From NCBI GenBank assembly GCA_003513005.1, contig DOTD01000092.1, positions 11,845-75,844 on the forward strand: 64,000 nt of DNA. The letters run 5' to 3'. The first letter of the stretch is position 1, and each line of letters starts with the position of its first letter. Below are positions 1 to 64,000 of this stretch, piece after piece. Source of the stretch: Desulfotomaculum sp. (lineage in GTDB: Bacteria; Bacillota; Desulfotomaculia; Desulfotomaculales; Nap2-2B). Under the pieces are notes generated by a model. That model worked only from the letters and a program-made list of their open reading frames with translations, was not told the origin of the DNA and did not search any database. The position numbers were made by a program, and so were the translations under genes.

Positions 1-1008
1 CAGACGATCCCGTAAATTTCGGCTGGTCACGTAGGTTCCTTCCAGACCCGCCATGGGGCTGTCGTTAACAACAAAATTCATGGAAATAGTGGGTTCGTCG
101 ATATTTACGAAAGAAACAGGCTCTACCAGGTCCGGTGAGCAGATGGTGTCTCCAATATTTATCTCCTGTATACCCGAGACGGCTATTATTTCCCCGGCCC
201 GGGCACGGTCAGTTTCCACCCTTTTAAGGCCTTCAAAAGTATAAAGCGTGTTTATCCTGACCCGTTTCTCCTTGCCGGCCGTATTGCAAAGAATTATTTC
301 CTGGTCTTTGGAGATAACGCCCCTGCTTATTTTGCCGATCCCTATTCTCCCTACATAATTGTCGTAATCAATAGATGAAACGACTAACTGCAGGGGGCCG
401 TCCGGATCGCCTTCCGGGGCAGGCATCTTTTCAATAATCATATCCAGCAGCGGTTTCATGTCGGTTGAAGAATCATCCAGAGAAATTCTTGCGTAACCTT
501 CTTTTGCGGATGTATAGACAACCGGAAAGTCAAGCTGTTCCTCACCGGCTTCAAGATCGATAAACAGGTCCAGCACCTTATCCACAACCTCTTCCGGGCG
601 TGCGCCCGGCCGGTCAATCTTGTTGATCACCACAATAGGCTTCAGGCACGCTTCCAGGGATTTTTTCAATACAAAACGGGTCTGCGGCATGGCGCTCTCA
701 AAAGCGTCAACCAGCAGAAGCACTCCGTCGACCATCTTGACGATGCGCTCGACCTCTCCGCCGAAGTCTGCATGGCCCGGAGTATCGACAATGTTAATTT
801 TGGTGTTTTTATATACGATGCTGGTATTTTTTGATAATATAGTTATCCCGCGTTCCCGTTCCAGTTCGTTATTGTCCATCACTCTTTCGGGCATGACCTG
901 GTTGTTGCGGAAAAACCCGGTTTGTTTGAGCAATTTGTCAACCAGAGTGGTTTTGCCGTGATCAACGTGGGCTATTATAGCTATATTTCTAAGAGATTTT
1001 TCTTCCAT
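1..1008 (-). CDS. typA: Translational GTPase TypA/BipA, N-terminal 336 codons (3' end runs off the window)
   Basis: The minus-strand ORF is open to the window edge, so it is absent from the ORF track. ATG at 1008-1006. My translation MEEKSLRNIAIIAHVDHGKTTLVDKLL..VDTPGHADFGGEVER..VINKIDR shows G1/G3/G4 GTPase motifs and a BipA-like domain II. Confidence 0.9.
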   Translation of the reverse strand, partial: MEEKSLRNIAIIAHVDHGKTTLVDKLLKQTGFFRNNQVMPERVMDNNELERERGITILSKNTSIVYKNTKINIVDTPGHADFGGEVERIVKMVDGVLLLVDAFESAMPQTRFVLKKSLEACLKPIVVINKIDRPGARPEEVVDKVLDLFIDLEAGEEQLDFPVVYTSAKEGYARISLDDSSTDMKPLLDMIIEKMPAPEGDPDGPLQLVVSSIDYDNYVGRIGIGKISRGVISKDQEIILCNTAGKEKRVRINTLYTFEGLKRVETDRARAGEIIAVSGIQEINIGDTICSPDLVEPVSFVNIDEPTISMNFVVNDSPMAGLEGTYVTSRNLRDRL

Positions 1009-1146
1009 ATATGTATCCTTTATATTTATCCTTTCAAACTGCCGGGTCTTTTAGAAAAACAACAGCGAACCAGTTTTCGCGGCCGCCTATTACTCATTAA
1101 ATAATGGAAAATGGTTTAAGTATTATGAAAAGCAAATGGCAATATT

Positions 1147-1190
1147 AAAGACCTGCCAAATCTAAGATTACAGCAGGTCTTTATTTTTTT
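1147..1190. terminator. Stem-loop with flanking A/T runs between typA and the Zn-ribbon gene (possible bidirectional terminator)
   Basis: 10-bp stem AAAGACCTGC / GCAGGTCTTT with a 16-nt loop. A T-run follows on the + strand and an A-run lies on the other side. It sits immediately downstream of the minus-strand gene ending at 1202. The functional orientation is ambiguous. Confidence 0.4.
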
Positions 1191-1201
1191 GTCGCTAAAG
1201 C

Positions 1202-1504
1202 CTAGTAACGACTGCGCGGCTGATAACAGTCCCTGCAGTATACCGGTCTGTCTCCGCGAGGCTGGAAAGGAACCTCGGTCTCTTTGCCGCATGTGGCGCA
1301 GACTGCCGGATACATCTGACGGTCCTGACGAAAACCGGAGTTTCCGCCGCCTCTTCTGTTTTGAGCTTTACGAGCCGCACGGCATTCCGGGCAGCGTCCG
1401 GGATCATTGGTAAACCCTTTTTCTGCGAAAAACTCCTGCTCCGATACGGAGAAGACAAACTCGGTTCCGCAATCACGGCATGTCAGCTGACGGTCTTGAA
1501 ACAT
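1202..1504 (-). CDS. Small zinc-ribbon protein (CxxC-x17-CxxC type)
   Basis: 100 aa with CRDC..CPEC and CATC-x17-CRDC cysteine pairs. This is a small basic protein type common in Firmicutes. Confidence 0.7.
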   Translation of the reverse strand: MFQDRQLTCRDCGTEFVFSVSEQEFFAEKGFTNDPGRCPECRAARKAQNRRGGGNSGFRQDRQMYPAVCATCGKETEVPFQPRGDRPVYCRDCYQPRSRY

Positions 1505-2144
1505 TAAAAAACCCCCTCATTTTTTTTATCCAATGGAATTAGGATTAACAACCACTTTAATCCCATTGAACTTGAGAGAGCGTGATTTGTAATACCTAAT
1601 CTAAGGACAATACCATAATAACACGTGTAATTTACAAAGTCAAATCAATATATCTATAATAATTTGTCTAAAAAATGCTTTTCAAAGTGACAGTCAAAAC
1701 GACTTTCATAAATGCCCGTTTCCGCCCCTTTAAAACAATATTTTCATCTGTTCTCCTGTGTCAAATAGTCATGGTTGTTCTTTATTACATATATCTCCAA
1801 GATATAATCAGAATGATCAGCGTCACAAACACAGATAAGCTTATCAGCTTTTCCTGGCATTTCCCTTACTCCTCGTAGAATAATTTTTCGTAAGGTTTTC
1901 ATAAGATAATTTCCATTTGCAAACCCTAACTAATTGGCATTAATTTACTGGAAATATTGTTCCTTGATAATTTTTTATATATCTACGTTATTTTAGAAGC
2001 TATTTAAATTTTCCAAAACCACTTTGTATCAGCCTTGGATTCATAGTTCAATTTATAAACACCATGGGATACCTGACTGGGACAACTTAGCTTTTTGTCC
2101 CCTTAATCGGGGATTTTGTTTTTAATTTTTATAATCTCATTTAT

Positions 2145-2489
2145 TTACGGTAAACCCAGGCTGATCTTTAAAACATGATTTACTTCGTCCATTTTCTCCG
2201 GAGAAAGAGCGCCTATCTTTTTGACCAGGCGGGACTTATCAACAGTGAGAATTTGCGCGGCATTGACCGCACTCTCTCTTTCCAAACCACCTTCCCCGGC
2301 GTCCAAACTGACTAGGAAAGGATAGATTTTACTCACTGCCGTGGTTACCACTACTATAATGACAGTAGAGCCATACCTGTTACCTGCATTATTCTGAACA
2401 ATGACAGCGGGCCTATAACCCGCCTGCTCGCTGCCTCTTGCCGGGTTGAAGTCCACCAGGAAAATATCACCGCGCCTGACTTCACTCAT
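2145..2489 (-). CDS. mazF: Type II toxin, MazF/PemK-family endoribonuclease
   Basis: 114 aa. The N-terminus RGDIFLVDFNPARGSEQAGYRPAVIV is a classic PemK/MazF signature. Its start overlaps the upstream antitoxin stop (ATGAGTGA). Confidence 0.85.
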   Translation of the reverse strand: MSEVRRGDIFLVDFNPARGSEQAGYRPAVIVQNNAGNRYGSTVIIVVVTTAVSKIYPFLVSLDAGEGGLERESAVNAAQILTVDKSRLVKKIGALSPEKMDEVNHVLKISLGLP

Positions 2490-2715
2490 GTAAGACCACC
2501 TCGGACTGCGCTGAAATGGTTACCTCAGCTTCTTTCCGGTTAACTTCCGACAATACAGCGTACCCTTCCGCCAATTCTTTTTCTATTTCTTCCTGTTTGA
2601 TCCTGCGTAATAGTTCAGCCACCGCGCCGCTTCTCGTAGTAGCCCACTGACAGGCCAATTGGTCAAGAACATTTATCAGCATTGAAGATAAACTAATTGT
2701 AATCTTGTTGCTCAT
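2482..2715 (-). CDS. Ribbon-helix-helix (CopG/MazE-like) antitoxin partner of MazF
   Basis: I prefer the internal ATG at 2715 (MSNKITISLSS..) because AAGAGGTG lies about 6 nt upstream. Small size, an RHH-like N-terminus and translational coupling to mazF support the call. Confidence 0.7.
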   Translation of the reverse strand: MSNKITISLSSMLINVLDQLACQWATTRSGAVAELLRRIKQEEIEKELAEGYAVLSEVNRKEAEVTISAQSEVVLHE

Positions 2716-2917
2716 TGACGACACCTCTTGGTTCAATGCTATCATACCAGAATACATAATGTCAATCATACTACTGTTCCTACTTTTTAGGAATATCCAT
2801 GCTGGGATGCCCGATTCATTGCTATCAGAATTCTCTGCCGGATACTATGGAGCATAAAATAAACGATAAAAACACCGGGCTTACTCTTCTTGAATAAACC
2901 CGGCAGTAAAACCAATT

Positions 2918-3175
2918 TTATATTTTTCGTAAAATTTCATGGCGCCCGATAGCGTGAAGTATCATTGTGTCGCTGTTTTGTTCAAAAATAATCCTGATAT
3001 CCTTGTTAACATAAGCCTCCCAGAACCCTGTGCCTTTGATCCGGTGAATCTTAAGTGAATTATGTTTAGGATTGACAGCAATAAAATGAAGGGTTTTTCC
3101 GGCCTGTTTCCGCTCGGCCGGCGATAGCTTCCGAAAATCATTATTAAAAGGATCAGTTAGAATTATCGTCGGCAT
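2918..3175 (-). CDS. Type II toxin, RelE/ParE superfamily
   Basis: The C-terminal pattern KIHRIKGTGFWEAYVNKDIRIIFEQNSDTMILHAIGRHE matches the RelE/ParE fold pattern. It overlaps the upstream AbrB-type antitoxin. The start could be 3175 or 3190. Confidence 0.6.
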   Translation of the reverse strand: MPTIILTDPFNNDFRKLSPAERKQAGKTLHFIAVNPKHNSLKIHRIKGTGFWEAYVNKDIRIIFEQNSDTMILHAIGRHEILRKI

Positions 3176-3464
3176 TTTTTTCTTCCCCAAGAAATTCTAA
3201 TAAGTCGTCAACATTGGAAAATGTTTTATATCGGCCTTCCTTCAAGGCGTCGGCGCTTTGCTTCATTTTTTCCTGCCAGGAATCAGACCAAAAATACTCC
3301 TGGCTTTTATCGTGCCAGGCAACGGGTTTGATAAAAATTCCACCATCCCGTTCCTCCAAGGCGATATAATCACCCTCCTGTATACTTAGTTTTTTAGCAA
3401 TTTGGGACAGGCTGATAAGCATACGTTTTTGTACTTGTTGTATAATCAATGGCATCTGCGACAC
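3153..3464 (-). CDS. AbrB/SpoVT (MazE-fold) antitoxin
   Basis: The N-terminal swapped-hairpin-like segment ISLSQIAKKLSIQEGDYIALEERDGGIFIKPV is followed by an acidic tail. It lies directly upstream of and overlaps the RelE/ParE-like gene. Confidence 0.6.
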   Translation of the reverse strand: MSQMPLIIQQVQKRMLISLSQIAKKLSIQEGDYIALEERDGGIFIKPVAWHDKSQEYFWSDSWQEKMKQSADALKEGRYKTFSNVDDLLEFLGEEKNADDNSN

Positions 3465-3472
3465 TTCCTTAA

Positions 3473-3500
3473 CTGATATGCTGTAAATACAGCATATCAG
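3473..3500. promoter_or_regulatory. Perfect 12-bp inverted repeat (TA operator or sbcC terminator hairpin)
   Basis: CTGATATGCTGT-aaat-ACAGCATATCAG lies between the sbcC stop (3506) and the antitoxin start (3464). Confidence 0.35.
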
Positions 3501-3505
3501 TATTT

Positions 3506-6500
3506 TCAGATATTGTCAATGTGTGTTCCCAGTTTGAATTTGGCTGTGCTGCCATGTTCGCCGGCACTGATTTCCAGCCTGGCGTCAATGATTTCCTTGA
3601 GTTCGGGAACGTGGGAGATGATGCCTACCAGGCGGCCGCCCTTCTGCAGATCGATTAAGGCTCTGAGGGCAAAGTCCAGGGACTCGGGATCAAGGGCGCC
3701 AAACCCTTCGTCTATAAAAATGGTGTCCAGGTAAATGCCTCCAGAGTACGACTGCACTACATCCGCCAGGCCCAGGGCCAGGGATAAAGAGGCCAGGAAA
3801 GTTTCCCCTCCGGACAGAGTAGCCACGCCCCTTGCCACGCCAGTATATGTGTCAAAGACTTCCAGATCCAACCCCCCGGCGGCATTGCTGCGCGCCCTGT
3901 CCATAGTCCTTTGCAGGTGGTAACGGCCCCGGCTCATCAACTGCAGCCGGCGGGTGGCGGCGACAAGCACGTCATCCAGCAGGGCTCCCAGCACAAAGCG
4001 CTGAAAGGTCAGCCCGTAGTTATTCTTTCCATTGGCCACTTCTGAAAGACGACCGAGTACCGCATAGCGGCTTTCCAACTCCTTTAAAGAACCCTCAATT
4101 TCAGCAAGCTGTTTAAGCCATCCGGCCTCCCGGACTGTTTGTTCTTCAAGCTGCGCCTCTTCTTTTAGAGCCTGTTTCCAATCATTTTCCGCTTCGGTCA
4201 GAGCGGCAGTAAGTTTCTCAAGATTGGGTACGTTTAAGCCTTCGGCGCCGCGGACAGCTCGCTCAAGACGGTCACTGGCAGCGCTCAGGTTTCCGTCAAA
4301 CCCCTTAATCTCTTTCTCCAGCCTGCCGGTCTCTTCCGGCGTCCTTTTGGCATCCTTGAAATCATCATGAGTTGCGAAGCCCGCCGCTGTTAATCTCTGT
4401 TGAAAATCATCTTCTTCGCTCCTTGCGCGTTTTACGGCCAACCGGGCTGCCTCTTTCGCTTCTATCCCGGCAGTTTCTGCTCTGGCCAGCGCTTGGTTTG
4501 CTTCTTCGGCCGTTTTCCTGGCCTGCTCGTAAGCGGCAATCAGTCTCTCCCGTCTGTCCCTGGCGTCTTTCTGAACCTTTTGCAGGAATAATGGATCACG
4601 CAAATCCGCCGGAATTCCCGATTCCCTCTCCAGGGCTACCGCCTTAGCAGAATCAAAGGTTGTTTTAGCGTCCTGAAAATCCTTTTTCGAAATATCAAGC
4701 CGGTCAACAGCCGATTTTTCCTTTTTCTTCAGTCCTTCAAGTTCTTTAGCCAGCCGGGCGGAAATTTTTACGGCGTCTTCCGCCTCGTGCAGCAGGTCCC
4801 CGTCTTTGGCGGCGGCAACCTGGAGAACGGCCAGTTCAAGGCTTGCTTTCTCTCCCAGCTCGTGTATCAATTCTTCAATCCTGCCGCCCGCAGACGCCTT
4901 TTTGGAATTAATACCGTTTAACGTATCCCGCTGTTTATCCCGGACGGATTCAAGATTGGTCACGGCGAGCTGTTTTTTCTTAAGGTCATTTTCTGAAGGC
5001 AGCGCCGCCTTACTAAGGGCGGGAGCAGGGTGGTCCGTGGAGCCGCAGACCGGGCAGGAAGCGCCATCAGTTAAAGTGCCTGCTAAAATTGCCGCCTGCC
5101 CGCTGTTCCAGGCCTCCTGCAGATTGGCCAATTCCATCTTTGCCTTTTGATAGTGTTCTTCATCCTGATTGAGCTTTCTGCCGGCTGTATCAAGTTCTTT
5201 CAGGATGATAGTCATACCTTTGCGTAAATTTTCAAGGGACTGCCTTTTCGTTATTAATTGTTCGGCTTCCTTATATGCGGATTCCAGCGCCGCCGACTGA
5301 ACAGCCTTTTCTGCTGTATCCTGACGGGCTTTGTCTTTTTCGGCGATCAAAGCCTGTATAGCAGCCAGGGAAGACTGGGCCTGGCTCTGGCTTGCTTCAG
5401 CGGACTGCATCTTTTTTTGAGCCAGACTAACTTTATGGCGGGCTTCGTACAAGGCTGCGACCTTCGCGGTCAGTTCTTCCAGCCGTGTTAATTCTCTTGC
5501 GGCTTTTTCCCGCTCGTCGCCTTTTTGCTCCTCTTCGGCCAGGACCTTTTCAGCCTTTTCTTTGGCATTCAGAGCCTCACTTTTTGTTTTTTGTTTTTTC
5601 TCATAAGCGCCGGCGGCAATAACGGCGTCCGCCTGGCGCCTTTTGAGGGTGCTCTCGACATCCGCCAGGCTCAAAGCCTGCCTGGCCCTCGTTAATTCAA
5701 CCCTTTTTGCATCAATAACTGCTATCCTCATATTCAAATCGGCCGCGGCAAGTTCGGCGTTCTTTTTTTCATCCAGCTTTTCTTTGGCCTGTATGCCGGT
5801 GTTCAACTGCTCCTGAGCCGATTTTACAGAATTTTGGCCTGCCTCAATTCTTTTTTTTACCTCATTTAGTTGTTCCTTATGTTCACCATGCTGCAGCGCG
5901 AGTTCTTCTTTTGATCCGGCTTTTGATTCATTCAAGACGAATCTTAGTTCATTCGACTTGTCGTCATTGCTCTTTTTAAGCTCTTTGGCCGATTCTTTCA
6001 GCGTATCCTCTATCTGGCGAAAAAACTCCGCCCTGAAGAGGGTTTCCAGGATTACCTGCCGCTCCTTGGAGTCCGCAGTTAGAAGTCTGCGGAATTCTCC
6101 CTGGGGAAGCATGACCACCTGACGGAACTGACTGCTCTTGAACCCCAGCAGCGCTTCGATCTTTTCCGTGACTTTGTTCCACCCGCCGGCCAGCACTGTT
6201 CCTTCTTCATCGTCATTGATCAAACCGGTCCTTTTCCAAAGGGCAGCGTTTGCGCTCATTACGGCTGTGCCGGCGCCCCGGCGGCGCGGCCTTTCCTGTT
6301 CAGGATTGCGTTTAATCCGGTAAACCTCGGCGCCGGCGCTGAAATCAAAGGTCAGTTCGGTAGCCACGGACAAATCCGCATGATCGCTGCGCATCTGCCT
6401 GCCGTCCCGCAAGGCTCCGCTGCTCTCGCCATAGAGAGCGAAACACATCGCGTCGAGAATGGCTGTCTTGCCTGAACCCGTCGGCCCGTGAATTAAAAAA

Positions 6501-6589
6501 AAGGAGCGGCTGCCAAGTTCCCTGAAATCGATAACCTGTGTCCCGGCGTAAGGCCCGAAGGCGCTCATCGAAAGCTTAAGCGGCCTCAT
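3506..6589 (-). CDS. sbcC: SbcC/Rad50-family DNA repair ATPase
   Basis: 1027 aa. Walker A GPTGSGKT, a very long coiled coil with a central CPVCG zinc hook, then a C-terminal LSGGETF signature and IFIDEGFG Walker B. It overlaps sbcD by 4 nt. Confidence 0.9.
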   Translation of the reverse strand: MRPLKLSMSAFGPYAGTQVIDFRELGSRSFFLIHGPTGSGKTAILDAMCFALYGESSGALRDGRQMRSDHADLSVATELTFDFSAGAEVYRIKRNPEQERPRRRGAGTAVMSANAALWKRTGLINDDEEGTVLAGGWNKVTEKIEALLGFKSSQFRQVVMLPQGEFRRLLTADSKERQVILETLFRAEFFRQIEDTLKESAKELKKSNDDKSNELRFVLNESKAGSKEELALQHGEHKEQLNEVKKRIEAGQNSVKSAQEQLNTGIQAKEKLDEKKNAELAAADLNMRIAVIDAKRVELTRARQALSLADVESTLKRRQADAVIAAGAYEKKQKTKSEALNAKEKAEKVLAEEEQKGDEREKAARELTRLEELTAKVAALYEARHKVSLAQKKMQSAEASQSQAQSSLAAIQALIAEKDKARQDTAEKAVQSAALESAYKEAEQLITKRQSLENLRKGMTIILKELDTAGRKLNQDEEHYQKAKMELANLQEAWNSGQAAILAGTLTDGASCPVCGSTDHPAPALSKAALPSENDLKKKQLAVTNLESVRDKQRDTLNGINSKKASAGGRIEELIHELGEKASLELAVLQVAAAKDGDLLHEAEDAVKISARLAKELEGLKKKEKSAVDRLDISKKDFQDAKTTFDSAKAVALERESGIPADLRDPLFLQKVQKDARDRRERLIAAYEQARKTAEEANQALARAETAGIEAKEAARLAVKRARSEEDDFQQRLTAAGFATHDDFKDAKRTPEETGRLEKEIKGFDGNLSAASDRLERAVRGAEGLNVPNLEKLTAALTEAENDWKQALKEEAQLEEQTVREAGWLKQLAEIEGSLKELESRYAVLGRLSEVANGKNNYGLTFQRFVLGALLDDVLVAATRRLQLMSRGRYHLQRTMDRARSNAAGGLDLEVFDTYTGVARGVATLSGGETFLASLSLALGLADVVQSYSGGIYLDTIFIDEGFGALDPESLDFALRALIDLQKGGRLVGIISHVPELKEIIDARLEISAGEHGSTAKFKLGTHIDNI

Positions 6590-7740
6590 ACCGTCGCCTT
6601 CCTTTCCTGCCTGTACAGGTTTTCGACGGTATCCTTAAATACCTGGAGCTGTTCCGCCGGCAGGGCTGCCCCCGTCACCTGCTCAAAAAAAGATGAAAAT
6701 AGACTGGTTTCGCTCAACCCCCGGTGATCACCACCGGGGCCGCACAGTTCCAGGCCCTCAGCCAGAAAAGGCCTTTCGATGTGCAGCACATTCGGGTAAA
6801 CATTGCGCAGCTTGCCTATCGCGTCCAGTATAGCGCCGGAGTCAGTCAAAGTGACTTTTAAATAATCATCCCTGCTCTCACCGCTGCGGGGCCCGGCCAG
6901 GATATCGTTGAGCAGCCCTTCCAAACAGCGGACATCCCTGCGGTGGGTAAGGTAAACCTCTTCAATGGTTGTTTTGCCAAGCCTGTCCATTTCCACAAGG
7001 GCCACCGATTTCCTGTGGCCCGCTTCGGAAAAAGAATATTTCATCAGGGAACCGGAATAACGGATATTTTCCCTCCCGGCGTACTGCGGCCTGTGCAGGT
7101 GCCCAAGGGCAGCGTAGTGAAAGTCAAAAAAATGCTCCGGGTCTACAAACCCGGAACCTTCTATGGAAAGGGGACGCTCCGATTCGCTGACCTCTCCGCC
7201 AACTACAAAAGCGTGGCCAACCAGGATCAAGCGTGCGCCGGTGGGGATATTTACAGTTAACTGCTTAATTATGTAAGCCATTGCCTCATTGTGATCATGA
7301 ATATCCTTGACCGAAAATTTTTCCCGCACAACCGGAGGATCGGCATAAGGCAGAGGGTAAATGTAAACCGTACCGTCCGCATCATGAATTTCTACCGGAG
7401 CAATATTTTTATCCAACACCCCGGCAATGTGGAGCCCCTGCCGGGCTAATAGCCTGGCAGCGAACCCCACCCTCTCGGGGCTGTCGTGGTTGCCGGCAAT
7501 TAAAACAACCGGAACCCGGCAGTCCAAAAGAATGCGGGAAAGCACATCGTCAAGAAGGCTGACAACCTCTGCGGGGGGCGCCGCACGGTCGTAAATATCG
7601 CCGGCGATTAAAACAGCATCCGGTTTCGAGTAGCTGACCAGCCTGATAAAATCTTCAAGTATATAAGCCTGATCATCTGTTAAATGCGTCCCGTAAAAAA
7701 TTCTCCCCAGGTGCCAGTCGGAGGTATGAATAAATCGCAT
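6586..7740 (-). CDS. sbcD: SbcD/Mre11-family nuclease
   Basis: Calcineurin-like phosphoesterase motifs are present: DWHLG, GDIYD, GNHD, GH..H. Confidence 0.9.
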   Translation of the reverse strand: MRFIHTSDWHLGRIFYGTHLTDDQAYILEDFIRLVSYSKPDAVLIAGDIYDRAAPPAEVVSLLDDVLSRILLDCRVPVVLIAGNHDSPERVGFAARLLARQGLHIAGVLDKNIAPVEIHDADGTVYIYPLPYADPPVVREKFSVKDIHDHNEAMAYIIKQLTVNIPTGARLILVGHAFVVGGEVSESERPLSIEGSGFVDPEHFFDFHYAALGHLHRPQYAGRENIRYSGSLMKYSFSEAGHRKSVALVEMDRLGKTTIEEVYLTHRRDVRCLEGLLNDILAGPRSGESRDDYLKVTLTDSGAILDAIGKLRNVYPNVLHIERPFLAEGLELCGPGGDHRGLSETSLFSSFFEQVTGAALPAEQLQVFKDTVENLYRQERKATV

Positions 7741-8066
7741 ATTAACTCTCCTCTTGCAGGTTTTAATAATTTTCCCTGAATACCTTAATACATTTCCAGA
7801 AAGGTGGTTGTTCTTTTAGTTCCTTTTCATTGTCTTTGTGGATTATTAAATCAGGGCTGTTAACCAGATTTGATATGAGCGGTCTCTGGGGTTATATATT
7901 TTACATATTTCGCCATCTCATATCAGTTATCCTTCTACCTGCAAATATCCGAATATGCAGAATGTATGTGTACGGCATTGGTCTTCCTTTTGGTTGCAGT
8001 AGTTATTCAACAAATTATCTTAATTCAAATTTCGCCTTTAGTCACGGATATCTTTTGCTCTTTATC

Positions 8067-8095
8067 TTGACACGCTAATGTGGCAGGGGTATTAT
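8067..8095 (+). promoter_or_regulatory. Sigma-A-type promoter candidate upstream of the acyltransferase gene
   Basis: TTGACA (8067-8072), a 17-nt spacer, then TATTAT (8090-8095). Confidence 0.4.
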
Positions 8096-8234
8096 TAATA
8101 AAATTAGTTAATTGGGGATATTGTGGTTATTGTGGTATATAACCACCTCTATATTGATTTATAATTCCAGGAACAGTAAAAGCTGTTCTTATGGCAACTT
8201 CTTCCTTAACGTGTCTCTCAGGGGAAGTGACCGG

Positions 8235-8861
8235 ATGTTCTACGCGTTGGTGAAGTTAATTTCTAGGTATTTATTGTGGCTTTTTGGGAATACTGTCATT
8301 GCCGGGCAAGCCAACATCCCCCGCACAGGTCCGATGATTATAGTGTCCAACCACATCAGTCTGCTGGACGGTCTCCTTTTATTGGCGTTCTGGCCGCGAC
8401 GGGTTACATTCCTATCGGTAGCCTACCTGTTCAAGATGCCGATAGTGGGAGCTCTTTTACGCGCTATTGGCGCCATCCCGGTGCAGAACGAGGGAAGTGA
8501 ATTGGCGGGAATAAGGAGAGCCTTGAAGGTATTGCAGGAAGAAGGCGCCCTGGTTTTTTTTCCCGAAGGCCATCTTGGCGCCGGTGACCAGCTTCTGCCA
8601 TTCCAAACAGGATGGGCGTATCTGGCTTTGAAGGCAGGAGCGCCTGTCCTGCCGGTGGCTATCAAGGGTACCAGCACAGCACTGCCGGTAGGCGCCGCCT
8701 TCCCGCGCCGATGTAAAATCTACATGCAAATCGGGGCTCCCTGGACATTGGAAAAGGCCCGGCGACCAAGGCAGGAGACCCTGGCGGTTTTGAATATGAG
8801 GCTGGTCAGCCAAATGGAACAAATGTTAAATGAGATTACGTCTATAGAGGGAGGCCGGTAA
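8235..8861 (+). CDS. 1-acyl-sn-glycerol-3-phosphate acyltransferase-like (PlsC family)
   Basis: HX4D motif NHISLLD and an FFPEG motif. I prefer the internal ATG at 8235 (MFYALVKL..) over the ORF-track start at 8112, whose N-terminus looks non-coding. Confidence 0.75.
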   Translation: MFYALVKLISRYLLWLFGNTVIAGQANIPRTGPMIIVSNHISLLDGLLLLAFWPRRVTFLSVAYLFKMPIVGALLRAIGAIPVQNEGSELAGIRRALKVLQEEGALVFFPEGHLGAGDQLLPFQTGWAYLALKAGAPVLPVAIKGTSTALPVGAAFPRRCKIYMQIGAPWTLEKARRPRQETLAVLNMRLVSQMEQMLNEITSIEGGR

Positions 8862-8862
8862 G

Positions 8863-9765
8863 ATGAAAGAAAGGCCGCGAATCGGCCTGGCCCTTGGGGG
8901 CGGCGGTGCAAGAGGTTACGCCCATCTAGGAGTGATTAAGGCCTTACAGGAGGCGGACATCCCTATTGATATTATCGCCGGAACCAGCATGGGGGCAGTG
9001 GTAGGCGCCGCCTTCGCTATGGGGTACCGGACCGAAGAACTGGTGGATATAGCCCTTCAGATGAGTTGGCGGCGGTTGTTGAGTCTGGCAGACCCGACTA
9101 TACCCCATCATGGTGTAATTGCCGGCAACCGGTTGGAAAAGTATTTTCAAACATTAACCTGTGGGAGGAGGTTTGACCAACTGGAAAAAACTCTAGTCGT
9201 TATCGCCACCGACATAAATACAGGGGAAGAAGTGCGGCTTGACTCAGGTCCGGTTGCCCGGGCTTTAAGAGCCAGCACCGCAGTGCCGGGAATCTTTTGC
9301 CCGGTCAATTCAGAACGGCGCTATCTGGTAGATGGGTCGGTAACTACACCTGTGCCGGCGGCGGCAACCCAGGAGGCGGGAGCGAATGTGGTTGTGGCCG
9401 TGGATGTTTGCTCGACGGTGGACCGGACTGATGTCCTGGCGCAGGCATGGAAGTGGTGGAAGAAGATACCTCCCATGCAAACTTATGGCCTGATAGGTAT
9501 GCCGGGTTTCTTAAGTTTCTTTAAACGGGCGCTGCCCGAGAGCATCAACATTGTCGGCCGTTCAATGGAACTGAACGACTGTCACATTGAGATTTCCTTT
9601 CCAGCGACTCCCACTGCGCAATACTGGCTGTTGAGGCCGGCGGTGGAAAACGTAAGATGGTATGAGTTTCACCGGGTCCGTGAGTGCATCCAGGCAGGCG
9701 AAGCTGTAGGACGGCAGGTAGCTGGACAGATTAATGCTTTGCTTAAAAAAGGTAATTTCACCTAA
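8863..9765 (+). CDS. Patatin-like phospholipase
   Basis: GGGGARG oxyanion loop, GTSMG (GxSxG) nucleophile and a downstream DGS/DGG-type Asp (YLVDGS). Confidence 0.85.
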   Translation: MKERPRIGLALGGGGARGYAHLGVIKALQEADIPIDIIAGTSMGAVVGAAFAMGYRTEELVDIALQMSWRRLLSLADPTIPHHGVIAGNRLEKYFQTLTCGRRFDQLEKTLVVIATDINTGEEVRLDSGPVARALRASTAVPGIFCPVNSERRYLVDGSVTTPVPAAATQEAGANVVVAVDVCSTVDRTDVLAQAWKWWKKIPPMQTYGLIGMPGFLSFFKRALPESINIVGRSMELNDCHIEISFPATPTAQYWLLRPAVENVRWYEFHRVRECIQAGEAVGRQVAGQINALLKKGNFT

Positions 9766-9890
9766 GGAACCGGAAATCAAACCGGCAGAAAAAGATAAGT
9801 AATCGAAAGACGGGCAACTCTTGACTGGCAGGCACACAGGGGATAATAATATGAAGTGACAGAAATAACTAACTTAAGGAGAAGAATATA

Positions 9891-10589
9891 ATGCGCATCA
9901 CCCGGCGACGAATAGACTTTCTGCAAAAAATTAAACAGCTTTATGAAACAACCAACCTGCCGGTACATTATGCCAGGGTGGCCGAACTGCTGAAAGTCAG
10001 CAAGTGGAGCGCTTATGAGATGATGAAAACGTTGGAAAAGGAAGGCCTTTTAGCCAGCCAATATGAAGTTAACCAGGGAGAAAAATTTCCCGGCCGGGCT
10101 ATGGTACTCTTCACACCCACACACATGGGTGATCTGGTTCTGTCCGGGGAAGCCTTGAAGGAGAAGATCCCTATCAAGGAATGGCAACAAGTTAATGAAA
10201 GGCTATTGTCTCTGTGTGAAAAACTAAAAAAAGCCAATACCAAGGAAATAGTCGAACAACTGATGGCTGAATTGCCTGGTCTGGAAAGCCCCCTGATTTT
10301 CAGCGCATATATGATAGTCCTCTTAATCGCTCAATTGCAAACCATCAGTGAAAAGGGTGTCGGACTGGTTAAAAATGTAGTGATGAATACGATCAAGGCG
10401 GAAACAGGACTGATCATTTTTGCCGGCGCCGTCATGGGCAGCATGTTGAAAACAGCCAACCAGTTTCCGCTGCTGTTCCAGATTGTCAGCTATATGGACA
10501 GATTCCAAGCCAACCTGGCTGAACTTAATCAATCCGAACACGCCCTGCTGATGAATTTCTTTGAGGAGACACTGGAAAAAGCAACGTAA
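9891..10589 (+). CDS. Hypothetical protein with N-terminal winged-helix DNA-binding-like region
   Basis: The N-terminus LPVHYARVAELLKVSKWSAYEMMKTLEKEGLL resembles a wHTH. I do not recognise the C-terminal part. Confidence 0.45.
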   Translation: MRITRRRIDFLQKIKQLYETTNLPVHYARVAELLKVSKWSAYEMMKTLEKEGLLASQYEVNQGEKFPGRAMVLFTPTHMGDLVLSGEALKEKIPIKEWQQVNERLLSLCEKLKKANTKEIVEQLMAELPGLESPLIFSAYMIVLLIAQLQTISEKGVGLVKNVVMNTIKAETGLIIFAGAVMGSMLKTANQFPLLFQIVSYMDRFQANLAELNQSEHALLMNFFEETLEKAT

Positions 10590-10626
10590 GTTTTTACAGG
10601 ATATTTGGGTATATTGAGGTTGAGGA

Positions 10627-10745
10627 GCCATAGCCTTAACCAGGAAAGCTGCGGAAAAACTGGTTGATGAACTGGTGAAAAAGGAGAAGTATGCCGGGAA
10701 GAAGCCAAGGACATGGTAAATGATATGGTGCAGGATTTCCTCTAA
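10627..10745 (+). pseudogene. Remnant of a small phasin-like (COG3937-type) gene, frameshifted in an A-run
   Basis: The region reads ..AIALTRKAAEKLVDELVKK then, after a +1 shift, GEVCREEAKDMVNDMVQDFL*. No start codon is present and stops lie upstream. Confidence 0.35.
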
Positions 10746-10749
10746 TAAC

Positions 10750-11618
10750 AGCTTCAGGGAGTATTCCAGGCTGCGTATCCGGCCATCGGTATCATACTGT
10801 TCTTTTGAAGCCGACAGCTTCTCCTCTATTCCCGAAAGCTCAGACCTCTTACGGCGGATTTCTTCAACCAGGCGGGCGGCCTGCATAATTTTCTCTTGTA
10901 CTTTGATGTCCTGCAGCGCCCCTTCCGTTTCACTTCTCACGGTTTCGGCAGTTTTAATAATCCAGTCATTCAACAGCTGGCCGGGGTTTTTATACTTCTG
11001 GAAGAGTTCCTCCAAACCGCCTTCTCCGTCATTTATCTTGGCAATCACATTTTTCCATTTATCCTGGGCAATCCCGAATTCAGCCAGGCGCCTGACGTAG
11101 CGATCCCCGTCGTCCTCGGGGAAAAAACTGAAAACAAACGGATCTTTTCTTTCCTTTTCGGACAACATTTCTCTGGCTTCCCGAAACGGCGTCACATCCA
11201 GAACACCACCGTTTTTGTCCACAAGAGCGATGTGGGCAATATCAAAAGCATTGGCGCCGGTATATTTCGAGGTAAAGGTAAAATACCTGATCCGGTTCTT
11301 CTCATTTTCCATCCCCGGCGCTTCCGCAGGCACAATCCCGATACCGGTAAGAAGGTACCCGCCGGCGCCGTCAAGCTTCCACTCAATCATAATGTACGCC
11401 GGCAGCTTTTTCTTGCGAAAAAACGCCGCTATATTACGGCCCTGGATCTTGATACACGGTATCACCGGCTGGAGAAAAAGCTGGACCAATACACTTTTAC
11501 CGCCCCAGTTGGCCAGGTTTAAAAGAACATTCTCCCCGCCATGGAAATTGAAAGTTTCATCAAGAATGCGCCGGGAATCGTTGTTGTAAGAAAACTCTTC
11601 AGATATTCGTACAACTCC
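10750..11618 (-). pseudogene. N-terminal ~290 codons of an SMC/ABC-type (JetC/TIGR02680-like) ATPase, 3'-truncated
   Basis: The frame opens after a TAA at 11619-11621 and reads ..FNFHGGENVLLNLANWGGKSVLVQLFLQPVIP.. (degenerate P-loop) followed by the onset of a coiled coil. There is no Walker B or signature motif. Beyond ~10750 the ORF-track protein (10323..11489) is merely antisense to the + strand genes. Confidence 0.5.
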
Positions 11619-12719
11619 TTAAACCTGAATCCATCCGCTTTGAGCGCTGCAAACCTCAGAATGCCGCGGACGAATAAGAGGGGATTCAACAGTTTCCACA
11701 GGAAGGGGATGACTTTTTCATCGCATCTTTCCAGCCGCATTAAATTTTCTTGTTCAAAATCAAAGTTTTTGGTCAGTGAGAGAGTGAAGGAGTCCGCTAT
11801 GGTCTCCTTGTATATCTTTGACAGACCGTGCCGTTCAAGAATTAATCCTTTCTATTCTTCGATCGTGGTATTGATATTTCTCCTTATAACGGCAATCTCT
11901 GACCGCGCCCTCTTCATCTCCTCATCCAGGGTCCCTCTGGAAGTTTCCTCTTCCTTAAGCCGTTCCTCCGACAGAACGATCATATCCCTGATCTCATTCA
12001 TTATGCCATACTCTTCCTCAAGCAGGGCATATGTGCTGCCGACCAGCTTTTCAAACTCCTTGATGTCCACGTCGTAAATATTTTCCCTTATCTTTTGCAT
12101 GAACTGGCTGATATCGTTCTTTTTCTGCCTGATCATCTAGCACCAGGTTGCCGCTCTGCCCGATGGCTTTCTTGTAGTTTTTGCGCCTGATCAGTTCGCG
12201 CAGCTTCAGTTCCTCAATAGTAAAGCTGATCTCCTGCTCTACTTCTTTTGTTCTAAGGAGCAGGTCATATCCCTGGTCTGTAAGCTGGTAGTTCATCACA
12301 TAACCGCGATCGCTGTCCTTCAACTTGTCGTCGATAAGCCTGATCCGGACCGGGGCCATCCCCTTCCCATATCTCATCACCGGGTAATATCTTGCTTCCC
12401 CGCCGTTTTGCAGGATATCCTTGATGATGTAGTCCGTAATCCTGCGGGTGGTTTCCCGGGGAAAACTAAGGCCGAAATCAGGAATAATCCTTGCAACGAA
12501 GGACGTTATAACTTCTATGGTACACTCCTCGTCCTCGGCAAGAGTCCTGTCCATTATAAAGACAAGGACAGCAAAAATAATATTGTCAAGCTGTCCCGGC
12601 TCAAGCAGCTTCTCTATGTCCATTTTCCGGTTGCCGCGGTTTACAATAGAATCTACGGCTGCTATAATCTGCATCCGCTTCTCAAAACCTTCGAGGAACT
12701 CCAATCCCTCCACATTCAT
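11519..12719 (-). pseudogene. Broken ~400-codon gene of unknown family upstream of the ATPase remnant
   Basis: Three collinear pieces: frame A to ~12137, a frameshift to MIRQKKNDISQF.., then an in-frame TAG at 11852-11854 followed by KGLILERHGLSKIY...MAGRMFF*. Confidence 0.45.
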
Positions 12720-13060
12720 TGAGAAGTTCAACGCCTTCAGCCAGTTTAAGCATGAGCCGGTACAAGCCGGAAAAAGGCTTGAGATCAAGATTGGGGTTGG
12801 CTTCCCTGGCCCGGAAAAACAGACGGATTCCCTCCGGATCAAGGTCCCCGAAATAAAAAAAACGCCCCGCTTGATCCTTTTTGCCGCCCAGCATGCCGGC
12901 ATTGTATTCCTCAAGGGCGCCGCGTTTGGAAATCTTATTGCCTTCGCCATAAAGAAGAGCATCGACAGGGACACCGGCTATTATATTCTTCCCGGTATCC
13001 TGCATCAGTTTTCTAAAAGTAAACCAGAGCAGCGCCTGAAGACGAATCAGGATTTGGGAG
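12682..13060 (-). pseudogene. Toprim-type (DUF2220/JetD-C-terminal-like) domain remnant, 5'-truncated at the transposase gene
   Basis: ..FFYFGDLDPEGIRLFFRAREANP.. matches the YWGDxDxxG pattern of JetD/TopoVI-A-like Toprim domains. The frame has no credible start and abuts the transposase gene at 13080. Confidence 0.4.
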
Positions 13061-13079
13061 ATTAGGGAGGTTCACCTGC

Positions 13080-14384
13080 ATGGCTATTATACCACAACTT
13101 CGCATATTTGGCTGGAAAGAAATCGAAGAATTAGGTGATTTGGAGCGGTTACCGTCTCGTGCTGGAATATATGCCGGACGAAAAACTTATTAGACAACTG
13201 GAAAAAGAGCGGTATAAAGGATGGGACGATTATCCCGTACGGGCGATGTGGAACTCCGTATTTGCCGGCATAGTGTTTCAGCATGATAACGTAGAAAAAC
13301 TGCGCCGGGAACTAAGGCGAAACGGTCAACTGCGGAATATGAGCGGATTTAAAAGTAAGGCCGTGCCCCCAGCATGGGTATATACACGATTTTTGAAAAA
13401 AATATTAAACATACGGAAAAAGTAGACGAGATATTCGAAAAGCTGGTTGAACAGTTGCAGGAACTATTGCCTGACTTCAGCAAGCACCTGGCCGTAGACA
13501 GCAAAGCCATCTCATCGGCTGCCCAGGGGAAGAATGGTAACCAGACCCCGAATGGCAGACGGGATACGGATGCCGATTATGGGAAAAAAGAGTACCGGGG
13601 TCAGAACAAAAACGGCAGCCTCTGGGAAAAGATCGTGAAGTGGTTTGGCTACAAGCTGCATTCAGTCGTGGATGCAACCTATGAATTGCCCGTGGCCTAT
13701 AAAGTCACAAAAGCTTCGGCTTCAGACATCACAGAAGGACACGCCTTACTTGAACAGATGGAAGAAAAGCAACTGGAGATTTTGAAAACAGCAGAAACAT
13801 TGGTGGGAGATAAGGGCTATGATGATACAAAACTGATCAAGAAATGCTGGGATCAGTATCAAATCAAACCGGTAATCGACATACGCAACATGTGGAAAGA
13901 CGGGGAAGAAACGCGCCTGCTTAACGGAAGAACCAATGTAACTTATAACTATAAAGGCAACGTTTACTGCTATTGCCCAAAAACAAATACCAAACGGGAA
14001 ATGACCAATGGGGGGTTTGAAAAAGACCGAAGCACCTTAAAGAAATTATGTCCGGCCAAACAGTACGGAATTATCTGCCAAGGCCAAGAAGCATGTCCGG
14101 TGGCGCAAGGGCTTCGGATCCCCCTAACGGAAGATCGAAGAATCTTTACGCCGATTGATCGCGCAAGCTACAAGTGGGGAAAAGAATATGACAAACGTGC
14201 CAGTGTGGAACGAGTAAATAGCCGGTTAGACGTCTCCTTTGGCTTTGAACTGCACACAATCCGGGGAATGGCCAAGATGAAACTAAGGTGCGGATTGGCG
14301 CTGTGTGTTATGCTGGCCATGGACGAGAGGCGAATCAAAGGAAAACAAAAAGAGAAAATGCGAAGTCTGGTGGCAGCAGCCTAA
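13080..14384 (+). pseudogene. DUF772 + DDE (IS5/IS1182-group-like) transposase with two frameshifts
   Basis: An ATG at 13080 follows TAGGGAGG. The first piece reads MAIIPQLRIFGWKEIEELGDLERL. After a frameshift (~13150) it reads RLVLEYMPDEKLIRQLEKERYKGWDDYPVRAMWN... After a second frameshift (~13390) comes the DDE core (..VGDKGYDD.., ..YDKRASVERVNSRLD..). Confidence 0.7.
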
Positions 14385-14612
14385 AAAGTATCCATATAGA
14401 AATAACTTTTCCGATAAAATATCCTCAGCCCTAAACTGGGGAAACAGGATAGGTGTACTCATTATCATGGTAAAATGAGAAAAATAATTTAATTAATAAA
14501 GAAATATGTCATTATTGTAGCACAGTTTCAATTTACCAATTGAGAATGCTTGACCAATGACTAAAAAACCAAAAAAAGCTTACAAAGCAAAAAGCATAAT
14601 ACCCAAAAATTC

Positions 14613-14652
14613 TTGACAGCATCATCGATGTGCACTATATTTACAATGCACA
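14613..14652 (+). promoter_or_regulatory. Promoter plus inverted-repeat operator candidate for dinJ-yafQ
   Basis: TTGACA (14613-18), a 17-nt spacer, then TATATT (14636-41). The inverted repeat TGTGCA (14629-34) / TGCACA (14647-52) straddles the -10. Confidence 0.45.
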
Positions 14653-14699
14653 TATTTCATGTTAGAATGTATACAATGATAACAAAGGAGGGGTGGCAA

Positions 14700-14981
14700 A
14701 TGTCTGAAACGACAAATTTAACCATTCGCATTGATAAGGAACTCAAGGAGCAGGCAGAACAGCTTTTCTCTGAATTGGGTATGAATATGACGACGGCATT
14801 CACCGTCTTCGTCCGACAGGCTGTTCGACAGAGAAAAATACCCTTTGAAATTTCCTTAAATATTCCGAATACTGAAACAATAGCGGCTATGGAGGAAGCC
14901 AATAGAATAAGCCATGACCCAAATGCAAAACGCTATTCAAGTTTTGAAGAATTGGTAGCGGAGGTCCGGAATGAAGTATGA
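14700..14981 (+). CDS. dinJ: RelB/DinJ-family antitoxin
   Basis: The ATG at 14700 is preceded by AAGGAGGGG. MSETTNLTIRIDKELKEQAEQLFSELGMNMTTAFTVFVRQAV is a typical DinJ RHH N-terminus. Confidence 0.8.
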   Translation: MSETTNLTIRIDKELKEQAEQLFSELGMNMTTAFTVFVRQAVRQRKIPFEISLNIPNTETIAAMEEANRISHDPNAKRYSSFEELVAEVRNEV

Positions 14982-15246
14982 GATTTTATCGACGGGCAGA
15001 TTCAAAAAGGACTTAAAGGCAATTATGAAGCGAGGGTACAATATCCAATTGCTGCAAGATGTTGTTTCTCTGCTGGCTGCTGGAATACCCTTGCCGGAAA
15101 AAAACAAAGACCATATGTTAACAGGTGATTGGACCAGGCATAGAGAATGCCATATTACTCCCGATTGGCTTTAAATTTACAAGATTAACAACGATGTTTT
15201 AGTTTTGACGCTTACCAGAACAGGTACACACAGTGACTTGTTTTGA
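14971..15246 (+). pseudogene. yafQ: YafQ-family mRNA interferase toxin interrupted by an in-frame TAA
   Basis: It reads MKYEILSTGRFKKDLK...HRECHITPDWL-TAA-IYKINNDVLVLTLTRTGTHSDLF*. The same frame continues 24 codons past the stop (15172-15174) and restores the conserved YafQ C-terminus. Confidence 0.7.
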
Positions 15247-15560
15247 ACAAAACACCCGGGTCAAACCATTTTTTTCGACAGCGGACAACGGTAAGATCCG
15301 GTTAACTATCTTTTTCCGGATTACCCTTCTTGTTGTGAAACCTCCGTTCGGAAAGCCCCGCCCCGGCAAGACCGGGAAGCAGCATCAGGCTCAACACAAG
15401 AAACAAGCAGGTTAAGATCAAAATCTAAAAAATTAATCCTCCAGTTTCCCCCTCCCCCAACCCCCTCCCGCTCATAAGGAGGGGGAATTAGGCAATTACA
15501 ATCTTCTCTTGCTCCTTTCCCCTTGAAGGGGAAGGGTTAGGGTGGGGGTGTTTTAATACT

Positions 15561-16650
15561 CTATTTTTCAGACAACCTTTTCAGCATGGTTGCGCATTCC
15601 GCTCTGGTAGAAGTTTTTTGCGGCCCAAAGGTTCCGTCGGGATAGCCGCTGACCAATCCCTGGTGTACGGCTGCCGCCGCCGCGGTTTTCGCCCAGGCGG
15701 AAATCTCTCCGGCATCGGAAAAACGCCCCGGCAGTTCAGCGGTTTGCGCTTCGTTTAGCTCTGCGGAGATTCCCTTGGCGGTAAGGGCGCGGGTGATCAA
15801 GGCGGCTACCTGCTCCCTGGTTACCGGGTCATCAGGGCCAAACTGGTTTTTGCTATAACCCTTAACCAGGCCGTTATGGACGGCGGAGGCAATAACCCGG
15901 TAGTGCCAGGCGCCCGGTAAAACGTCGGCGAAGGTCTCTTCCGCCGCCTCCGGTAGACTCAGGACGCGCACCAAAAGGGCGGTGAATTCCGCTCTGGTCA
16001 CTGGCTGATCCGGCCGGCAGGCGCCATCGGGGTAGCCTTTGAGAAAACCTTTGGCGGCCATGAATTCGATTGCTTCTTTAGCCCAGTGGCCGGCAATGTC
16101 TTTAAAGGTAACGGGAGGCGCCTGAGTTGCCTTTTCGGTGGCTAAGACGGCAAATTTGGTAAAGTGGTCTACCTCGCCGCTTACCGTGCCGGCTGCCAGA
16201 TCTACCTTCATATTAGCCAGTTCCACCTATTTCCGGATGCTTTCATCAAACCAATAGATGCTGACGCGGTGTTTTTCAGGGTTTGCCCCGGACTGATTAA
16301 AGGCAAGGGTGATAGTTACCGGCTTTGTAAAGTCGCCTGCTTTGTCGTTGGTAATTTCAAATATTTCACTGACCAGCTTAGCTTTGGCCGGCAGCGGCAG
16401 GTTTAAGGCAGTGGCTGCCTTTTCAATCTTTACTTTGATCTCGTCGGCTACCGCCCCGGCCGGGATGGTTATGGTAACGCCATCTTTGTTCACTGTTTTA
16501 CCGGCGGAAGTGACGGTTTCCCCAGTCGCCGCCGCCACCACCGCCGCCGCCACCACCGCCTGCCGGAGGCGCGCTTACCGTCGTGAAATTCCACACAGGC
16601 CCTTCTCTAACGACGCCATGGTTATCCCTGGCAACTACGTTCCGGATTAT
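15561..16650 (-). pseudogene. C-terminal remnant of an S-layer-homology surface protein (3 SLH repeats)
   Basis: It is paralogous to the C-terminus of the 60023.. protein. There is an in-frame TAG at 16227-16229 where the paralog has Trp, a frameshift inside the GGC/GGT poly-Gly tract (~16520-16556), and no N-terminal part. Confidence 0.7.
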
Positions 16651-16654
16651 TACT

Positions 16655-16998
16655 ATGACGCTTCTGAAATACAGAGAATGGGAAGAGTTTAAGTTTCAAG
16701 TACAAAATGAAGAGAGCTTCTTCTTTGAAGCTTATGAAGATACCATACGAGCTATTTGCAGGAATTTGATTAGATCTTTCCCCGAAAGTGAACTTAAATT
16801 GTTATGGTTGCACTCCAATGCATATTTCAATTGCGAAAAAAAAGGTTCCCTGTTTTGGATGAAATGATTGAGAATGTAGAAGATGAGTTGTATTCAATAG
16901 TCTGCGATGTTGTTGCGGCCGCAAATGAAGAAATAGAGAATCCAAGCAATGAGAAGGAATATGACAATCCCATCAAACCCTTAGAAAAAAATATTTAA
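16655..16998 (+). pseudogene. Small hypothetical gene split by a frameshift in an A8 run
   Basis: MTLLKYREWEEFKFQ...NAYFNCEKK (A8 at ~16839-16846) continues in the +1 frame as FPVLDEMIENVEDELYS...PLEKNI*. Confidence 0.3.
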
Positions 16999-17023
16999 TT
17001 CATACTATTATTTAATTCATACT

Positions 17024-18983
17024 ATATATGATTCCCCTGCGAAAAGGGGTATTTTTTTCTTGCATTTTCCCCTTAAAAAAATTGAACTGGGATTATCATC
17101 CATTTAACTGACCATTATTTTGGCTACTTTTACGGTTTTATACTTGGATTATGGTTATCATCCTTTGTATTACTAGTTTTTTCTAGTAAATGGGCGCAAT
17201 AATCCCTTGATTATTGTTGTTTACAATTTCTGTAGCCTTTTTCCTTATATCTCCTTTGAAGAAGCGGACGATTTGCTTGAAGTTGTGTCCAATGATTTTC
17301 ATCCCGGTAACCAATGTTGCTTTGACTTTACCCCGTACATTAAGTCTTCCTGCCCCCTGTGAACACTTTAGCGAGGAGTTGGTTCCTTCAATGGCTGTAC
17401 GTTTGCTGGTAGCTTCTTTCCTGGCTCTTTTGTCCTCTTTCCGTTCGCGAGCTTCGGCCAGAAATATAGCACTCTGTTCAACTCGCAATACGGTACTATT
17501 TTTTCGGAATTCTACCGGGCAGGCGTCTTGCCGGGGACAGTTTGAACAGACATTCCTGTCGAAATGAGCGAGAATCACCTTGTTCTTTCCATTGAACTGG
17601 CAGCTATGTGGAGCGTGTCCTTCTGGGCAGGCCTCAACCGTTTTGTGGTCTTTAATGGTAAATGTGGTTAGCGGAAGCTTTTCAGGATCTGGTTGTTTTC
17701 CGGTCATGTCTGTATAATGCATCGTAATTCCATTATCTTGCGCTTGCTTTTCTACTTCCCCGCTAAAATAACCTCCATCGACGTAAAAGTCGGTGACATC
17801 CATTTTCTTTTGTATTTCAGGGATGCGCTTTTCTAATATCTCAGCATCGCCAACCCTGTTTTTCTCGACTGTATAGTCGGTGATTATTTGGACGGGGTTT
17901 TCGTCAGCACAAGTTTCGGTGATATTTAGGACTAGACCAACATGCCCTTTGGATCCCTTCTTACGGTAGGTCACATCTTGGTCGTAGGCTGATTGCAGGG
18001 AGTCGGCCTCAATGTCTTTATTTGCTTTTGCTTTCCAGGTATTCTTCTCGCTATCAAAAGTAGCCTGCTCGTTGATAAACCGCTGGAGAATCGCTATGGC
18101 GTTCAATTCACGTATGTACGGATTTGCTTCGGTGATGGATATCAGTTCGATCCCAAAATCGAGTATCTCCTGGATGCGTTTTTGTGCTTCACTGCCCCTG
18201 GAACGGTATAAGGCCTTCGTTTTGTACTCTGGTTCGAGCACCTGCTTTAAGGAATCTGTAAGAAGTTCCGGGGGGCAGGCGGTCAGGGCCTGAGACAAAA
18301 CATCATAGGCCAATGACAGCCGACCCGCCAATTTGATATTGGTCATGATTTGCGTGGAGTCTGCACGTTGCTCTTTGGTGTTGATCCCAGTTGACTCAAT
18401 AAACTGCCTGGTTAGTTTTTCGAATTGCCCAAAGATGAGATCGTCTTTATCCGGGTTTTCAACAGTATAGCGGTAAACCCGCCGCCGAAATTCGTACAAG
18501 GTGCGTTCGGCCAGATAGAGTTCACCGAGGTTGCGCAGACCAACAGCATACATAATCTGGTAGTTAAAACGAAACTGCTCGAGAATATCTTCGTCGGTGT
18601 AATCTTTCATGTGTTTAATGAACTCCAGGGAAAGCAGAATATTTACGGGGAAATTGGGGCGGCCGTTGTCCAGGCTGTACAAACAGGAAAAAGGAGCCTC
18701 ATCGATTTTACAAAACACATGCTCATAGAAAAGGGGCGCCCAAGTTTCCTGTAAACTGGCTTGTATCTTTGGATTCATCCATGAAAAACTATTAAATAGT
18801 TCTCCTTGTAGGTGGTCTTTGTTTTCCCGGAACATCTGAATCCTCCCTGATCGTATTTTGTTAGTTTGTCGTCAGATATCTTTCGATCTCTTTATTACAC
18901 TTCGATATTTACCCTTATTTCTCCTGCTGCCTCAGGAACTAATTTTTGTTATTCTATGGGGTTTTTGCAGTAGAATCATATAT
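17024..18983 (-). mobile_element. IS1182-family insertion sequence (~1.96 kb) with imperfect terminal inverted repeats
   Basis: The left end is ATATATGATTCCCCTGCGAAAAGG. The reverse complement of the right end is ATATATGATTCTACTGCAAAAACC. About 19 of the first 24 nt match by my manual alignment. A single intact transposase lies inside. Confidence 0.55.
17183..18835 (-). CDS. IS1182-family transposase (DUF772 N-terminus, DDE core, C-terminal Cys cluster)
   Basis: 550 aa and intact. The N-terminus ..RPNFPVNILLSLEFIKHMKDYTDEDILEQ.., the C-terminal ..RTAIEGTNSSLK.. and a CxxC..C cluster are typical of IS1182-group transposases. Confidence 0.8.
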   Translation of the reverse strand: MFRENKDHLQGELFNSFSWMNPKIQASLQETWAPLFYEHVFCKIDEAPFSCLYSLDNGRPNFPVNILLSLEFIKHMKDYTDEDILEQFRFNYQIMYAVGLRNLGELYLAERTLYEFRRRVYRYTVENPDKDDLIFGQFEKLTRQFIESTGINTKEQRADSTQIMTNIKLAGRLSLAYDVLSQALTACPPELLTDSLKQVLEPEYKTKALYRSRGSEAQKRIQEILDFGIELISITEANPYIRELNAIAILQRFINEQATFDSEKNTWKAKANKDIEADSLQSAYDQDVTYRKKGSKGHVGLVLNITETCADENPVQIITDYTVEKNRVGDAEILEKRIPEIQKKMDVTDFYVDGGYFSGEVEKQAQDNGITMHYTDMTGKQPDPEKLPLTTFTIKDHKTVEACPEGHAPHSCQFNGKNKVILAHFDRNVCSNCPRQDACPVEFRKNSTVLRVEQSAIFLAEARERKEDKRARKEATSKRTAIEGTNSSLKCSQGAGRLNVRGKVKATLVTGMKIIGHNFKQIVRFFKGDIRKKATEIVNNNNQGIIAPIY

Positions 18984-19278
18984 GGCGCACAGGTGGATTA
19001 TGGTTTTTTTGGTGGCCGGCAAGAGAAAACCAGAAATATAAAAACCTTTTCCCGGAAGAAAGCTTTACGATCACTTTAATTGATGAAGAAGATAGTATCT
19101 ATCAGGTCACGGGAAGAAAAGTTAACTGGGGAAGAGGTAGGGTATATATTGGTAATTTATTGAAGAGTTTATTTCAAAAAGATGATCGTATTGTAATTTT
19201 CCGTTATGCGTATGACGATAAGGTCTATGTCTACAGCGAACGTAAATATGAAGAAATAAATGGGCTTTCAACAATATA
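18974..19278 (+). pseudogene. Start-less ORF fragment abutting the IS right end (possible beta-barrel DNA-binding domain)
   Basis: The frame opens at the IS boundary and has no ATG/GTG/TTG until late. ..FTITLIDEEDSIYQVTGRKVNWGRGRVYIGNLLKSLFQKDDRIVIFRYAYDDKVYVY loosely resembles AbrB/B3-like barrels. Confidence 0.2.
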
Positions 19279-19604
19279 AATCTTGGGTTTTTGAACCTGT
19301 AAGAGCTAGAGGAATAATCTCACAAACCATATTGGAGCTTTGCAGGACGAAGGACAACGTTTTATTTATATCACCATTTTCAACATTTGCTGAAAGTGGT
19401 TATTTTAGTGATATCCATCTAATCTGCCCTTGTTTCCTGGCAGATAAAGAAGGACATATTTGGCAGGATAGAGAATTTTATGTTGATAATCATTTTTCCA
19501 AAGAGGATGATGCCATACGTTTAGCATTAAAGAGTTTGTTGTGCCCAAGGACAGTATCTTTGATCAGGCCAGGAGGGATTCAATCCTTGACCTGTCGGAT
19601 TTAA
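19260..19604 (+). CDS. Hypothetical ORF upstream of / overlapping the DUF499 gene
   Basis: A 114-aa ORF with no motif I recognise. It is AT-rich and overlaps the neighbours on both sides. Coding status is uncertain. Confidence 0.2.
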   Translation: MGFQQYKSWVFEPVRARGIISQTILELCRTKDNVLFISPFSTFAESGYFSDIHLICPCFLADKEGHIWQDREFYVDNHFSKEDDAIRLALKSLLCPRTVSLIRPGGIQSLTCRI

Positions 19605-22603
19605 TAGAAAACAAAATTAATCCTGACGACTTTTTTGGCGAGAACTTCCTCACTAACGGGATGAAGCATCTCCTTCGGGAATCCTTCCGGCGTTTTGCCG
19701 GCCATTCAGCCGCCGGGGTAATAAAATTAACCCAGGCTATGGGCGGCGGCAAAACTCACAATATGATCTGCGCGGGCCTGTTGGCCAAGTATCCTGAATA
19801 CAGGCCAAAAGTAATGGGCGAGGACTACCAGGAAGCCGGTTTGGGCAAAGTCCGCGTGGTGGCCTTTACAGGCAGGGAGAGCGACGCTCCTCTCGGAATA
19901 TGGGGATCTATTGCGGATCAGCTCGGCAAGAAAGAGTTGTTCAAGGATTATTATTCCCCTTTGTCAGCCCCAGGCCAGACAGCCTGGATTAATTTATTGA
20001 AAGGCGAATCTCTCTTAATCTTACTGGACGAACTTCCTCCCTATCTGGTTTATTCCAAATCAAAAACAATCGGCAACTCGGACCTGGCGCAGGTTACAAT
20101 TACAGCGTTGGCAAATCTTCTTGTCGCTGTTAACAAAGACGCGCTTTCCAATGTTTGTGTAGTCATTTCCGACCTGAAGGCCACCTATGAGGAAGGCACG
20201 CGGCTAATCGGTGAGGTTCTGAAGAACCTGGAAAATGAGATTGGAAGGGTTGCCCTGAATCTTGAGCCGGTGGCGCTTAACACTGACGAAGTTTATCATA
20301 TTTTAAGAAAAAGGCTTTTTAAGTCCCTGCCTGATGAAAATATAATCCTTGAAGTCGCGCGCTCGTATGCGCAGGCTCTCCGTGAAGCCAGGCAGATGGA
20401 CATAACCAACGTATCCCCGGATAAATTTGTCCAGGCAATCCGGGAATCCTACCCCTTCCATCCGGCAATCCGGGACCTATACGCCCGCTTCAGGGAAAAT
20501 CCCGGCTACCAGCAGACCCGCGACTTGATCCGTTTAATGAGGCTGGTAACGGCAAACTTATTCGGCGGCCAGGATGCGAAGGCTTCCAAATTACAGTTGA
20601 TCCACGCTTATGATATAGATTTGAACGACCGTGACATATTGGCCGAAATCACCAACATCAATCCATCCCTGGAAAATGCCATCAGCCACGACATTGCTTC
20701 AGGCGGCCAGGCCATTGCCGAAAATATAGATACCAACCTTGGCGGCGATGAAGCGCGTGACGCCTGCGCATTGCTGTTAATGTCCTCTTTAGCCAATGTT
20801 CCCAACGCCGTCCTCGGCCTTTCCCTTTCGGAAATTGTCGCCTACCTCTGCGCGCCCGGCCGTGACATCAGTAAACTTAAAGAAATACTGGGCAGCCTGT
20901 CTACCAAAGCCTGGTACCTTCATTCCAGTATTGAGGGCAAACTCTTCTTTAAAAACGTTCAAAACCTGGTTGCAAAACTTAAAACATTGGCCGATTCTTA
21001 CAACCAGGAATCTGCTATAAAAGAGCTCCGGTCAATCTTAACCGGGCTTTTTGCCCCCAGCCAAAAGGACTGCTACCAGGAATTGCAAGTAATGCCGGCC
21101 CTGGATGAGATTAAAGTTGCCGCTGACAAAGTGATTCTTGTTATCTACGAACCATATCCCGGCGGGCTGCACCCCGACCTGCAGAGTTTTTACCAGAACC
21201 TTGATTATAAAAACCGCATTTTGTTCCTGTCCGGCCAGCGGGATAATCTGGAGAACCTGCTGGAGGTGGCCAAAGAGCATAAAGCTATTAACAGCATTAT
21301 CGCGGAAATGGATCAGGAAAAATTGCCCGCAAACGACCCGCAGCGCGTTTCCGCCATGGATAAGCTGGATAAGATTATGCTCGGCCTGCTAAGCGCAGCC
21401 AGAGAAACTTTCGTTACCCTGACCTACCCCCATATCGACAAGTTGGTCAATGCGGACTTCAAGATGGAATACAGCAACAATCAGTACCGGGGGGAGCAGC
21501 AAGTCCGGGAGACATTAAAGTCAAAGCAGAAATTCACCGAAGACGTTACCGGCGAAACCTTCCGGAAAAAATGCGAAGCCAGGTTATTTACTCAGAAGAC
21601 AATGCTCTGGACAGAAGTTAAAAAGCGGGCTGCTCTAACCATAACCTGGCAATGGCACCGCACCGGCGCCCTGGATTCATTAAAAAGCGAGATGATTTTT
21701 AAGGACCAGTGGCGCGAGCAGGGCGGCTATGTGGAAAAGGGGCCTTTTCCTCCTCCGGTTACCAGTGTGCAGATTCAGCAAATGAGCAGGGATGACAATA
21801 CCGGCGAAGCCACCCTCAAACTTACTCCTGTACATGGAGATACGCTTTACTATGATATAAATGGGCCAGCGACAAGCGGCTCGATGCAGGTTTCCAATCC
21901 CAGGTCTTTTAAAACCCGGGAATTGATTGTTTCTTTCCTCTGCGCCGATTCCAGCGGAAAACACCAGCAGGGAAACCCTGCCACCTGGAAAAACCAGATT
22001 ACCATAAAATCCCGTTCCTTCCAGGGAACGAGCGGCGAAAAAATGGTCGAACTGAAGTCCGCTCCTCCCGCCCCCATCCGCTATACTACTGACGGTTCGG
22101 ATCCCAAATTATCCGGCGGAGCTTACAACGAACCTTTTGCCGTACCGCCGGGAACATTGCTTGTGCTGGCGGTGGCCGAGAAAAACGGCCTCGTTTCAGA
22201 AACGCACCGTTTGGAAATCAGGCAGCGGGGCACCGGGGGCGATCCGGCGCCGGAGGAGGTAGATCCCAATATTCCAGCAATCTGGCTTCGGGAGCATTTA
22301 CCTGGCACGACACAGGAAACTTATGAACTGATTAACTTGCTTAAAAAACACCGGGCCTCCCTGCCCGCGGCCAAAATAGCTGTAATAGGGCAATGCTGGG
22401 TGGAACTGAACCTTGATGAAAAGTTGCTGCTTGACGCAGCCAGGCTGGAGGAAATTATCGAGCAGTTGAGAAAACTTGTGCCCGAAGGCGAGGTCAGCCT
22501 GGAAGCAATGTCTCTTCATTTCCCGGCCGGACAGGACCTCTTGAACTGGGTAGCGGAAGTAAGGACAGAAATTAAACCGGGTGAGGTGAAACAACGTGGG
22601 TAG
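19541..22603 (+). CDS. DUF499 (BrxC-like) P-loop ATPase of a BREX/DISARM-related defence module
   Basis: 1020 aa. Walker A AMGGGKTHNM and Walker B-like LLILLDELPPY. The overall N-terminal layout (..DFFGENFLTNGMKHLL..) is as in DUF499/COG1483 proteins. GTG start. Confidence 0.8.
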   Translation: MPKDSIFDQARRDSILDLSDLIENKINPDDFFGENFLTNGMKHLLRESFRRFAGHSAAGVIKLTQAMGGGKTHNMICAGLLAKYPEYRPKVMGEDYQEAGLGKVRVVAFTGRESDAPLGIWGSIADQLGKKELFKDYYSPLSAPGQTAWINLLKGESLLILLDELPPYLVYSKSKTIGNSDLAQVTITALANLLVAVNKDALSNVCVVISDLKATYEEGTRLIGEVLKNLENEIGRVALNLEPVALNTDEVYHILRKRLFKSLPDENIILEVARSYAQALREARQMDITNVSPDKFVQAIRESYPFHPAIRDLYARFRENPGYQQTRDLIRLMRLVTANLFGGQDAKASKLQLIHAYDIDLNDRDILAEITNINPSLENAISHDIASGGQAIAENIDTNLGGDEARDACALLLMSSLANVPNAVLGLSLSEIVAYLCAPGRDISKLKEILGSLSTKAWYLHSSIEGKLFFKNVQNLVAKLKTLADSYNQESAIKELRSILTGLFAPSQKDCYQELQVMPALDEIKVAADKVILVIYEPYPGGLHPDLQSFYQNLDYKNRILFLSGQRDNLENLLEVAKEHKAINSIIAEMDQEKLPANDPQRVSAMDKLDKIMLGLLSAARETFVTLTYPHIDKLVNADFKMEYSNNQYRGEQQVRETLKSKQKFTEDVTGETFRKKCEARLFTQKTMLWTEVKKRAALTITWQWHRTGALDSLKSEMIFKDQWREQGGYVEKGPFPPPVTSVQIQQMSRDDNTGEATLKLTPVHGDTLYYDINGPATSGSMQVSNPRSFKTRELIVSFLCADSSGKHQQGNPATWKNQITIKSRSFQGTSGEKMVELKSAPPAPIRYTTDGSDPKLSGGAYNEPFAVPPGTLLVLAVAEKNGLVSETHRLEIRQRGTGGDPAPEEVDPNIPAIWLREHLPGTTQETYELINLLKKHRASLPAAKIAVIGQCWVELNLDEKLLLDAARLEEIIEQLRKLVPEGEVSLEAMSLHFPAGQDLLNWVAEVRTEIKPGEVKQRG

Positions 22604-23258
22604 CAGCCGGTATTCGACAGGCTTTGGTTTTAATCCGGAAGAATCAGGCCATCATTTCCTTGTCACAATCCATACGGCCAGGTCGTCACATGTTTACATC
22701 AGCGAACATTTTACCTGGGATCACAGTCAAAAAAGGCGGGATCTGAGTTTTACCCTGGGAAACGAGGACGACAAAATGCGGGTAATTTTACCCCGCAGCA
22801 AATGGCTGGACATTGCGGAACACGTGCAGGATGAATTCAACCGGCGGCTGAAAAAAAACGGTATTGCGGCGGGCCGCTGGAAAACAGGGCAGACTCCCGT
22901 ATCGCGGCTGCTGGGCAAGGAAATGACGCTGCTGGCCTGGGCTGTCGAAGACGCCGATCCGGCCCTAATCCCAGCTGCTGTCAAAAACTGGCTCGGCCTG
23001 GCCCCTGAAGAGCGCTGGTGGCTGTTCACCATGACCAACGCCGCAACCGGCCACGCGATCAACGGGCGGAACAAAGGCTGGAGAAAGGCCGTACGGTATG
23101 CCCTGACGGAGAACCCGGTCTCAGACGCCGAACCGGCTGAGCCGCGCCATGAGCTGTTGTTAATTATGAAAGAGACACTGTCCTGGGCCGGAGAACTTGA
23201 ATTAGTCCATCCCAGGAAGCAGGAAACGGACGCCGGCAATGAAAAAATCGTTTATTGA
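22596..23258 (+). CDS. DUF3780-like small protein of the DUF499/DUF1156 module
   Basis: 220 aa, overlapping both neighbours. Position and size match the DUF3780 component that I recall in this operon type. The family call rests on synteny plus a general resemblance. Confidence 0.6.
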   Translation: MGSSRYSTGFGFNPEESGHHFLVTIHTARSSHVYISEHFTWDHSQKRRDLSFTLGNEDDKMRVILPRSKWLDIAEHVQDEFNRRLKKNGIAAGRWKTGQTPVSRLLGKEMTLLAWAVEDADPALIPAAVKNWLGLAPEERWWLFTMTNAATGHAINGRNKGWRKAVRYALTENPVSDAEPAEPRHELLLIMKETLSWAGELELVHPRKQETDAGNEKIVY

Positions 23259-26142
23259 AACGCAGTTCCCCGTATCAAAGATTTCCAAAGAAAGCTACAA
23301 GGAACGGAAGGCCAATTACAGCCAGACACTTACCGGACTGGGCAAATGGTGGGGACGCAAGCCGCTGATTTTGGCGCGCGCCGCGATCATTGGGTTGTTG
23401 GTGCCGGCATCCGATAATCAGGTCAAAGACCGGGAAATTTTCCTCAAGATTCTCACGATGGATGAGGAAGGGCTCTGGCTGCGCAAAGATAAGCTGATTA
23501 CGCTTAAAGAAGTATATAAACGGCTTGATCAGACCCAAAGGGAGCGGTGGTTTAAAAAGACATCTACCGAAGACAAGCCGAAATTAAAAAAAGGGACGAC
23601 CAGAGAACAAAGGAAAGAACTGCAGCGGATTGTTTTTATGCCCCTGTCTTATGACGAAAAACTTCAGTACTGCAGACGCCCCGAACAGATTAAGGGGCCT
23701 TCCGGAAAAGCCTGGACGGAAATCAACACACACCTGAATACCGCCGCAAACAATCTGCAGGAACTTGTTAGCCAATTAGGAAAACGGCGGTTCGGCCATA
23801 CGCCGCGCGTCGGTGACGCCTTTTGCGGAGGCGGCAGCATTCCTTTCGAGGCCGCGCGACTCGGCTGCGAAGCTTACGGGTCGGACCTCAACCCGGTGGC
23901 GGCGTTGCTCACCTGGGCGGCGTTAAATATCATCGGCGGGGGCGAAATAATCGCCAAGCAGGTCCGCCAGGCGCAGCAGGAGGTTTATAATACTGTAGAT
24001 CAGCAAATCACTGCGTGGGGTATTGAGCACAACAAAGAGGGACACCGGGCGGACGCCTACCTATACTGCAATGAAGCTGTCTGCCCCGGATGCGGCTGGA
24101 AGGTTCCGCTGGCGCCTTCCTGGATTATCGGTGAAAAGACGCGCTGCGTGGCAAAATTAAAGCCTGACGAAACCGGCAAGCGGTTTGATATACTTATCGA
24201 ATCGGGGGTTTCAAATGAAGAAATGGAAAATGCAAGAGCGGCCGGCACCGTAAAAGATTCCGCTTTGTGCTGCCCCAACTGCCTTCCTCATGCCACTCCC
24301 ATGACCATGCTGCGCGGTGACGGACGTGGCGGGAAAGAACAGTATGGCCTGCGGATGTGGGAAAACTGGGATATCGTGCCCCGCCCGGAAGACGTTTTTC
24401 AGGAACGACTCTACTGCATCCGTTGGGTTTACACATGTGAAGACGAAGAGGGCAAAACTATAACTGAACGCTATTACAGCGCTCCCGACGAGGACGATCT
24501 GCGCCGGGAGGAACTTGTTCTGGAACTTTTACAGGAGCGCTTTGCCGAATGGCAGGAAAAAGGGTATATCCCAAGCCGCAGGATTGAGCCAGGATATAAT
24601 ACTGATCAACCTCTACGTGAACGCGGCTGGACACATTGGCATCACCTGTTTAACCACCGGCAATTATTACTAAATGCATTGTTAATAGATAATGCATTTA
24701 GTAACTTTACTACTGAAAATATTCTATTATCATTTTTATTTAGTATGGGAAGATGCTCAGATTGGAATAGTAAACTTTGCCGTTGGGATTCTAGCTCTGC
24801 AAATGAAAAAATGGCGCAAACTTTCTACAATCAAGCTTTAAATACATTATTTACATATGCCACAAGAAGCTTGTCGAGTTTTAAAAGTCCCTTTTTTCTA
24901 AATTGGTCCGTTAATATTTTTAATAACACAAGAGTTGTCTCAGCTAAAGATGCTCGCCAAAATGATCATTATTGTGATATCTGGTTAACTGACCCTCCAT
25001 ATGCCGATGCTATTAACTACCATGAACTGTCGGAATTTTTTATTGCCTGGTATGATAAACATATAAAAATATTTTTCCCTGAGTGGTACACAGACAGTAA
25101 ACGTGCGCTTGCCATCACCGGATCAGATGAGAATTTCCGCAAAAGTATGGTCGATTCATACCGCAACCTTGCCGAGCATATGCCGGTCGATGGGGCGCAG
25201 ATCGTTATGTTTACCCACCAGGATTCCGGAGTATGGGCGGATCTGGCATTAATTCTCTGGGCTGCCGGTTTGAGCGTAACAGCGGCCTGGTGCATAGCCA
25301 CCGAAACAGATTCCGCATTAAAAGAGGGCAATTATGTCCAGGGGACGGTGCTGCTGGTGCTGCGCAAGCAGACCTCCCTTGAAACGGCCTTTACTGATGA
25401 GATATACCCGCAGGTGGAAGAGGAAGTTAAGAACCAGTTAAATGAGATGCTGGCCCTGGAAGACCTGGAGGACCCCAATTTCAGCGACACCGATTACCAG
25501 CTTGCCGCTTACGCCGCCGCCCTGCGTGTTTTGACAAGGTACCGGAGCATAGAAGACATTGACGTGGCCGGGGAACTGGCCAGGCCCAGGCAGCGGGGCG
25601 AGCAGTCCCCTGTAGTGGACATTATCAACCGCGCTGTGGAAATTGCCTGCGATCACCTGGTTCCGAAGGGCATGGAGATATTCACTTGGAAAGGCCTTTC
25701 CCCGGAAGAAAGGTTCTACCTCAAGGGGCTTGAACTGGAGAGCCACGGGGAGCGCCGCTCAGGGGCTTACCAGGAGCTTGCCCGCGGTTTCGGGATCAGG
25801 GATTACCGTCAACTTCTGGAAGGCAGCCGGGCTAATCAGGCCAGGTTGAAAACAGCCTCCGAATTTGCCGCCAGGCAGTTGGAAAACACCGGTTTCGGCG
25901 CCACGCTTGTGCGCCAGGTTTTATTTGCCATCCGGGAGTCGGCGCACACGGGCGAAATTGCGCAAGGACGCAACTGGTTTTATAACGAACTTCAAGGCTT
26001 GTACTGGAATAAGCGCCAAACTATAATTCAAATCCTTCATTACCTAGCCGCGCTTGGATCTAACAAAAATATGCCCCACTGGCGGGATGACTCCAATGTG
26101 GCCAGGATTTTAGCGGGCGCGTTGAAAAATGACCATATTTAA
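23239..26142 (+). CDS. DUF1156 (COG1743-type) N6-adenine DNA methyltransferase with Zn-ribbon insertions
   Basis: The N-terminus is IETQFPVSKISKESYKERK...WWGRKPL. Motif I is DAFCGGGSIPFEAARLG. Cys pairs are CPGCG..CCPNC. Motif IV is DPPYADAINY. Confidence 0.85.
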   Translation: MKKSFIETQFPVSKISKESYKERKANYSQTLTGLGKWWGRKPLILARAAIIGLLVPASDNQVKDREIFLKILTMDEEGLWLRKDKLITLKEVYKRLDQTQRERWFKKTSTEDKPKLKKGTTREQRKELQRIVFMPLSYDEKLQYCRRPEQIKGPSGKAWTEINTHLNTAANNLQELVSQLGKRRFGHTPRVGDAFCGGGSIPFEAARLGCEAYGSDLNPVAALLTWAALNIIGGGEIIAKQVRQAQQEVYNTVDQQITAWGIEHNKEGHRADAYLYCNEAVCPGCGWKVPLAPSWIIGEKTRCVAKLKPDETGKRFDILIESGVSNEEMENARAAGTVKDSALCCPNCLPHATPMTMLRGDGRGGKEQYGLRMWENWDIVPRPEDVFQERLYCIRWVYTCEDEEGKTITERYYSAPDEDDLRREELVLELLQERFAEWQEKGYIPSRRIEPGYNTDQPLRERGWTHWHHLFNHRQLLLNALLIDNAFSNFTTENILLSFLFSMGRCSDWNSKLCRWDSSSANEKMAQTFYNQALNTLFTYATRSLSSFKSPFFLNWSVNIFNNTRVVSAKDARQNDHYCDIWLTDPPYADAINYHELSEFFIAWYDKHIKIFFPEWYTDSKRALAITGSDENFRKSMVDSYRNLAEHMPVDGAQIVMFTHQDSGVWADLALILWAAGLSVTAAWCIATETDSALKEGNYVQGTVLLVLRKQTSLETAFTDEIYPQVEEEVKNQLNEMLALEDLEDPNFSDTDYQLAAYAAALRVLTRYRSIEDIDVAGELARPRQRGEQSPVVDIINRAVEIACDHLVPKGMEIFTWKGLSPEERFYLKGLELESHGERRSGAYQELARGFGIRDYRQLLEGSRANQARLKTASEFAARQLENTGFGATLVRQVLFAIRESAHTGEIAQGRNWFYNELQGLYWNKRQTIIQILHYLAALGSNKNMPHWRDDSNVARILAGALKNDHI

Positions 26143-26213
26143 AATTATAAATCTGTAATAAAGCAATTTATCATGCTATCTAACTAACCAATCAAAGTAA
26201 CGAGGTAAGCGAC

Positions 26214-28895
26214 TTGATTAACCGATTTTCCTCAAGGCGGCAAAAACTGGATTATTCTTTCCTAAAAGGCCGGTTGACCGGCGCGCAGGCATACGACCGC
26301 ATAGCTGGCTATTTTCGTTCCTCTATGCTGGAAGTAGCCGGTGAGGCTTTGGAAACTGTCACCGGGCCTGTGCAGGTGGTCTGCAACTCCGATTTGGAAC
26401 TGCGGGATGTAGAAACAGCCAGGGCCGCCCAGTATGCCATGAGGCGTGAGTGGTGCGAAGCAGAGCCGGAGAAATACGGCCCGGCCTCCCAGCCGCGGCT
26501 TTCCAAATTATTTGAATTGCTGTATTCCGGAAAGCTTCAGATCCGGGTTATGCCGCGTGAAAAATTCGGCTTGATACACGGTAAGGCCGGAGTCATCACA
26601 CTGAGTGACGGACGCAGGACTTCTTTTATCGGGAGCGCTAACGAAACATACAGCGCCTGGAAAATGAATTATGAAATCATCTGGGAAGACGATTCCGCAG
26701 AAGCGGTCAAATGGGTACAGGAGGAGTTCGACGCGCTCTGGAACAGCCCCTTCGCGATATCTCTATCCGACTTTATAATCCAGGACATCGGCCGGCTGGC
26801 GCGCCGCGTGGTAATTCCCAGCGTTGAAGACTGGCGGCGGGAGCCGGATCCATCAATGACTGTTATCGAAACTCCTGTTTACCGCCGGGAAAACGGCCTG
26901 TGGGAACACCAAAAATATTTTGTACAGCATGCATTTGAAGCGCACAAAAGGAACGGCGCCAGGCTTGTCCTGGCTGATATGGTAGGTTTGGGGAAAACTG
27001 TACAGCTGGCGCTGGCAGCCCAGTTAATGGCTCTTTACGGAAGCAGGCCTGTGCTCATCCTGGCGCCTAAAACACTGCTCCTGCAATGGCAGGATGAGAT
27101 GAAAAACCTGCTTGATATGCCGTCCGCCGTGTGGAACGGCAAGCAATGGATAGACGAAAACGGGATTGAATACCCGGTTATGGGTCCCGAGGGGATAAGC
27201 AAGTGCCCAAGAAGAATTGGCGTGGTATCAACGGGACTTATCATCAGCAAATCAGAAGTCGCCGAGTTACTTAAACAGATTAACTATGAGTGTATAATCG
27301 TGGATGAGGCGCACCGTGCGCACCGTAACAACCTGGGACCGGGCAAAGAGGCTGAAAAACCAGAACGCAATCATTTGTTGGACTTTCTAGATCAGGTGGC
27401 TGCCCATACGAAAAGCATGTTACTGGCCACGGCGACTCCGGTACAGAAAGACCCGGTAGAGGCGTGGGACCTTCTGGATGTGCTTTCCCGCGGAAACGAG
27501 GAAGTCTTCGGCGCTCGTTTCAGCAACTGGAGAAGGCCAGGCGAAGCGTTAGACCTTGTATTGGGGTCTATGGAACTGCCCGAAGATGATTTTGATCGCT
27601 GGAGCTGGATAAGAAACCCGCTGCCTCAAGCATCGGAAGAGCGTGATTTTGGATTGATCCGCCGCTCACTGCGCATGGCGGACAGTGATAATGTAGCGCC
27701 GTCCGAAGCGTGGCATACGATGAGCGAAGCTGATCGCAGCAGGATAAGACGGCTTTCCAGGTCTTTCGTACAACGGTACAATCCTTTTATCCGCCATATC
27801 GTCATGCGAACCAGGGATTTTTTAGAAAACACCATCGACCCTGAAACTGGCGAACCGTATTTAAAAAGAGTAAAGGTAGAGCTTTTTGGAGAAAAAGAGA
27901 AAGAAGCCGTCCGCCTGACCCCTTATTTAAAAGAAGCATATGAACTGGCCGGGGAATTTTGCAGACTGCTTGCGGCACGTTTAAAAACAGCCGGTTTTCT
28001 TAAAACTCTTTTACTCAAGAGAGTGGGCAGCACAATCTACGCGGGAAAATTGACGGCCGAAAAAATGTTAAGAGACTGGCAATATGTAGTTAAAGAGGAT
28101 AATGAAGAAGATGAACAGGTTCCTGATATTAACGACATAAAAACCCTGACACAGGAAGAAAGGGAAGTTCTCCAAAGATTTGTACAAGCCTTAAGCGCGG
28201 AAGAGCGGGATCCCAAGTATGAAGTTATTCTTGACTGCTTGACGGAAAAAGGCTGGCTGGAACAGGGCTGCATTATTTTCTCACAGTACTACGACTCCAT
28301 TTTTTGGCTGGCTGAAAACTTATCAAAGGAATTGCCTGAAGAAAATATCGGCATATACGCCGGCGACGAGAGGTCCTCTATAATAAAGAACGGCTGTATG
28401 GTTAGGGCGGCCAGGGATGAACTTAAAAGGCTGGTTTCCAAAGGTTCGTTAAGATTATTACTGGGAACAGATGCGGCAAGCGAAGGAATCAATTTGCAGC
28501 GTTTGGGCACGTTGATTAATCTCGACCTTCCCTGGAACCCGACCCGGTTGGAGCAGCGCAAAGGAAGGATCCAGCGGATCGGTCAAACAAGAGACACTGT
28601 TTTAATATATAACCTCAGGTACAAGGACTCTGTAGAAGACCGTGCCCATGAACTGCTTTCTGATCGCATGGAAGAAATCTTCAGGCTGTTTGGGCAAATC
28701 CCGGACGTATTGGAGGATACCTGGGTGTACCTGGCTTTGGGAGAAATCGAACAGGCCAAAAAGACAATCGACTCTATTCAAAAAAAGCATCCGTTTGACA
28801 TCAAATATAACCAGATAGAAAAGGTTCCCTGGGAATCCTGCGAACGTGTGCTAGACTCCGCAGACCGCCGCAAATACCTGACCCAGGGATGGTAA
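26214..28895 (+). CDS. PLD-like nuclease domain fused to an SNF2-family helicase
   Basis: N-terminal HKD-like LIHGKAGV...FIGSANET. Helicase motifs GLGKT, DEAH (IIVDEAHRAH), TATP and QRKGRIQRIGQ. A TTG start follows GAGGT. Confidence 0.85.
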   Translation: MINRFSSRRQKLDYSFLKGRLTGAQAYDRIAGYFRSSMLEVAGEALETVTGPVQVVCNSDLELRDVETARAAQYAMRREWCEAEPEKYGPASQPRLSKLFELLYSGKLQIRVMPREKFGLIHGKAGVITLSDGRRTSFIGSANETYSAWKMNYEIIWEDDSAEAVKWVQEEFDALWNSPFAISLSDFIIQDIGRLARRVVIPSVEDWRREPDPSMTVIETPVYRRENGLWEHQKYFVQHAFEAHKRNGARLVLADMVGLGKTVQLALAAQLMALYGSRPVLILAPKTLLLQWQDEMKNLLDMPSAVWNGKQWIDENGIEYPVMGPEGISKCPRRIGVVSTGLIISKSEVAELLKQINYECIIVDEAHRAHRNNLGPGKEAEKPERNHLLDFLDQVAAHTKSMLLATATPVQKDPVEAWDLLDVLSRGNEEVFGARFSNWRRPGEALDLVLGSMELPEDDFDRWSWIRNPLPQASEERDFGLIRRSLRMADSDNVAPSEAWHTMSEADRSRIRRLSRSFVQRYNPFIRHIVMRTRDFLENTIDPETGEPYLKRVKVELFGEKEKEAVRLTPYLKEAYELAGEFCRLLAARLKTAGFLKTLLLKRVGSTIYAGKLTAEKMLRDWQYVVKEDNEEDEQVPDINDIKTLTQEEREVLQRFVQALSAEERDPKYEVILDCLTEKGWLEQGCIIFSQYYDSIFWLAENLSKELPEENIGIYAGDERSSIIKNGCMVRAARDELKRLVSKGSLRLLLGTDAASEGINLQRLGTLINLDLPWNPTRLEQRKGRIQRIGQTRDTVLIYNLRYKDSVEDRAHELLSDRMEEIFRLFGQIPDVLEDTWVYLALGEIEQAKKTIDSIQKKHPFDIKYNQIEKVPWESCERVLDSADRRKYLTQGW

Positions 28896-29091
28896 TCCTT
28901 GCCTTTTTCCTTGCTTATTTGCCCACCCAACCTGTAATATAATAATAAAGAGTAAAATTCTTGTAATCATAAAACAGGAAATTTTTTTATATTTGTCGTA
29001 TTATATAGAAAAACAAATGAAAAACAATCATTTATAAATTTACGTAACAACCACAGCCCAAGAATTTTAAAGATTTAAGAGGCGCAGTTTT

Positions 29092-30108
29092 TTGGGTACT
29101 TTTAACGAGCTACATTTTGAAAATGAATTCTATTTTCAATGGCACATAACAGAAAGGTGCAACCTCAGGTGTAAACACTGTTATCATAATAATTATGACT
29201 CTGAAGGCGAATTAAGTTCGGAGGAACTTTTATCGGTTTTAGACATATTAGATAGCACAGCCACCAAGTGGGGCAAGCTCGCTACACTGTCAATAACCGG
29301 CGGAGAGCCGCTTCTACGGTTAAATGAAATTAAACAGATAGCAGACAAAATAGTATCAAAAAAACACATTTATTATTTTGACCTCCTTACAAATGGAACC
29401 CTATTAGATAAGGACACTCTTTCCTTCCTGTCAAAGTCGAAAAAGTTGCGCAGGGTGCAGCTTTCCCTTGAAGGGCCTAACTCTACAAAAAATGACGACA
29501 TTCGTGGCCATGGAAACTTCGAAAAAATCCTATCTGCTATAGCATCCCTTAGAGAATATCAAATACCAATCTGTATCATGGTTACACTTACTCGTGACAA
29601 TTGGGAGGACATTCCAGGAATAGTTAAATTGGCTGTAGATTATGGTGTTAATTATCTTAGCTTTGAAAGATTTATCCCTGAAGGTAAAGGAAAACAAGTC
29701 AAAGAAAAAATATTAAGCCGGAATGAGCTGAAATCAGCCAACCAGTTAATTGCCAGATTATCGCAAGAAGAAAATCGTGTAAAATTTTTAACTTACCGTC
29801 CTCTTTTTGCTCTTTGCGGCGACGCTTTCGGTGCCATGTGTTCTATTGGTACAAATGCTCTTACCATTATGCATGACGGTACTGTATACCCTTGCCGGCG
29901 CTTACCGATACCATTGGGTAACATTCTAAGTGACGGACTGTATAAAATATGGTATGGTTCTGATTTATTATGGGAAATCCGCAATTCCCGCAACCTGAAG
30001 GGTAAGTGCAACAATTGCGAATTGCTGCCTGTTTGCCGTGGTTGCCGTGCAGCGGCTTATTATCTAAACGGAGATTACCTTGCGGAGGACCCTCAATGTT
30101 GGAAATAA
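29092..30108 (+). CDS. Radical SAM / SPASM-domain peptide-modifying enzyme
   Basis: CNLRCKHC (CxxxCxxC) near the N-terminus. The C-terminal SPASM-type Cys cluster is ..CSIGTNALTIMHDGTVYPCRRL..CNNCELLPVCRGCRAAAY..DPQCWK. First gene of the AT-rich island. Confidence 0.85.
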   Translation: MGTFNELHFENEFYFQWHITERCNLRCKHCYHNNYDSEGELSSEELLSVLDILDSTATKWGKLATLSITGGEPLLRLNEIKQIADKIVSKKHIYYFDLLTNGTLLDKDTLSFLSKSKKLRRVQLSLEGPNSTKNDDIRGHGNFEKILSAIASLREYQIPICIMVTLTRDNWEDIPGIVKLAVDYGVNYLSFERFIPEGKGKQVKEKILSRNELKSANQLIARLSQEENRVKFLTYRPLFALCGDAFGAMCSIGTNALTIMHDGTVYPCRRLPIPLGNILSDGLYKIWYGSDLLWEIRNSRNLKGKCNNCELLPVCRGCRAAAYYLNGDYLAEDPQCWK

Positions 30109-30392
30109 AACCACAGTCAAAGTTCAAACTAAACGAAGATTTTATCTTACACCAAATAGAGGAACTAGATAAATACTGGCTTTTCAATATTGTTAATGGT
30201 GACATCTTTAACCTTAATGATGTCTCCATGTTTATTTTACAAAAGATAAGTGAAGGAAATAACTTTGAATCATTGGTTTTTAAACTGCTTCAACAATTTG
30301 ACGTTGATGAAAACAGGGCACAAAATGATCTTCAAAAAATATTACGGCAGTTATTTCATGAAAAAATTATTAGCCAAATAAAGGAGGATTAA
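30096..30392 (+). CDS. PqqD-family peptide chaperone (RiPP recognition element)
   Basis: The 98-aa protein starts at the internal ATG 30096 and overlaps the rSAM stop. ..FILHQIEELDKYWLFNIVNGDIFNLNDVSMFILQKI.. fits the PqqD/RRE pattern. Confidence 0.7.
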   Translation: MLEIKPQSKFKLNEDFILHQIEELDKYWLFNIVNGDIFNLNDVSMFILQKISEGNNFESLVFKLLQQFDVDENRAQNDLQKILRQLFHEKIISQIKED

Positions 30393-30394
30393 CC

Positions 30395-30526
30395 ATGGTT
30401 AAAAAGCCCTATAAGGAACCAGTTTTGGAAAAGCAGGAATCTATGCGCATTGCAGAAGAAACTATTGAAAAAGCCACGGGAAAACTTATCTGCAAACAAT
30501 GCTCATCCTGTCATGGTTGCAGATAA
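30395..30526 (+). CDS. Unannotated 43-aa Cys-rich precursor-like peptide
   Basis: It is not in the ORF track because it is shorter than 60 aa. The ATG lies 2 nt after the PqqD stop and AAGGAGG is 7 nt upstream. Translation: MVKKPYKEPVLEKQESMRIAEETIEKATGKLICKQCSSCHGCR*. Confidence 0.6.
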   Translation: MVKKPYKEPVLEKQESMRIAEETIEKATGKLICKQCSSCHGCR

Positions 30527-30570
30527 TTTCTGATTACTGTTTATTTGTTTTTTGCCTAGGGGGTTGAGAA

Positions 30571-33459
30571 ATGATTATTGATCGTAAAGAACTAACTGAT
30601 CTAGATTTTGAAACCTTGAATATTATTTATGATATTTTTATTGATGATGAGAATTACCAAAATATAGATGTAAAATGCAATGATCGTGATATTTTAGCTG
30701 ACTTTAACGAACTAGAAGATACCAACCAACATGGGTTGGTTATTCAAAAACTCCGAAATTATGAAAAGTGTTCATTAAAAATAGATGATAAAGCTATATC
30801 TAATCATGCCACTACTTTTTGGAAACATCTTTTTTTAGCTAAGAAAACACGTGCCATTTTACAAAGCATTGGAACCAATGAGGCTTCTAAACTTATAGAT
30901 GAAATTGCTGAATATTTACTTTCGAAATTACCTGATATATACGAGCAAGATTTTGGCATTATTAAATGCAAAGAAGAACCCCAAGATTTTGGACAGAAAA
31001 AATTTCTTATTCTCTTCTATAATGAAATTAGCCAGTGTTGTTCTGGGTATCTGAATACTGGTTATGCTGAGAAATCCTTAAAGTACTATCCTGAAGAAGC
31101 CTGTCATTATGAATTACTTGGGTTATATAATAAAGCTCTTGGGTTGTCACATCACGAGAATAAAGAGAGCAGGGAAAATGCATTAAAACATTATGATGAA
31201 ATAATAAATACTTTTAAAATAAAAAAGGAGGGAGAAAAATATCTTGGGTACGGATATGATTTCGATACAGATTTATGGAAGATGTATGTTTATTTACCAG
31301 CAATATATCATAAGGCTGAAGTACTAATTAAACTACAAAGAGGAAAAGAAAGCATAGATATACTCAATACTTTTATAAAGAAATATAAGAATTATAATGT
31401 TCCTAGATTTATTTTTTTATCAACCGAGTATAAAATAATAGACAGTATGATACTAAAGGTTCATGCGATGCTTGAAAGCTCTAATTTAAATGTTAATGAA
31501 GAAATAAAAAATATAGAAATAATGCTTGAAACACATAAAGAAAATTATGATATCCAGAGGAAATATAATTTCTTAATAGCCAAGCTTAATATTGAGGACA
31601 CAAGAGAAAATCTAAGTAGTAAAAAAAACGAAGAAATATATAAATTTCTTAAAGAAACTATATATAATAATTTATTTAAAGAAGAAAGAAATGAAGATGA
31701 AAGAACACAAGCTTCATTTTATTGGCTAGAAGCATTTCAGTTATACATAAAAGCATCAAAAAATAAAAATCATGAAAAAGGAAAGGATCTATTAGAGGAT
31801 TTATTAGGTACTTTAATAGATATCTTAAATTATATTTTTGAGAGACTCAAACAAGACCCATGGATTCCAAACAAAGAGAAGATTCTAAAACTAATAGTGG
31901 AAATATTCGAAGAAATAAATGATGATGACAGTATTACAAATGATGATTGTCGCCAAAAAATTAAAGATATAGAGATAAGATATTGTCATAGACTTACTCA
32001 CAAAGAAAACAAACCCTCCAGTTATCAAAAAGTCAAATCAGTTCGAAGGCTATTATTATTAGGCGAGAATAACAAAGAGGCTGAAATGGATTATAATTTT
32101 CCCGATAGACTTGAAATAGTTAAGGACTTTGCAAATATTATTATTAATAAGGATTATTATACTCAATGTTTGCGATACAATACTGAAAAATTTGACAAAA
32201 ATTTAATATATAGTAGCTATTGGCCACAACTCACTGGGCGTTATGCATTTACAGTATTGCGAAAATGGCAGTCTTTTACACCAGCTCTTGGGAGTTACTC
32301 AACTAGTAGTAGAGGTGGAGGTTATTTTGTTTACAAAGTAGGTGACAATGGTAATATAGAAGATGGGGTAGTTGTTGATCCCGGTTATGATTTTATCGAA
32401 AATTTTATTGAGCATAACTTTTCCATAAAGGATATTACTGCAATTGCCATAACACATTCACACATAGATCATTCTGTTGATTTTCGCGGCCTTATGACAC
32501 TAATTCATGAGATGAACAAAAGAGGAGTCAGAAAATTATATAAATGGCCTCCCAAAAAAGTAACAGTGATACTAACACCATCGTGTTTCGATCATTTTTT
32601 TCAGATAATATCAGACAGCCGCGATTATATCAAGGATGTTATAGTTGTTGATCCTGATAGACACAATCTAGTTGAAACTGAATTATATGAAATTGGAAAT
32701 GAGAAGATACATTTCTATCTAAGCGCGGTTCCTGCGTATCATAAAGATTTACAAGAAAATGCCAATTGCGTAGGTTTAATACTAAGGGATAATAATGATA
32801 ACAAAATAATTGGTTTTACAGGTGATACTGTTTGGACTCACAGCCTATACAAGCGATTAAAAGATTGCTCAGTTATCTGTGCTAATATGGGAGCCCTTAT
32901 TGATGTAAATAAAGGAGACAGTTTTGAAAAAACATTTGATCAGAAAGATAAGGAGCATAAAAAGATCAAAAAGCTTATATATAAGGAGAATCATCTTTAT
33001 CTCCCAGGAATAATCACTTTATTAGATGAAATCCAAAAAACAAGTAAAACAAAAATAACTGTAGTAGGAGAACTCGGTGAAGAACTAAAATCTGGCTTAA
33101 GAAAAGATTTATTTCATAAATTTAATCAGTTTATAGATGAAAGGACTAGTAATCAATATGGAGGCAACTATCCATATAAATGGCAACGTGAAATATTATA
33201 TCCTTATCCACTTGTTGCAATTGAAGATATTAATCTAACAATTACATGGGAGACACAAAGTGCTGAGCCATATATAAGATGTACACGTTGCAAGAGAATA
33301 ATTCCACCAGACAAAGTAATGCTTCGCGTAACAAATGACGATCGAAAAAGTGAACAATTATTCTATTATTGTAAAGAATGTCTTGAATTAATAGAGTCAT
33401 TGGAAAGCGGAGTGGAAAGAGAATGGGAGAAGCGTTATTTACCGCCACATCAAGTCTGA
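30571..33459 (+). CDS. 962-aa protein: long K/E/N-rich helical N-terminal region + metallo-beta-lactamase fold + C-terminal Zn ribbon
   Basis: HxHxDH motif AITHSHIDHS at ~aa 625, followed by GDTVW and ENHLY-type ligand regions. The C-terminus is CTRCKR...YYCKEC. I recognise nothing in the N-terminal ~560 aa. Confidence 0.7.
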   Translation: MIIDRKELTDLDFETLNIIYDIFIDDENYQNIDVKCNDRDILADFNELEDTNQHGLVIQKLRNYEKCSLKIDDKAISNHATTFWKHLFLAKKTRAILQSIGTNEASKLIDEIAEYLLSKLPDIYEQDFGIIKCKEEPQDFGQKKFLILFYNEISQCCSGYLNTGYAEKSLKYYPEEACHYELLGLYNKALGLSHHENKESRENALKHYDEIINTFKIKKEGEKYLGYGYDFDTDLWKMYVYLPAIYHKAEVLIKLQRGKESIDILNTFIKKYKNYNVPRFIFLSTEYKIIDSMILKVHAMLESSNLNVNEEIKNIEIMLETHKENYDIQRKYNFLIAKLNIEDTRENLSSKKNEEIYKFLKETIYNNLFKEERNEDERTQASFYWLEAFQLYIKASKNKNHEKGKDLLEDLLGTLIDILNYIFERLKQDPWIPNKEKILKLIVEIFEEINDDDSITNDDCRQKIKDIEIRYCHRLTHKENKPSSYQKVKSVRRLLLLGENNKEAEMDYNFPDRLEIVKDFANIIINKDYYTQCLRYNTEKFDKNLIYSSYWPQLTGRYAFTVLRKWQSFTPALGSYSTSSRGGGYFVYKVGDNGNIEDGVVVDPGYDFIENFIEHNFSIKDITAIAITHSHIDHSVDFRGLMTLIHEMNKRGVRKLYKWPPKKVTVILTPSCFDHFFQIISDSRDYIKDVIVVDPDRHNLVETELYEIGNEKIHFYLSAVPAYHKDLQENANCVGLILRDNNDNKIIGFTGDTVWTHSLYKRLKDCSVICANMGALIDVNKGDSFEKTFDQKDKEHKKIKKLIYKENHLYLPGIITLLDEIQKTSKTKITVVGELGEELKSGLRKDLFHKFNQFIDERTSNQYGGNYPYKWQREILYPYPLVAIEDINLTITWETQSAEPYIRCTRCKRIIPPDKVMLRVTNDDRKSEQLFYYCKECLELIESLESGVEREWEKRYLPPHQV

Positions 33460-34241
33460 CTTCGATGTTAAAGACAGGATTAGACAAAAAAATTGATCCT
33501 GAAAGAATAGCTAGGGTAGGAACAGTATTATTAGAAGAAATACCAGTCACTGAGAACACAATTTTTACTAATATAGCTGACTATATAGTAAATAGACAGT
33601 CAGTAGATGGCGGATGGGTTGATGTTGAAGAAACGGCCTGGTCAATAGCATATTTACGAAAAATATCTGGAGAATATGAAGGCCCTTTTAATAAAGGGCT
33701 TAACTGGTTGGCTGAACAAAGAATATCCGGGGCGGGATGGGGAAGGAATAACCGAGATACGCCAAGGATACCATATACCTCATGGGTTGCCATACTGTGC
33801 CCGGAACTTATAGATAAAGAAGTATTAAAATGGTTGGAAAAAACCTGTAATGATGAGATAAAGCTAGAACCAAGACTGACTTATAAAATAGCCCTGCCAA
33901 TTTTGGCTTTTAGCAAGCATAAATATTCAACTCAAAATCCGGAGTTAGTTAATTCTTTAATTTCTTTTCTTATTTCCTCCCAAAATGACGACGGCGGCTT
34001 TGCCCCCTGGCGTGATCATCCGTGCGGCAGTGACCCCTGGTGTACTTCAGTTGCGGCGTTGGGACTGTTGGCACATGCGGATAGGGTCCCAGAAGTTATT
34101 TTTGAAAACTCATTGAACTGGTTACTAAAAAACCAGCTCCCTAACGGAATGTGGCCCTATCATTACATTGATGAGGGAACAGCTTTAGCTTATTGGGCGT
34201 TAAAAGAAATGCTAATTCATTTCAAGAGAAAAGAACATTAA
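33423..34241 (+). CDS. Prenyltransferase-beta / terpene-cyclase-like alpha-alpha toroid repeat protein
   Basis: Four QW-like repeats: QSVDGGW, EQRISGAGWG, SQNDDGGF, NQLPNGMW. A Cys pair HPCGSDPWC is also present. The start is uncertain (33423 or 33465). Confidence 0.6.
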   Translation: MGEALFTATSSLTSMLKTGLDKKIDPERIARVGTVLLEEIPVTENTIFTNIADYIVNRQSVDGGWVDVEETAWSIAYLRKISGEYEGPFNKGLNWLAEQRISGAGWGRNNRDTPRIPYTSWVAILCPELIDKEVLKWLEKTCNDEIKLEPRLTYKIALPILAFSKHKYSTQNPELVNSLISFLISSQNDDGGFAPWRDHPCGSDPWCTSVAALGLLAHADRVPEVIFENSLNWLLKNQLPNGMWPYHYIDEGTALAYWALKEMLIHFKRKEH

Positions 34242-34242
34242 T

Positions 34243-36000
34243 ATGTGTGGTATTTGTGGGGTTTACGGCAGCAACGATCTAAAAAAGATAGAACTGATGA
34301 CCTCAACCATAGCCAACCGCGGACCAGACGCAAGCTTTGTAAAAATAATTGGGGGCAAACATACACTTGGAAGCGCAAGGCTTCATATTACTGGTCAATT
34401 AGATGCTCCTTTTCCTTATTGCCGCGACGAAATTGGGCCTCAAGTACTATTAAACGGCGAAATCTATAATTATCGCTTTTGGCAAAAAAAACTTGAAGAC
34501 GAAGGTTATACTTTCTTTACTGGTACTGATACCGAAGTCATCTGGGCAATGTACCATAAATACGGGTTGGAATTTGTCAATAAAATAAAAGGAATGTTTG
34601 CCATTGCAATTCTTGACGGCGACAGGCTTATTTTGGTTAGAGACAGGTTTGGAATAAAACCGCTCTTTTATTGCCAGAGAGGAAATGAGCTTGCTTTTGC
34701 TTCAGAAATAAAAGCATTGTTAAGATGGACCGACCGTCAACCCCATTTAAACGAATCAGCTTTGCAAGAGATTTTAACTTTTGGTTATATTTATTCTTCG
34801 GATGAAACGCTTTTTGTTGGAATAAAGCAGGTTACCCCCGGAGAAGTTCTAATTTTTGATGGAAATGAAATTTGTTCCGAAAACTATTCTGTCCCGCCAA
34901 CCGCTTTTTCTTCTCCGGGCACAAATGAAGACTATTACTTCCATAAAACACTGCTTTCTAATACCTTACCTGCCGCTATGAGGTTGGTTACTGAACATGG
35001 CGCTCATGAAGTCGGCGTTTATCTTTCAGGCGGCGTAGATTCATCTTTAATGGCTGTGCTTTGTAAAGAAATACACGGGAAAATTAAAACTTTCCATCTT
35101 ACGGACAGCCATCATGCACCGGACCTGCCCTGGTCCAGGGATGTTGCAAAGGCAATAAATAGCGATCATTATGAAATACCTGTTACTTTGCAGGATTATC
35201 TAGCTGAACTGCCAAAATTCGTCTACCATTATGAAAATATTGTTGCCGGCGGTGTTTTTGACTTGCAGGGTGGTGTGGCTTTTCATCTACTTTGCAAAAA
35301 AGCCTCCCAGCATGTCAAGGTTGCCTTAACAGGAGAGGGCGCAGATGAACTCTTCGGCGGATATTATTGGACATACACACACCCGCTTGGTTTCGCCGAC
35401 CGTTTGCGTATACGCCTGAAAGAAGCTGTAAAGAACGTTCCGAATGATAAACTGGCTATATTGGTGAACCAGCTTTTCCCGCTTCCCGAGGACGAATTAC
35501 AGTATCGCTTAAATATTTTCAATGCATTATTAAAAAGCGCATTATCAAATTATCATCTCTGGAGTGTCGACCGTTCATCAGGCGCTTTTGGTTTTGAAAT
35601 CCGACCATTTTATTTGTATGAGGATATAGTAAAACTGGCTGGTGATATGCCGGTAGAATACAAAGCCCCAAAACCCGGCGTCACAAAGCTGCTGTTAAAA
35701 GACGCTGCAATGAATTTTTTTGCCCGTTATGGCCTGGAAGCTATTTGTAACAGAAAGAAATTTGGCATGCCTGCTGCGCTTAATCAACTCGACAATCAAG
35801 TAAGGATTTTTATTAACAACAATGTTAGCGACGCTTATGTTCAACGTCACTATTACAAACAATACCTGACGAACAAAATTGATATATTTATGTTCGATTT
35901 ATTTTTTTACTTTTACTTTCATAAAAACGGAAATTTTGAACCGGCTTTCTGCCTGGAGGAAGCCTTGGCAGGTGGTCTATTTGAAAATATGTATAGTTAG
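34243..36000 (+). CDS. Asparagine synthetase B-like glutamine amidotransferase / adenylating enzyme
   Basis: MCGICG N-terminal nucleophile Cys2 (class II GATase) and SGGVDSS PP-loop. Confidence 0.85.
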   Translation: MCGICGVYGSNDLKKIELMTSTIANRGPDASFVKIIGGKHTLGSARLHITGQLDAPFPYCRDEIGPQVLLNGEIYNYRFWQKKLEDEGYTFFTGTDTEVIWAMYHKYGLEFVNKIKGMFAIAILDGDRLILVRDRFGIKPLFYCQRGNELAFASEIKALLRWTDRQPHLNESALQEILTFGYIYSSDETLFVGIKQVTPGEVLIFDGNEICSENYSVPPTAFSSPGTNEDYYFHKTLLSNTLPAAMRLVTEHGAHEVGVYLSGGVDSSLMAVLCKEIHGKIKTFHLTDSHHAPDLPWSRDVAKAINSDHYEIPVTLQDYLAELPKFVYHYENIVAGGVFDLQGGVAFHLLCKKASQHVKVALTGEGADELFGGYYWTYTHPLGFADRLRIRLKEAVKNVPNDKLAILVNQLFPLPEDELQYRLNIFNALLKSALSNYHLWSVDRSSGAFGFEIRPFYLYEDIVKLAGDMPVEYKAPKPGVTKLLLKDAAMNFFARYGLEAICNRKKFGMPAALNQLDNQVRIFINNNVSDAYVQRHYYKQYLTNKIDIFMFDLFFYFYFHKNGNFEPAFCLEEALAGGLFENMYS

Positions 36001-37048
36001 TAAATTCCCGCCAATTCAGGGAGGTATAGCTTCTAAAACATATTGGCTTGCCCGTGGTTTGGCTGAGGCAGGCCTGGAAGTTCACGTAGTAACCAATGCC
36101 TTGGCTGTTGAAGATGATTATAAGATTGGATCCTGCGGGAAAGATTTTCTTTTACCGGAAGGAATATTCATTCACAATATAGAACAAGAAACACCCTGGC
36201 ATATCCCGTATTCAAAACTTTTTCAAGAAAAATTGCTTAACAAATTACTGGGTGTATGTAACCAATACAAAATAGATCTTATCGACAGCCATTACCTTAT
36301 TCCCTATGGAATAGCCGCTTTTTTGGCAGGCACAATTACCGGGATACCGTATATTGTCCGGCATGGAGGCAGTGATTTAGCCAAATTTTGGGACAAAGGA
36401 CTATTAAACGAGCTGTTGAAAAGAACACTTTCAAACGCATCCGCTATAGTAACTGACAAAACAGACTTGGGCATTCTTAACAACAACTTGGTCAATCTTC
36501 CCCGTTATGTCCCGGATGAACGTTACTTTCATCCGGAAGCCAAAGAAGAAAATCAGATTAGCTTTGCATATATCGGCAAAATAAATTATTATTGGCAGCA
36601 TAAGGGTCTTGACAGAATTCTAAGTTATTGGGACGGATTTTCATTTGATTCAAGCCTGTTTTTCTTAGCCCAAGGGAAAGGCAAAGCTGATTTTTTAGCT
36701 CAATATAAGCCGGATAAAGTAAAATTTCTAGATTTTATTCCTCCCTGGAAAATGCCGTCCTTCCTACAAAAGATTGATTTTCTATTTCATTTAGTTAATG
36801 ATAATCCTATCCCCGATTTTTCTAACATTGTTGTTGAAGCAGTCGCCTGCGGTGCTAAAATTTTAACGGATAATCCATCTGCATTTATTTGTTATGAGGA
36901 ATATTTTGATGTTAATAAATATGTTTTGTCCGTAGATAATTTTAGTATTAATCACAATATAACTAAGGCTGAACAGCCTTTAAAAATTAAATATGCCACA
37001 TATATTAAACAAAATATCGAGCTTTACCGGAAAGCCTGCGCGCTATAA
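35981..37048 (+). CDS. GT-B fold glycosyltransferase (GT4-like)
   Basis: I prefer the TTG at 35981, which gives MKICIVSKFPPIQGGIASKTYWLARGL. This is a typical GT4 N-terminus. It overlaps the AsnB-like stop. Confidence 0.7.
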   Translation: MKICIVSKFPPIQGGIASKTYWLARGLAEAGLEVHVVTNALAVEDDYKIGSCGKDFLLPEGIFIHNIEQETPWHIPYSKLFQEKLLNKLLGVCNQYKIDLIDSHYLIPYGIAAFLAGTITGIPYIVRHGGSDLAKFWDKGLLNELLKRTLSNASAIVTDKTDLGILNNNLVNLPRYVPDERYFHPEAKEENQISFAYIGKINYYWQHKGLDRILSYWDGFSFDSSLFFLAQGKGKADFLAQYKPDKVKFLDFIPPWKMPSFLQKIDFLFHLVNDNPIPDFSNIVVEAVACGAKILTDNPSAFICYEEYFDVNKYVLSVDNFSINHNITKAEQPLKIKYATYIKQNIELYRKACAL

Positions 37049-37261
37049 AAAATGGTTCCTTGTATCCCTACATATTGATTACCAAAACAGATCTCTTTAG
37101 GATTCAGCTGTGGTCAAAGCTACCCACCCTTCTCCGAAACAATTCGGGAGTAATTACTATGATAGATACCAGCCGCTTTAAACAATTCATCAGTAATAAT
37201 TTATTATTTTCTCTTGATAATTAACAAAGTGAACGTATACACTATGAGAAATTTCCTGATG

Positions 37262-37291
37262 TTGATATTACTGAATTTAAAATGTTATAAT
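37262..37291 (+). promoter_or_regulatory. Sigma-A promoter candidate with extended -10
   Basis: TTGATA (37262-67), an 18-nt spacer, then TGtTATAAT (-10 at 37286-91), about 45 nt upstream of the next gene. Confidence 0.45.
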
Positions 37292-37336
37292 CTGGTTTGA
37301 GACAACGTTAAAAAAGTATGAATAGGAGCGGTGGAT

Positions 37337-37822
37337 ATGTCTTGGAATATTGAACTAAAAGAACAAAACCTTCAACCGATATTATTTATCAAAGCCAAGA
37401 CTTCTTTGGAAGGTCTGCAGAAAATAATCGGGGAAAGCTATACGAAAATAATAGCCTATCTGACTGAACTGGGTGAACAGCCGGCATTTGCCCCTTTTAC
37501 CGCTTATTACAACCTTGACATGCAGAACCTTGAAGTCGAACTTGGGTTCCCTGTTGCCAAACAATTGCCGGGGAAAGAGGAGATTCTCTCCGGGCAGATA
37601 CCGCCGGGCCGGGTGATTTCCTGTGTGTATAAAGGGTCATACGCAGGCATGGAGAAATTATACACCGAAATGTTCGAATGGATCGCTGAGCACGGCTATG
37701 AGTTTCTCGGTGTTTTTTATGAATATTACTTGAACTCGCCGATGGAGGTCCCAGAAAGCGAATTATTAACCCGCATCGACCTGCCCATTAAAACAATCCC
37801 TTGCTCCGGCGGCAGTGAATAA
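37337..37822 (+). CDS. GyrI-like small-molecule-binding domain protein
   Basis: The pattern ..PILFIKAKTSLEGLQKIIGESYTKIIAYLTELG..FTAYYNLDMQNLEVELGFPV.. is typical of the effector-binding (GyrI/SbmC-like) fold. The ATG at 37337 follows TAGGAG. Confidence 0.65.
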   Translation: MSWNIELKEQNLQPILFIKAKTSLEGLQKIIGESYTKIIAYLTELGEQPAFAPFTAYYNLDMQNLEVELGFPVAKQLPGKEEILSGQIPPGRVISCVYKGSYAGMEKLYTEMFEWIAEHGYEFLGVFYEYYLNSPMEVPESELLTRIDLPIKTIPCSGGSE

Positions 37823-37859
37823 AAAGCAGCCGGAAGATATTTGAAAAGGGTTCCTCTGG

Positions 37860-38447
37860 TTGAAGGAAGTGTTGCCCCTGAAAATAAAGATTGGAAACAA
37901 GAACGTACTGTATCCAATGCCTGTGACCGTCGTGGGAGCTATGGTCAACGGCAGGCCGAATTTCATAGCTATTGCGCATGTTGGAATATTAACAAGGCAT
38001 CAGCCTCATCTTATTTCGTTGAGCATGAGCAAGATGCATTACACCAATGCCGGGATAAAAGAAACAAAGACATTTAGTATAAACCTGATGTCAGTGGAGA
38101 ATATGGTTCCTGCCGATTATGTGGGTACTTTTTCAGGTAAAGCAGTTGACAAATCTCAAGTATTCGAGGTCTTCTACGGCGAGCTCAAGACGGCTCCAAT
38201 TATTGCCGGGTGCCCTTTGTCTATGGAGTGCAAGCTTTATGATGTTTACGAACTGCCGCAATTTGATGTTTTCATTGGCGAAATAGTTGAAACATATGCC
38301 GATAAAAATGTGCTGACAGACGGAAAAGTCGATCTTTCAAAAGTAAATCCTTTATTATTTGATATGACCGGTATCCAATACTGGTCAATTGGCAAAGCAG
38401 CCGGCAAGTGCTGGAATATAGGCAGGCAATATGGTAAATCAGAATAA
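37860..38447 (+). CDS. Flavin reductase-like (FMN-binding split-barrel) protein
   Basis: ..YPMPVTVVGAMVNGRPNFIAIAHVG..SLSMSKMHYTNAGIKETKTFSINL.. fits the Flavin_Reduct pattern. Confidence 0.7.
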   Translation: MKEVLPLKIKIGNKNVLYPMPVTVVGAMVNGRPNFIAIAHVGILTRHQPHLISLSMSKMHYTNAGIKETKTFSINLMSVENMVPADYVGTFSGKAVDKSQVFEVFYGELKTAPIIAGCPLSMECKLYDVYELPQFDVFIGEIVETYADKNVLTDGKVDLSKVNPLLFDMTGIQYWSIGKAAGKCWNIGRQYGKSE

Positions 38448-38536
38448 ATTGTATAGTATCAGATAGCCTATACGAAGTCACAGCGTTTTTCGAGCCCTTG
38501 AGCCTGAGGTGCTCTATTTTTTTGCCCTTGTCGTCC

Positions 38537-38575
38537 CAAAAAGCAGCGGCCCGGTATTCCCAGGCCGCTTTATAA
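38537..38575. terminator. Convergent (bidirectional) terminator hairpin
   Basis: The GCGGCC ... GGCCGC stem is flanked by AAAAA on one side and TTTATAAT on the other. It lies between the convergent genes ending at 38447 (+) and 38643 (-). Confidence 0.5.
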
Positions 38576-38642
38576 TCAGTATTATGAATTTGACAACAGA
38601 AAAACTATCCGTTATTTGTCCATTTTTTTTAAATCTTGATCC

Positions 38643-39260
38643 CTATTTCCCCTGCACATTAGCGTCATAATCAAGCGAGGGGAATGACATCGCCCTGGCT
38701 AAAACGAAAGCCGCCTGAAGAGCTTCTGTCGGGCAAAGCGGGAAGCATTCCTTGCAATCCCAGCATACCTTGGAAGCTATCTCCGGAATAAAACTGATCT
38801 CCCGTTTTGTCCCTCTGTTGATAAAGCCGATGGCGAACTCCTTTTTAATCTCGGCGCAGTACCTGACACAAAGGCCGCAGTGAATGCAGAATGACGGTTC
38901 TTTTTCGAAACGGTTCCTGTCCGCCCCGTACTCTTTGGCCAAATCCACCAGTTCAAACGCGTCCGGAGCATGAGCCAGCAGCAGTTCGATGATTGTTTTA
39001 CGGATCCTGTCTATCTTCTCGGACCTGGTTTTGACGACCAGATTATTCTCTACCGGGTAAACGCAGGAAACAACCAGCCTCCACCAGCCGCGCTGTTCTA
39101 TTTCTACTACACAGAGACGGCAGGCCCCATAAGGCTCCATCCTCTCGTCATAACACAAGGTGGGAATATGTATCCCGGCGCTTCTTGCCGCTTCCAGGAC
39201 AGTCATATCTTTTTTGGCCTTTACTTCTTTTCCGTCAATCGTTAAGACTATATCACTCAT
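38643..39260 (-). CDS. 2Fe-2S + 4Fe-4S ferredoxin-type subunit (NuoG N-terminal / HndD-N-like)
   Basis: I prefer the start MSDIVLTIDGKEV at 39260, which forms an ATGA overlap with the upstream stop. ..TLCYDERMEPYGACRLCVVE.. is the plant-type 2Fe-2S motif, followed by CIHCGLCVRYC. Confidence 0.8.
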   Translation of the reverse strand: MSDIVLTIDGKEVKAKKDMTVLEAARSAGIHIPTLCYDERMEPYGACRLCVVEIEQRGWWRLVVSCVYPVENNLVVKTRSEKIDRIRKTIIELLLAHAPDAFELVDLAKEYGADRNRFEKEPSFCIHCGLCVRYCAEIKKEFAIGFINRGTKREISFIPEIASKVCWDCKECFPLCPTEALQAAFVLARAMSFPSLDYDANVQGK

Positions 39261-41193
39261 TTTCCGCTGCCCCCTTTCCTTTGCCCCGGACAATAACTCT
39301 TTGCTCTTCAGGGATAGGAGGCGGAACGGGCTCGCCGGAAATCTTCTTCACAGCGCGGAAACGGGGGGGGCAAACCTCAAAGCAGGTTCCGCACTTTGTG
39401 CATTTCTCCTGGTCAACTACATGAATCATGTTCTTGCCGCCGATAATGGCGCCTGTCGGGCATTTCCTGGCGCAAACCATACAGGCCTGGCAAAGGGCCG
39501 GGTCAATATGAAAGGCAATTAACTCTTTACAGGTCATGGCGGGGCACCGCTTCTCGTAAACGTGCGCCTCATACTCATCCCTGAAGTATTTCAGCGTGCT
39601 TAAGAACGGGTTCGGGGCGCTTTTTCCTAAAGCGCAAAGGGCGGCTTCAACGGCTGTTTCAGCCAACTCTTCCAGAAGCTCTATGTCGCCCTCTTTTCCT
39701 TTTCCTTTGGTGATGTTGGTGAGGGTCTTGAGCATCTGTCTGATTCCTTCACGGCAGGGAACACACTTACCGCACGATTCATCGGTAAGGAATTCCAGGA
39801 AGTACCTGGCGACATCGACCATGCAGGTCTCGTCGTCCATGACGATCATTCCGCCGGAACCCATCATCGAACCGACTTTGGTAAGTTCGTCAAAACCGAC
39901 TTCCAGATCCAGCATGCTCTCAGGGATACATCCGCCGGACGGCCCTCCGGTCTGAATCGCTTTAAACTTCTTGCCTCCGGGGATTCCTCCGCCGATCTTA
40001 AAAACAATATCTCTTAAGGTAACACCCATGGGCACTTCCACAAGGCCGGTATTATTGATTTTGCCGACCAGGGAGAAAATCTTCGTGCCCTTGCTGGTTG
40101 CGGTTCCGTATTGAGTAAACCAGTCAGCGCCCTTGTTGATAATCAGCGGCACATTGGCCCAGGTCTCCACATTGTTCAATACGCTGGGTTTTTGCCATAG
40201 CCCCTTAATATTGGAACGGACATACTTCGGTCTGGGTTCTCCGGGCCGCCCTTCCAGGGCTGTCATCAAGGCTGTGGACTCGCCGCAGACAAAAGCGCCG
40301 GCCCCCATATGGACTTTAACCTTGAAATTAAAGTTCGTGCCAAGGATATTATCCCCTAAAAGGCCATACTCCTCTGCCTGCCTGATGGCAAGATTCACAT
40401 TTTCTACCGCCAGCGGGTACTCCTGCCGGCAGTAAATATAGCCTTCAGAAGCGCCGACAGCATAGGCCCCGATAGCCAGCCCCTCAAGCACTGAATGAGG
40501 GTTCCCTTCAAGAACGGCCCGATCCATAAATGCTCCGGGATCACCTTCATCAGCGTTGACTATTACATACCTGATATCGCTGGGGGCTTTACTGGATCCT
40601 TCCCATTTGCTCCCGGTCGGGAAACCAGCGCCTCCCCTTCCTCTCAGTCCCGATTTTTTGACTTCTTCCAAGACGTCCTTTTCGCTCATCTGGAATAAAG
40701 ACTTGGATAGGGCGGCGTAACCGCCAATGGCAAGGTAGTCTTCGATGCTCTTGAAATCGATTTTAATGTTGTTGCCGAGTATGATTCTCTCCTGATTTTT
40801 ATAAAAGGGGATATCATACTCATGAACTGCCTTCTCATTTGTTGCCGCGTCGGTAAAGAGCAGGCGTTCGACGACCGTCTTTTCTTTTATGGAACTGACA
40901 ATTTCGGGAACGTCTCCGGGCTGCACCTGGACATAACATATTTCGTCAGGATAGATGACTAAAATAGGACCTCTTTCACAAAATCCCGGGCAGCCGGTTC
41001 CCTTGGTGTCTATTTCGGCCTCCAAGCCCCGTTTGACAATCTCTTCTTTAAAGGCTGCTATTACTTCACTTGCGCCGGAAGCGACACAACCGGCGCCGGC
41101 GCATATTGAAATGCAAGGTTTATTTGGATCCCTTGCTGACAATATGGCCGCTCTTACTTCTTCCAATTCAGCGGACGAATTTATACGAGCCAT
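39253..41193 (-). CDS. NuoF-like NAD(H)/FMN-binding subunit with N-terminal thioredoxin-like and C-terminal 2x[4Fe-4S] extensions
   Basis: ..GLRGRGGAGFPTGSKW.. (FMN/NADH site), ..ESCGKCVPCREG.. (N3 cluster), and C-terminal CQACMVCARKCP / CTKCGTCFEVCP. Confidence 0.9.
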   Translation of the reverse strand: MARINSSAELEEVRAAILSARDPNKPCISICAGAGCVASGASEVIAAFKEEIVKRGLEAEIDTKGTGCPGFCERGPILVIYPDEICYVQVQPGDVPEIVSSIKEKTVVERLLFTDAATNEKAVHEYDIPFYKNQERIILGNNIKIDFKSIEDYLAIGGYAALSKSLFQMSEKDVLEEVKKSGLRGRGGAGFPTGSKWEGSSKAPSDIRYVIVNADEGDPGAFMDRAVLEGNPHSVLEGLAIGAYAVGASEGYIYCRQEYPLAVENVNLAIRQAEEYGLLGDNILGTNFNFKVKVHMGAGAFVCGESTALMTALEGRPGEPRPKYVRSNIKGLWQKPSVLNNVETWANVPLIINKGADWFTQYGTATSKGTKIFSLVGKINNTGLVEVPMGVTLRDIVFKIGGGIPGGKKFKAIQTGGPSGGCIPESMLDLEVGFDELTKVGSMMGSGGMIVMDDETCMVDVARYFLEFLTDESCGKCVPCREGIRQMLKTLTNITKGKGKEGDIELLEELAETAVEAALCALGKSAPNPFLSTLKYFRDEYEAHVYEKRCPAMTCKELIAFHIDPALCQACMVCARKCPTGAIIGGKNMIHVVDQEKCTKCGTCFEVCPPRFRAVKKISGEPVPPPIPEEQRVIVRGKGKGAAENE

Positions 41194-41202
41194 AATTTCA
41201 CC

Positions 41203-41655
41203 CTAATCATAATTTTTTAGCGCGTCTGCTATCTTGGCAGGCGCCATTTTGCCGTAGACCTTACCGTCGACTTCCATCACCGGCCCTAATGCGCAGCAAC
41301 CAAGACAGTTAACGGTTTCCAGACTGAACTTCAAATCCAGGTCTGTTTCGCCGGGGTTAAGTCCGGTTATGTCCTGTACGGTGTCGAGAATACGCGATGC
41401 GCCACGGACATGACAGGCAGTACCCAGACAAATGTGAACCCCGTGGCGCCCTTTGGGAACTACGCTGAAAGCTTTGTAGAAGGTAGCTATATGCTGTATC
41501 CTGGTTAAAGGAACCTGCAATCTCTCGGCTACTCTGTCCAACGCTTCTTTGGGAAGCCAGTTGTTTGCGCCCTGAATGTCCAGTAGAACTTGAATTAGGG
41601 AACTGGCCTCACAATTATGTTTATCAATAATTTGATCTACTTTATCCATATCCAT
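41203..41655 (-). CDS. NuoE-like thioredoxin-fold 2Fe-2S subunit
   Basis: ..HICLGTACHVRG...VNCLGCCALGP.. provides the four-Cys NuoE/HndA pattern. Confidence 0.85.
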   Translation of the reverse strand: MDMDKVDQIIDKHNCEASSLIQVLLDIQGANNWLPKEALDRVAERLQVPLTRIQHIATFYKAFSVVPKGRHGVHICLGTACHVRGASRILDTVQDITGLNPGETDLDLKFSLETVNCLGCCALGPVMEVDGKVYGKMAPAKIADALKNYD

Positions 41656-41706
41656 AGCCTGTCTGAATCTCCTTTTTTCCCTTTAATTCTCCGCCTGCTC
41701 TTCGCC

Positions 41707-42471
41707 TTAAGCCAGCGCGTACCGCTTCAGGCCTTCGTCATACCTGACAAACTTTTGCCTTGACGAACTGATCAGGTGCCTTGACACTTCAGACGGGGTC
41801 AGGCCTAACGCCTTGGCGATCTCCGGGGTTGTAAGGGGCTGCTGCCGCAGGAGAGCGACGATCTGGCCCACTGCCAATTTATCCGCAATTGTTTCCTTAA
41901 ATAGCCCTTTAAACTCGTCACTGGCGAAGAATTCATTACATTCTTCTTCTGTCTTGAACGGCCCCCTGAGCCTCTCTCTTTCCACCAGCCTGATGTAGGG
42001 TATCAGGTTTGTAACTGCTTCAAGTTTAGCTTTTAAAGCGCTTGCGTCCATTCCTTCTCCTTTGCCAAGAGGCCCCAGTTCCTTTATCTTCTTGACAAAT
42101 TCATTGACGCCTTCAACATAAACATTCGCTTCGCTGCCGGACATGAACTTGAGCTTTAACCTTTCCGGATTCAGCCCTACATGCTTCAGCAGCGCTCTTG
42201 TTATATTCACCATGCTCAGCGCATGGAAGTTACCATGAGTAATGTAGTTACATTCATTCAGATGGCAGCCACCCATAAACACCCCGTCCGCTCCTCTTGA
42301 GAAAGCCCGGAGTACAAACGACATGTCGACTCTACCGGAACACATGACGCGAACGAGTCTCATTTCAGATGTGTATTGTAGTCTGGAAACTCCAGCCAAA
42401 TCAGCGGCGCCGTAGGCTCACCAGTGGCATACAAAGCCTATAAGCTTTGGTTTAAACTTTTCTGTACTCAT
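41707..42471 (-). CDS. mvhD: MvhD-like (methyl-viologen-reducing hydrogenase delta subunit family) protein, selenocysteine-containing, with a C-terminal wHTH-like extension
   Basis: The ATG at 42471 follows AAGGAGGTG. It reads MSTEKFKPKLIGFVCHW-TGA-AYGAADLAGVSRLQYTSEMRLVRVMCSGRVD... The UGA (42420-42418) sits where the family has the second Cys of the CxWC motif. A hairpin lies 20 nt downstream. Confidence 0.75.
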
Positions 42472-42514
42472 TCGTTCTCACCTCCTTAATCCCGCCTATT
42501 AGTTCAATAATATC

Positions 42515-45500
42515 TTACAGATTTACAACCTTTGCTTCTTCACCTTCTGCTTCGATCTCTTCCTCAGCCTCGGGAAACAGCGCGTCAATTTCGCTTAAGA
42601 TCTCTTGATCATTAAAGTGCTTGAGCATAATCGCATTTGTCGCGCACTTTGTGTTGCACAGGCCGTCTCCTTTACACAGGACAGGATTTACTCTTGCCTT
42701 CCTGCCTGTCGGCGTCTCATAAAAATCTATGGCGCCGTAAGTACATGCTGTGATACACGCCCCGCACGAAATACACCTGTTCTCGTCCACCTCGCAGACG
42801 GACCCGGAAGCGGTGACCGTATCACGTGATAGAAGCGTCAAAGCCCTGCCTGCAGCTCCGTAAGACTGGTTAATCGTTTCCTGGATAAACTTGGGATAGT
42901 GAGTTATCCCGCAAAGGTAAACGCCGTCTGTACCGAACTCTACAGGTCTTAATTTGACATGGGCTTCTTTGAAGAAGCCGTCCGGGCTTAAAACCACCTT
43001 GAATAACCCGGCTATTTCCTTGGTTGCTTCCGAGGGAAGAACTGCGGCAGCCAGAGCAATTATATCAGCGTCCAGTTCAAGTTTCTTATCTAAAACATAA
43101 TCTGTCACCGTAACCCTTAAGATGCTCTTGCCGCCTTCTTTGGCCGGTTCAATCTCGGGTGGATCCTGCGGCTCATAGCGGATGAACCTTACATTTTTAC
43201 TTGCCGCTCCCCTGTAATAGTCCTCTTTAAACCCGTACGTCCTCATATCCCGGAAGAGGATGTATATATCCACATCGGGGTTTTTCTCTTTCAGATTCAA
43301 GGCGTTCTTTATCGACTGGCTGCAGCAGATCCTGCTGCAGTAATTTCTGTCTTCATTTCTGCAGCCCACGCACTGGATCATCACAAGACTCTCGGCGTTG
43401 ACAACCTTTTCGTCTTCCTGGAAGATTTTCTCCTCCAACTCGAGGTTGGTCATTACCCTATCATCTTCCCCGTAAAGGTATTCGGTAGGCGTGTATAAAT
43501 CAGCGCCTATTGCGATGACGGCTGCGCCGTGTTTTATTTCCGTAAGCCCTCTGCCGGACTGCACCCTGGTTACGAAATTACCCACATAACCAGAAGCCTC
43601 CGTGATTGCAGCATTTTCATACACATGGATTAAAGGGTGCTGGTATACTTGCTTGATCAAATCACTCAAATAAGCCTGAACATCCAGCCCCTCCAGGGTG
43701 GAATGCAGCCTGCGCGCTATTCCTCCAAGCTGGGCATCCTTTTCCAGAAGGTAAACATCATGCCCCTGATTGGCTATGGACAAAGAGCAGGTCATACCGG
43801 CTATGCCTCCGCCGACTACCAGCGCATTTTTATTTACCGGCAGTTCAAATTCCTGCAGGGGCTCTAAGAGACAGGCCCGGGCTACTTTCATCCGGACTAT
43901 GTCCTTGGCCTTCTGGGTGGCTTCTTCTTTTTCCTTGGCATGGACCCAGGAGTTATGCTCCCGGATATTGGCCATTTCGTAGTAATACTGGTTAATTCCC
44001 GCCTCTCGCAGTGTATCCCGGAATAACGGCTCAAGGGTTCTGGGAGAACAGGCGGCGACAACCACACGGTTAAGCCCTTTTTCCTTGGCTATGTCCGTTA
44101 TTTCCTTGGCGGAATTGGTAGCGCAGGAGAACAGATGCTCCTGGGCGTAAACTACATTAGGCAGGGTTAAGGCATATTCAACCACGGAAGGAACATTGAC
44201 TATCCTTCCGATGTTGGCTCCGCAGTGGCAAACAAAAACTCCTACCCTCGGCTCTTCCTGGGAAACATTCCGTTCATCCGGATAAATCCTCTCTTTGGAC
44301 AGGTGTCCCCGTCTGTAGTCAAGGAGTTCACCGACCTGCGAACCTGCCCCGCTGGCGCTAAAGACTGACTCGGGGATATCCAGGGGACCCTGGAAAGCTC
44401 CGCTGATAAATATTCCAGGTTGGTCTGTAATCATCGGATTAGTCGGATCGAGCTTGCAAAAACCGTGAGACTCAAGCTCGATGCCGTATTTGCTTGCAAT
44501 ACCCTCTGCATTCTTAGGAGGATTCAAGCCGACCGATAAAACGACCATATCGAATTCTTCCTCTTTAACACCCTCGTCAGTTGTGGAATACCGTATGGTA
44601 ACATTCTTGGTTACCGGGTCTTCCCTTACTATTGTTGTGTAGCTCCTGATAAACCTCATCTTGGAAAGGGCTGCTGTCCTGTCGTAGAAGCGCTCAAAAT
44701 CCTTCCCGTAGGAGCGGACATCGTTATGGAAGATCACGCAATCACAATCCGCATCGTGATCTTTTGTGATAATCACCTGTTTTTGAGCATATGTGCAGCA
44801 TACCGCCGAACAATAGCTGTTGCCGCCGGGCAGAACCTGTCTGGAACCTACGCATTGAATCCAGGCTATTTTATGGGGATGCTTCAAATCGGAAGCACGC
44901 AGTATCTCGCCCCCGTATGCCCCGGTAGATGACAACAACCGTTCATAGTCCATGCTGGTTACAACATTGACAAATTCTCCGTAGCGGTATTCCTCTCTCA
45001 GCCTGGGATCATACGGTTCAAAACCGGTAGAAAGAATGATCGCTCCTACATTAATCTCTTTCTTCTCAGGCTTCTGACTTAAGTCTATGGCATTGTTCTG
45101 GCATACTCCCTCGCATATACGGCATTTGTTCTCTTTAAGGTAAAGACAGTTCTCGTCGATATATGCGACAAGCGGAATTGCCTGGGGGAAGTAAACATGG
45201 ACGGCCTTATTCTTGGATATATCCTGATTGAATTCATCAGGGTATATAACCGGGCAGTACTCCACGCAGGTAGTACAACCCGTACATTTATCTTCTAAAA
45301 TATACCTGGGTTTTCTAATTAATGTTGCCTTAAAATCTCCTACTTCCCCTTCTATGCTGTCAACTTCCGTATAGGTTAGAACTTCTATATTTGGATGCCG
45401 GCCGACCTCGACCAGTTTTGGCGCGAGTATTCACATGGAGCAGTCGTTGGTCGGAAAGGTCTTGTCAAGCTGAGCCATGTGGCCGCCAATACTGGGGGCC

Positions 45501-45649
45501 TTCTCAACAAGGTAAACCTTAAAACCAGCGGCGGCAAGATCAAGTGATGCTTGAATGCCGCTGATTCCGCCACCAACAACCATTACGTCTCCAAATTCTT
45601 TTTCACCGCAAAGCCGGGAAATCTGTTCTACAATTTGTTCTTTTTCCAC
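42515..45649 (-). CDS. hdrA: HdrA-like FAD/FeS flavoprotein (large, two Rossmann modules), selenocysteine-containing
   Basis: The two track ORFs (45431..45649 and 42515..45265) share one frame and are joined by a single TGA (45433-45431). It reads ..[47 protein letters not shown]... No other stop occurs between them in my translation. Confidence 0.8.
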
Positions 45650-45701
45650 TTTCCTTCCACCTCATCAGGTATTAAGTTCCCGTACGTCCGGGTAACCTTA
45701 C

Positions 45702-46496
45702 TTAATTTGTTGCACAGCCAAGTCGCTCCGGGTGGGAATACACCGACAGGCGATTTCCACGCGCATGGCCAACCAGCGTGATACCCAGTTCTTGAGCAAG
45801 TAAAACAGCGCCCCCCGTCGGCGAATGACGGGAAACAACCAACGGGACCTGCATCTTTGCCACCTTGAACAGCATTTCCGATGAAATGCGGCCGGTGCTC
45901 AATAAAATTGTATCTCTGGTCGGCAGTTCTTTGAGCAGGCATTCGCCCTGGATCTTGTCCAGTGTGTTATGCCGTCCAATATCCTCAGACACTACAAGCA
46001 GATTCTTGGTATCGGACAAAGCCGAGGCGTGCACACCGCCGCTAAACCGGTACAAATCCATCCGATCCTGAAACTGCTTTAATAGTGAAAACACTTCCTT
46101 CGGCGCAATGACCAGCTCCGATTCAACCTTTTTCCCCTCGGTCTGAAAAGCATAACCGCCGCCGCAGCCGGAAGTAAGTTTCCGTTTTTTCGGCGCTTCA
46201 AATTCGGGGTCAGCCAGCCTCACGTCGACTTCGGATTCATCGTCACACACCCGCATCATCGCCACATCTCCCATGCCCGAGATAATTCCCTCTGAGTACA
46301 GGAATCCGAGGACGAGAAAATTGAGCTTGGTCGGAGTGCACAGGATAGTAACCAGTTCCTTCTGATTGACATAAATAGTCACTTCCCTTTCGCTGGGAAC
46401 ATAAACCGGAACCTTGACCCATCCCTTTTCTGAAAAGCGATCGCAGGTTACTTCCAACGCCAACTTCGCAGCCGCTATGTCAATCGCTTCCTGCAT
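45702..46496 (-). CDS. fdhD: FdhD-family sulfurtransferase / formate dehydrogenase accessory protein
   Basis: 264 aa. ..SGCGGG.., ..EDIGRHNTLDKI.. and ..STGRISSEM.. are hallmark FdhD motifs. Confidence 0.85.
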   Translation of the reverse strand: MQEAIDIAAAKLALEVTCDRFSEKGWVKVPVYVPSEREVTIYVNQKELVTILCTPTKLNFLVLGFLYSEGIISGMGDVAMMRVCDDESEVDVRLADPEFEAPKKRKLTSGCGGGYAFQTEGKKVESELVIAPKEVFSLLKQFQDRMDLYRFSGGVHASALSDTKNLLVVSEDIGRHNTLDKIQGECLLKELPTRDTILLSTGRISSEMLFKVAKMQVPLVVSRHSPTGGAVLLAQELGITLVGHARGNRLSVYSHPERLGCATN

Positions 46497-46513
46497 GTTT
46501 GGCTCTCCGTCCT

Positions 46514-47665
46514 TTAAATAACTTCTTGAATGACCTCTGTGATGTCTTTGATCTCGATGACTTCATCAAAATTCATAACCAGTCTGCTGTCCTCAAAATT
46601 GGTGATGCAATAGGGACAGGTGGTAACCAGAACCTCGGCGCCGATTTCGACAGCCTGTTCCAGCCTGAGGTTGACGAACCTTTCTTCCTTGGGGGTTTCC
46701 ATCCAGATCCTGCCTCCGCCCATACCACAACAGAAGCTGTCTTCCCGCGTCTCGGGCATTTCGCTCAGTTCCAAGCCGGGTATTTTCTTCAGGGCCTCCC
46801 TGGGTTCGTCATATATGCCGTTATGCCGGCCCAGGTAACAAGGATCATGATAGGTAACTTTCTTTGCGAACTCTTTGCTGATCTGAATCTTTCCCTCATC
46901 AATCAGTTTAAATAAAAGCTGGGAGATATGGATGATCTCGAAGTTCACCGAAAAATCGGGATACTCGTTCTTAAACGTGTGGTAACAATGAGGGGAAGAA
47001 ACGACAATTTTCTTCACACCGTGATCAATAAAGTTTTTTATATTTTCCCTGGCCAGGCGTTTAAATAAATCCTCATTGCCTGTTTTGCGGATACTTTCTC
47101 CACAGCAACTCTCCTTTTCGCCCAGTATCCCGTAGTCTACTCCGGCTTTATTGAGTACCTTTGCCGTGGCCTGCGCTACCTTCTTTAACCGTGCGTCATA
47201 GCTCAAGTAGCAGCCGGGGAAATATAAATATTCCATCCCTTCCTCGAATGTTTTTACGGATAACCCTTTTGCCCAATCCGCCCTCGCATCACGGGGTTCG
47301 CCGAACGGGTTTCCATCCGCTTCAAGGCAGGAGCTTACACCGCGGACAGGTTTGACAGCGGTGGGGAAAACACCATATCCTGCGGCCATCCTGCGCAGGG
47401 CTTTCATATCTTCTATCTGCTTTACTTCCCTGGGACACTTCAAAGCGCATCTTCCGCAGGTAGTACAGCGCCAGATCTCTTCATTTTCGATCTCGGTCAA
47501 ACCGAATGCAGCTTCCCGGATCAGCTTGCGCATGCTGAACTGCCTGACCTTGTTCCAGGGACAAAGAGTATCGCATTTTCCGCACTGGTAGCAGAATTTA
47601 ACTGCTTCTCCGCCGTAACCTTTTATTTCATCTATAACCTCTTTGAAGGGGGCTACAGTCTCCAC
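46514..47665 (-). CDS. HdrD/GlpC-like Fe-S oxidoreductase with two CCG domains
   Basis: Two ferredoxin motifs (CYQCGKCDTLCP, CTTCGRCALKCP) and two CCG-type Cys-rich domains (..FPGCY.., ..CCGES.., ..DPCYLGRH.., ..CCGMGGG..). Confidence 0.8.
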   Translation of the reverse strand: METVAPFKEVIDEIKGYGGEAVKFCYQCGKCDTLCPWNKVRQFSMRKLIREAAFGLTEIENEEIWRCTTCGRCALKCPREVKQIEDMKALRRMAAGYGVFPTAVKPVRGVSSCLEADGNPFGEPRDARADWAKGLSVKTFEEGMEYLYFPGCYLSYDARLKKVAQATAKVLNKAGVDYGILGEKESCCGESIRKTGNEDLFKRLARENIKNFIDHGVKKIVVSSPHCYHTFKNEYPDFSVNFEIIHISQLLFKLIDEGKIQISKEFAKKVTYHDPCYLGRHNGIYDEPREALKKIPGLELSEMPETREDSFCCGMGGGRIWMETPKEERFVNLRLEQAVEIGAEVLVTTCPYCITNFEDSRLVMNFDEVIEIKDITEVIQEVI

Positions 47666-47694
47666 GTTTTTTCCTCTTCTTTCCCATTAAAATT

Positions 47695-48234
47695 CTAGCT
47701 CTTCTGTGACATCCTGCTAATGATTTCTACAACCTTGTCTATTCCATGCTTGTCCGCCAAAGATTGAATTCCTATCTCAATTTCGTCTATCTGAACAGTC
47801 TCTTCGACTTCCTCTTCCCTTTCTTCATAGATCAGGGCGTCGTTTATGCACCACTGAACACAAAGCGGCTTTTCCTGCGGCGGATCGTCTTCACACATAT
47901 CGCACTTTAAAGGAAGGCCGGAATCGGGTTCATGGAAAAGCGTCCTGGAAGGGCAGGCAGCCCTGCAGAAACCGCACTCGTCGTACTCTCTTCCTTCAAT
48001 TATATATTTGTCTCTGCCCATACATTCGGCCGGAGTATATTCACCGGCGTAAACAGGAACAAATATGTCTTTCAGCGGATGACGCATCAACCGGATACGG
48101 GACCTCTCCGGATTAGTAGTGCTGTATTTCGGTTCAGCGTGAAAGGCGGAGCAAATCGCCTCGCACGCACGGCAGCCATTGCATTTTTCAATATCGACCG
48201 TGATTCTTTTGATTTTCTTCTTAACTTTACTCAT
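47695..48234 (-). CDS. Poly-[4Fe-4S] ferredoxin-like electron-transfer subunit (AorA-like)
   Basis: Multiple CxxCxxCxxxC-type clusters (CNGCRACEAIC, CGFCRAACP, CDMC..). Its start overlaps the AOR stop by 8 nt. Confidence 0.8.
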   Translation of the reverse strand: MSKVKKKIKRITVDIEKCNGCRACEAICSAFHAEPKYSTTNPERSRIRLMRHPLKDIFVPVYAGEYTPAECMGRDKYIIEGREYDECGFCRAACPSRTLFHEPDSGLPLKCDMCEDDPPQEKPLCVQWCINDALIYEEREEEVEETVQIDEIEIGIQSLADKHGIDKVVEIISRMSQKS

Positions 48235-50188
48235 TTTTTAAGATCCCTCTTTTTTCCAAGTCTTCAGCAACATAACCCAGATCTATTTCCTGCAGATACT
48301 CTTTTGTGGGAATACCCCGTTCATCCCATCCCCTGAATTTGTAGTAAACGTCCAAGAGTTGATTTTCAAGTTCGGGGAACCTCTTTCTCCAATGATCTTC
48401 CGGCGGCTTTTCGTCCGCCCTGGTCATGCCTCTTCTCACATTGATAGCTCTGATCAAGGTCCGGTTTCTCCTGGCCGCCTGAGTCATTGACTCTTCATCC
48501 ATATCGACTCCGGTCCCCGCCGAGAAGAAACGCGGGTAATTGTGTATGTGATAGGGAGGCTTCAAGGGGAATGACGACAGACCGGCGCATATCCCGAGGG
48601 CGTCATCGATGTAATGCATTCTTTCCATCCAGTCAACCAGTTCAGCGGCAATTTCAGGAGTCGGGTACAGGGGGTTCGAGTTTTCTCCGCGTGCGTTCCA
48701 ATCCAGGAAATATTTTTTAAACTTTTCATCAGGGACCTGGATCCAGTCGCTGACAAACTCCTCTCTCGATTCCATAGTCGGGAAGGGCTCCTGGGGAAAC
48801 TGCCCTTCAATCTGCGTAATATTTATTTTTTCACCCGTACTATACATAAGGAAATAAACGGGGTTCAGCATTCCTAACTTGAGAGGAAGCTGTTCATGTT
48901 TCTTAATGTTATTATGAGCGTACTCTTGTGCGCCCTTGCCAATTGCCTGGGCAGCCCAGTATGTGCCGTTAGCTAAAATATCTCCTATGCCTTCCCGGCG
49001 AACAATCCTGTCAAGCAGCCAGTAAAATCTTCCTTCCGTATCGGACGGCATTCCCGGAAAGTCTGCTTCAGTTAAAATACCGGCTTCAAGAAGTTCAAGG
49101 GCGAAGGCCATAGCCTGCGGGCAGGTGAATCCGTCCACGCCGTACTCCGTGGCCATCTGGGCGATTTTAAAGCCAAAGGCCAGGTCGGAAAAGGCAGCCA
49201 TTGTATAAGTAAGTTTCGAAAAGCATTTCATCATGTAGTTCGGACTTCCCGGTACGGAAATCAGACCTCCGCATTTCATCGGGCAGTTATAGCAGCTTAT
49301 CAGACGCCTCCGGACACTTTCTTGAACCGACGTCCACTGTTCTTCCACTTCCTCGGTCCAGAAGTCTTTTCTTCTGGTGCGGACATTCCCCCACATAAAA
49401 CCGGCGGTATGCCATTTTTCATCAACCAGCAACATCTCTTGCGGCGAACCCAAGTTCTGGAAAATGGCCTCTACATTCTTAATTGGATGATCTGCACGGT
49501 ATTTGATATAGTCCATCACACCGTTGCATTCTTTGATAAAATCAGCTGGCCGGGCAATATTGACGTCTTTTGTTCCGCGAACAGCTACCGCCTTTAGACC
49601 TTTATCGCCCATTACGGCGCCTACCCCTGCCCGGCTGCAGCTGGACCTGCCCTGCTCTATTGAGGCATACCAGACTTTGTTTTCACCGGCCAGACCGATA
49701 GCGGCCACGTGGGCTTTCGGTTCATTTAACTCTTCTTTAATAAGCTCCTGAGTTTCAACAGCGCCTTTGCCCTTTAAATGAGAAGCGTCACGTATTTCCA
49801 CCTTATCATTGTTGATCAGCAAATAGACCAGTTTGTCGGACTTGCCGCGAATGATCACTTTGTCAAAGCCGGCATACTTCAATTCAGGCGCAAAAAAACC
49901 GCCCATCATTGAATAGGCCATTAACCCGGTCTGGGGTGAAATGGTAGAAACAATGGTCCGGTTAGCGCCGGTAGCAAGTGTGCCGCCTAAAAGGCCGGCG
50001 CTGAAAATAAGCAGATTTTCAGGAGAAAAGGGCTCGATTTCGGGGGGAACCCTGTCCCACAAAATCTTAGCGTTAGTACCCAAGCCCCCCATATAAAGTT
50101 CGGTCCATTTCGGGTCGGATTCTACCCTTTCAATGTTTCCTGTTGATAAATCAACTTCTAAATAATACCCTGTCTCTGCGTACCTCAT
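48227..50188 (-). CDS. aor: Tungsten-type aldehyde:ferredoxin oxidoreductase (AOR family)
   Basis: 653 aa. The N-terminus MRYAETGYYLEVDLSTGNIERVESDPKWTELYMGGLGTNAKILWD is typical of AOR-family enzymes. The context is tungstate transport and MoeA genes. Confidence 0.9.
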   Translation of the reverse strand: MRYAETGYYLEVDLSTGNIERVESDPKWTELYMGGLGTNAKILWDRVPPEIEPFSPENLLIFSAGLLGGTLATGANRTIVSTISPQTGLMAYSMMGGFFAPELKYAGFDKVIIRGKSDKLVYLLINNDKVEIRDASHLKGKGAVETQELIKEELNEPKAHVAAIGLAGENKVWYASIEQGRSSCSRAGVGAVMGDKGLKAVAVRGTKDVNIARPADFIKECNGVMDYIKYRADHPIKNVEAIFQNLGSPQEMLLVDEKWHTAGFMWGNVRTRRKDFWTEEVEEQWTSVQESVRRRLISCYNCPMKCGGLISVPGSPNYMMKCFSKLTYTMAAFSDLAFGFKIAQMATEYGVDGFTCPQAMAFALELLEAGILTEADFPGMPSDTEGRFYWLLDRIVRREGIGDILANGTYWAAQAIGKGAQEYAHNNIKKHEQLPLKLGMLNPVYFLMYSTGEKINITQIEGQFPQEPFPTMESREEFVSDWIQVPDEKFKKYFLDWNARGENSNPLYPTPEIAAELVDWMERMHYIDDALGICAGLSSFPLKPPYHIHNYPRFFSAGTGVDMDEESMTQAARRNRTLIRAINVRRGMTRADEKPPEDHWRKRFPELENQLLDVYYKFRGWDERGIPTKEYLQEIDLGYVAEDLEKRGILKNE

Positions 50189-50925
50189 TTTTAAACCCCT
50201 CTACATATCTTTTTAGCCCCGCTGGGTATCTCCGCAGCCAAGCTCTAAGCTGCGCAGGTTGATAATTATTGGTCACCATCGTGCTTAATTAAACAAATCT
50301 TCGTACTGTTTGTCAACACATACATTATGCACTTAATGGCCTTCGCTTCCACATTCCCTAAACTTTTCCGCAATAAGCTCAGAAATTTTCCAGCCTGGTT
50401 AATCATTCATTTTCCTGCCCGCCGAAATCTCTTCAGCCAACAGTAAAACAAACACGCGGATGAAATACTAAAATACCCCCTCTTTATCTTTCTTACTTAA
50501 AGATAACCTGCCTGAAAATGAGGATACTTTGGCTTCAGCGCTTCTAAAAGTTCTTCCCGCCCTTATTTTTTACGGAGCGAATAATTAAACTCCGGACGGG
50601 GGTAAATCAGGATGGAAAAAAGACTAAGGAATATAAACCCTGCTTTTTTATTTTTGCAATTCCCCCTTTCTTTTTAAAAACCATTTAAAAATGAGCCTTT
50701 AACACTTTTTAAGAGTAACTCCAACTTATTTCCTTATAAAAATAGTAAAATATCTGAATTTAAAAGAAAATAGCTAAAAAGAATGAGTAAGGGTTTAAAT
50801 AAGATTGAAAAAGGGAGTAACCTATTAGGACTAGTCCTTAAGCATGAAGGAAAGCCATACAAAATATGTAGGTTTTTAACCGAGGGGTTTTCAAGTAACA
50901 AAATAATTTTCAATGACAGACGGCG

Positions 50926-51240
50926 TCAACCCACAGAAACTTCTTCCTTTGTTAGTACTTCCAGTGATTTTTTCGCCTGCATTCTTGTTTCGTATAAAGG
51001 GTCATCCAAAAAAGGCCTGATGTAACCGGCGAGGGAAGCATCATGAAACTTAGTTAACATTTTAATGGACGCCAATCTGATATGATGGTTTTTTCCTTTT
51101 AATCCTTCCAACAAAGCATTCTTTGCTTCTTCTCCGCCTATTTCATATATTTGCCGCGCTATTTGGTCGCATTTTGGCCAGGGAGCTTCCAATAAATTTT
51201 GACCCAGCTTTAAGAGTTGATTATGTTTCATCAAGTTCAT
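50926..51240 (-). CDS. Small HEAT-repeat protein
   Basis: The ATG at 51240 follows AAGGAGG. ..EEAKNALLEGLKGKNHHIRLASIKMLTKFHDASLAGYIRPFLDDPLYETR.. is HEAT/PBS-lyase-like. It lies immediately downstream of a riboswitch-like element. Confidence 0.55.
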   Translation of the reverse strand: MNLMKHNQLLKLGQNLLEAPWPKCDQIARQIYEIGGEEAKNALLEGLKGKNHHIRLASIKMLTKFHDASLAGYIRPFLDDPLYETRMQAKKSLEVLTKEEVSVG

Positions 51241-51272
51241 GATATTGTCCTCCTTGTAATTATGCTTTATAC

Positions 51273-51425
51273 AAGAAAAAGCTTTGCCCAAATGCAAAAA
51301 GGACAAAGCTTCACTTTATCAAAGCTGTCTTCTCCTTTCCGCAATGGGAGGCGCAGGAGTTTCCCCCTACACCCTGTCGGCCTGGCCGCCATGCTTTTTT
51401 AACAAGGCCTGCCAAACTCGGAGAC
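51273..51425 (-). promoter_or_regulatory. Moco/Wco (molybdenum-cofactor) riboswitch candidate with intrinsic terminator
   Basis: Minus-strand RNA: GUCUCCGAG...GGGGGAAACUCCUGCGCCUCCCAUUGCGGAAAGGAGAAGAC. A terminator follows: AAGCUUUG - 17 nt - CAAAGCUU + UUUCUU. The core is nearly identical to the element at 57283-57440. Confidence 0.6.
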
Positions 51426-51544
51426 ATTATACATATTATATACTATAATTAAGACAAATTCCCTGCAAAAAAGTGAAAGATTTTTAAAGCAGCGATATAC
51501 GCTGCTTGTTAGGTAACATGATCTATAGTCTTAAAACCAAAATT

Positions 51545-53473
51545 TTATTCACTGCTTTTCCACATGATTTTGCCGCAGTCCCTAAGATCGTAACCAGCCA
51601 GGGAACTGACTTCCTTCTTAAAATCCGGACTTTCGATTACGCTGAGTAGTCGCTTGATATAGCGGGTTTCCCAGTGTTCTTCCGGAATGCACAGGTCATA
51701 GCGCTCCTCTCCGAGGCTGATAAAATCAAGGTTCAAAGCGTTTGCCGCAGCCTGGATACCAAGAGCGCAGTCCGCCTCTCCTGCCGCAACGGCAGCCGCA
51801 ACCGCCATATGAGTGTATTCCTCCCGGTCATAACCCTTTATCTTATCCGGCGATATTTCCTTTTGTTTAAGGCTGTAGTCCAGCAGCACGCGCGTTCCGG
51901 CGCCGTTTTGACGGTTGACGAAAATTATATCCTGCCTTGTTAAATCTTCAAGCCCTGAAATGCTTTTTGGATTTCCCTTTTTAACAATCAATCCCTGCTG
52001 TCGATAAACAAGGTTTACCAGAATTACTTCTTTTTTCGGCAAGTAGCGTTTTAAATAGGAAACGTTATACTCGCCGGTTTCTTCATCTAAAAGATGTATG
52101 CCCGCGCAATGCGCCTCGTTCTTTCTTAAAGCCGTGAGGCCGGCCAGGCTGCCGACGTGTGCGCTGGAAACGGACGCCTCCGGAAAGAACAGCCGCATGT
52201 AATTGGCCAGTATATCAAGCGTATTGTCATGGCTTCCGATAATAACAGTAGTCTCCTGCACTTCATGATCAGAACGCAGCAGCTCAACTTCCGTTATTTC
52301 TCCTTTAGCAATCCCTTCCGAGAACCTGGGCACGCGGACAACTCCGTCAGCCCGTATTAAAGACATAACTACCCCGGCCCCCCTGGTTACCGGCGTCGCT
52401 ATTACATGATCGCCGACACGCCCCAGCTTGACCCGGACAAATTCCTCAACACCAAGCGATGAATACAGTTTCCTGGACATCAATGCATTTATCTTTTCCC
52501 GCGGGGGAGGAATCAGGGCTTGCTTGTAATAAATGATTCTTTTAACAAACAGTTCGGCGCAGAGGTAAGCTGACACGGGATAGCCCGGTATTCCGATAAC
52601 CGGTTTGTTTTCAATTATCCCAAGTATAACAGGCTTGCCCGGCCTGATGGCGACCCCGTGCGCCACAACCTTGCCCATCCTGCTGATGACTTCGGAAGTG
52701 AAGTCCTCCCTGCCGGCTGAGGAACCGGCGTTGATTAAAACCAGATCGGCTGTTTTTACAGCGGCCGCCAGGGCCTGCTGCAGCATCTGCGGATCGTCTT
52801 TGATAATTTTCCGGCGCTGAGCCAAACCGCCCCATTCTTCAATCATCGCTGCAAAAACTCGAGAATTGAAATCAATTATTTTACCCGGCGCAGGTTCAGC
52901 GCAGGGCTCAATTATCTCATCTCCGGTGGGAATTATAGCTGCATAAGGCTTTGGACGTACAGCGATTTCATTTACCCCACCGGCCAGCAAGCCGGCTATA
53001 TCTATCGGCCTAACCCTGTGGTTGGAGGGAATAATCATTTCAGTGGCGACTATATCCTCTCCTACTACCCTGACATGCTGCCAGGGATAAGCCGGTTGAA
53101 TTATTTCTATAATGCCTTCTTTGACCGGATGGATATCTTCAATCATAATCACGGCATCACAGCCCGCCGGCAGGGGGTCTCCTGTGTCAACAGGTATCGC
53201 GTCTATCTCCGAACGGAGTTGAAGAGGGGAAGTTTCTTTTGCGCCAAACGTGCTCGCCGCCATTACGGCATATCCGTCCATTGCCGCAGAATGGTAGTGA
53301 GGAGATGAACCCTTTGCATAGACCGGCTGCGCCGTAATTCTGTGAAGAGAATTTTCCGCCGGGATAAGCTCGGGCGGCGCAGGTTTTAAAGCGCCTATTT
53401 TGTCCAGTTCTTGAAGGTATTTTTCAATTGCTTTCTCCAAGGGTATATCTTCGAGATAAATATTTCGCCCCAT
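51545..53473 (-). CDS. moeA: MoeA-type molybdopterin molybdo/tungsto-transferase fused to a C-terminal periplasmic-binding-protein-like domain
   Basis: 642 aa. The N-terminal ~400 aa are MoeA-like (..SPHYHSAAMDGYAV.., ..INAGSSAGREDF..). The C-terminal ~230 aa form a PBP-like (anion-binding) domain. Confidence 0.8.
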   Translation of the reverse strand: MGRNIYLEDIPLEKAIEKYLQELDKIGALKPAPPELIPAENSLHRITAQPVYAKGSSPHYHSAAMDGYAVMAASTFGAKETSPLQLRSEIDAIPVDTGDPLPAGCDAVIMIEDIHPVKEGIIEIIQPAYPWQHVRVVGEDIVATEMIIPSNHRVRPIDIAGLLAGGVNEIAVRPKPYAAIIPTGDEIIEPCAEPAPGKIIDFNSRVFAAMIEEWGGLAQRRKIIKDDPQMLQQALAAAVKTADLVLINAGSSAGREDFTSEVISRMGKVVAHGVAIRPGKPVILGIIENKPVIGIPGYPVSAYLCAELFVKRIIYYKQALIPPPREKINALMSRKLYSSLGVEEFVRVKLGRVGDHVIATPVTRGAGVVMSLIRADGVVRVPRFSEGIAKGEITEVELLRSDHEVQETTVIIGSHDNTLDILANYMRLFFPEASVSSAHVGSLAGLTALRKNEAHCAGIHLLDEETGEYNVSYLKRYLPKKEVILVNLVYRQQGLIVKKGNPKSISGLEDLTRQDIIFVNRQNGAGTRVLLDYSLKQKEISPDKIKGYDREEYTHMAVAAAVAAGEADCALGIQAAANALNLDFISLGEERYDLCIPEEHWETRYIKRLLSVIESPDFKKEVSSLAGYDLRDCGKIMWKSSE

Positions 53474-53482
53474 CTTTTTCTC

Positions 53483-54721
53483 CTAAAACAGCTTTATTCT
53501 GACAATCTCCCCCGCCTGAACGCCCTCTTTGCCGGCAGGTATTCTAGCCAGGCCGTCTGCGTTAACCAGCGTACTGATTAGGCCAGACTTACCCAGAACA
53601 GGTTCAGCGCAAAGTTCGCCCTCTGCAGAGACCAGCCTTACCTGAACGAAATCATCCCGGCCGGGGGCTGAGCGAAGGTTGCGTGTAATCCTGGCGCATA
53701 CGGGAAATTCCAAAAACTCTTCATTTTCTTTCGGGTAGCTTCCCAGTCTGATCAGCGGATCAATCAGAAGGTAAAAGACTACCAGAGCTGAAGCCGGGTG
53801 TCCCGGAAGGCCAAAAACCGGTTTTCCAGAAACTACAGCCCCGATGGCAGGTTTGCCCGGCTTGATGGCGAGACCATGAAAAAGTACCCCCGGTTTGCCG
53901 AGCGAACTTATTGCCTGTACAGCCATGTCCTTCGTCCCAACGGAACTTCCGCCGGTGAGCAGTACAATGTCGTTATCTTCAACCGCCAGGGCAAGCAGCC
54001 CGTGTATTCTCTGAAAGTCATCACCGGCTATGCCGTATTGTACCGGTTCACCGCCAGCTTCGACAATAGCTCCAAAAAGCGAATATGAATTGATGTCCCT
54101 GACCTTTCCCGGGGGAGGTTTCTGATCGGGAGGAACAATCTCGTCACCAGTTGAGATAATGCCCACGCGCGTCTTGCAGAACACTTCTGCTGAAGTTACT
54201 CCGGCAGCGGCTAAGACTCCCAGGTCCTGTGCTTTTATGCGGTTTCCGGGCTGAAGAACAGGACTGCCGCAAACAACATCCTCGCCTTTTAAGATCAGGT
54301 TTTCGCCAGGCGCCACAGGTCTAACAACACCTATAGTATCTTCGTCAAGGTTCTCGGTATACTCTACCATCACCACTGCGTCTGCGCCCTGCGGCAGCAT
54401 ACCGCCCGTAGCAATTCGCCACGCCTTGCCCGCTTCCAGTCTTCCCATGGGTTCCTGGCCCATCAAAACCTCCCCTGCAATTTCCAGGTAAGCCGGCAGC
54501 GACTCGGAAGCGCCGAAAGTATCCCGGGCGCGCACTGCAAATCCATCCATTGTGGAGCGTGTAAAACCGGGCAAATTATCACCGGCGAATATTTCCTTGG
54601 CCGTACGCCGGCCCAAAGCCTCTAAAAGAGGAACTATTTCAATTTTTTGCTGCCGGATATATTCTTCCCAAATGATTCGCCGGGCCTCACACACGGTTGC
54701 TACTTTAAAAAGTTCTGTCAT
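53483..54721 (-). CDS. moeA: MoeA molybdopterin molybdo/tungsto-transferase
   Basis: I prefer the ATG at 54721 (MTELFKVATV..), which follows GGGAG. ..TRSTMDGFAVRA.., ..LTGGSSVGTKD.. and ..GLPGHPASA.. are MoeA motifs. Confidence 0.85.
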   Translation of the reverse strand: MTELFKVATVCEARRIIWEEYIRQQKIEIVPLLEALGRRTAKEIFAGDNLPGFTRSTMDGFAVRARDTFGASESLPAYLEIAGEVLMGQEPMGRLEAGKAWRIATGGMLPQGADAVVMVEYTENLDEDTIGVVRPVAPGENLILKGEDVVCGSPVLQPGNRIKAQDLGVLAAAGVTSAEVFCKTRVGIISTGDEIVPPDQKPPPGKVRDINSYSLFGAIVEAGGEPVQYGIAGDDFQRIHGLLALAVEDNDIVLLTGGSSVGTKDMAVQAISSLGKPGVLFHGLAIKPGKPAIGAVVSGKPVFGLPGHPASALVVFYLLIDPLIRLGSYPKENEEFLEFPVCARITRNLRSAPGRDDFVQVRLVSAEGELCAEPVLGKSGLISTLVNADGLARIPAGKEGVQAGEIVRIKLF

Positions 54722-54906
54722 TTTTTCTCCCTTTACTTGCCTGATTGCCGCTGTCAGCAACAAATCCAAGTCTATTTTGACACAACTGGCGATCGGTTTT
54801 CAAGGTTCACAGAAAATTTTTGGCCGCCACAGCCGTTTTTTGGCTATGAATTGGATTCCCAGCCATAAATCGAGCTTTAACCAGGCAATACCATTTGGCG
54901 CAGATA

Positions 54907-55590
54907 TTAGCCAGGATTGTTTTGAAAGGTTAAAAACTCACGGTTAATAATTTCTCCGTCTTCCATATGGTAGATGCTGTCAGATACTGCTGCGGCCTCT
55001 TTCCTGTGGTGAGTTATCATTACCGTTGCGATTTTTTCCGCTTTTAGTGTTTTACCAATTTCATCAATTAATCCCTGGCGCATTTCCCTGTCCAGGTTGG
55101 CAAATGGTTCGTCCAGAAAAATGATTTCCGGTTTCAAAATTAAAGCCTGGGCAAGGGCTACACGCTGGGCTTCTCCTCCCGAAAGTGAACGGGCACGCCG
55201 TTTGGTAAGGTGGGTAAGTTTCATTTTCTCCAGCCAGGGATAGATCCTTTTCTCCCTTTCTCTGCGGTTCATGCCGCGATACTTCAGTCCAAGCTCCAGG
55301 TTTTCTATTACCGTCAGGTCGAACATCATTGGTTTTTGAAAGACCACAGCTATTCTCCTGCGCAATTCAAAAAATGACTGATCCTTAACATTCTTACCGA
55401 ATAAAGAGACTGTTCCGGCAGTAGGCTCCTGCAATGCCGCCATGACGAACAGAAGGGTGCTTTTTCCCGCCCCGTTGGGACCTGTCAAACAGATCGATTC
55501 TTCCCTGTCCAAAGAAAAATAGGGAATTTTCAGGATTGTTTTACCCTGAAGCACAAGTGTCAGATCAATTATTTCGACGATTTTGCTCAT
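54907..55590 (-). CDS. tupC: ABC transporter ATP-binding subunit (tungstate/molybdate type)
   Basis: Walker A GPNGAGKST, signature LSGGEAQR and Walker B IIFLDEPF. It overlaps the permease gene by 4 nt. Confidence 0.8.
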   Translation of the reverse strand: MSKIVEIIDLTLVLQGKTILKIPYFSLDREESICLTGPNGAGKSTLLFVMAALQEPTAGTVSLFGKNVKDQSFFELRRRIAVVFQKPMMFDLTVIENLELGLKYRGMNRREREKRIYPWLEKMKLTHLTKRRARSLSGGEAQRVALAQALILKPEIIFLDEPFANLDREMRQGLIDEIGKTLKAEKIATVMITHHRKEAAAVSDSIYHMEDGEIINREFLTFQNNPG

Positions 55591-56285
55591 CGGTTGTTTC
55601 TTCCCTGCTGTATAGCGGTTAATATCGCCGTAACACCATAAGCCAGCAGCATCAACAGAATGCTGAGAGCGATAGCGACATCAAAATTGCCTTTGGATAC
55701 TTCCATTACCGTAGCCGTAGTAAATACCCTGGTCATTCCCTTAATGTTACCGCCGGCCATCATCGAGGCGCCCACTTCGGAAATTACCCCGCCAAAACCG
55801 GCCATGACCGCGGCCAGCAAACCCAGCCGGGCCTCTTTTACAAGGGTCCAGGCCATCTGTGTCCGGTTAGCGCCAAGCGCTGTCAGCTGCAGGCGCAGCT
55901 GGGGATTAATCTGCTGAATGGCAGCCAAAGTGAGGCTTATGACAATTGGGGATGCGATTACCGCCTGCGCGATGATCATGGCATAAGGAGTATATATCAT
56001 ATTCAAGGATCCCAGCGGTCCTGATCTCCATAAAAAGATACTTACCCAAAGGCCTACGACAACCGGCGGCAATCCCATCCCGAAATTGGCGATACTGACA
56101 AGGAAGTTGCGTCCCGGGAATTGGCTTAAAGCTAAAACACTGCCCAGGGGAATGCCGATTAATAAACTGACCAATGTCGCTGCAACGGAAACCTGGAGGG
56201 TAAGCAAGGCAACTTCCATTATTTCCGGATCTAGTGTGGCAAGCGCTATTATTGCCTTTATTATACCATTCCAGATCAGTTCCAA
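55587..56285 (-). CDS. tupB: ABC transporter permease (tungstate/molybdate type)
   Basis: 232 aa, hydrophobic, with about five or six transmembrane segments. Position in the operon supports the call. Confidence 0.8.
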   Translation of the reverse strand: MELIWNGIIKAIIALATLDPEIMEVALLTLQVSVAATLVSLLIGIPLGSVLALSQFPGRNFLVSIANFGMGLPPVVVGLWVSIFLWRSGPLGSLNMIYTPYAMIIAQAVIASPIVISLTLAAIQQINPQLRLQLTALGANRTQMAWTLVKEARLGLLAAVMAGFGGVISEVGASMMAGGNIKGMTRVFTTATVMEVSKGNFDVAIALSILLMLLAYGVTAILTAIQQGRNNR

Positions 56286-56315
56286 AATACATTACCCCCG
56301 GACGGTAACATTTAT

Positions 56316-57215
56316 CTACTTACCTAGATCAGCCTCTTTTTTCCCGGCGTCTGGAGTAAACAACTGCTGCCCGTATTTATCTACCCCAAAAGTGGAGATC
56401 GTTTTTTGAGTTGCCGGAGAAACCATAAAGTCAACAAAAGCTTTACCGCCATCTGCATTTATATTGGCGAATTTTTCTGGATTAACCTGCATTACATGAT
56501 AAATATTGAGCAGGGATTTTTCGCCTTCCACTAAAATAACCAGGTGACTGAGGTTCTTTTGCTGGGCCAGGTAAGTAGCACGATCCGTCAGTGTATAACC
56601 TAACTTCTGCTCTGCTATAATTAACGTCTGTCCCATACCCTGTCCGGTCTCCTGGTAGGTTGCTCCTGTTTTGGGGGTTATTCCTGCAGATTCCCATAAC
56701 TTGAGTTCTTTCTTATGAGTTCCCGAATTATCCCCGCGGGAGATAAATATACTGCCCGATTCAGCAATTTTTTTCATAGCTTCGGAGGCAGTTTTTAAGC
56801 CGCTTATTTTTGCCGGATCATCTTTCGGCCCTATAATAATAAAATCATTATGCATAACCAGTTGGTAATTGATTCCTGCTCCGCTGTCTACCAGCTTTTT
56901 TTCGTCGGCTGGTGAATGGACCAGCAGTACGTCCGCCTCGCCTTTTTCGCCCATAGCCAGCGCCGCTCCCGTACCAACCGCTACGGTCTTAATCTTATAG
57001 CCGCTTTGCTTTTCAAATTCAGGAATCAGGACATCCAAAAGTCCGCTGTCCTGAGTGCTTGTTGTAGTAGCCAGAATAACATCAGCAGCTTTATTCCCTT
57101 CCGCAGCCTTATTTTCTTCCGCAGCCGGTTTAGGATTTTTGTTTACACAGCCCACCAGGCTCAGCAGAATTAAAAAAGCGGCTGTCAACACTAACCATTT
57201 AGTTTTTGAAAACAT
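56316..57215 (-). CDS. tupA: Tungstate-binding lipoprotein TupA-type
   Basis: Lipoprotein signal (..LSLVGC), then ILATTTSTQDSGLLDVLIPEFEK and GTGAALAMGEKGEADVLLVH. The TTTS..DSGLL motif is the TupA-type hallmark as I recall it. Confidence 0.8.
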   Translation of the reverse strand: MFSKTKWLVLTAAFLILLSLVGCVNKNPKPAAEENKAAEGNKAADVILATTTSTQDSGLLDVLIPEFEKQSGYKIKTVAVGTGAALAMGEKGEADVLLVHSPADEKKLVDSGAGINYQLVMHNDFIIIGPKDDPAKISGLKTASEAMKKIAESGSIFISRGDNSGTHKKELKLWESAGITPKTGATYQETGQGMGQTLIIAEQKLGYTLTDRATYLAQQKNLSHLVILVEGEKSLLNIYHVMQVNPEKFANINADGGKAFVDFMVSPATQKTISTFGVDKYGQQLFTPDAGKKEADLGK

Positions 57216-57282
57216 AAAATCCCCTCCAAAATTAATCTATTGATTGGATTACTACAAACCCCTGCCTCCCGGTCCATTTGAT

Positions 57283-57440
57283 CAAAAAGGCCGAGTCCGC
57301 ATTCAGAAGCAGACCCGGCCAATTTAAGCCGATCCAATTCATCTCCTTTCCAATGCGGGAGGCGCATCAGTTTCCCTCAGCGCCCATCGTCCTAATATTC
57401 ATACCACATCGGCTAACAGAACATTAGGATCGGAGATAAG
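57283..57440 (-). promoter_or_regulatory. Moco/Wco riboswitch candidate with strong intrinsic terminator, leader of tupABC
   Basis: Minus-strand RNA has P1 AUCUCC..GGAGAU, P2 CCUAAUGU..AUAUUAGG and P3 GGCGC-UGAGGGAAACUGAU-GCGCC. The conserved CCUCCC and GGAAAGGAG follow. A 12-bp terminator comes next: GGCCGGGUCUGC..GCGGACUCGGCC + UUUUU. Confidence 0.65.
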
Positions 57441-57870
57441 TTTATATTAAAGGATATAATTAGACATTGAAAACCTGTTTTCCTGCTTCGTGAAGAAAAC
57501 TTTTCCGGATAATAGATATTTTGAAAAATTACAGGAAATACGAACCCGTTTTATCAATCCATCTATACGGGTAAATGGGTCATTTATGAATGTATTTTTT
57601 GCAATTGGCTCGTTGAATCATAATAAAAAAAATTTTCCTGTTAGAAGGATTTCAAGCTTTAAATGTAGAAAAAGAAATTTAAGTACAAATAAATAACAAT
57701 ATATTACAATTTTCGAGCTTCTGAACCTAAAGCCGAAGGCTAGGGATCTTGGGCCGATAGAGTATAGCTGGAAACGGTTGTGCTTCCCGATGCGGAAAGA
57801 AAATTGGAGTTTTTTTGTGTATTCGGGCTGAACTTTTTCTAAGGTTTAGCTTTTTTATTACACTAACTGT

Positions 57871-57899
57871 CAGTTGCCTTTCGGCGGCTGGCTTTTTTT
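57871..57899 (+). terminator. Intrinsic terminator ending a + strand leader/sRNA upstream of the SLH surface-protein gene
   Basis: CAGTTGCC-tttc-GGCGGCTG forms an 8-bp stem with two G-U pairs, followed by GCTTTTTTTA. No CDS lies upstream on this strand. Confidence 0.45.
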
Positions 57900-58044
57900 A
57901 TTTATGAATTTTCCAAAAAGGCTGCTGGCCGGGCTTCATCCTAAAGAAGGCGTTTTTATTATATTGTCCTTTTTGGAATGGGTTAGTATGACATGGGTCT
58001 TTAAATTAATAAAAAATAAAAAATAAAGGGGTGGGAGGAAAGAT

Positions 58045-59886
58045 ATGTCTATCTTTAAAGGGAAAGGAACACGATTTTTTCTGCTGGTTATGTTTTTATT
58101 AATGTTTACAGTGTTTTTTGCCACTAAAGTTAGCGCATCATCAACTAATTTAACAATTAAAAAGCTTGCTTCCGACGGTACAACTATAATTTCCGAGGAG
58201 ACAACACTCAATTATCATAGGCTGAAGGACAACTTACCCGTGATGGGCGACGGGATAAAGCACTATTACCACCAGGGTCCGGTATTTATTGACGATGCTG
58301 ATGAAGAAACAGAGCAAATGCTCCGTTGGAACCAGGAGGAAAATAAAAACGTCCAGGAAAAGGATATGGGCGCCCTTATGGGTACCAACTTAATAGACCT
58401 GTGTGATCTTGTTGGGGGCATGTCGCCAGACGACACAATAAAAATAAAGGCAAGCGACGGTTTTAACAAAACATTTGCCTATAAAAACGTATACGAGTAC
58501 TCAGACAAAGAAGGACCCATGGTTATTTGCTGGCACAAGGACGGCTTGTATCCTGATACCGGGTACACGGAAGGTATGCGTCTGGTCTGGTTTGCCGATG
58601 CTTCAACCAATCCGTGGGGCATCAATGCTTTTGGCAACTGGGACTGGCATGAAGCCGCTGATCCAGAATACTGGTATTATTTCGTGAGTGGCAATGAGAG
58701 TTATCCGACAACCACCGGGCTTTCGGTACAGGAAGTTTCTGAGTTAATTATCTACAGCAACGAAAATATCCCGCTAGCGCCTGAGGCGGCTTTTTCTTCC
58801 GATAAAACCTCCGGTCAGGCGCCGCTTACAGTTCAATTTACTGATCTATCCACAAATTCACCCGCGTCATACGCATGGGATCTAGACGGTAACGGATCGA
58901 CTGATTCTACAGAGAAAAATCCATCATACGAGTACAGTGAAGCAGGATCATATACTGTTACGCTCACAGTAGTAAATGCCGCCGGCAGTGATCAGGAAGT
59001 TAAAGCTGACTATATTACGGTTACAGCGAAGCCTACCGGCGGCGGTGGCGGCGGTGGCGGCGGCGGCAGCAGCAGCGGCAATAAAACTGTTCCAACGGCT
59101 GCGTTCATAGCCGCTCCGGCAAGTGGTGAGGCGCCGCTTATTGTCAATTTCACTGATGCATCCAAAGGCACAACTCCGCTGACTTATGCATGGGACTTTG
59201 ATAACGATGGCACAGTAGATTCTAATGAGCAGAATCCATCACATCAGTACGATACTGCAGGCGCTTATTCAGTCAAGCTCACAGTAAAAAATGACGCCGG
59301 AAGTGATGATGAGGTCAAGGAGAGCTTAATTAAAGTAGAACCTAAAAAGCAAACAGGATTTATTGAATCAAAACAGGCTTTAAACGATATTTCAGGCCAC
59401 TGGGCTAAAGGAAACATAGAAAAATTAGCAGCAACAGGGGCCGTAAGCGGCTATCCCGACAAAACCTTTAAGCCCGACGCAACCATTACCAGGGCTGAGT
59501 TTGTAACAATCTTGGTGAAGGCTTTTGAATTTGCCCCTCAAGCCGGCAAAGTATTTGCTGATACGGCCAGCCACTGGGCTAAAAACTTTATTGCCACAGC
59601 AGCGGCCCTGGGTATTGCGGGTGGGTACGACGACAATAACTTTGGTCCGGATGACCTGATTACCCGTGAACAGATGGCTGTTATGATTGCAAAGGCAAAA
59701 AAACTTGACCTGATTAATGGAGAGACGGCATTTGCCGACAAGGACAGTATTTCCGAATGGGCTGAAGGAGCAGTATTTGCAGCAGTTACGAACAAGATCA
59801 TGCAGGGTTATCCTGATAATACATTCCGGCCTCTGGGCAATGCAACAAGGGCTGAGGCTGTGACTGCCATAGTAAAGTCAAAATAA
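58045..59886 (+). CDS. Secreted surface protein: N-terminal Mo-oxidoreductase-like module, 2 PKD domains, poly-Gly linker, 3 C-terminal SLH domains
   Basis: Signal peptide MSIFKGKGTRFFLLVMFLLMFTVFFATKVSA. PKD signatures (..APLTVQFTD..YAWDLDGNGSTDS.., ..APLIVNFTD..YAWDFDNDGTVDS..). G9S3 linker. SLH repeats (..ISGHWAKGNIEKLAATGAVSGYPDKTFKPD..). Confidence 0.85.
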   Translation: MSIFKGKGTRFFLLVMFLLMFTVFFATKVSASSTNLTIKKLASDGTTIISEETTLNYHRLKDNLPVMGDGIKHYYHQGPVFIDDADEETEQMLRWNQEENKNVQEKDMGALMGTNLIDLCDLVGGMSPDDTIKIKASDGFNKTFAYKNVYEYSDKEGPMVICWHKDGLYPDTGYTEGMRLVWFADASTNPWGINAFGNWDWHEAADPEYWYYFVSGNESYPTTTGLSVQEVSELIIYSNENIPLAPEAAFSSDKTSGQAPLTVQFTDLSTNSPASYAWDLDGNGSTDSTEKNPSYEYSEAGSYTVTLTVVNAAGSDQEVKADYITVTAKPTGGGGGGGGGGSSSGNKTVPTAAFIAAPASGEAPLIVNFTDASKGTTPLTYAWDFDNDGTVDSNEQNPSHQYDTAGAYSVKLTVKNDAGSDDEVKESLIKVEPKKQTGFIESKQALNDISGHWAKGNIEKLAATGAVSGYPDKTFKPDATITRAEFVTILVKAFEFAPQAGKVFADTASHWAKNFIATAAALGIAGGYDDNNFGPDDLITREQMAVMIAKAKKLDLINGETAFADKDSISEWAEGAVFAAVTNKIMQGYPDNTFRPLGNATRAEAVTAIVKSK

Positions 59887-60022
59887 ATAAAGGTTATTGA
59901 TAAATGATTTTTCGTGACGCCTGAACAAGGAAAACCTTGTAAAAACCGGAAGGGGGAGTGAAGTTAGTCGAACTTTAAAATAAGAAGATCAAAAATGTTC
60001 AAAGAAAGGGGATGGGAAATTA

Positions 60023-63000
60023 ATGAGCAGACTTAAAAAAGTTTTGGGGAGCATCTTGTTCGCACTGCTTCTATTGCTTCCCGTGACATTTTCACCAGCA
60101 AAAGCAAGCGCAGAAAACGTTTATGCAGACTTTCCAATTCAACTAATCGGTACGTCAACCATTGACATGAGTAAAGCCGGCATGGAGGCCTTACTAAACA
60201 CGGCCAATACCTATACTGACGGAAATGGGAATATCTTTGAAGGCGTACCACTGCGGCAACTGATTGCCAAAATTGATGACAATGATCCTGCCACGCTGAA
60301 CAATTCACTTTTGGGGACTTACAATATTGAGTTTACCGGGTTAAACCAGGATGGGACTGACTATGTAAAGACAGCTGCCGCAGGCAACTGGTCCTCCTAT
60401 TTTACAGGCGGAAGTATTGACACCGACGATGTGTTTATAGCTACCAAGGTAAAGAAAGGCGGAACGGGTGATTTTGTAGATTTGCCTGAGGTAAGTGTAA
60501 ACAATGCGGCAAAGAACTGGAGGCCGGGTATAGTCAGCGGCAGTTTAATAACCGGATCAGGAAACCGTGTCGGCGGATTGTATAAAATCAGGCTGACTGG
60601 TCTTCCCCAGGGAGTACCGGTAGCTGCGTTCACAGCAGCCCCGACGACCGGCGAAGCGCCGCTGACAGTCAACTTTACAAATCAATCAACAGGCACAGCA
60701 CAGCTCGCCTATGCGTGGGATTTCAACAATGACGGCACGGTGGATTCTACAGAGCAGAACCCAACTTATATTTATGAAACAGCCGGTACATACACAGTCA
60801 AACTGACGGTGACCGATGCCGGCGGCAGTGACGAAGAAATTAAAACTGGCTATATAACTGTAAATACAGAAGATAATCCTACTGATTGGACTCTTCAATT
60901 ATCTGGGGCAAAGGACATGCCCGTAACCAAAGCTTTCTTTGAAGCCGGTCTCGCATGCGCGGGTTCAGGTCACTACAGGGAATGGACTGATATTGATGGT
61001 AATGTCTGGGGTGGTGTACCGCTCTGGCTGCTCGTTGGGATGATCGACGACAACCCCGATGTGGGTCCATACCACTATAACTTTAACGATGACCTTGCTG
61101 CACAAAATTACGAAGTTAACGTTATATCTGGAGACGGTTGGTCGGCAACCCTTGAAAGCTCAGCAATTGCCCGCAACGACGGTTATATTGTTGCTAACAC
61201 ACTTAACGGGAAACCGCTTCCGGCTCGGACCGAAAAAGAAAAACCGTGCTGGCCGCTACATCTGAAAGGTTCTGCAGTATTTGGGGGACAACAGGTCGGC
61301 AATATTGTTCGGATCGAGTTATCGGGACTTCCCGGGCCATCTGAAGGATGGACTTTGCAATTGATGGGAGATATAGGCGATACCATTACTCAAGAAGAAT
61401 TTGAAGCTGGCCTTGCATGCGCTGGTTCAGGTCACTACAAGGAATGGAAAGATATTGACAACAACACTTGGTCCGGCGTGCCCCTATGGGTACTCTTAGG
61501 CGTGGTGGATGATCTTGAAACAGGTAACCACTGGACATTCAATGATACGGTTGCCGCGAATGTCTATTCCGTAAATGTAATTGCAGGCGATAATTTTACA
61601 AAGACTTTTAGCAGCACAGATATAGCCAGAAGTGACAACTTTATTGTCGCTAATAAGATAAACGGCGCTTATCTTACTGATTCATGGCCGCTGCGCCTTG
61701 TAGGCGCCGGTGTTACAAAAGCTGATGGATCACTTGGCGGTAAGAGCATTGGTAATATCGTAAAGATAGAAATACCGGAGCTACAGACACCGCCGGCAGA
61801 GCCCGGCAGTTGGAATCTTGCGTTAAGCGGAAAGATTAGTGATGTTATCTCACAGGCCGAGTTCGAGGCCGGCCTGGCCTGTCCTGCTGCCGGGCACTCG
61901 GCGGAATGGAAAGATATTGACGGCAATGTCTGGTCAGGTATGCCTCTTTGGCTTCTGGCAGGCTGGGTGGATGACAGGCTGCCGCATGGTTACAATGCTA
62001 ACCAGGCAAGCGCCGGCTACACAGTTATAGTTAAAGCTGTAGACGGCTATAACAAGGAGTTTGCCAGCGCGGATATCGCCCGGAGCAGCGATTATATCAT
62101 CGCTGATAAATGCAATGGTGAACCGCTTACCAAGAAATGGCCGCTGCGCCTCGTGGGCGCCGGTGTAACTAAGGATGACGGAACCTTAAGCGGTTACAGC
62201 GTCGGGAATATCGCAGAGATAGAACTGACCAATTTTCAGACTGCCCTGCCCATACCCGAGGTTCACATCGTCAAGTATGCCGAAGATCGAACCACTGTAA
62301 TCGGAGAGACGTACGTTAATTACTTATGGATGCAGGATAACCTTGACGTGATTGGTGACGGAAAAACAATATACCGCTATGAAGGTATCACGAACAACCC
62401 GGAAGATGTGTGGGACGCTGCTGAGACGTACCCCGGCGGTTATAAAATAGCAAATGCCGTGAAAGGTACTCGTGTCAGAGATCTCTGCGATCTTGCCGGA
62501 GGTATGGGCGCAGGCACAGAGATAACATTTACCGCCAAAGACGGATATGAGACTACGCTTCCCTATGCGTCTATCTACACCAATCCAGCAGTGCAGGAAC
62601 GCCAGGGAGATGCAATACTGGCCTGGTGGGGTGATGGAAAATACGTGCCCTATTATGCGGACGGCATGCGGTTGTTCTTTACACCGAATGGCGACAATGT
62701 TTACGGACAATGGGATATGCACGAGACGCTTCCTCCAAATTATTGGCACTATTATTACAGTGATGGAGTTCAGTACCCTTCATGCGCCGGTTTGACTTCA
62801 AAGTGGATTACCGGCATAAAGATATATTCCGTTCCTGCCGGTGACTGGACATTAAAGCTTGATGGCAGGGATGTAGGCGGCATCTATTATGATGTAAGCA
62901 AAACCTATTTCGAGCAGGCCCTGGCCTGTCAATTTGGATCTAACCATAAGGTATCCTACACAGATTCCGAAAACCGAATTTGGGAAGGTATGCCTCTCTG

Positions 63001-64000
63001 GTTCCTGGCCGGGTTTATTGATGACACCGACCAGCATTCCGGCAACGCCTTTAATGATAAAATGGCAGCCACGGGATACAACGTGGTCATTACATCAGCC
63101 GACGGCCATTCAATAACAATCTCCAGCAAGAATATCATCAGGAACAACAACTATATTATTGCCAATTCGCTGAACGGGGCAACTATTCCTGATTCTGATA
63201 ACGACTGGCCGCTCAAGTTGGTCGGCCCGTCTGTCAATGACGCATTATCTGTTTCTCAGATTAAAAGCATTAAGCTGGTCAAAGTTTCTCATGATGGCGG
63301 CGGTAGTGGTGGCGGCGGAGCAACAACACCAAATCCAGTTAATTCCACCACCGGGTCTGCCACAGTTACTCCCAGCGCGGGCGGGACTATCGGCCTGGGC
63401 AGTAGCGCCACGGTAACGATACCAGCCAACGCACTGAATGGCACAGCTTCTGTCACGGTTACAGTGCAGCAGTTGAACTCGTTCCCAGCAACTCCAGCGG
63501 GCGCCGAACTGGCCAGTGAAGTGTACGAGTTTACAGTAGGAAACAATGCCACTTATAACTTTAGCGCCAGTGTCGGCATCACCCTTAGCTTTAACACTTC
63601 CGCCATCGGTGAAGGTGAAACAGCGGCCGTATTCTACTATGACGAAGCTCACAGCCAATGGATCAACCTCGGTGGGGTTGTGACCGGCTCGACTATTACA
63701 GTGCAGGTTAATCACTTTACCAAGTATGCCGTGTTTGCCGTGAAAAAGACAGGAAGCTTAAACGACATTACCGGTCACTGGGCGGAAGCTAATATCGCAA
63801 AACTAGTGGGCCTTGGCGCCCTTAGCGGTTACCCGGACGGAAGTTTTAAACCGGACGCAACCATCACTAGGGCTGAGTTTGTTACTATCTTGGTGAGAGC
63901 TTTTGAATTTGCCCCTCAAGCCGGCAAAGCATTTGCCGATACTGCCAACCACTGGGCTAAAGACTTTATTGCTACAGCAGCGGCCTTGGGCATTGTAGAC
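60023..64000 (+). CDS. Giant SLH-anchored surface protein (>=1326 aa, 3' end beyond window) with PKD domain and repeated molybdopterin-oxidoreductase-like modules
   Basis: In my full manual translation the ORF is open from the ATG at 60023 to the window edge, so it is absent from the ORF track. Signal peptide MSRLKKVLGSILFALLLLLPVTFSPAKASA. Repeated modules end in WPLRLVG/WPLKLVG. The first SLH repeat starts near 63770. Confidence 0.8.
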   Translation, partial: MSRLKKVLGSILFALLLLLPVTFSPAKASAENVYADFPIQLIGTSTIDMSKAGMEALLNTANTYTDGNGNIFEGVPLRQLIAKIDDNDPATLNNSLLGTYNIEFTGLNQDGTDYVKTAAAGNWSSYFTGGSIDTDDVFIATKVKKGGTGDFVDLPEVSVNNAAKNWRPGIVSGSLITGSGNRVGGLYKIRLTGLPQGVPVAAFTAAPTTGEAPLTVNFTNQSTGTAQLAYAWDFNNDGTVDSTEQNPTYIYETAGTYTVKLTVTDAGGSDEEIKTGYITVNTEDNPTDWTLQLSGAKDMPVTKAFFEAGLACAGSGHYREWTDIDGNVWGGVPLWLLVGMIDDNPDVGPYHYNFNDDLAAQNYEVNVISGDGWSATLESSAIARNDGYIVANTLNGKPLPARTEKEKPCWPLHLKGSAVFGGQQVGNIVRIELSGLPGPSEGWTLQLMGDIGDTITQEEFEAGLACAGSGHYKEWKDIDNNTWSGVPLWVLLGVVDDLETGNHWTFNDTVAANVYSVNVIAGDNFTKTFSSTDIARSDNFIVANKINGAYLTDSWPLRLVGAGVTKADGSLGGKSIGNIVKIEIPELQTPPAEPGSWNLALSGKISDVISQAEFEAGLACPAAGHSAEWKDIDGNVWSGMPLWLLAGWVDDRLPHGYNANQASAGYTVIVKAVDGYNKEFASADIARSSDYIIADKCNGEPLTKKWPLRLVGAGVTKDDGTLSGYSVGNIAEIELTNFQTALPIPEVHIVKYAEDRTTVIGETYVNYLWMQDNLDVIGDGKTIYRYEGITNNPEDVWDAAETYPGGYKIANAVKGTRVRDLCDLAGGMGAGTEITFTAKDGYETTLPYASIYTNPAVQERQGDAILAWWGDGKYVPYYADGMRLFFTPNGDNVYGQWDMHETLPPNYWHYYYSDGVQYPSCAGLTSKWITGIKIYSVPAGDWTLKLDGRDVGGIYYDVSKTYFEQALACQFGSNHKVSYTDSENRIWEGMPLWFLAGFIDDTDQHSGNAFNDKMAATGYNVVITSADGHSITISSKNIIRNNNYIIANSLNGATIPDSDNDWPLKLVGPSVNDALSVSQIKSIKLVKVSHDGGGSGGGGATTPNPVNSTTGSATVTPSAGGTIGLGSSATVTIPANALNGTASVTVTVQQLNSFPATPAGAELASEVYEFTVGNNATYNFSASVGITLSFNTSAIGEGETAAVFYYDEAHSQWINLGGVVTGSTITVQVNHFTKYAVFAVKKTGSLNDITGHWAEANIAKLVGLGALSGYPDGSFKPDATITRAEFVTILVRAFEFAPQAGKAFADTANHWAKDFIATAAALGIVD
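60884..62240 (+). repeat. Three tandem ~460-nt (about 153-aa) intragenic domain repeats; a fourth diverged copy lies at 62843-63290
   Basis: Units start at 60884 (DWTLQLSG..), 61345 (GWTLQLMG..) and 61808 (SWNLALSG..). They share FEAGLAC..H..EW.DIDGN.W.G.PLW.L.G..DD...IAR...IVAN..NG.PL...WPL.L.G. Confidence 0.75.

What the first reader, a model, noticed from the sequence alone, without database searches (positions are those of the whole stretch)
19541..28895. Four-gene DUF499 - DUF3780 - DUF1156 methyltransferase - PLD/SNF2 helicase defence module (BREX/DISARM-related, no PglZ)
**Seen.**
- Four co-directional genes. The first three overlap (22596/22603 and 23239/23258).
- A BrxC-like P-loop ATPase (GGGKTH).
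- A small DUF3780-like protein.
- A 967-aa MTase with FxGxG, DPPY and Zn-ribbon insertions.
- An 893-aa protein joining an HKD-like nuclease motif to a complete SNF2 helicase core.

**Established, from memory.** This gene set has been flagged by comparative genomics of defence islands as a restriction/BREX-like module. DUF499 is the BrxC domain.

**Inference.**
- It lacks PglZ/BrxA/B/L, so it is not canonical BREX.
- It lacks DrmA/DrmB, so it is not DISARM.
- To my knowledge its mechanism is not experimentally resolved.
- An IS1182 element and orphan gene fragments sit immediately upstream. The 5' side of the module may therefore have been remodelled.
Basis: partly seen in the sequence, partly recalled or inferred. 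Interest (0 to 1): 0.65.

Follow-up and report, generated by a model that had tools for sequence, protein, structure and literature searches.

The report
Known MANTIS (Gao_RL) phage-defence operon
The four genes are real and intact, but they are an ordinary member of an already named and experimentally studied anti-phage system (Gao_RL, also called Type-2 BREX-related or MANTIS), so the locus is well explained rather than new.

Summary
Window 19541-28895 carries four co-directional, intact genes: a DUF499 AAA+ ATPase, a DUF3780 protein, a DUF1156 N6-adenine methyltransferase and a PLD-nuclease/SNF2-helicase fusion. HMM support is very strong (PADLOC E 1e-49 to 1e-298, plus four dedicated NCBIfam 'anti-phage' models).

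The gene set is not uncharacterised.
- It is Gao_RL/Gao_29 (Gao et al. 2020).
- It was catalogued as the 'Type-2 BREX-related (BR) system' in 1120 taxa (NAR 2026, PMC12839542).
- It was renamed MANTIS (mtsABCD) in a September 2026 preprint that works out most of the mechanism.

In that mechanism, MtsA and MtsB load and activate MtsC, which hemimethylates an asymmetric 6-bp site. MtsABC recognition of unmodified sites then licenses the dimeric MtsD helicase-nuclease, and inverted site pairs are restricted best.

Every mutationally tested catalytic residue is conserved here. The domain architecture equals that of a Pseudomonas plasmid locus whose residue numbering matches the studied system. dN/dS against close relatives is 0.05-0.14.

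The local differences are minor:
- 33-45% identity to the Pseudomonas type.
- No MtsR repressor.
- An IS1182-family element and a changed 5' flank, with no core gene missing.

Novelty: already known. Interest: low.

The parts
19483..19511 (+). Weak sigma-70-like promoter match (TTGATA-17-GATGAT) 30 bp upstream of mtsA, inside the 122-bp leader shared with relative L001
   Evidence: Consensus scan, 9 of 12 matches. Homology to L001 begins at 19419. Not evidence of function.
19541..22603 (+). mtsA: DUF499 ORC/Cdc6-clade AAA+ ATPase (1020 aa). Walker A K71, Walker B E164, Arg-finger R236 and sensor-2 R327. FnIII-like (Fn3_assoc/CHB_HEX_C_1) region at aa ~745-890, followed by a hypervariable C-terminus
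   Evidence: Pfam DUF499 1e-32 and Fn3_assoc at aa 836-887. PADLOC DUF499 4e-208 over aa 12-1019. NCBIfam DUF499_antiphage 817 bits, below the 1200 cut-off. Residue mapping. Conservation and C-terminal entropy peak at aa 901-1000.
22596..23258 (+). mtsB: DUF3780 protein (220 aa), the Type-2-specific co-activator of methylation. Conserved core at aa ~100-175, including E139, W142 and G161 of the dimer interface
   Evidence: Pfam DUF3780 6.5e-51. PADLOC 9.5e-49. NCBIfam DUF3780_antiphage 173 bits, cut-off 200. Interface mapping. Entropy profile.
23239..26142 (+). mtsC: DUF1156-type N6-adenine DNA methyltransferase (967 aa). Motif I F195CGGG, central target-recognition insert, motif IV D585PPY, and a conserved Cys cluster C277/C282/C285/C345
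   Evidence: Pfam DUF1156 1.5e-22. PADLOC DUF1156_MTase 1.4e-298. NCBIfam DUF1156_antiphage 1421.6 bits, above the 1000 cut-off. Motif positions and conservation.
24649..24978 (+). Hypervariable segment of mtsC (aa 471-580), the probable DNA-specificity cassette just upstream of DPPY
   Evidence: 39% identity to the Pelotomaculum relative L002 here against 80-84% in the rest of MtsC. 99% identical to L001. Family entropy peaks at aa 481-500 and 541-580. The experimentally swapped specificity region of P. aeruginosa MtsC (aa 444-527) maps to roughly window aa 397-493 via pG69.
26214..28895 (+). mtsD: N-terminal single-HKD PLD nuclease (H122, K124, GSAN 140) fused to a complete SNF2-family helicase-like ATPase (K261, DEAH 364, motif VI 781-791); 893 aa
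   Evidence: Pfam PLDc_2, SNF2-rel_dom, Helicase_C and ResIII. PADLOC PLD_Helicase 7e-241 over aa 1-893. NCBIfam phospholipD_antiphage 1289 bits, above the 1100 cut-off. Invariant motifs. Nearest solved sequences are SNF2 ATPases such as RapA.
28884..28901 (+). Terminator-like hairpin overlapping the mtsD stop codon, followed by a T-rich run
   Evidence: Pattern scan: 7-bp stem with 3 GC pairs, tail CCTTTTTCCT. Weak evidence only.

Best explanation
The locus is an intact mtsABCD operon of the MANTIS family (synonyms Gao_RL, Gao_29, Type-2 DUF499-centred BREX-related system). It is a methylation-based, restriction-like defence against phages and plasmids.

The mechanism is carried over from the characterised P. 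aeruginosa homologue. It is inferred for this locus, not shown here.
1. MtsC cannot bind DNA by itself. The AAA+ ATPase MtsA loads it onto an unmodified, asymmetric recognition site of about 6 bp.
2. With MtsB and nucleotide-bound MtsA, MtsC methylates one adenine on one strand only (hemimethylation), which marks self DNA.
3. ATP hydrolysis by MtsA resets the loader for further rounds.
4. On incoming unmodified DNA, the site-bound MtsABC complex licenses a dimer of MtsD. Its two single-HKD domains form one PLD active site, and its SNF2-like motors are proposed to translocate.
5. Restriction is strongest when unmodified sites occur as inverted pairs and weaker for direct repeats or single sites.

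Shown here: gene content and order, full-length homology, conservation of every mutationally tested catalytic residue, and purifying selection. Inferred: activity in this host, the recognition sequence (unknown), and the cleavage step. The original study did not reconstitute cleavage in vitro either.
For: - **Gene content:** four ORFs with full-length profile matches to the dedicated PADLOC models DUF499, DUF3780, DUF1156_MTase and PLD_Helicase and to the four NCBIfam 'anti-phage' equivalog models NF042961-NF042964. MtsC and MtsD score above the curated cut-offs.
- **Gene order:** A-B-C-D is the order found wherever related loci are long enough, across many bacterial phyla and archaea. DUF499 sits directly upstream of DUF3780 in 79 of 80 loci, and about 43 of 80 show all four genes.
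- **Match to the published definition:** PMC12839542 defines Type-2 BR by a standalone DUF3780 gene, an N-terminal HKD replacing TUDOR on the helicase, a DUF1156 MTase and often FnIII-like domains in DUF499. All are present here.
- **Link to the studied system:** the MANTIS preprint equates Gao_RL, BR type-2 and MANTIS and gives the tested residues. P. fluorescens pG69 carries the paper's residue at every named position and has the same Pfam architecture as the window proteins. The window proteins align to it end to end at 33-45% identity.
- **Conserved residues:** MtsA K71/H73/E164/R236/R327, MtsC D585/Y588 and MtsD H122/K261 are retained.
- **Selection:** dN/dS is 0.09-0.14 against L001 and 0.05-0.10 against L002 for all four genes.
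- **Specificity cassette:** MtsC shows a localised hyperdivergent segment, as expected for a specificity-determining TRD.
- **Expression signals:** SD sequences and overlapping stop/start codons suggest co-translation of mtsA, mtsB and mtsC.
Against: - No experiment exists on this locus or organism. The recognition site and methylation are unknown.
- MtsA (817 vs 1200 bits) and MtsB (173 vs 200 bits) fall below the NCBIfam equivalog cut-offs, which reflects 33-45% identity to the Pseudomonas-type proteins.
- One ATP-contacting residue of the studied MtsA (E25) is Leu here. Three of six MtsB dimer-interface positions differ: S to A, D to E and A to S.
- No MtsR repressor gene is present.
- The native 5' flank has been replaced next to an IS element, so expression in this host is not guaranteed. 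The promoter match is weak.
- The mechanistic source is a very recent preprint. It did not detect MtsD cleavage in vitro and leaves the role of MtsB open.
Confidence: 0.9

Rival explanations
1. A decaying, non-functional remnant. The module sits in an IS-ridden island of degraded defence genes, has lost its native promoter or regulator, and is no longer an active defence system.
For: The upstream neighbours are fragments: JetA3 N-terminal third only at 12051-12974(-), a small JetC3 piece at 10323-11489(-), an SLH fragment and two transposases. Homology with L001 breaks 122 bp upstream of mtsA, next to an IS1182-family element. There is no MtsR. The promoter match is weak.
Against: All four ORFs are full length against their profiles, with no internal stops. 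All catalytic motifs are intact. dN/dS of 0.05-0.14 against two relatives shows continuing purifying selection on every gene. The 122-bp leader with the promoter-like site is retained in L001. MtsR is optional in the family.
Confidence: 0.07
2. A member of a neighbouring family instead: Hma / Type-1 BR, a partial Type-3 BREX, or DISARM.
For: Secondary PADLOC hits to HmaC (5.6e-51), HmaB (1e-32), HmaA (1.5e-34), BrxHI/II (5e-35), PglXI (1e-12) and DrmD (3e-40). These reflect shared ancestry of the ATPase, MTase and helicase cores.
Against: The best full-length hits, by hundreds of bits, are the DUF499, DUF3780, DUF1156_MTase and PLD_Helicase models. A standalone DUF3780 gene and an N-terminal HKD nuclease define Type-2 and are absent from Type-1/Hma, whose helicase has TUDOR plus a C-terminal PD-(D/E)XK domain. 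The PADLOC and Pfam scans of the four genes and their neighbours found no PglZ, BrxA/B/L/F, DrmA or DrmB.
Confidence: 0.02
3. A MANTIS homologue that works differently in this lineage. For example, the MTase-helicase-nuclease pair could act autonomously like a Type III/ISP restriction enzyme, with MtsA and MtsB serving as phage sensors through the FnIII-like and hypervariable C-terminal domains rather than as an MTase loader.
For: Identity to the characterised type is only 33-45%. The MtsA C-terminus is the most variable part of the protein, and PMC12839542 proposes that it senses invaders. MtsA E25 and half of the MtsB interface residues are not conserved.
Against: The Pfam architecture is identical to that of the Pseudomonas type, including Fn3_assoc in MtsA. 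The ATPase and Arg-finger/sensor residues are conserved. The four genes are strictly linked in the same order across phyla, which argues for one shared mechanism.
Confidence: 0.05

Closest known systems
MANTIS (mtsABCD) of P. aeruginosa AZPAE15024; bioRxiv 10.64898/2026.09.23.753747
   Same: The same four proteins in the same order, with the same Pfam architecture as the Pseudomonas-type proxy locus pG69. All mutationally tested residues are conserved: MtsA Walker A/B, MtsC DPPY, MtsD H122 and Walker A Lys. There is a localised hypervariable TRD in MtsC.
   Different: Only 33% (MtsA), 45% (MtsB), 42% (MtsC) and 38% (MtsD) identity to pG69. No MtsR (Arc/CopG) repressor gene. The recognition sequence is unknown. 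The host is an anaerobic Firmicute (Pelotomaculum-like), not a Pseudomonas.
Gao_RL / Gao_29 'restriction-like' system of E. coli (Gao et al. 2020, Science 369:1077, as cited)
   Same: The same four-gene family. The PADLOC and NCBIfam models for this set match full length.
   Different: No detectable DNA-level similarity to any complete E. coli genome. Protein identity to the E. coli system was not measured.
Type-2 DUF499-centred BREX-related (BR) system (Rakesh & Krishnan, NAR 2026, PMC12839542)
   Same: It meets every stated synapomorphy: a standalone DUF3780 gene, an HKD nuclease in place of TUDOR at the helicase N-terminus, a DUF1156 N-terminal domain on the MTase, and FnIII-like domains ahead of the variable C-terminus of DUF499.
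   Different: None in architecture. It is the bare core, without the embedded auxiliary effectors seen in many other loci.
Hma / Type-1 BR system (PADLOC paper PMC8565338; Halomonas HmaA study PMC11232893)
   Same: Homologous ATPase, MTase and SNF2 helicase cores, seen as secondary PADLOC hits.
   Different: Hma has no DUF3780 gene. Its helicase carries TUDOR plus a C-terminal PD-(D/E)XK (DUF3883) domain instead of an N-terminal PLD nuclease.
BREX (especially Type 3: BrxC, PglXI, BrxHII, PglZ, BrxA, BrxF)
   Same: AAA+ ATPase of the BrxC/DUF499 kind, a large N6-adenine MTase that hemimethylates asymmetric 6-bp sites, and a SNF2 helicase.
   Different: No PglZ, BrxA, BrxB or BrxL. It has a dedicated PLD nuclease effector. 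According to the preprint, MtsC is a group-alpha MTase rather than the group-gamma PglX type.
SauUSI (Type IV) and Type III / ISP restriction enzymes
   Same: PLD nuclease plus SF2 motor in a dimer with a single PLD active site (SauUSI-like). Preference for inverted pairs of hemimethylatable asymmetric sites (Type III/ISP-like).
   Different: MtsD has no target-recognition domain of its own and attacks unmethylated DNA after recognition by MtsABC. The orientation preference is graded, not absolute.

Membership tests
MANTIS / Gao_RL / Type-2 BR | DUF499-type AAA+ ATPase (MtsA) with intact Walker A and Walker B | tested here: met
   Pfam DUF499 1e-32. PADLOC DUF499 4e-208 over the full length. 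GGGKTH (K71) and LLDE (E164) are 100% conserved in 63 homologues. Arg-finger R236 and sensor-2 R327 are conserved.
MANTIS / Gao_RL / Type-2 BR | Standalone DUF3780 gene (MtsB) inside the locus | tested here: met
   Pfam DUF3780 6.5e-51. It lies between the ATPase and MTase genes, as in 79 of 80 related loci. This is the defining Type-2 feature according to PMC12839542.
MANTIS / Gao_RL / Type-2 BR | N6-adenine MTase with an N-terminal DUF1156 domain, motif I, a central TRD and DPPY (MtsC) | tested here: met
   DUF1156 1.5e-22. DUF1156_MTase 1.4e-298. NF042963 scores 1421.6 bits against a cut-off of 1000. FCGGG at aa 195 and DPPY at aa 585 are invariant. Hypervariable insert between them.
MANTIS / Gao_RL / Type-2 BR | Effector with an N-terminal HKD/PLD nuclease (no TUDOR) fused to a Swi2/Snf2 helicase (MtsD) | tested here: met
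   PLDc_2 at aa 62-176, SNF2-rel_dom and Helicase_C. PLD_Helicase 7e-241 over aa 1-893. NF042964 scores 1289 bits against a cut-off of 1100. H122/K124/GSAN and the helicase motifs are invariant.
MANTIS / Gao_RL / Type-2 BR | Co-directional operon in the order A-B-C-D | tested here: met
   Overlapping stop/start codons for A/B and B/C.
MANTIS / Gao_RL / Type-2 BR | All four proteins reach the NCBIfam equivalog cut-offs | tested here: inconclusive
   MtsC and MtsD pass. MtsA (817 vs 1200 bits) and MtsB (173 vs 200 bits) do not. The alignments are still full length, and the same split annotation occurs in the Desulfosarcina BuS5 plasmid locus.
MANTIS / Gao_RL / Type-2 BR | Hemimethylation of an asymmetric 6-bp site that depends on MtsA, MtsB, MtsC and ATP | not testable with these tools
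   Needs a methylome or biochemistry. Shown for P. aeruginosa only.
MANTIS / Gao_RL / Type-2 BR | Restriction of phage and plasmid that requires all four proteins and favours inverted site pairs | not testable with these tools
   Shown for P. aeruginosa.
MANTIS / Gao_RL / Type-2 BR | MtsR (Arc/CopG ribbon-helix-helix repressor) upstream. Optional, present in 'some operons' | tested here: not met
   No RHH-like ORF in 18836-19545. The 114-aa ORF at 19260-19604 has no Pfam or PADLOC hit. pG69 has a 59-aa gene upstream whose sequence looks RHH-like by eye, though it has no Pfam hit. This is not a defining feature.
Canonical BREX (types 1-6) | PglZ alkaline-phosphatase-family protein, with BrxA/BrxB and (by type) BrxL, in the locus | tested here: not met
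   No PglZ or Brx hits apart from helicase/MTase core similarity, in the four genes, in ten neighbouring ORFs scanned with PADLOC and in the flanking ORFs scanned with Pfam.
DISARM | DrmA helicase and DrmB (DUF1998) core pair | tested here: not met
   Only partial DrmD/DrmA hits through the shared helicase C-terminal domain. No DUF1998 protein nearby.
Hma / Type-1 BR | Three-gene core without DUF3780; helicase with TUDOR and a C-terminal PD-(D/E)XK domain | tested here: not met
   DUF3780 is present and the nuclease is an N-terminal PLD. Definition taken.

The most novel reading that the evidence does not exclude
The 110-residue block of MtsC just upstream of DPPY (aa 471-580) is 39% identical between this locus and its Pelotomaculum relative L002, against about 82% elsewhere. 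Its most variable part (aa 541-580) lies downstream of the region that corresponds to the experimentally swapped specificity loop. It could be a second exchangeable specificity determinant that has not been mapped. Cassette exchange there would reprogram both methylation and restriction in this MtsR-less Firmicute clade of MANTIS.
Probability: 0.25. Interest if true: 0.3.

Novelty: already known. Interest (0 to 1): 0.12.

Why it matters
For annotation, these four genes should be labelled mtsA-mtsD (MANTIS / Gao_RL / BR type-2) rather than 'DUF' proteins or an uncharacterised BREX/DISARM-like module.

For biology, the locus adds little. It is one more intact example, in an anaerobic Pelotomaculum-like Firmicute, of a system already catalogued in more than 1000 taxa and already dissected mechanistically.

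Its modest value is as a divergent orthologue (33-45% identity) lacking MtsR. That could help test how general the MtsA/MtsB-dependent loading of the methyltransferase is. The window, L001 and L002 also form a natural series for mapping the specificity determinants in MtsC.

Tried and rejected
- **PDB sequence searches.** MtsA, MtsB and MtsC gave no hits, so the MANTIS structures are not in the PDB copy. MtsD hit only generic SNF2 ATPases such as RapA. No direct link to the studied proteins could be made this way.
- **blastn of mtsD against all complete E. coli genomes (distant mode).** No match, so the E. coli Gao_RL locus could not be retrieved. I used the P. fluorescens plasmid pG69 instead, whose residues match the preprint's numbering at every named position.
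- **Search for an MtsR or any conserved gene upstream of mtsA.** None in the window and nothing conserved across 63 loci. Only L079 has a weak RHH-like (NikA/DUF6290) candidate.
- **The 114-aa ORF at 19260-19604 overlapping the mtsA start.** No family hits, and it is conserved in L001 only where the shared leader begins. I treated it as not a gene.
- **Exact-match contig look-up for organism identity.** Only short metagenomic contigs were returned. The host is inferred only from the relatives (Firmicutes UBA5766, Pelotomaculum UBA4789) and from the anaerobe metabolic genes.
- **The downstream radical SAM/SPASM gene as a fifth component.** Rejected: it co-occurs only in the near-identical L001, and its pVip hits are generic radical SAM similarity.
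- **Rfam and tRNA scans.** Nothing inside the module.
- **Predicting the recognition sequence.** Not possible, because no sequences of MANTIS MTases with known specificity were available.


Full report

Yes. The ORF list gives four co-directional ORFs at exactly the stated coordinates:
- 19541-22603 (1020 aa, GTG start)
- 22596-23258 (220 aa, GTG start)
- 23239-26142 (967 aa, ATG start)
- 26214-28895 (893 aa, TTG start)

The first three overlap by 8 and 20 nt, and a 71-nt spacer precedes the fourth. Each start has a Shine-Dalgarno-like element: AAGAG before mtsA, GAGGTG 6 nt before mtsB, AGGAAA before mtsC and GAGGT 7 nt before mtsD.

Pfam confirms DUF499 (1e-32, plus Fn3_assoc/CHB_HEX_C_1 at aa 832-887), DUF3780 (6.5e-51), DUF1156 (1.5e-22) and PLDc_2 + SNF2-rel_dom + Helicase_C. 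These matches are far beyond chance.

**2. What is it?**

PADLOC holds a dedicated full-length model for each of the four proteins:
- DUF499: 4e-208
- DUF3780: 9.5e-49
- DUF1156_MTase: 1.4e-298
- PLD_Helicase: 7e-241

NCBIfam has four 'anti-phage' equivalog models, NF042961 to NF042964. MtsC (1421.6 bits, cut-off 1000) and MtsD (1289 bits, cut-off 1100) pass. MtsA (817 vs 1200) and MtsB (173 vs 200) align over their full length but fall short of the cut-offs.

The literature search showed that this gene set already has names. [quoted passage not shown] Their criteria are a standalone DUF3780 gene (98% of taxa), an HKD nuclease replacing the TUDOR domain at the N-terminus of the Swi2/Snf2 helicase (83%), a DUF1156-type MTase, and tandem FnIII-like domains in DUF499 (53%).

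A bioRxiv preprint of 24 September 2026 (10.64898/2026.09.23.753747) states that this family was 'previously termed Gao_RL' (also Gao_29, from Gao et al. 2020). It says the family is BR type-2 and renames it MANTIS, with genes mtsA to mtsD and an optional repressor mtsR.

**3. How conserved is the module?**

A scan of one genome per species found at least 559 stretches encoding DUF3780 relatives. In the 80 best loci DUF499 lies directly upstream of DUF3780 in 79. Wherever enough sequence is present, the order ATPase, DUF3780, MTase, PLD-helicase holds. About 43 loci show all four genes. The loci span Firmicutes, Cyanobacteria, Verrucomicrobia, Acidobacteria, Proteobacteria, Chloroflexi and methanogenic archaea.

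The nearest relatives are a 'Firmicutes bacterium UBA5766' contig (L001, about 96% nt identity from window 19419 to 28905) and Pelotomaculum sp. UBA4789 (L002, about 75%). Plasmid-borne copies exist and PGAP already annotates them with the 'anti-phage' names.

**4. How does it compare with the studied system?**

The solved MANTIS structures are not in the PDB copy, and E. coli genomes gave no DNA-level hit. I therefore used P. fluorescens plasmid pG69 as a proxy.

At every position named in the preprint, pG69 carries the stated residue:
- MtsA: E25, K80, H82, E174, R244, R336
- MtsB: E156, W159, S167, G177, D188, A190
- MtsD: H122, K260

Its numbering therefore matches the P. aeruginosa proteins. 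pG69 also has a 59-aa gene immediately upstream of mtsA. Its sequence looks like a ribbon-helix-helix protein by eye, although it has no Pfam hit.

The window proteins align to pG69 end to end at 33% (MtsA), 45% (MtsB), 42% (MtsC) and 38% (MtsD) identity. They have the same Pfam architecture, including Fn3_assoc in MtsA.

Mapped onto the window:
- Conserved in MtsA: K71 (Walker A), H73, E164 (Walker B), R236 (Arg finger) and R327 (sensor 2).
- Conserved in MtsD: H122 and K261.
- Conserved in MtsB: E139, W142 and G161.
- Not conserved: MtsA E25 (Leu here) and three MtsB interface positions (S to A, D to E, A to S).

Across 31 to 63 family members the catalytic motifs are essentially invariant.

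**5. Is it alive or decaying?**

The neighbourhood is a decaying, IS-ridden island. It contains:
- Wadjet fragments: JetA3 N-terminal third at 12051-12974(-) and a JetC3 piece at 10323-11489(-).
- A DDE transposase, a RelB-like gene and an SLH fragment.
- An IS1182-family element bounded by 22-nt inverted repeats at 17024-17045 and 18962-18983.

Homology with L001 stops at 19419, 122 bp upstream of mtsA. The 5' flank has therefore indeed been exchanged.

The module itself is intact. All four ORFs match their profiles over the full length. dN/dS is 0.09-0.14 against L001 and 0.05-0.10 against L002 for every gene. Nothing conserved lies upstream of mtsA in other loci, and MtsR is optional, so no core part is missing. 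A weak promoter-like site at 19483-19511 lies inside the shared leader, and a terminator-like hairpin overlaps the mtsD stop codon.

**6. How does it most likely work?**

This mechanism is carried over from the preprint. It is inferred for this locus.
1. MtsC alone does not bind DNA. MtsA loads it on unmodified asymmetric 6-bp sites (CAACAC or CAACAG in the two Pseudomonas systems).
2. MtsB and nucleotide-bound MtsA trigger methylation of a single adenine on one strand.
3. ATP hydrolysis by MtsA allows turnover.
4. Restriction in vivo needs all four proteins and both ATPase activities.
5. Specificity for both reactions comes from the MtsC TRD.
6. Inverted pairs of unmodified sites are restricted best, in a graded rather than absolute way.
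7. MtsD is a dimer with one composite PLD active site and resembles SauUSI. Cleavage has not yet been reconstituted in vitro, and the role of MtsB remains unclear.

**7. Locus-specific detail.**

MtsC variation is strongly localised. Against L002, identity is 39% in aa 471-580 but 80-84% elsewhere. Against L001 the same block is 99% identical. Family entropy peaks at aa 401-420, 481-500 and 541-580, all between motif I and DPPY.

The experimentally swapped specificity region (P. aeruginosa aa 444-527) maps to roughly window aa 397-493 via pG69. The window and L001 therefore probably share a recognition sequence, and L002 probably does not.

The MtsA C-terminus (aa 901-1000) is the most variable part of that protein, as PMC12839542 describes.

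The preprint text never mentions zinc or cysteine.

**8. Verdict.**

The module is an ordinary member of a named, catalogued and now largely characterised system.

Novelty: already known. Interest: low (0.12).

Noticed in passing
window 10323-12974 (- strand): Remnants of a Wadjet system. A 307-aa ORF (12051-12974) matches only positions 4-193 of the 536-position JetA3 profile (E 1e-100). A 388-aa ORF (10323-11489) matches only positions 61-230 of the 1471-position JetC3 profile (E 2e-30). No JetB or JetD was seen in the ORFs scanned, so this looks like a degraded defence system next to the intact MANTIS operon.
   Followed up: partly
window 13374-18983: Mobile and fragmentary DNA between the Wadjet remnants and MANTIS: a DDE_Tnp_1 transposase (13374-14384), a RelB antitoxin-like ORF (14613-14981), an SLH-domain fragment (15561-16226, -), a ZU5-like ORF (16227-16556, -), and an IS1182-family element at 17024-18983 with 22-nt terminal inverted repeats.
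   Followed up: partly
window 29092-37048: A low-GC block (30-34% GC at 30-34 kb, against about 50% in the MANTIS genes) directly downstream. It encodes a radical SAM/SPASM protein (best NCBIfam hit 'ACGX system', below cut-off), a 962-aa metallo-beta-lactamase-fold protein, a prenyltransferase/terpene-cyclase-like protein, an asparagine-synthase homologue and a GT4 glycosyltransferase. The first two are also downstream of MANTIS in L001 (82% nt identity) but in no other locus. Function unknown; possibly a peptide-modification or cell-envelope cluster.
   Followed up: partly
window 51316-51435 (-), 57327-57447 (-), 57699-57818 (+): Three Moco/Tuco riboswitches (RF01055, 56-65 bits). Two precede tungstate/molybdate-related genes and the aldehyde:ferredoxin oxidoreductase region. 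The third lies upstream of a 613-aa PKD x2 + SLH x3 cell-surface protein (58045-59886), which is an unusual gene to follow this riboswitch.
   Followed up: no
L002 13557-15233; L080 13517-15394; L009 14540-15853; L040 14096-17077; L027 10801-13935; L031 11416-13140; L018 4957-6072; L084 11528-12985: Many related MANTIS loci carry extra genes inserted between mtsB and mtsC or between mtsC and mtsD. Examples: a GmrSD Type IV endonuclease (in the Pelotomaculum relative), an OLD-family ATPase-TOPRIM nuclease, AAA_21 ATPases, ~1000-aa Eco57I/MmeI-like N6-methyltransferases, a Schlafen-AlbA_2/HATPase_c_4 protein and an IrrE-like M78 peptidase. The window has the bare four-gene core.
   Followed up: partly
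window 24067-24273 (MtsC aa 277-345): A Cys cluster (C277-x4-C282-x2-C285 ... C345) is 91-100% conserved in 47 MtsC homologues, suggesting a structural metal site in the TRD insert. The MANTIS preprint text does not mention zinc or cysteines.
   Followed up: partly
L084 (Desulfosarcina sp. BuS5 plasmid NZ_CP087953) 3167-7958: In this plasmid-borne MANTIS locus the mtsA gene is annotated as two overlapping CDSs ('DUF499 domain-containing' and 'FN3 associated domain-containing'), suggesting a frameshift. An IS4 transposase sits immediately upstream, another case of IS elements abutting the 5' end of the module.
   Followed up: no
bioRxiv 10.64898/2026.09.23.753747, Introduction: The preprint calls MtsB a 'DUF3870' protein. 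The Pfam family that matches MtsB here and in pG69 is DUF3780 (PF12635), as PMC12839542 also states, so this is probably a typo in the preprint.
   Followed up: yes

Follow-up and report, generated by a model that had tools for sequence, protein, structure and literature searches.

Several described systems come close to parts of the locus reported here. Lasso-type PqqD RREs are known to recognise the leader peptide by a YxxP(xL) motif (PMC10368454, PMC13381572), and in the nitrilobacillins an asparagine-synthetase-like enzyme acts on the C-terminal carboxylate of a RiPP (PMC13060819). In the window, a 64,000-nucleotide stretch of Desulfotomaculum sp. DNA, we found a cassette of seven genes that is so far undescribed (Table 1). 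None of the curated NCBIfam system models reached its cut-off with a cassette component, the top match of the rSAM protein being the ACGX system with 188 bits against a cut-off of 400, and PADLOC had no model for the island proteins beyond a generic rSAM match. Our literature search found no paper describing the cassette, and the names of its proteins were generic or hypothetical in every source. These results agree with the sequence-only reading of this DNA, which had been unable to assign the combination to any described RiPP or cofactor class.

The cassette lies in an AT-rich island whose GC content is 0.27–0.42 across ~28.9–37.3 kb, both flanks having ~0.50–0.54. The mean GC content of the cassette is 0.358 versus 0.477 for the remaining window, which confirms the compositional break noticed earlier by eye. 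The left GC border is sharp and the right one gradual, with values of 0.41–0.44 up to ~38.5 kb. The seven co-directional, tightly packed or overlapping genes of the sequence-only reading were all recovered with their motifs and, as it had claimed, Pfam/NCBIfam annotation of the island revealed no leader protease, exporter or immunity gene. The seven ORFs are real coding genes, and all of them are under purifying selection, with dN/dS of 0.02–0.27 in comparison with a 95 %-identical relative (locus L001). The cassette promoter presumably lies in the AT-rich intergenic region, where a promoter scan gave only weak promoter-like matches, not above chance.

Table 1. Features of the cassette and of the adjoining defence module in the window
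Feature	Position	Strand	Basis or remark
BREX-related/Hma-like defence module	19541..28895	+	Context, outside cassette; DUF499 ATPase, DUF3780, DUF1156 methyltransferase, PLD-SNF2 helicase
AT-rich intergenic region	28896..29091	+	Between defence module and cassette
rSAM/SPASM peptide maturase, 338 aa	29092..30108	+	Pfam Radical_SAM 90.2 bits, SPASM 41 bits
Stand-alone PqqD-family RRE, 98 aa	30096..30392	+	PF05402 44.3 bits (cut-off 23.4)
Precursor peptide, 43 aa, MVKKPYKEPVLEKQESMRIAEETIEKATGKLICKQCSSCHGCR	30395..30526	+	Cys-rich core, conserved homologues
TPR-like–MBL–Zn-ribbon protein, 962 aa	30571..33459	+	Pfam Lactamase_B_2 39.1 bits
Single-domain alpha/alpha toroid, class II terpene-cyclase-like, 272 aa	33423..34241	+	AF2 and Foldseek
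Glutamine-hydrolysing AsnB-type amidotransferase, 585 aa	34243..36000	+	TIGR01536; GATase_7 and Asn_synthase domains
GT-B family-4 glycosyltransferase, ~358 aa	35972..37048	+	Glyco_trans_4_4 46.3 bits (cut-off 29.7)

The rSAM gene starts at a TTG codon with AAGAGG 8 nt upstream, and both its translation and the Pfam matches substantiate the CNLRCKHC motif and SPASM Cys cluster read previously, the SPASM Cys set being complete. The CX3CX2C motif was retained in 49 of 50 homologues, and the solved structures closest to the protein were SkfB, CteB, anSME and PqqE. Other NCBIfam matches under cut-off were AhbD (167 bits), NirJ2 (145) and NirJ (137), the tetrapyrrole enzymes (AhbD, NirJ) scoring about equal to the peptide maturases. 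The pqqD gene overlaps the rSAM gene by 13 nt, and the peptide gene begins 2 nt past the pqqD stop codon and is preceded by AAGGAGG, an arrangement already noted from the sequence; against L001 this gene showed a dN/dS of 0.02 and a dS of 0.88. A small ORF, conserved and coding, was present beside every homologous maturase examined, giving 69 unique peptides. All of these share YxxP, C-x-Q-C, C-H and the last Cys without variation, CXXCH occurs in 69/69, and the core C-x-Q-C-S-x-C-H-G-C-R hardly varies among at least ten lineages. The spacing between the Tyr and the first Cys amounts to 27 residues in 64 of the peptides, the other 5 having 28. No signal sequence was seen by eye. One JGI record labels the peptide 'cytochrome c2'.

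The analysis covered 121 related loci, drawn from ten or more lineages with Ca. Methanoperedens among them; toroid-seeded scans gave 27 genome loci and, out of 219 relatives, 80 metagenome loci, and the composition counts rest on 50 non-redundant loci spanning rSAM to GT. All rSAM-seeded loci, with rSAM identities of 95, 77, 65, 55, 54, 53 and 50 %, carried the full set, and the rSAM/PqqD/peptide triad accompanied the toroid, AsnB-type and GT genes in every rSAM- or toroid-seeded locus of sufficient contig span. Both the toroid and an AsnB-type enzyme were found in 50/50 complete loci (the latter as AsnB in 31 and in a synthetase-only form in 19) and PqqD in 49/50, with the catalytic motifs of the enzymes retained across the family. 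The hosts are anaerobic bacteria and one archaeon, all uncultured MAGs, from Firmicutes, Desulfobacterota, Thermodesulfovibrionales, Bacteroidales, Dehalococcoidales, Planctomycetota, KSB1, Actinomycetota and Ca. Methanoperedens. The seven genes are thus a conserved unit. That unrelated genes came together by chance in an AT-rich accessory region, for which nothing speaks beyond the heterogeneity of the enzyme set, is refuted: the 50 complete loci share the gene set in mostly the same order in distant lineages, the genes abut or overlap, and all seven are kept by purifying selection.

A large metal-dependent hydrolase of the MBL or HD type accompanies the cassette always: of the 50 complete loci, 29 have the MBL type alone, 16 the HD type alone and 5 both, and none lacks a hydrolase of either type. 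The 962-aa protein of the window consists of a TPR-like all-helical N-terminal part (~84–500), an MBL-fold domain (~555–860) and a C-terminal CxxC…CxxC zinc ribbon (AF2 model, pLDDT 69). Pfam and the motif THSHIDH (HxHxDH) support the MBL fold proposed earlier. PqqB had been named there as an MBL-fold protein; the Foldseek matches of the MBL part were RNase Z, Apyc1, ZipD and PDE1, a resemblance to RNase Z/Apyc1 phosphodiesterases, and no PqqB structure was among its 50 best fold matches. The N-terminal part matched the TPRs of OGT, LGN and IFIT1 and TPR superhelices; residues 260–410 of this stretch are hypervariable in comparison with L001. HxHxDH was conserved in 37/39 homologues and the zinc ribbon in 35/39. 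The alternative hydrolase shows an invariant H..H / HD / NH / HD / D pattern, and its HD assignment is by this motif pattern only, with no Pfam, NCBIfam or PDB match.

The toroid was modelled with a pLDDT of 91.9 and belongs to a family of 62 representatives at E ≤ 1e-30. The alpha/alpha toroid fold of the sequence-only reading stands, but not its prenyltransferase likeness: the first Foldseek match in the PDB was drimenyl-diphosphate synthase (E = 4e-7, TM 0.67), followed by squalene-hopene cyclase, MstE and then thioester (TED) domains, and neither prenyltransferase nor LanC structures were among the 50 best fold matches. No DxDD motif was visible in the toroid alignment, and no catalytic motif was recognisable there. 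AsnB passed TIGR01536 with 292.6 bits (cut-off 267.1), and its homologues conserve the N-terminal MCG in 45/48 and the SGGxDS PP-loop in 48/48. Since the glutaminase Cys is retained, we regard the enzyme as an amidotransferase, as first read, and not as a lactam cyclase of the lasso type with which it had been compared. The glycosyltransferase, whose GT-B assignment was upheld, has weak similarity to BshA. Its start is corrected to GTG 35972, the most likely one, preceded by GGAGG at 35956–35960, 11 nt upstream; TTG 35879, the first start of the ORF, was rejected on account of this GGAGG and of homologue lengths of 355–358 aa.

The cassette is widespread and horizontally mobile. In 20 of 22 loci its AT content exceeded that of the flanks. 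Comparison of the window with its 95 % relative gave a dS of ~0.86 for the peptide–MBL segment, which also includes the hypervariable TPR stretch, versus 0.12–0.24 for neighbouring genes. Restriction-modification, BREX-related, toxin–antitoxin and mobile-element genes dominate the flanks, although some loci lie among housekeeping genes. Among the neighbours are BREX-related/Hma modules, Type I, IIG and III restriction-modification, BrxC, HmaC, DruE/BrxL-like, PDC-S73, MNT/HEPN, Phd/ParE, a relaxase, integrases and IS elements. The association with defence genes is qualitative; a small query set of our own gave a minimum of 15 among the 45 loci whose flanks reach 3 kb or more, mostly as self-matches. 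In the window, PADLOC recognised DUF1156_MTase (E = 1e-298) and PLD_Helicase (E = 7e-241) upstream of the cassette, and in the syntenic copy L001 Pfam placed DUF499 and DUF3780 upstream of the DUF1156 methyltransferase/helicase; the island is indeed appended to a defence module, as had been read from the sequence. The zone was also called IS-rich, which is only partly true (two DDE transposases 10–15 kb upstream).

DUF1156-bearing methyltransferases have been treated under 'Type-1 BR systems' (PMC12839542), and the cassette of the window could be a non-autonomous accessory of the adjacent BREX-related/Hma-like DNA-methylation defence, supplying for instance an effector or modified cofactor. 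In the window lineage, L003 and L036 (HmaC), DUF499/DUF1156-type modules immediately precede the cassette on the same strand; L020 has BrxC downstream, in L004–L006 the GT adjoins a DUF1156 fragment of 69 aa, and an N6_N4 DNA methyltransferase gene is embedded within the cassette in five loci. Yet most loci have no BREX-related gene within reach, and in the window a terminator-like hairpin at the helicase stop codon (28884–28901) and a 197-nt AT-rich spacer separate two units of sharply different composition. Moreover, the paper on BREX-related systems (PMC12839542) mentions no radical SAM, PqqD or RiPP, and we consider such a dependence quite improbable.

Instead, the cassette is very probably a RiPP-type functional unit. 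We propose a new pathway of the RiPP type, with a product that stays in the cell and acts together with a phosphodiesterase, probably in conflict; we infer its chemistry and role, and this reading as a whole seems to us evenly balanced. The PqqD RRE would bind the YxxP of the leader and thereby place the core C-x-Q-C-S-S-C-H-G-C-R, 27–28 residues downstream, in the rSAM/SPASM active site. Radical chemistry on this Cys-rich core would most likely produce intramolecular Cys–S–C thioether cross-links of the sacti/ranthipeptide kind, a tentative assignment from sequence. The AsnB-type enzyme would adenylate and amidate a carboxylate, the sole one in the core being C-terminal, and C-terminal amidation is proposed just as tentatively; its substrate could alternatively be a sugar acid. 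AsnB–GT4 pairs occur in polysaccharide loci. The GT4 may add a sugar to the near-invariant Ser or to a Cys, and the terpene-cyclase-like toroid may be a further tailoring enzyme or a peptide-binding scaffold.

As the cassette contains neither protease nor exporter, the product is probably retained in the cell. The near-invariant core and the exporter-free cassettes of the 50 complete loci fit the intracellular product suggested earlier, but ABC exporters adjoin a few loci and retention is therefore not proven. Together with a sacti/ranthipeptide architecture (rSAM/SPASM, RRE and a Cys-rich C-terminal core), the ABC, MatE or HlyD transporter genes flanking a minority of loci would suit a secreted antimicrobial or signalling ranthipeptide-like RiPP, with exporter, leader protease and immunity encoded elsewhere or taken from general host systems. 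This is improbable: neither the family nor the position of those transporters is conserved, the 50 complete cassettes are all free of transporter, protease and immunity genes, and antimicrobial RiPPs have variable cores, whereas the core here is almost invariant in at least ten lineages. In our pathway the retained product would rather serve the obligatory TPR-like–MBL(RNase Z/Apyc1-like)–Zn-ribbon phosphodiesterase as its ligand or cofactor; other cassette versions have the HD-motif protein instead of this partner or beside it. In this coupling of product and hydrolase we have middling confidence. The frequent location of the cassette in defence islands would make conflict with phages or mobile elements its likeliest role. 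The recurrent defence and restriction-modification neighbours lend support to the earlier suggestion of such a role, although defence itself is still somewhat doubtful.

Alternatively, the product might serve anaerobic metabolism as a small redox or metal carrier, either a cofactor derived from a peptide or a prosthetic peptide that binds metal or haem. Metal ligation, or cytoplasmic thioether attachment to a tetrapyrrole, would then fall to the four Cys and the His of the core, which includes CXXCH; the rSAM would perform AhbD/NirJ-like chemistry, and AsnB would amidate tetrapyrrole or peptide carboxylates. The ubiquity of CXXCH in the precursors, the JGI label, the near-matches of the rSAM to AhbD and NirJ, the anaerobic life of all hosts and the lack of exporter and protease are consistent with this, as is a core conserved across phyla like those of cofactor precursors and unlike those of antimicrobial RiPPs. 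However, the patchy, mobile-island-like distribution, the AT-richness and the defence, restriction-modification and toxin–antitoxin neighbours are ill-suited to a housekeeping cofactor, no conserved cofactor-dependent oxidoreductase stands beside the cassette, and tetrapyrrole and cytochrome-maturation genes are absent from the recurrent flanking families. The obligatory RNase Z/Apyc1-like or HD-motif hydrolase would have no obvious place, the peptide lacks a visible signal sequence, and no paper was found that combines CXXCH with a radical-SAM RiPP. We thus find this explanation rather unlikely; it likens the product to the peptide-derived cofactors PQQ and mycofactocin. The RiPP-type pathway that we prefer has its counterparts in the lasso-type systems, whose PqqD chaperones were the top NCBIfam matches of the cassette PqqD, under cut-off, and whose YxxP is present in the precursor leader, and in the nitrilobacillins, a precedent for an AsnB-type enzyme modifying the C-terminal carboxylate of a RiPP.

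The GC profile bore out the abrupt compositional break that had been described by eye. The island extends over about 28.9–37.3 kb with a GC content of 0.27–0.42, against about 0.50–0.54 in both flanks, and the cassette averages 0.358 versus 0.477 for the remaining window. The seven co-directional, packed genes of the sequence-only reading were all present, abutting or overlapping one another and filling the interval, and Pfam and NCBIfam searches agreed with every one of its domain calls. The GT4 gene most likely starts at a GTG rather than at TTG 35879. Compared with L001, a relative 95% identical to the window, dN/dS was 0.02–0.27 across the seven genes, with 0.02 for the peptide gene. In the source MAG the rSAM is named only 'Radical SAM', and the records looked up for the peptide, PqqD, MBL protein and toroid read 'hypothetical', 'uncharacterized' or a generic domain name.

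Features of the window and of related loci carrying the cassette (L numbers)
Locus	Feature	Position (strand)	Remarks
Window	rSAM/SPASM	29092–30108 (+)	CNLRCKHC and complete SPASM Cys set
Window	PqqD	30096–30392 (+)	PF05402, 44 bits (cut-off 23.4)
Window	Precursor ORF, 43 aa	30395–30526 (+)	Upstream AAGGAGG; start 2 nt past the PqqD stop
Window	MBL protein, 962 aa	30571–33459 (+)	THSHIDH motif
Window	Toroid, 272 aa	33423–34241 (+)	Squalene-cyclase/prenyltransferase repeats, weak
Window	AsnB	34243–36000 (+)	TIGR01536, 292.6 bits (cut-off 267.1)
Window	GT4	35972–37048 (+)	Most likely start GTG 35972
Window; L001	Peptide–MBL segment	30395-33459; 11304-14342	Raised dS
Window	Near-consensus promoter of GyrI-like gene	37262–37291	11 of 12 matches plus TG
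Window	GyrI-like small-molecule-binding gene	37331-37822	Just downstream of the cassette
Window	Flavin reductase gene	37860-38447	After the GyrI-like gene
Window	SbcC/SbcD-like genes, two DDE transposases	3506-7740 (-), 13374-14384 (+), 17183-18835 (-)	Upstream of the defence module
Window	SLH-domain protein	15561–16226	Upstream of the defence module
Window	Moco/Tuco riboswitch aptamers (RF01055)	51316-51435 (-), 57327-57447 (-), 57699-57818 (+)	56–65 bits
L016 and 16 other complete loci	P-loop gene, ~165 aa	13649-14140 (L016)	Adjoins GT or precedes the HD-motif protein
L016; also L025, L033, L034, L035, L076	N6_N4 DNA methyltransferase, 240 aa	6174-6914 (L016)	PF01555, 73.6 bits; one cassette sub-branch
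L007	Alternative large protein (HD-motif protein)	10213-12060	Homologues in L023, L026, L031, L032, L017, L021, L029
L077	Two precursor genes	3814-3957, 6000-6140	Identical cores
L003	DUF5131 gene	17984-18694	Adjoins GT
L013	DUF5131 gene	3847-4599	Adjoins GT
L004; also L005, L006	DUF1156 fragment, 69 aa	18274-18483 (L004)	Directly after GT; Firmicutes MAG
L003	DUF1156, SIR2, SMC, DUF499		Neighbours
L036	HmaC		Neighbour
L020	BrxC		Neighbour
L016, L046	Type IIG enzyme, HKD-Snf2		Neighbours
L007	PDC-S73		Neighbour
L033	DruE/BrxL-like protein		Neighbour
L004–L006	MNT/HEPN, Phd/ParE, 69-aa DUF1156 fragment		Neighbours
L039	MobA/TraI relaxase		Neighbour

Homologues of the rSAM with 95, 77, 65, 55 and 54% identity belonged to the same cassette every time, in surroundings that differed, and the cassette was likewise present at three more rSAM-seeded loci on long contigs. 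Scanning genomes with the 962-aa protein alone gave no match because its 8-mers were drawn from poorly conserved stretches, and a toroid alignment was used as seed in its place. Among species-representative genomes the toroid retrieved 27 loci, all in MAGs of anaerobes. Their hosts are Firmicutes (including Pelotomaculum and Thermoanaerobacteraceae), Smithella, Syntrophobacter, Desulfobacterales, Thermodesulfovibrionales, Bacteroidales, Dehalococcoidales, Sedimentisphaerales, KSB1, Actinomycetota, Aquicultor, Coriobacteriia, a bin labelled Levybacteria and the archaeon Ca. Methanoperedens. In metagenomes the same seed found 219 relatives, and 80 loci from this set were retained. The toroid belongs to a distinct family of modest size: at E ≤ 1e-30, 62 of 1.84 billion cluster representatives are members. 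No toroid relatives were found in viral contigs, the phage collection or the plasmid collection, and a phage- or plasmid-borne origin is therefore not supported.

Gene maps were made by BLAST for 105 non-redundant toroid loci, 50 of which span the region from rSAM to GT and are called complete here. The commonest gene order is that of the window itself (14 loci). All complete loci carry an AsnB-type gene, full-length in 31 and reduced to the synthetase domain in 19, and 49 of them carry PqqD. A large metal-dependent hydrolase is also present in all 50: the TPR-like–MBL protein only (29 loci), a protein of 580–620 aa only (16) or both (5), and no locus has neither. The main point on which the sequence-only reading had offered itself to refutation was an accidental juxtaposition of the seven genes. 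This rival explanation is refuted, as the rSAM, PqqD and peptide triad co-occurs with the other genes across lineages. Conserved as a unit, the cassette combines an RRE and the leader motif that fits it with a constrained core, intact catalytic sites and an obligatory hydrolase.

Conservation of the small ORF, which had also been in question, was equally evident: 69 unique precursors were collected, lying beside the maturase wherever the contig reaches. In these sequences the leader holds an invariant Y-x-x-P with a hydrophobic residue next, and the C-terminus reads C-x-Q-C-[SA]-[SGR]-C-H-[GSA]-C-[RKS], with four core Cys at i, i+3, i+6 and i+9. The Tyr and the first Cys lie 27 residues apart in 64 peptides and 28 apart in the other 5; such a constant distance between leader and core would suit a core that is held on a tether and delivered to an active site. 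Lasso-type PqqD RREs grip their leaders by a YxxP(xL) motif (PMC10368454, PMC13381572), and the best NCBIfam scores of the cassette PqqD were those of lasso chaperones, below cut-off. Judged by sequence, the cassette would qualify as a RiPP pathway, having a conserved coding precursor beside modifying enzymes and a PqqD-fold RRE with a conserved leader motif. To our knowledge, the precursor is among the most conserved known, spanning bacterial phyla and one archaeon.

Neither Asp nor Glu occurs in the core of the 69 precursors. No export signal was seen by eye, the N-terminus being Lys-rich and lacking a hydrophobic stretch. A secreted bacteriocin or signal is disfavoured as the product, since the core is invariant and no exporter, protease or immunity gene is conserved with the cassette. 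A second alternative is that the product is a cofactor, or a peptide that binds haem or a metal. All 69 precursors contain the CXXCH haem-attachment motif in the form C-[SA]-[SGR]-C-H, and because this is the motif of c-type haem one JGI record names the peptide 'cytochrome c2'. The invariant CXXCH core may be turned into a cytoplasmic haem- or metal-peptide, and the similarity of the rSAM to AhbD and NirJ, together with a core as invariant as that of a cofactor, keeps this alternative alive. It is at odds with the mobile, patchy distribution in defence islands, and it leaves the hydrolase unexplained. Cytochrome c maturation genes were absent from the recurrent flank families.

The rSAM of the window reached no curated NCBIfam model. 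It scored 188 bits of the 400 needed for ACGX (TIGR04340; 192 bits for the rSAM of locus L007 against the same cut-off), followed by AhbD (167), SbtM (164), NirJ2 (145), ScmE (135) and GeoRSP (126). The scores were also far from the cut-offs of MftC (TIGR03962; 123 vs 265), PapB (NF047865; 112 vs 340), PqqE (106 vs 381), StsB (78 vs 625) and the ScfB-related model (73 vs 855). The solved structures nearest to it were SkfB, CteB, anSME and PqqE, and the CX3CX2C motif is kept in 49 of 50 homologues.

The toroid was modelled with a pLDDT of 92 as one alpha/alpha barrel forming a single domain of 272 aa. Its top fold match was drimenyl-diphosphate synthase (E = 4e-7, TM 0.67), then squalene-hopene cyclase and MstE, then thioester domains, with the terpene-cyclase matches spanning E values of 4e-7 to 1e-4 and TM scores of 0.6–0.7. 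By this model the protein most resembles one domain of the class II terpene cyclases, a predicted alpha/alpha barrel with QW-type repeats. No DxDD motif was visible in the alignment, and the two-domain beta-gamma architecture is also absent. Of the earlier description as a prenyltransferase-like toroid, the alpha/alpha toroid and the QW-type repeats stood; the prenyltransferase likeness was not borne out by the fold matches, of which terpene cyclases were the best. Assignment as LanC or as a prenyltransferase was rejected, as neither structure was among the 50 best fold matches. The AsnB exceeds the cut-off of its model, its homologues keep the N-terminal MCG in 45 of 48 cases, and the SGGxDS PP-loop is kept in all homologues compared (48/48; 83/83). 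According to the model, the nucleophile Cys and the PP-loop, it is predicted to be of the glutamine-hydrolysing asparagine synthase type, and its substrate assignment is only putative.

The 962-aa protein was modelled with moderate confidence (pLDDT 69) as an all-helical TPR-like part at about residues 84–500, an MBL domain (PF12706, 39.1 bits, cut-off 27) and a Zn ribbon. In Foldseek searches the MBL part matched RNase Z, Apyc1, ZipD and PDE1, and the N-terminal part the TPRs of OGT, LGN and IFIT1. The HxHxDH motif is kept in 37 of 39 MBL homologues and the Zn ribbon in 35 of 39. The curated RNase Z model TIGR02651 was not reached (27.8 bits vs a cut-off of 293), no PqqB structure occurred among the 50 best fold matches, and a profile search of PDB sequences with the family gave marginal MBL matches only. 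From its modelled fold and metal motif the protein is a predicted phosphodiesterase of the RNase Z/Apyc1 group.

The alternative protein of 580–620 aa had no match in Pfam, NCBIfam or PDB. Its alignment shows invariant H..H, HD, NH, HD and D residues, a pattern that looks like the HD superfamily; this is a reading of the alignment and not a database result. We call it the HD-motif protein. Homology of the 615-aa HD-motif protein to the N-terminal half of the MBL protein was considered and rejected: the hhalign probability was 0.2, and the two are therefore unrelated. Two non-homologous proteins alternate, and every complete cassette has at least one of them; if the HD-motif reading is correct, this points to phosphoester hydrolysis as an integral activity of the system. 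The metagenomic locus L077 has both proteins together with two precursor genes.

Optional genes were found inside or beside the cassettes. A small P-loop protein with the Walker A motif GIGNIGKS, matched by no family model, occurs in 17 of the 50 complete cassettes, and 5 of them carry, between the genes for the peptide and the MBL protein, an embedded N6_N4 DNA methyltransferase gene. At two loci a DUF5131 gene adjoins the GT gene with gaps of 4–23 nt; it scored 96 bits against 'radical SAM mobile pair protein A' (cut-off 355). Three loci have a DUF1156 fragment directly after the GT gene, which may be the relic of a past adjacency to a DUF1156 methyltransferase in cassettes otherwise without BREX-related neighbours.

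In 20 of 22 loci the AT content of the cassette exceeds that of its flanks. In the window it lies downstream of a defence module of DUF499, DUF3780, DUF1156-methyltransferase and PLD-helicase genes, from which it is separated by a terminator-like hairpin and 197 AT-rich bases. Methyltransferases bearing DUF1156 have been treated under 'Type-1 BR systems' (PMC12839542). Two independent flank censuses (144 ORFs from 26 loci and 97 ORFs from 24 loci) were both headed by restriction-modification, BREX-like, helicase, methylase, toxin–antitoxin and mobile-element families. ABC, MatE or HlyD transporters appeared in a minority of flanks, and some loci had housekeeping-like surroundings. A defence-type neighbour was present in at least 15 of 45 loci, a raw lower bound obtained with a small query set of our own and consisting mostly of self-matches. 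The association of the cassette with defence genes is no more than suggestive. There is also a hint that the cassette could depend on the adjacent BREX-related system, given that the adjacency recurs and methylases are embedded in cassettes; such genes are nevertheless missing at most loci. A PADLOC-DB v2 scan of the six cassette proteins other than the 43-aa peptide matched the rSAM to pVip models in a generic way only and gave no match for the other five.

In the comparison of the window with L001, the peptide–MBL segment had a dS of about 0.86 versus 0.12–0.24 for the flanking cassette and defence genes, which implies a recombination tract inside the cassette. In the TPR-like region, identity between the two loci is as low as 36–39% over residues 260–410, and dN/dS there reaches 0.73. 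The island is not bordered by any meaningful direct or inverted repeats, and no tRNA gene marking an integration site was found in the window. A promoter scan returned 41 sites versus 32.8 ± 5.9 expected, not above chance. Downstream of the cassette, neither the GyrI-like nor the flavin reductase gene is conserved beside it in other lineages. The GyrI-like gene was considered as an immunity gene, and this was rejected because it has its own strong promoter and its adjacency to the cassette is limited to the window lineage. Elsewhere in the window, SbcC/SbcD-like genes, two DDE transposases and an SLH-domain protein gene precede the defence module, and three Moco/Tuco riboswitch aptamers lie within 6.5 kb of one another.

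We propose that the cassette operates in the manner of RiPP or peptide-cofactor pathways. It is a candidate for a new class of RiPP, unusual in its obligatory hydrolase partner. PqqD would hand the core to the rSAM, which would cross-link or otherwise alter the Cys-rich core; enzymes of this class most often produce thioethers. AsnB would amidate a carboxylate, of which the core offers only the C-terminal one, GT4 would add a sugar to the peptide, and the toroid would tailor or scaffold. The product would be retained in the cell and work with the MBL or HD hydrolase. That the hydrolase always accompanies the peptide machinery, and that the cassette is often found among restriction-modification or BREX-like genes, suggests a modified peptide acting intracellularly with a nuclease or phosphodiesterase. 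A role in conflict is our best guess given the context, though a tentative one. More doubtful still is its specific form, a new anti-phage or anti-mobile-element system in which an rSAM-matured, amidated and glycosylated mini-peptide would, as an inbuilt ligand or cofactor, arm or restrain a TPR-like sensor fused to an RNase Z/Apyc1-type phosphodiesterase, or the HD-motif equivalent.

If the RiPP reading is true, the class would unite an unprecedented combination of rSAM/SPASM, terpene-cyclase-like toroid, AsnB amidotransferase, GT4 and an obligatory MBL or HD hydrolase. Its enzymology would be of interest for 1) the action of an rSAM on a CxxCxxCHxC core and 2) that of a single-domain cyclase-like barrel on a peptide. 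Under the anti-phage or anti-mobile-element reading, RiPP chemistry would serve intracellular immunity and not secreted antibiotics, tying natural-product biosynthesis to prokaryotic immunity. In practice, hundreds of public proteins that at present carry the label 'hypothetical' or 'radical SAM protein' could receive a common annotation as parts of a single system.

A literature search for a description of the cassette found none. The view that no described RiPP or cofactor class fits also held, as the ranthipeptide, mycofactocin, PQQ, lasso and ACGX tests all failed and no curated system in NCBIfam or PADLOC corresponded to the set. Ranthi- and sactipeptides (SCIFF/CteB, PapB, SkfB) share with it an rSAM/SPASM acting on a short precursor with a C-terminal Cys-rich core, and SkfB and CteB are among the nearest solved relatives of the cassette rSAM. 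SCIFF is also alike in its unusually conserved precursor, and its cluster is not known to encode an exporter or protease. However, the cassette rSAM misses the PapB, StsB and ScfB-related models, the core motif differs, and those systems have no counterpart to the toroid, AsnB, GT4 or the MBL or HD hydrolase. The cassette RRE is a separate PqqD protein, unlike that of CteB, which is the N-terminal domain of the maturase.

Mycofactocin and PQQ resemble the cassette in the triad of precursor, PqqD-type chaperone and rSAM/SPASM, in an invariant precursor C-terminus, in an intracellular product (presumed for the cassette) and in one additional tailoring enzyme broadly similar in class, namely the GT of mycofactocin and the MBL-fold protein of PQQ. 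Yet the MftC model is missed, the precursor ends in CHGCR instead of GVY and no MftD/E/F partners occur in the cassette. Concerning PQQ, the cassette PqqD scores 18.7 vs a cut-off of 46, the PqqE model is missed, the precursor lacks the E-x3-Y of PqqA and no PqqB is among the 50 best fold matches. Furthermore, the cassette GT belongs to family 4, no dependent dehydrogenases lie nearby and the context is a mobile or defence island. The rSAM/SPASM–PqqD systems of Haft (ACGX, GeoRSP, SynChlorMet) have anaerobe hosts in common with the cassette and supply the closest models, ACGX, GeoRSP and ScmE for the rSAM and ScmD and the GeoRSP PqqD for PqqD, but all cassette scores are far under the curated cut-offs. 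Their precursor motifs and accessory genes differ from those of the cassette.

The likeness to lasso peptides lies in a stand-alone PqqD-type RRE scoring best against lasso chaperones, a YxxP(x)[LF] leader and an AsnB homologue. In contrast, the cassette has an rSAM and lacks both a B2-type leader protease and an Asp/Glu acceptor in the core, and its AsnB keeps the glutaminase Cys, unlike the lasso cyclase (NF033535, 96 bits vs a cut-off of 525). A precedent for AS-like action on the C-terminus of a RiPP exists in nitrilobacillin PesC and in the AS-like amidation enzymes with which it has been compared (PMC13060819). The cassette likewise encodes an AsnB-family enzyme beside a precursor with an available C-terminal carboxylate, a substrate that is only putative, and 19 of the 50 cassettes have the synthetase-only form without a glutaminase domain. 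The partners there are MNIO and HExxH enzymes, whereas in the cassette they are the rSAM, toroid and GT4. Finally, a lanthipeptide family with an anti-phage role has been described (bioRxiv 10.1101/2024.06.26.600839). Its enzymology is wholly different and the defence role of the cassette is only proposed, but both appear to be RiPP-type clusters set in defence-island-like neighbourhoods.

What the first reader, a model, noticed from the sequence alone, without database searches (positions are those of the whole stretch)
30395..30526. Hidden 43-aa ORF: candidate precursor peptide with C-terminal CxxCxxCxxC core
**Seen.**
- The ORF is too short for the ORF track.
- It translates to MVKKPYKEPVLEKQESMRIAEETIEKATGKLICKQCSSCHGCR.
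- It has a consensus RBS at ideal spacing and sits exactly between the PqqD-like gene and the MBL gene.
- The sequence divides into a charged, helix-prone N-terminal part (leader-like) and a C-terminal segment with four Cys spaced CxxCxxCxxC, preceded by Gly-Lys.

**Established.** rSAM/SPASM maturases with RREs act on Cys-rich cores of this kind. SCIFF and ranthipeptides are examples.

**Inference.** It has 4 rather than 6 Cys and a stand-alone RRE, so it is not a textbook SCIFF. The regular spacing is also reminiscent of a metal or Fe-S ligand set.
Basis: partly seen in the sequence, partly recalled or inferred. Interest (0 to 1): 0.75.

Follow-up and report, generated by a model that had tools for sequence, protein, structure and literature searches.

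The report
Invariant-core precursor peptide copied by phages
The 43-codon ORF is a real, strongly conserved gene for the substrate peptide of an uncharacterised radical-SAM peptide-modifying gene cassette found across bacteria, and many uncultured phages carry stand-alone copies of it, which suggests that phages and hosts fight over, or share, this peptide.

Summary
ORF 30395-30526 (+) encodes MVKKPYKEPVLEKQESMRIAEETIEKATGKLICKQCSSCHGCR. An AGGAGG sits 7 nt upstream, and the ORF lies between a PqqD-like gene and a 962-aa MBL-fold gene.

The ORF alone is not significant, but its conservation is:
- dN/dS is 0.02 against a close strain.
- In loci chosen only by radical-SAM similarity, 22 of 25 relatives with at least 42% identity have a small gene at the same place ending C-x-Q-C-[SA]-[SG]-C-H-[GSA]-C-[RK]-stop.

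The leader carries the lasso-type YxxPxL motif that PqqD-like recognition domains bind. The cassette is rSAM/SPASM, PqqD, peptide, a terpene-cyclase-like toroid and usually AsnB and GT4. It also has a hypervariable TPR-like/RNase Z-like protein, which an HD-like protein replaces in some variants. It is AT-rich, lacks an exporter and sits among defence genes.

No Pfam, NCBIfam, PHROG or PADLOC model and no paper covers it.

Unexpectedly, 58 viral contigs, 27 of 59 viral loci beside terminase, portal or capsid genes, carry orphan copies without any maturase. These copies are under purifying selection and match host leader subtypes. CPR bacteria and DPANN archaea carry chromosomal orphans.

The precursor reading is supported. 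The chemistry and biological role are inferred only.

The parts
29092..30108 (+). Radical SAM/SPASM enzyme (338 aa), the predicted maturase of the peptide
   Evidence: Pfam Radical_SAM E=2e-25 and SPASM E=2e-10. CX3CX2C (C23, C27, C30) and seven SPASM Cys are invariant in 26 homologues. The best NCBIfam hit, TIGR04340 ACGX rSAM, scores 188 bits, below its cutoff of 400. Nearest PDB sequences are SkfB, CteB, anSME and PqqE.
30096..30392 (+). Stand-alone PqqD-like RiPP recognition element (98 aa); its start overlaps the rSAM stop
   Evidence: Pfam PqqD E=2e-11. Best NCBIfam hits are the lasso peptide PqqD chaperones NF033530 and NF033536, E about 5e-9, below cutoff. It is called as a 98-aa gene in all related loci.
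30382..30387 (+). Shine-Dalgarno AGGAGG, 7 nt upstream of the ATG, inside the 3' end of the PqqD gene
   Evidence: Read directly from the sequence.
30395..30526 (+). Precursor peptide gene (43 aa plus stop)
   Evidence: Translation. dN/dS 0.02 against L006. Homologues P0001 and P0002. 73 clusters found at E<=1e-3 among 1.84 billion representatives. Position is conserved after rSAM-PqqD.
30410..30427 (+). Leader motif Y6-K-E-P9-V-L11 (YxxPxL), the predicted RRE-binding site
   Evidence: Y-x-[KRT]-P-x-hydrophobic is present in almost all of about 120 distinct family members. The same motif is the RRE-binding motif of lasso leaders (PMC10368454; PMC13381572).
30491..30523 (+). Near-invariant C-terminal core CKQCSSCHGCR (aa 33-43), always at the very C-terminus
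   Evidence: In loci chosen without reference to the peptide, the core is C-[KRVL]-Q-C-[SA]-[SG]-C-H-[GSA]-C-[RK]-stop. All synonymous codons are used at each core position among 123 distinct genes. Position 11 (R in 116 of 120) and the stop were not part of the search pattern.
30571..33459 (+). 962-aa protein: N-terminal all-helical TPR-like region of about 500 aa, an RNase Z/Apyc1-like MBL domain (aa about 555-880, HxHxDH at 629-634) and a C-terminal zinc ribbon
   Evidence: Pfam Lactamase_B_2. AF2 model with pLDDT 69. Foldseek hits to RNase Z, Apyc1, ZipD and RNase J at E 1e-7 to 1e-4, with weak TPR hits. H629, H631, D633 and H634 are invariant.
31128..31990 (+). Hypervariable stretch of the TPR-like region
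   Evidence: 54-69% nucleotide identity to L006 here, against 93-97% in the rSAM, PqqD, AsnB and GT genes of the same pair. Four related metagenome contigs break 44-125 bp after the peptide gene.
33423..34241 (+). 272-aa single-domain alpha/alpha toroid (squalene-hopene-cyclase / class II terpene cyclase-like); the only partner besides rSAM and PqqD present in all cassette variants
   Evidence: A profile of 17 homologues against PDB hits SHC at E=7.5e-19 and small SHC-like cyclases 8pak/8paj. Faint Pfam SQHop_cyclase/Prenyltrans hits. Present in every complete cassette.
34243..36000 (+). Glutamine-dependent asparagine-synthetase-type amidotransferase (585 aa, N-terminal MCGICG)
   Evidence: NCBIfam TIGR01536 scores 292.6 bits, above its cutoff of 267.1. 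The lasso cyclase model scores only 96 bits against a cutoff of 525. Some variants have only the 270-aa PP-loop half. One jumbo phage has that half directly upstream of its peptide gene.
35972..37048 (+). GT4-family glycosyltransferase (about 358 aa; start taken from the gene call on the identical contig L247)
   Evidence: Pfam Glyco_trans_4_4 E=7.5e-12. Nearest PDB sequences are BshA-type enzymes, E about 1e-4. Gene call.

Best explanation
**Shown.** The ORF is a translated gene under strong purifying selection. It belongs to a widespread small-peptide family that is physically tied to one clade of rSAM/SPASM enzymes plus a stand-alone PqqD-like RRE.

**Inferred maturation mechanism.**
- The PqqD-like RRE binds the leader through its YxxPxL motif and presents the C-terminal undecapeptide C-x-Q-C-S-S-C-H-G-C-R to the SPASM enzyme.
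- The SPASM enzyme performs Cys-centred chemistry. Thioether cross-links of the sacti/ranthipeptide kind are the precedent closest in sequence.
- The AsnB-type enzyme then adenylates the only invariant carboxylate, the C-terminus. It amidates or ligates it.
- The GT4 and the terpene-cyclase-like toroid add or shape further groups.
- Nothing in the cassette is membrane-bound and there is no exporter, so the product acts inside the cell.

**Inferred role.** The cassette is a horizontally mobile, AT-rich island lodged among defence genes. It carries a hypervariable TPR-like/RNase Z-like nuclease, or an HD-like substitute. The matured peptide is a regulator or cofactor of that effector. Most simply it is a short-lived 'antidote' whose loss during infection unleashes the nuclease. 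Phages carry leader-matched, core-identical orphan copies so that the host's own enzymes keep making it.

**Sub-probabilities.**

| Claim | Probability |
|---|---|
| Real precursor of this rSAM/RRE pair | about 0.9 |
| Intracellular, non-antibiotic role | about 0.6 |
| Defence/counter-defence logic with phage mimics | about 0.4 |
For: **Real gene and precursor**
- dN/dS 0.02.
- Position conserved after rSAM-PqqD in 22 of 25 unbiased loci, with a sharp family boundary at about 42% rSAM identity.
- YxxPxL leader present with lasso-like PqqD hits.
- SPASM motif invariant. PDB neighbours are SkfB, CteB and PqqE.

**AsnB acts on the peptide**
- A jumbo phage keeps just a PP-loop AsnB half next to its peptide gene.
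- The core has no Asp or Glu, and it always ends one residue after the last Cys.

**Intracellular action**
- No hydrophobic segment above KD 1.5 in any of the seven proteins, and no transporter in any variant.

**Mobile and defence context**
- GC is 30-41% against 48-50% in the flanks.
- Neighbours are DUF499/DUF3780/DUF1156/PLD-helicase (PADLOC), SIR2+SMC, GmrSD, HEPN-NTase, Mrr-nSTAND3 and Eco29kI R-M.
- A DNA N6-methylase is inserted in six cassettes.

**Effector**
- RNase Z/Apyc1-like fold with an intact HxHxDH motif.
- Hypervariable TPR-like region.
- Swapped for a protein with invariant H..HD..HD motifs in other variants.

**Phage copies**
- 58 IMG/VR contigs plus L005 carry the peptide, and none has rSAM, PqqD, toroid or GT.
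- 27 lie beside TerS, TerL, portal or MCP genes.
- pN/pS is 0.05-0.12 among phage copies.
- Nucleotide identity is 94-96% between phage L051 and Bacteroidales cassettes L125/L130.
- 11 of 44 phage leaders are at least 70% identical to a sampled cassette leader, above the 95th percentile of cassette-cassette pairs.
Against: - No modification, binding or expression has been measured.
- The nature of the rSAM reaction is a guess from distant relatives. All NCBIfam hits are far below cutoff.
- The toroid and GT could act on something other than the peptide.
- Defence association rests on about seven independent neighbourhoods, not on a statistical enrichment test. No cassette protein matches a PADLOC model except by generic rSAM similarity.
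- The antidote model does not explain chromosomal orphan copies in CPR bacteria and DPANN archaea, which have no maturase within 8 kb.
- A precursor that is consumed stoichiometrically would also be a sensible phage auxiliary gene under a cofactor model.
- The AF2 model of the effector is only moderately confident (pLDDT 69, nine sequences).
- IMG/VR host assignments were not available, so phage-host pairing is inferred from peptide similarity only.
Confidence: 0.6

Rival explanations
1. Peptide-derived cofactor, on the mycofactocin/PQQ logic. The invariant C-terminal residues are excised and elaborated into a small redox- or metal-active molecule by rSAM, hydrolase, amidotransferase and glycosyltransferase. 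Phage copies are auxiliary metabolic genes that top up a precursor consumed one-for-one.
For: - The core is invariant while the leader varies, and the core sits exactly at the C-terminus, as in MftA.
- The gene set is a stand-alone PqqD RRE, a SPASM rSAM and a glycosyltransferase. This parallels MftB, MftC and MftF. The mycofactocin rSAM model hits at 123 bits.
- There is no exporter.
- Phage copies keep both the leader and the core under purifying selection.
Against: - The mycofactocin and PQQ models are all below cutoff.
- No dehydrogenase or oxidoreductase partners travel with the cassette.
- The patchy, island-like, AT-rich distribution among defence genes is not what a housekeeping cofactor shows.
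- The large partner is a hypervariable TPR/RNase Z-like protein, exchangeable for an HD-like one. It is not a peptidase.
- Orphans in CPR and DPANN would be useless without the pathway.
Confidence: 0.2
2. Anti-phage RiPP with phage decoys. The matured peptide itself inhibits phage replication inside the cell. Phage orphan peptides are competitive decoys that soak up the RRE and rSAM.
For: - The cassette sits in a defence-island context.
- Precedent exists for anti-phage lanthipeptides (bioRxiv 10.1101/2024.06.26.600839, listed).
- Phage leaders match host leader subtypes.
Against: - A decoy needs only the leader. Yet phage copies keep the core as strictly as host copies do, and pN/pS is 0.05-0.12 over the whole peptide.
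- A decoy with an identical core would simply be converted into more of the anti-phage product.
Confidence: 0.1
3. The peptide works unmodified as a tiny Cys4/His metal-binding (Zn, Fe-S or haem, via CxxCH) module. It is used by phages, CPR and DPANN on its own. The rSAM cassette is a secondary user or modifier of a pre-existing small protein.
For: - About 27 cellular and 59 viral loci have the peptide with no maturase nearby.
- In DPANN archaea it has conserved chromosomal synteny with a divergent TrmB-family regulator. In CPR it lies next to gltX.
- C-S-S-C-H is a CxxCH motif, and a JGI pipeline labelled P0001 'cytochrome c2'.
Against: - Orphans still keep the YxxPxL leader motif, which has no obvious role without an RRE.
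- There is no signal peptide for c-type cytochrome maturation.
- Loci are only 8 kb or less, so a distant maturase cannot be excluded.
- Some 'cellular' orphans are phage-like: L111 has portal and c14, L128 has TerL.
Confidence: 0.1

Closest known systems
SCIFF / ranthipeptides (six-Cys-in-forty-five peptide with ScfB/CteB-type maturase)
   Same: - A short peptide of 40-50 aa with a highly conserved Cys-rich C-terminal part.
- It is encoded next to a SPASM radical SAM enzyme, and its function is unknown.
- CteB is among the nearest solved relatives of the rSAM.
   Different: - SCIFF has six Cys in a different pattern.
- Its maturase carries the RRE as an N-terminal fusion rather than as a separate PqqD gene.
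- No SCIFF/ScfB model matches: the peptide has 0 hits and 'not_ScfB' scores 73 bits against a cutoff of 855.
- SCIFF clusters have no toroid, AsnB, GT or MBL partners and no known phage copies.
ACGX-repeat peptide system (NCBIfam TIGR04340 rSAM)
   Same: It gives the best-scoring curated rSAM model. The alignment is full-length, 12-338 of the protein to 2-339 of the model.
   Different: - The score of 188 bits is under half the cutoff of 400.
- The peptide has CxxC spacing and a single terminal core, not Ala-Cys-Gly-Xaa repeats.
Lasso peptide pathway (B1 RRE, YxxPxL leader, AsnB-like cyclase C)
   Same: - It has the same leader motif and the same kind of stand-alone PqqD-like RRE.
- An asparagine-synthetase-family enzyme is present.
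   Different: - There is no B2 transglutaminase-like leader protease.
- The AsnB here is a bona fide glutamine-dependent type with the N-terminal catalytic Cys (TIGR01536 above cutoff). It scores only 96 of 525 on the lasso cyclase model.
- The core has no Asp or Glu to form an isopeptide ring.
- A radical SAM enzyme is the central maturase.
Mycofactocin (MftA/MftB/MftC/MftF) and PQQ (PqqA/D/E)
   Same: - The gene set is a stand-alone PqqD-type RRE plus a SPASM rSAM.
- The functional residues of the precursor are invariant and, in MftA, C-terminal.
- A glycosyltransferase is in the cluster, and the product is intracellular.
   Different: - The models are below cutoff: 123 of 265 bits for mycofactocin and 106 of 381 for PqqE.
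- The core chemistry is entirely different, Cys/His rather than Val-Tyr or Glu/Tyr.
- The distribution is island-like among defence genes.
- Phage-borne precursor copies are not known for these systems.
Phage-encoded mimics of host immune-system components (for example the pseudo-ToxI antitoxin RNA of phage PhiTE, or T4 Dmd); recalled from memory, not tested here
   Same: A phage carries a copy of the small, labile component of a host system but none of the enzymes or effectors.
   Different: Those are RNA or protein antitoxins that need no enzymatic maturation. Here the mimic would have to be processed by host RiPP enzymes. No toxin-antitoxin behaviour has been shown for this cassette.

Membership tests
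rSAM/SPASM-dependent RiPP (precursor plus maturase plus RRE) | The maturase has the CX3CX2C radical SAM motif and the 7-Cys SPASM auxiliary-cluster motif | tested here: met
   C23, C27 and C30, plus C250, C268, C306, C309, C315, C318 and C336, are invariant in 26 homologues. Pfam Radical_SAM and SPASM both hit.
rSAM/SPASM-dependent RiPP (precursor plus maturase plus RRE) | A RiPP recognition element is present, and the leader carries a conserved recognition motif | tested here: met
   Stand-alone PqqD domain at E=2e-11. YxxPxL is conserved across the family. Binding itself was not tested.
rSAM/SPASM-dependent RiPP (precursor plus maturase plus RRE) | The small precursor gene is co-located and co-conserved with the maturase | tested here: met
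   22 of 25 unbiased loci. About 44 of 73 genome loci found through the peptide pattern have rSAM immediately upstream or cassette parts downstream.
rSAM/SPASM-dependent RiPP (precursor plus maturase plus RRE) | The peptide is post-translationally modified by the enzyme | not testable with these tools
   This needs co-expression and mass spectrometry.
SCIFF / ScfB ranthipeptide system | The peptide matches the SCIFF model (six Cys) and the maturase matches ScfB | tested here: not met
   The peptide has 0 NCBIfam families. The ScfB-related model scores 72.9 bits against a cutoff of 855. Only four Cys are present.
ACGX-repeat peptide system | The rSAM scores above the TIGR04340 cutoff and the peptide has ACGX repeats | tested here: not met
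   188.2 bits against 400. No ACGX repeat is in the sequence.
Lasso peptide | B2 leader protease, lasso cyclase, and an Asp or Glu at core position 7-9 | tested here: not met
   No protease gene occurs in any cassette variant. The lasso cyclase model scores 96 against 525. The core has no acidic residue. Only the YxxPxL leader and B1-like RRE are shared.
c-type cytochrome (the label given to P0001 by one source) | A CxxCH motif together with export (signal peptide) for periplasmic haem attachment | tested here: not met
   CSSCH is present. The 43-aa peptide has no hydrophobic N-terminal segment, with maximum KD19 of -0.02. No Pfam or NCBIfam cytochrome model hits.
Known anti-phage defence systems (PADLOC-DB v2) | Cassette proteins match models of a described or candidate system | tested here: not met
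   Only generic pVip-rSAM similarity for the rSAM (70 bits). There are no hits for PqqD, MBL, toroid, AsnB or GT. The four genes upstream do match the DUF499/DUF3780/DUF1156_MTase/PLD_Helicase models.
Mycofactocin | MftC-type rSAM above cutoff and an MftA C-terminal ...GVY | tested here: not met
   TIGR03962 scores 123.3 bits against a cutoff of 265. The peptide ends in CHGCR.

The most novel reading that the evidence does not exclude
A RiPP-based, intracellular immune or addiction module. A peptide matured by radical SAM, AsnB, a glycosyltransferase and the toroid controls a hypervariable TPR-nuclease. Phages counterfeit the precursor gene so that the host's own enzymes disarm the system. Possibly the episymbiotic CPR bacteria and DPANN archaea do the same. 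This would be the first case of a parasite-encoded RiPP precursor that depends on host maturases.
Probability: 0.3. Interest if true: 0.9.

Novelty: new variant of a known kind. Interest (0 to 1): 0.78.

Why it matters
- **A large uncharacterised family.** It has at least 73 clusters at 50% identity. It spans Bacillota, Desulfobacterota, Chloroflexota, Actinomycetota, Bacteroidota and others. No curated model and no paper covers it, so it is a clean target for discovering new radical-SAM chemistry on a Cys/His-rich motif.
- **An unusual conservation pattern.** A near-invariant core, no exporter and a nuclease partner point away from the usual 'secreted antibiotic' reading of RiPP clusters. They point toward an intracellular regulatory, cofactor or immune role.
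- **Phage orphans.** Dozens of unrelated phages carry only the precursor. These copies are under purifying selection and matched to host leader types. This is an unreported kind of virus-host interplay. It suggests simple experiments: does the phage peptide enter the host pathway, and does it change infection outcome?
- **CPR and DPANN orphans.** If real, orphan copies in these episymbionts would extend the question to cell-cell parasitism.

Tried and rejected
1. **Family libraries.** Pfam, NCBIfam and PHROGs searches with the peptide and several subtype peptides found nothing.
2. **Literature.** Full-text searches for core strings (CSSCHGC, CSGCHGC, SCHGCR, CFGCTNC, CSKCHHC) and for combinations of the cassette's gene names found nothing relevant. 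The rSAM-RiPP compendium PMC10288494 does not mention such a cluster.
3. **Cultured phages.** tblastn against 50,697 GenBank phage records found no true match. The phage copies are known only from uncultured viral contigs.
4. **Toroid structure.** I relied on the PDB profile search instead.
5. **HD-like substitute protein (c9).** It has no Pfam or PDB sequence hit. 'HD-like' rests only on invariant H..HD..HD motifs.
6. **Promoter and terminator scan around the peptide.** Counts were near the shuffled expectation, and there is no attenuator hairpin after the peptide gene.
7. **'Cytochrome c2' label.** Rejected, because there is no export signal and no cytochrome model hit.
8. **Pairwise pN/pS for phage pairs with leader indels.** These were misaligned and were ignored (the rows with aa identity below 0.4).
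9. **ParB/Srx-like neighbours c14 and c2111.** They share only a weak DGxHR-centred local match, E=0.09.
Full report
**1. The observation**

Window 30395-30526 (+) translates to MVKKPYKEPVLEKQESMRIAEETIEKATGKLICKQCSSCHGCR followed by TAA.
- AGGAGG (30382-30387) lies 7 nt before the ATG.
- The upstream PqqD-like ORF stops at 30392, and the downstream 962-aa ORF starts at 30571.
- So the description is exact.

An ORF of this length is not remarkable. There are 119 ORFs of at least 30 aa in the surrounding 14 kb. The case therefore rests on comparative evidence.

**2. It is a real gene under strong purifying selection**

- A protein search found two close relatives, P0001 (91%) and P0002 (83%).
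- Looking up homologues of the neighbouring rSAM enzyme gave loci at 95, 77, 65, 55 and 54% rSAM identity. They come from Bacillota, Desulfobacterota and 'Candidatus Aquicultor'.
- In every one of these loci a 42-48-aa ORF follows rSAM-PqqD and ends in C[KR]QCS[SG]CHGC[S]R.
- Against the closest strain (L006), the 43 codons differ at 13 synonymous and 2 non-synonymous sites, dN/dS 0.02.
- The window itself is from a Desulfotomaculum sp. MAG, because P0123 is 100% identical. On identical contigs the 43-aa gene is called by standard pipelines.

**3. An unbiased test of the association**

A search for the core's own DNA pattern would make 'invariance' circular. I therefore fetched 80 metagenome loci by rSAM similarity only.
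- Among loci with at least 42% rSAM identity and at least 500 nt of downstream sequence, 22 of 25 have the peptide gene 190-340 nt after the rSAM stop.
- The core in these loci is C-[KRVL]-Q-C-[SA]-[SG]-C-H-[GSA]-C-[RK]-stop.
- The three exceptions carry sister peptides...LSITCSKCHHCR* directly after the rSAM, or YEKPxF...WCFGCTNCNCN* after a PqqD gene.
- None of the loci with 41% identity or less has the motif.
- The four Cys, Gln, the first Ser and His never vary. The peptide always ends one residue, rarely two, after the last Cys.

**4. Size and spread of the family**

- A degenerate DNA pattern for C[KR]QCSxCHGC found 93 stretches in one-genome-per-species contigs and 58 in IMG/VR viral contigs.
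- About 20 genome hits are chance matches inside long GC-rich ORFs. The rest are 40-60-aa ORFs ending ...CHGCR*.
- Position 11 (Arg in 116 of 120 distinct genes) and the stop codon were not part of the pattern. All synonymous codons are used at every core position.
- A single-sequence phmmer scan of 1.84 billion representative proteins found 73 clusters at E<=1e-3. All are 40-85 aa and match to their C-termini.
- No Pfam, NCBIfam or PHROG model matches any subtype. No paper contains the core strings.

**5. Anatomy of the peptide**

- The leader is Lys-rich. It then has Y-x-[KR]-P-x-hydrophobic and usually x-K-x-x-x-M-x-F-[PM].
- YxxPxL is the motif by which lasso-peptide leaders are bound by PqqD-like RREs. 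It has recently been shown to be shared with other RiPP families (PMC10368454; PMC13381572).
- Consistently, the PqqD gene's best curated matches are lasso PqqD chaperones, although below cutoff.
- The leader varies between lineages (median pairwise identity 0.38), whereas the core hardly does. This is the reverse of antibiotic RiPPs. It is reminiscent of SCIFF and of the cofactor precursors MftA and PqqA.

**6. The cassette**

The window type has seven genes:

| Gene | Coordinates |
|---|---|
| rSAM | 29092-30108 |
| PqqD | 30096-30392 |
| peptide | 30395-30526 |
| 962-aa MBL protein | 30571-33459 |
| 272-aa toroid | 33423-34241 |
| AsnB | 34243-36000 |
| GT4 | about 35972-37048 |

Clustering of ORFs over 146 loci shows several variants:
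- a DNA N6-methylase inserted after the peptide (six loci);
- the MBL protein replaced by a protein of about 580 aa with invariant H..HD..HD motifs;
- a short PP-loop-only AsnB;
- a second rSAM plus an AAA_33 kinase.

Only rSAM, PqqD, the peptide and the toroid are constant.

What each partner looks like:
- **rSAM.** It has the radical SAM and full SPASM Cys sets. Its nearest solved relatives are SkfB, CteB, anSME and PqqE. Its best curated model, ACGX-system rSAM, reaches 188 of 400 bits.
- **Toroid.** A profile hits squalene-hopene cyclase and small SHC-like cyclases at E=7.5e-19.
- **AsnB.** It passes the curated asparagine synthase cutoff and keeps the N-terminal catalytic Cys. It fails the lasso cyclase model.
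- **GT4.** It is most like BshA-type enzymes, but weakly.
- **Localisation.** None of the seven proteins has a membrane-spanning or signal-like segment, and no variant has a transporter.

**7. The large partner looks like an effector, not a tailoring enzyme**

- AF2 (nine sequences, pLDDT 69) gives about 500 residues of helical repeats, an MBL domain and a C-terminal zinc ribbon.
- Foldseek matches the MBL part to RNase Z, the anti-Pycsar phosphodiesterase Apyc1, ZipD and RNase J. It matches the N-terminal part weakly to TPR superhelices.
- HxHxDH (H629, H631, D633, H634) is invariant.
- Between the window and L006, nucleotide identity is 93-97% across rSAM, PqqD, AsnB and GT. It falls to 54-69% in 31128-31990, inside the helical region.
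- Protein identities show the same ranking in more distant pairs. The MBL protein is always the most diverged.
- Four related metagenome contigs break 44-125 bp after the peptide gene. That is what strain-level hypervariability does to assemblies.

**8. Genomic setting**

- The cassette is 30-41% GC in a 48-50% GC genome.
- Directly upstream lies a four-gene system matching the PADLOC models DUF499, DUF3780, DUF1156_MTase and PLD_Helicase.
- In other lineages the neighbours are:
  - DUF1156-SIR2-SMC-DUF499;
  - GmrSD;
  - HEPN/nucleotidyltransferase and ParE/Phd;
  - Mrr-nSTAND3;
  - an Eco29kI R-M pair with a Mu-type transposase.
- This is a defence-island signature, but I did not run an enrichment statistic.

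**9. Phage-borne orphan copies**

- None of the 58 viral contigs, nor L005 (found through P0002), has rSAM, PqqD, toroid or GT by tblastn. One jumbo-phage locus, L073, has a short AsnB-like gene.
- In 27 of the 59 loci the peptide gene lies in the packaging/head module. It is co-oriented with genes confirmed by PHROGs as terminase small or large subunit, portal or major head protein.
- The phages are diverse, with at least three unrelated TerL clusters.
- Phage copies keep both leader motif and core.
- Among the Bacteroidales-type phage copies L051, L059 and L063, synonymous sites are near saturation (pS 0.55-0.99) while pN is 0.04-0.07.
- Phage L051 is 94-96% identical in DNA, and 100% in protein, to cassette peptides of two Bacteroidales MAGs. 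Phage L016 is 93% identical in DNA to cassette L106.
- Eleven of 44 distinct phage leaders are at least 70% identical to a sampled cassette leader. This is above the 95th percentile (0.67) of cassette-versus-cassette pairs.
- The window's own leader subtype (M-R-I-A-E-E-T-I-E-x-A-T-G-K-L) recurs in phages L005 and L054.
- One jumbo-phage contig (L073, 316 kb) has a PP-loop AsnB half directly upstream of its peptide gene. This ties AsnB functionally to the peptide.
- No cultured phage in GenBank has the gene.

**10. Cellular orphans**

- About 27 genome loci have the peptide but no maturase within the 8 kb or less that was retrieved. They are mostly CPR bacteria and DPANN archaea.
- These are not obviously prophages.
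  - In DPANN the gene is divergent from a TrmB-family regulator, near a Trp-tRNA ligase.
  - In CPR it lies next to gltX, on contigs of 360-560 kb.
- Small P-loop kinases recur nearby.
- I have no explanation that I trust for these copies.

**11. Interpretation**

- **Firmly supported.** The ORF is the precursor or substrate peptide of the adjacent rSAM/RRE pair. It belongs to a new, broad family.
- **Inferred from anatomy.**
  - The RRE binds YxxPxL.
  - The SPASM enzyme acts on the Cys/His core.
  - AsnB activates the C-terminal carboxylate, the only invariant carboxylate.
  - The product stays in the cell.
- **Inferred from context, and weaker.**
  - The cassette is a mobile, defence-associated module whose output is the TPR-nuclease.
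  - Phage copies exist because the matured peptide restrains that output (antidote model).
  - A decoy would not need the core, and a signal would not be supplied by the phage. A consumed cofactor precursor supplied as an auxiliary gene remains a serious rival.

**12. Comparison with known systems and novelty**

- It works like an rSAM/SPASM RiPP pathway with a lasso-style leader/RRE pair. It resembles SCIFF and mycofactocin in having a conserved core.
- It fails the membership tests for SCIFF, ACGX, lasso, mycofactocin and any PADLOC system (see the table).
- I class it as a new variant of a known kind.
- The phage-borne precursor copies are the part that would surprise a specialist.

Noticed in passing
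window 19541-28895 (+): A four-gene candidate defence system lies directly upstream of the cassette. It comprises a DUF499 ATPase, DUF3780, a DUF1156 methyltransferase and a PLD-SNF2 helicase, all with very strong PADLOC matches (E down to 1e-298). DUF1156/DUF499 systems in other arrangements also flank the cassette in L001/L008 and in the Actinomycetota locus L140.
   Followed up: partly
window 17183-18835 (-) and 29000-37000: A 550-aa transposase-like ORF lies upstream of the island. GC drops sharply to 30-41% over the cassette, against 48-50% in the flanks. No tRNA gene is in the window.
   Followed up: partly
L187, L192, L203; L195-L197, L199: Two sister families of the rSAM (39-45% identity) have their own small peptides. 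One is ...KLSITCSKCHHCR*, directly after the rSAM with no PqqD. The other is YEKPxF...WCFGCTNCNCN*, after a PqqD gene and followed by an amidohydrolase-like gene. Neither is in NCBIfam or in the searched literature.
   Followed up: partly
L074, L082, L107, L126, L153, L155 (DPANN); L127, L137, L138 (CPR): Orphan peptide genes here have conserved chromosomal synteny and no maturase within 8 kb. In DPANN the neighbour is a divergent TrmB-family regulator. In CPR it is gltX.
   Followed up: partly
L074, L079, L091, L138, L146, L155, L163; L098, L141, L145, L164: Small P-loop kinases (AAA_33 or AAA_18-like, 130-200 aa) recur next to orphan peptides in CPR and DPANN. They also occur in the cassette variant that has a second rSAM. 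They may be an additional tailoring enzyme, for example acting on the conserved Ser.
   Followed up: partly
L040, L056, L057, L065, L111, L154 (c14); L137:3698-4387: A protein of about 110 aa with a ParB/sulfiredoxin-like DGxHR motif (phrog_17560, unknown function) sits immediately downstream of the orphan peptide in several phages. A weakly similar protein follows the peptide in a CPR genome.
   Followed up: partly
L073 (IMGVR_UViG_3300037067_008064, 316 kb): This jumbo-phage contig has a PP-loop-only AsnB homologue directly upstream of a longer peptide. The peptide carries an extra Cys-rich insertion before the invariant core (...QCQDCKTELCYRECIHFAALGCRQCSSCHGCR). L071 has a similar extended peptide.
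   Followed up: partly
L075, L097, L101, L106, L136, L151: A DNA N6/N4 methyltransferase gene (Pfam N6_N4_Mtase) is inserted between the peptide gene and the MBL gene in six cassettes.
   Followed up: no
L001-L004: Four independent metagenome contigs carrying rSAM-PqqD-peptide all end 44-125 bp after the peptide stop. This is consistent with assembly breaks at the hypervariable start of the next gene.
   Followed up: partly
window 38643-45265 (-): This is an ordinary energy-metabolism cluster on the other strand: HdrA-like, MvhD/FlpD-like, NuoE/F-like and ferredoxin-type Fe-S proteins. It marks the end of the island and is unrelated to the finding.
   Followed up: no
P0001: One public source names the homologous 43-aa peptide 'cytochrome c2', presumably because of the CSSCH (CxxCH) motif. 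There is no export signal and no cytochrome model hit, so the name is unsupported.
   Followed up: yes
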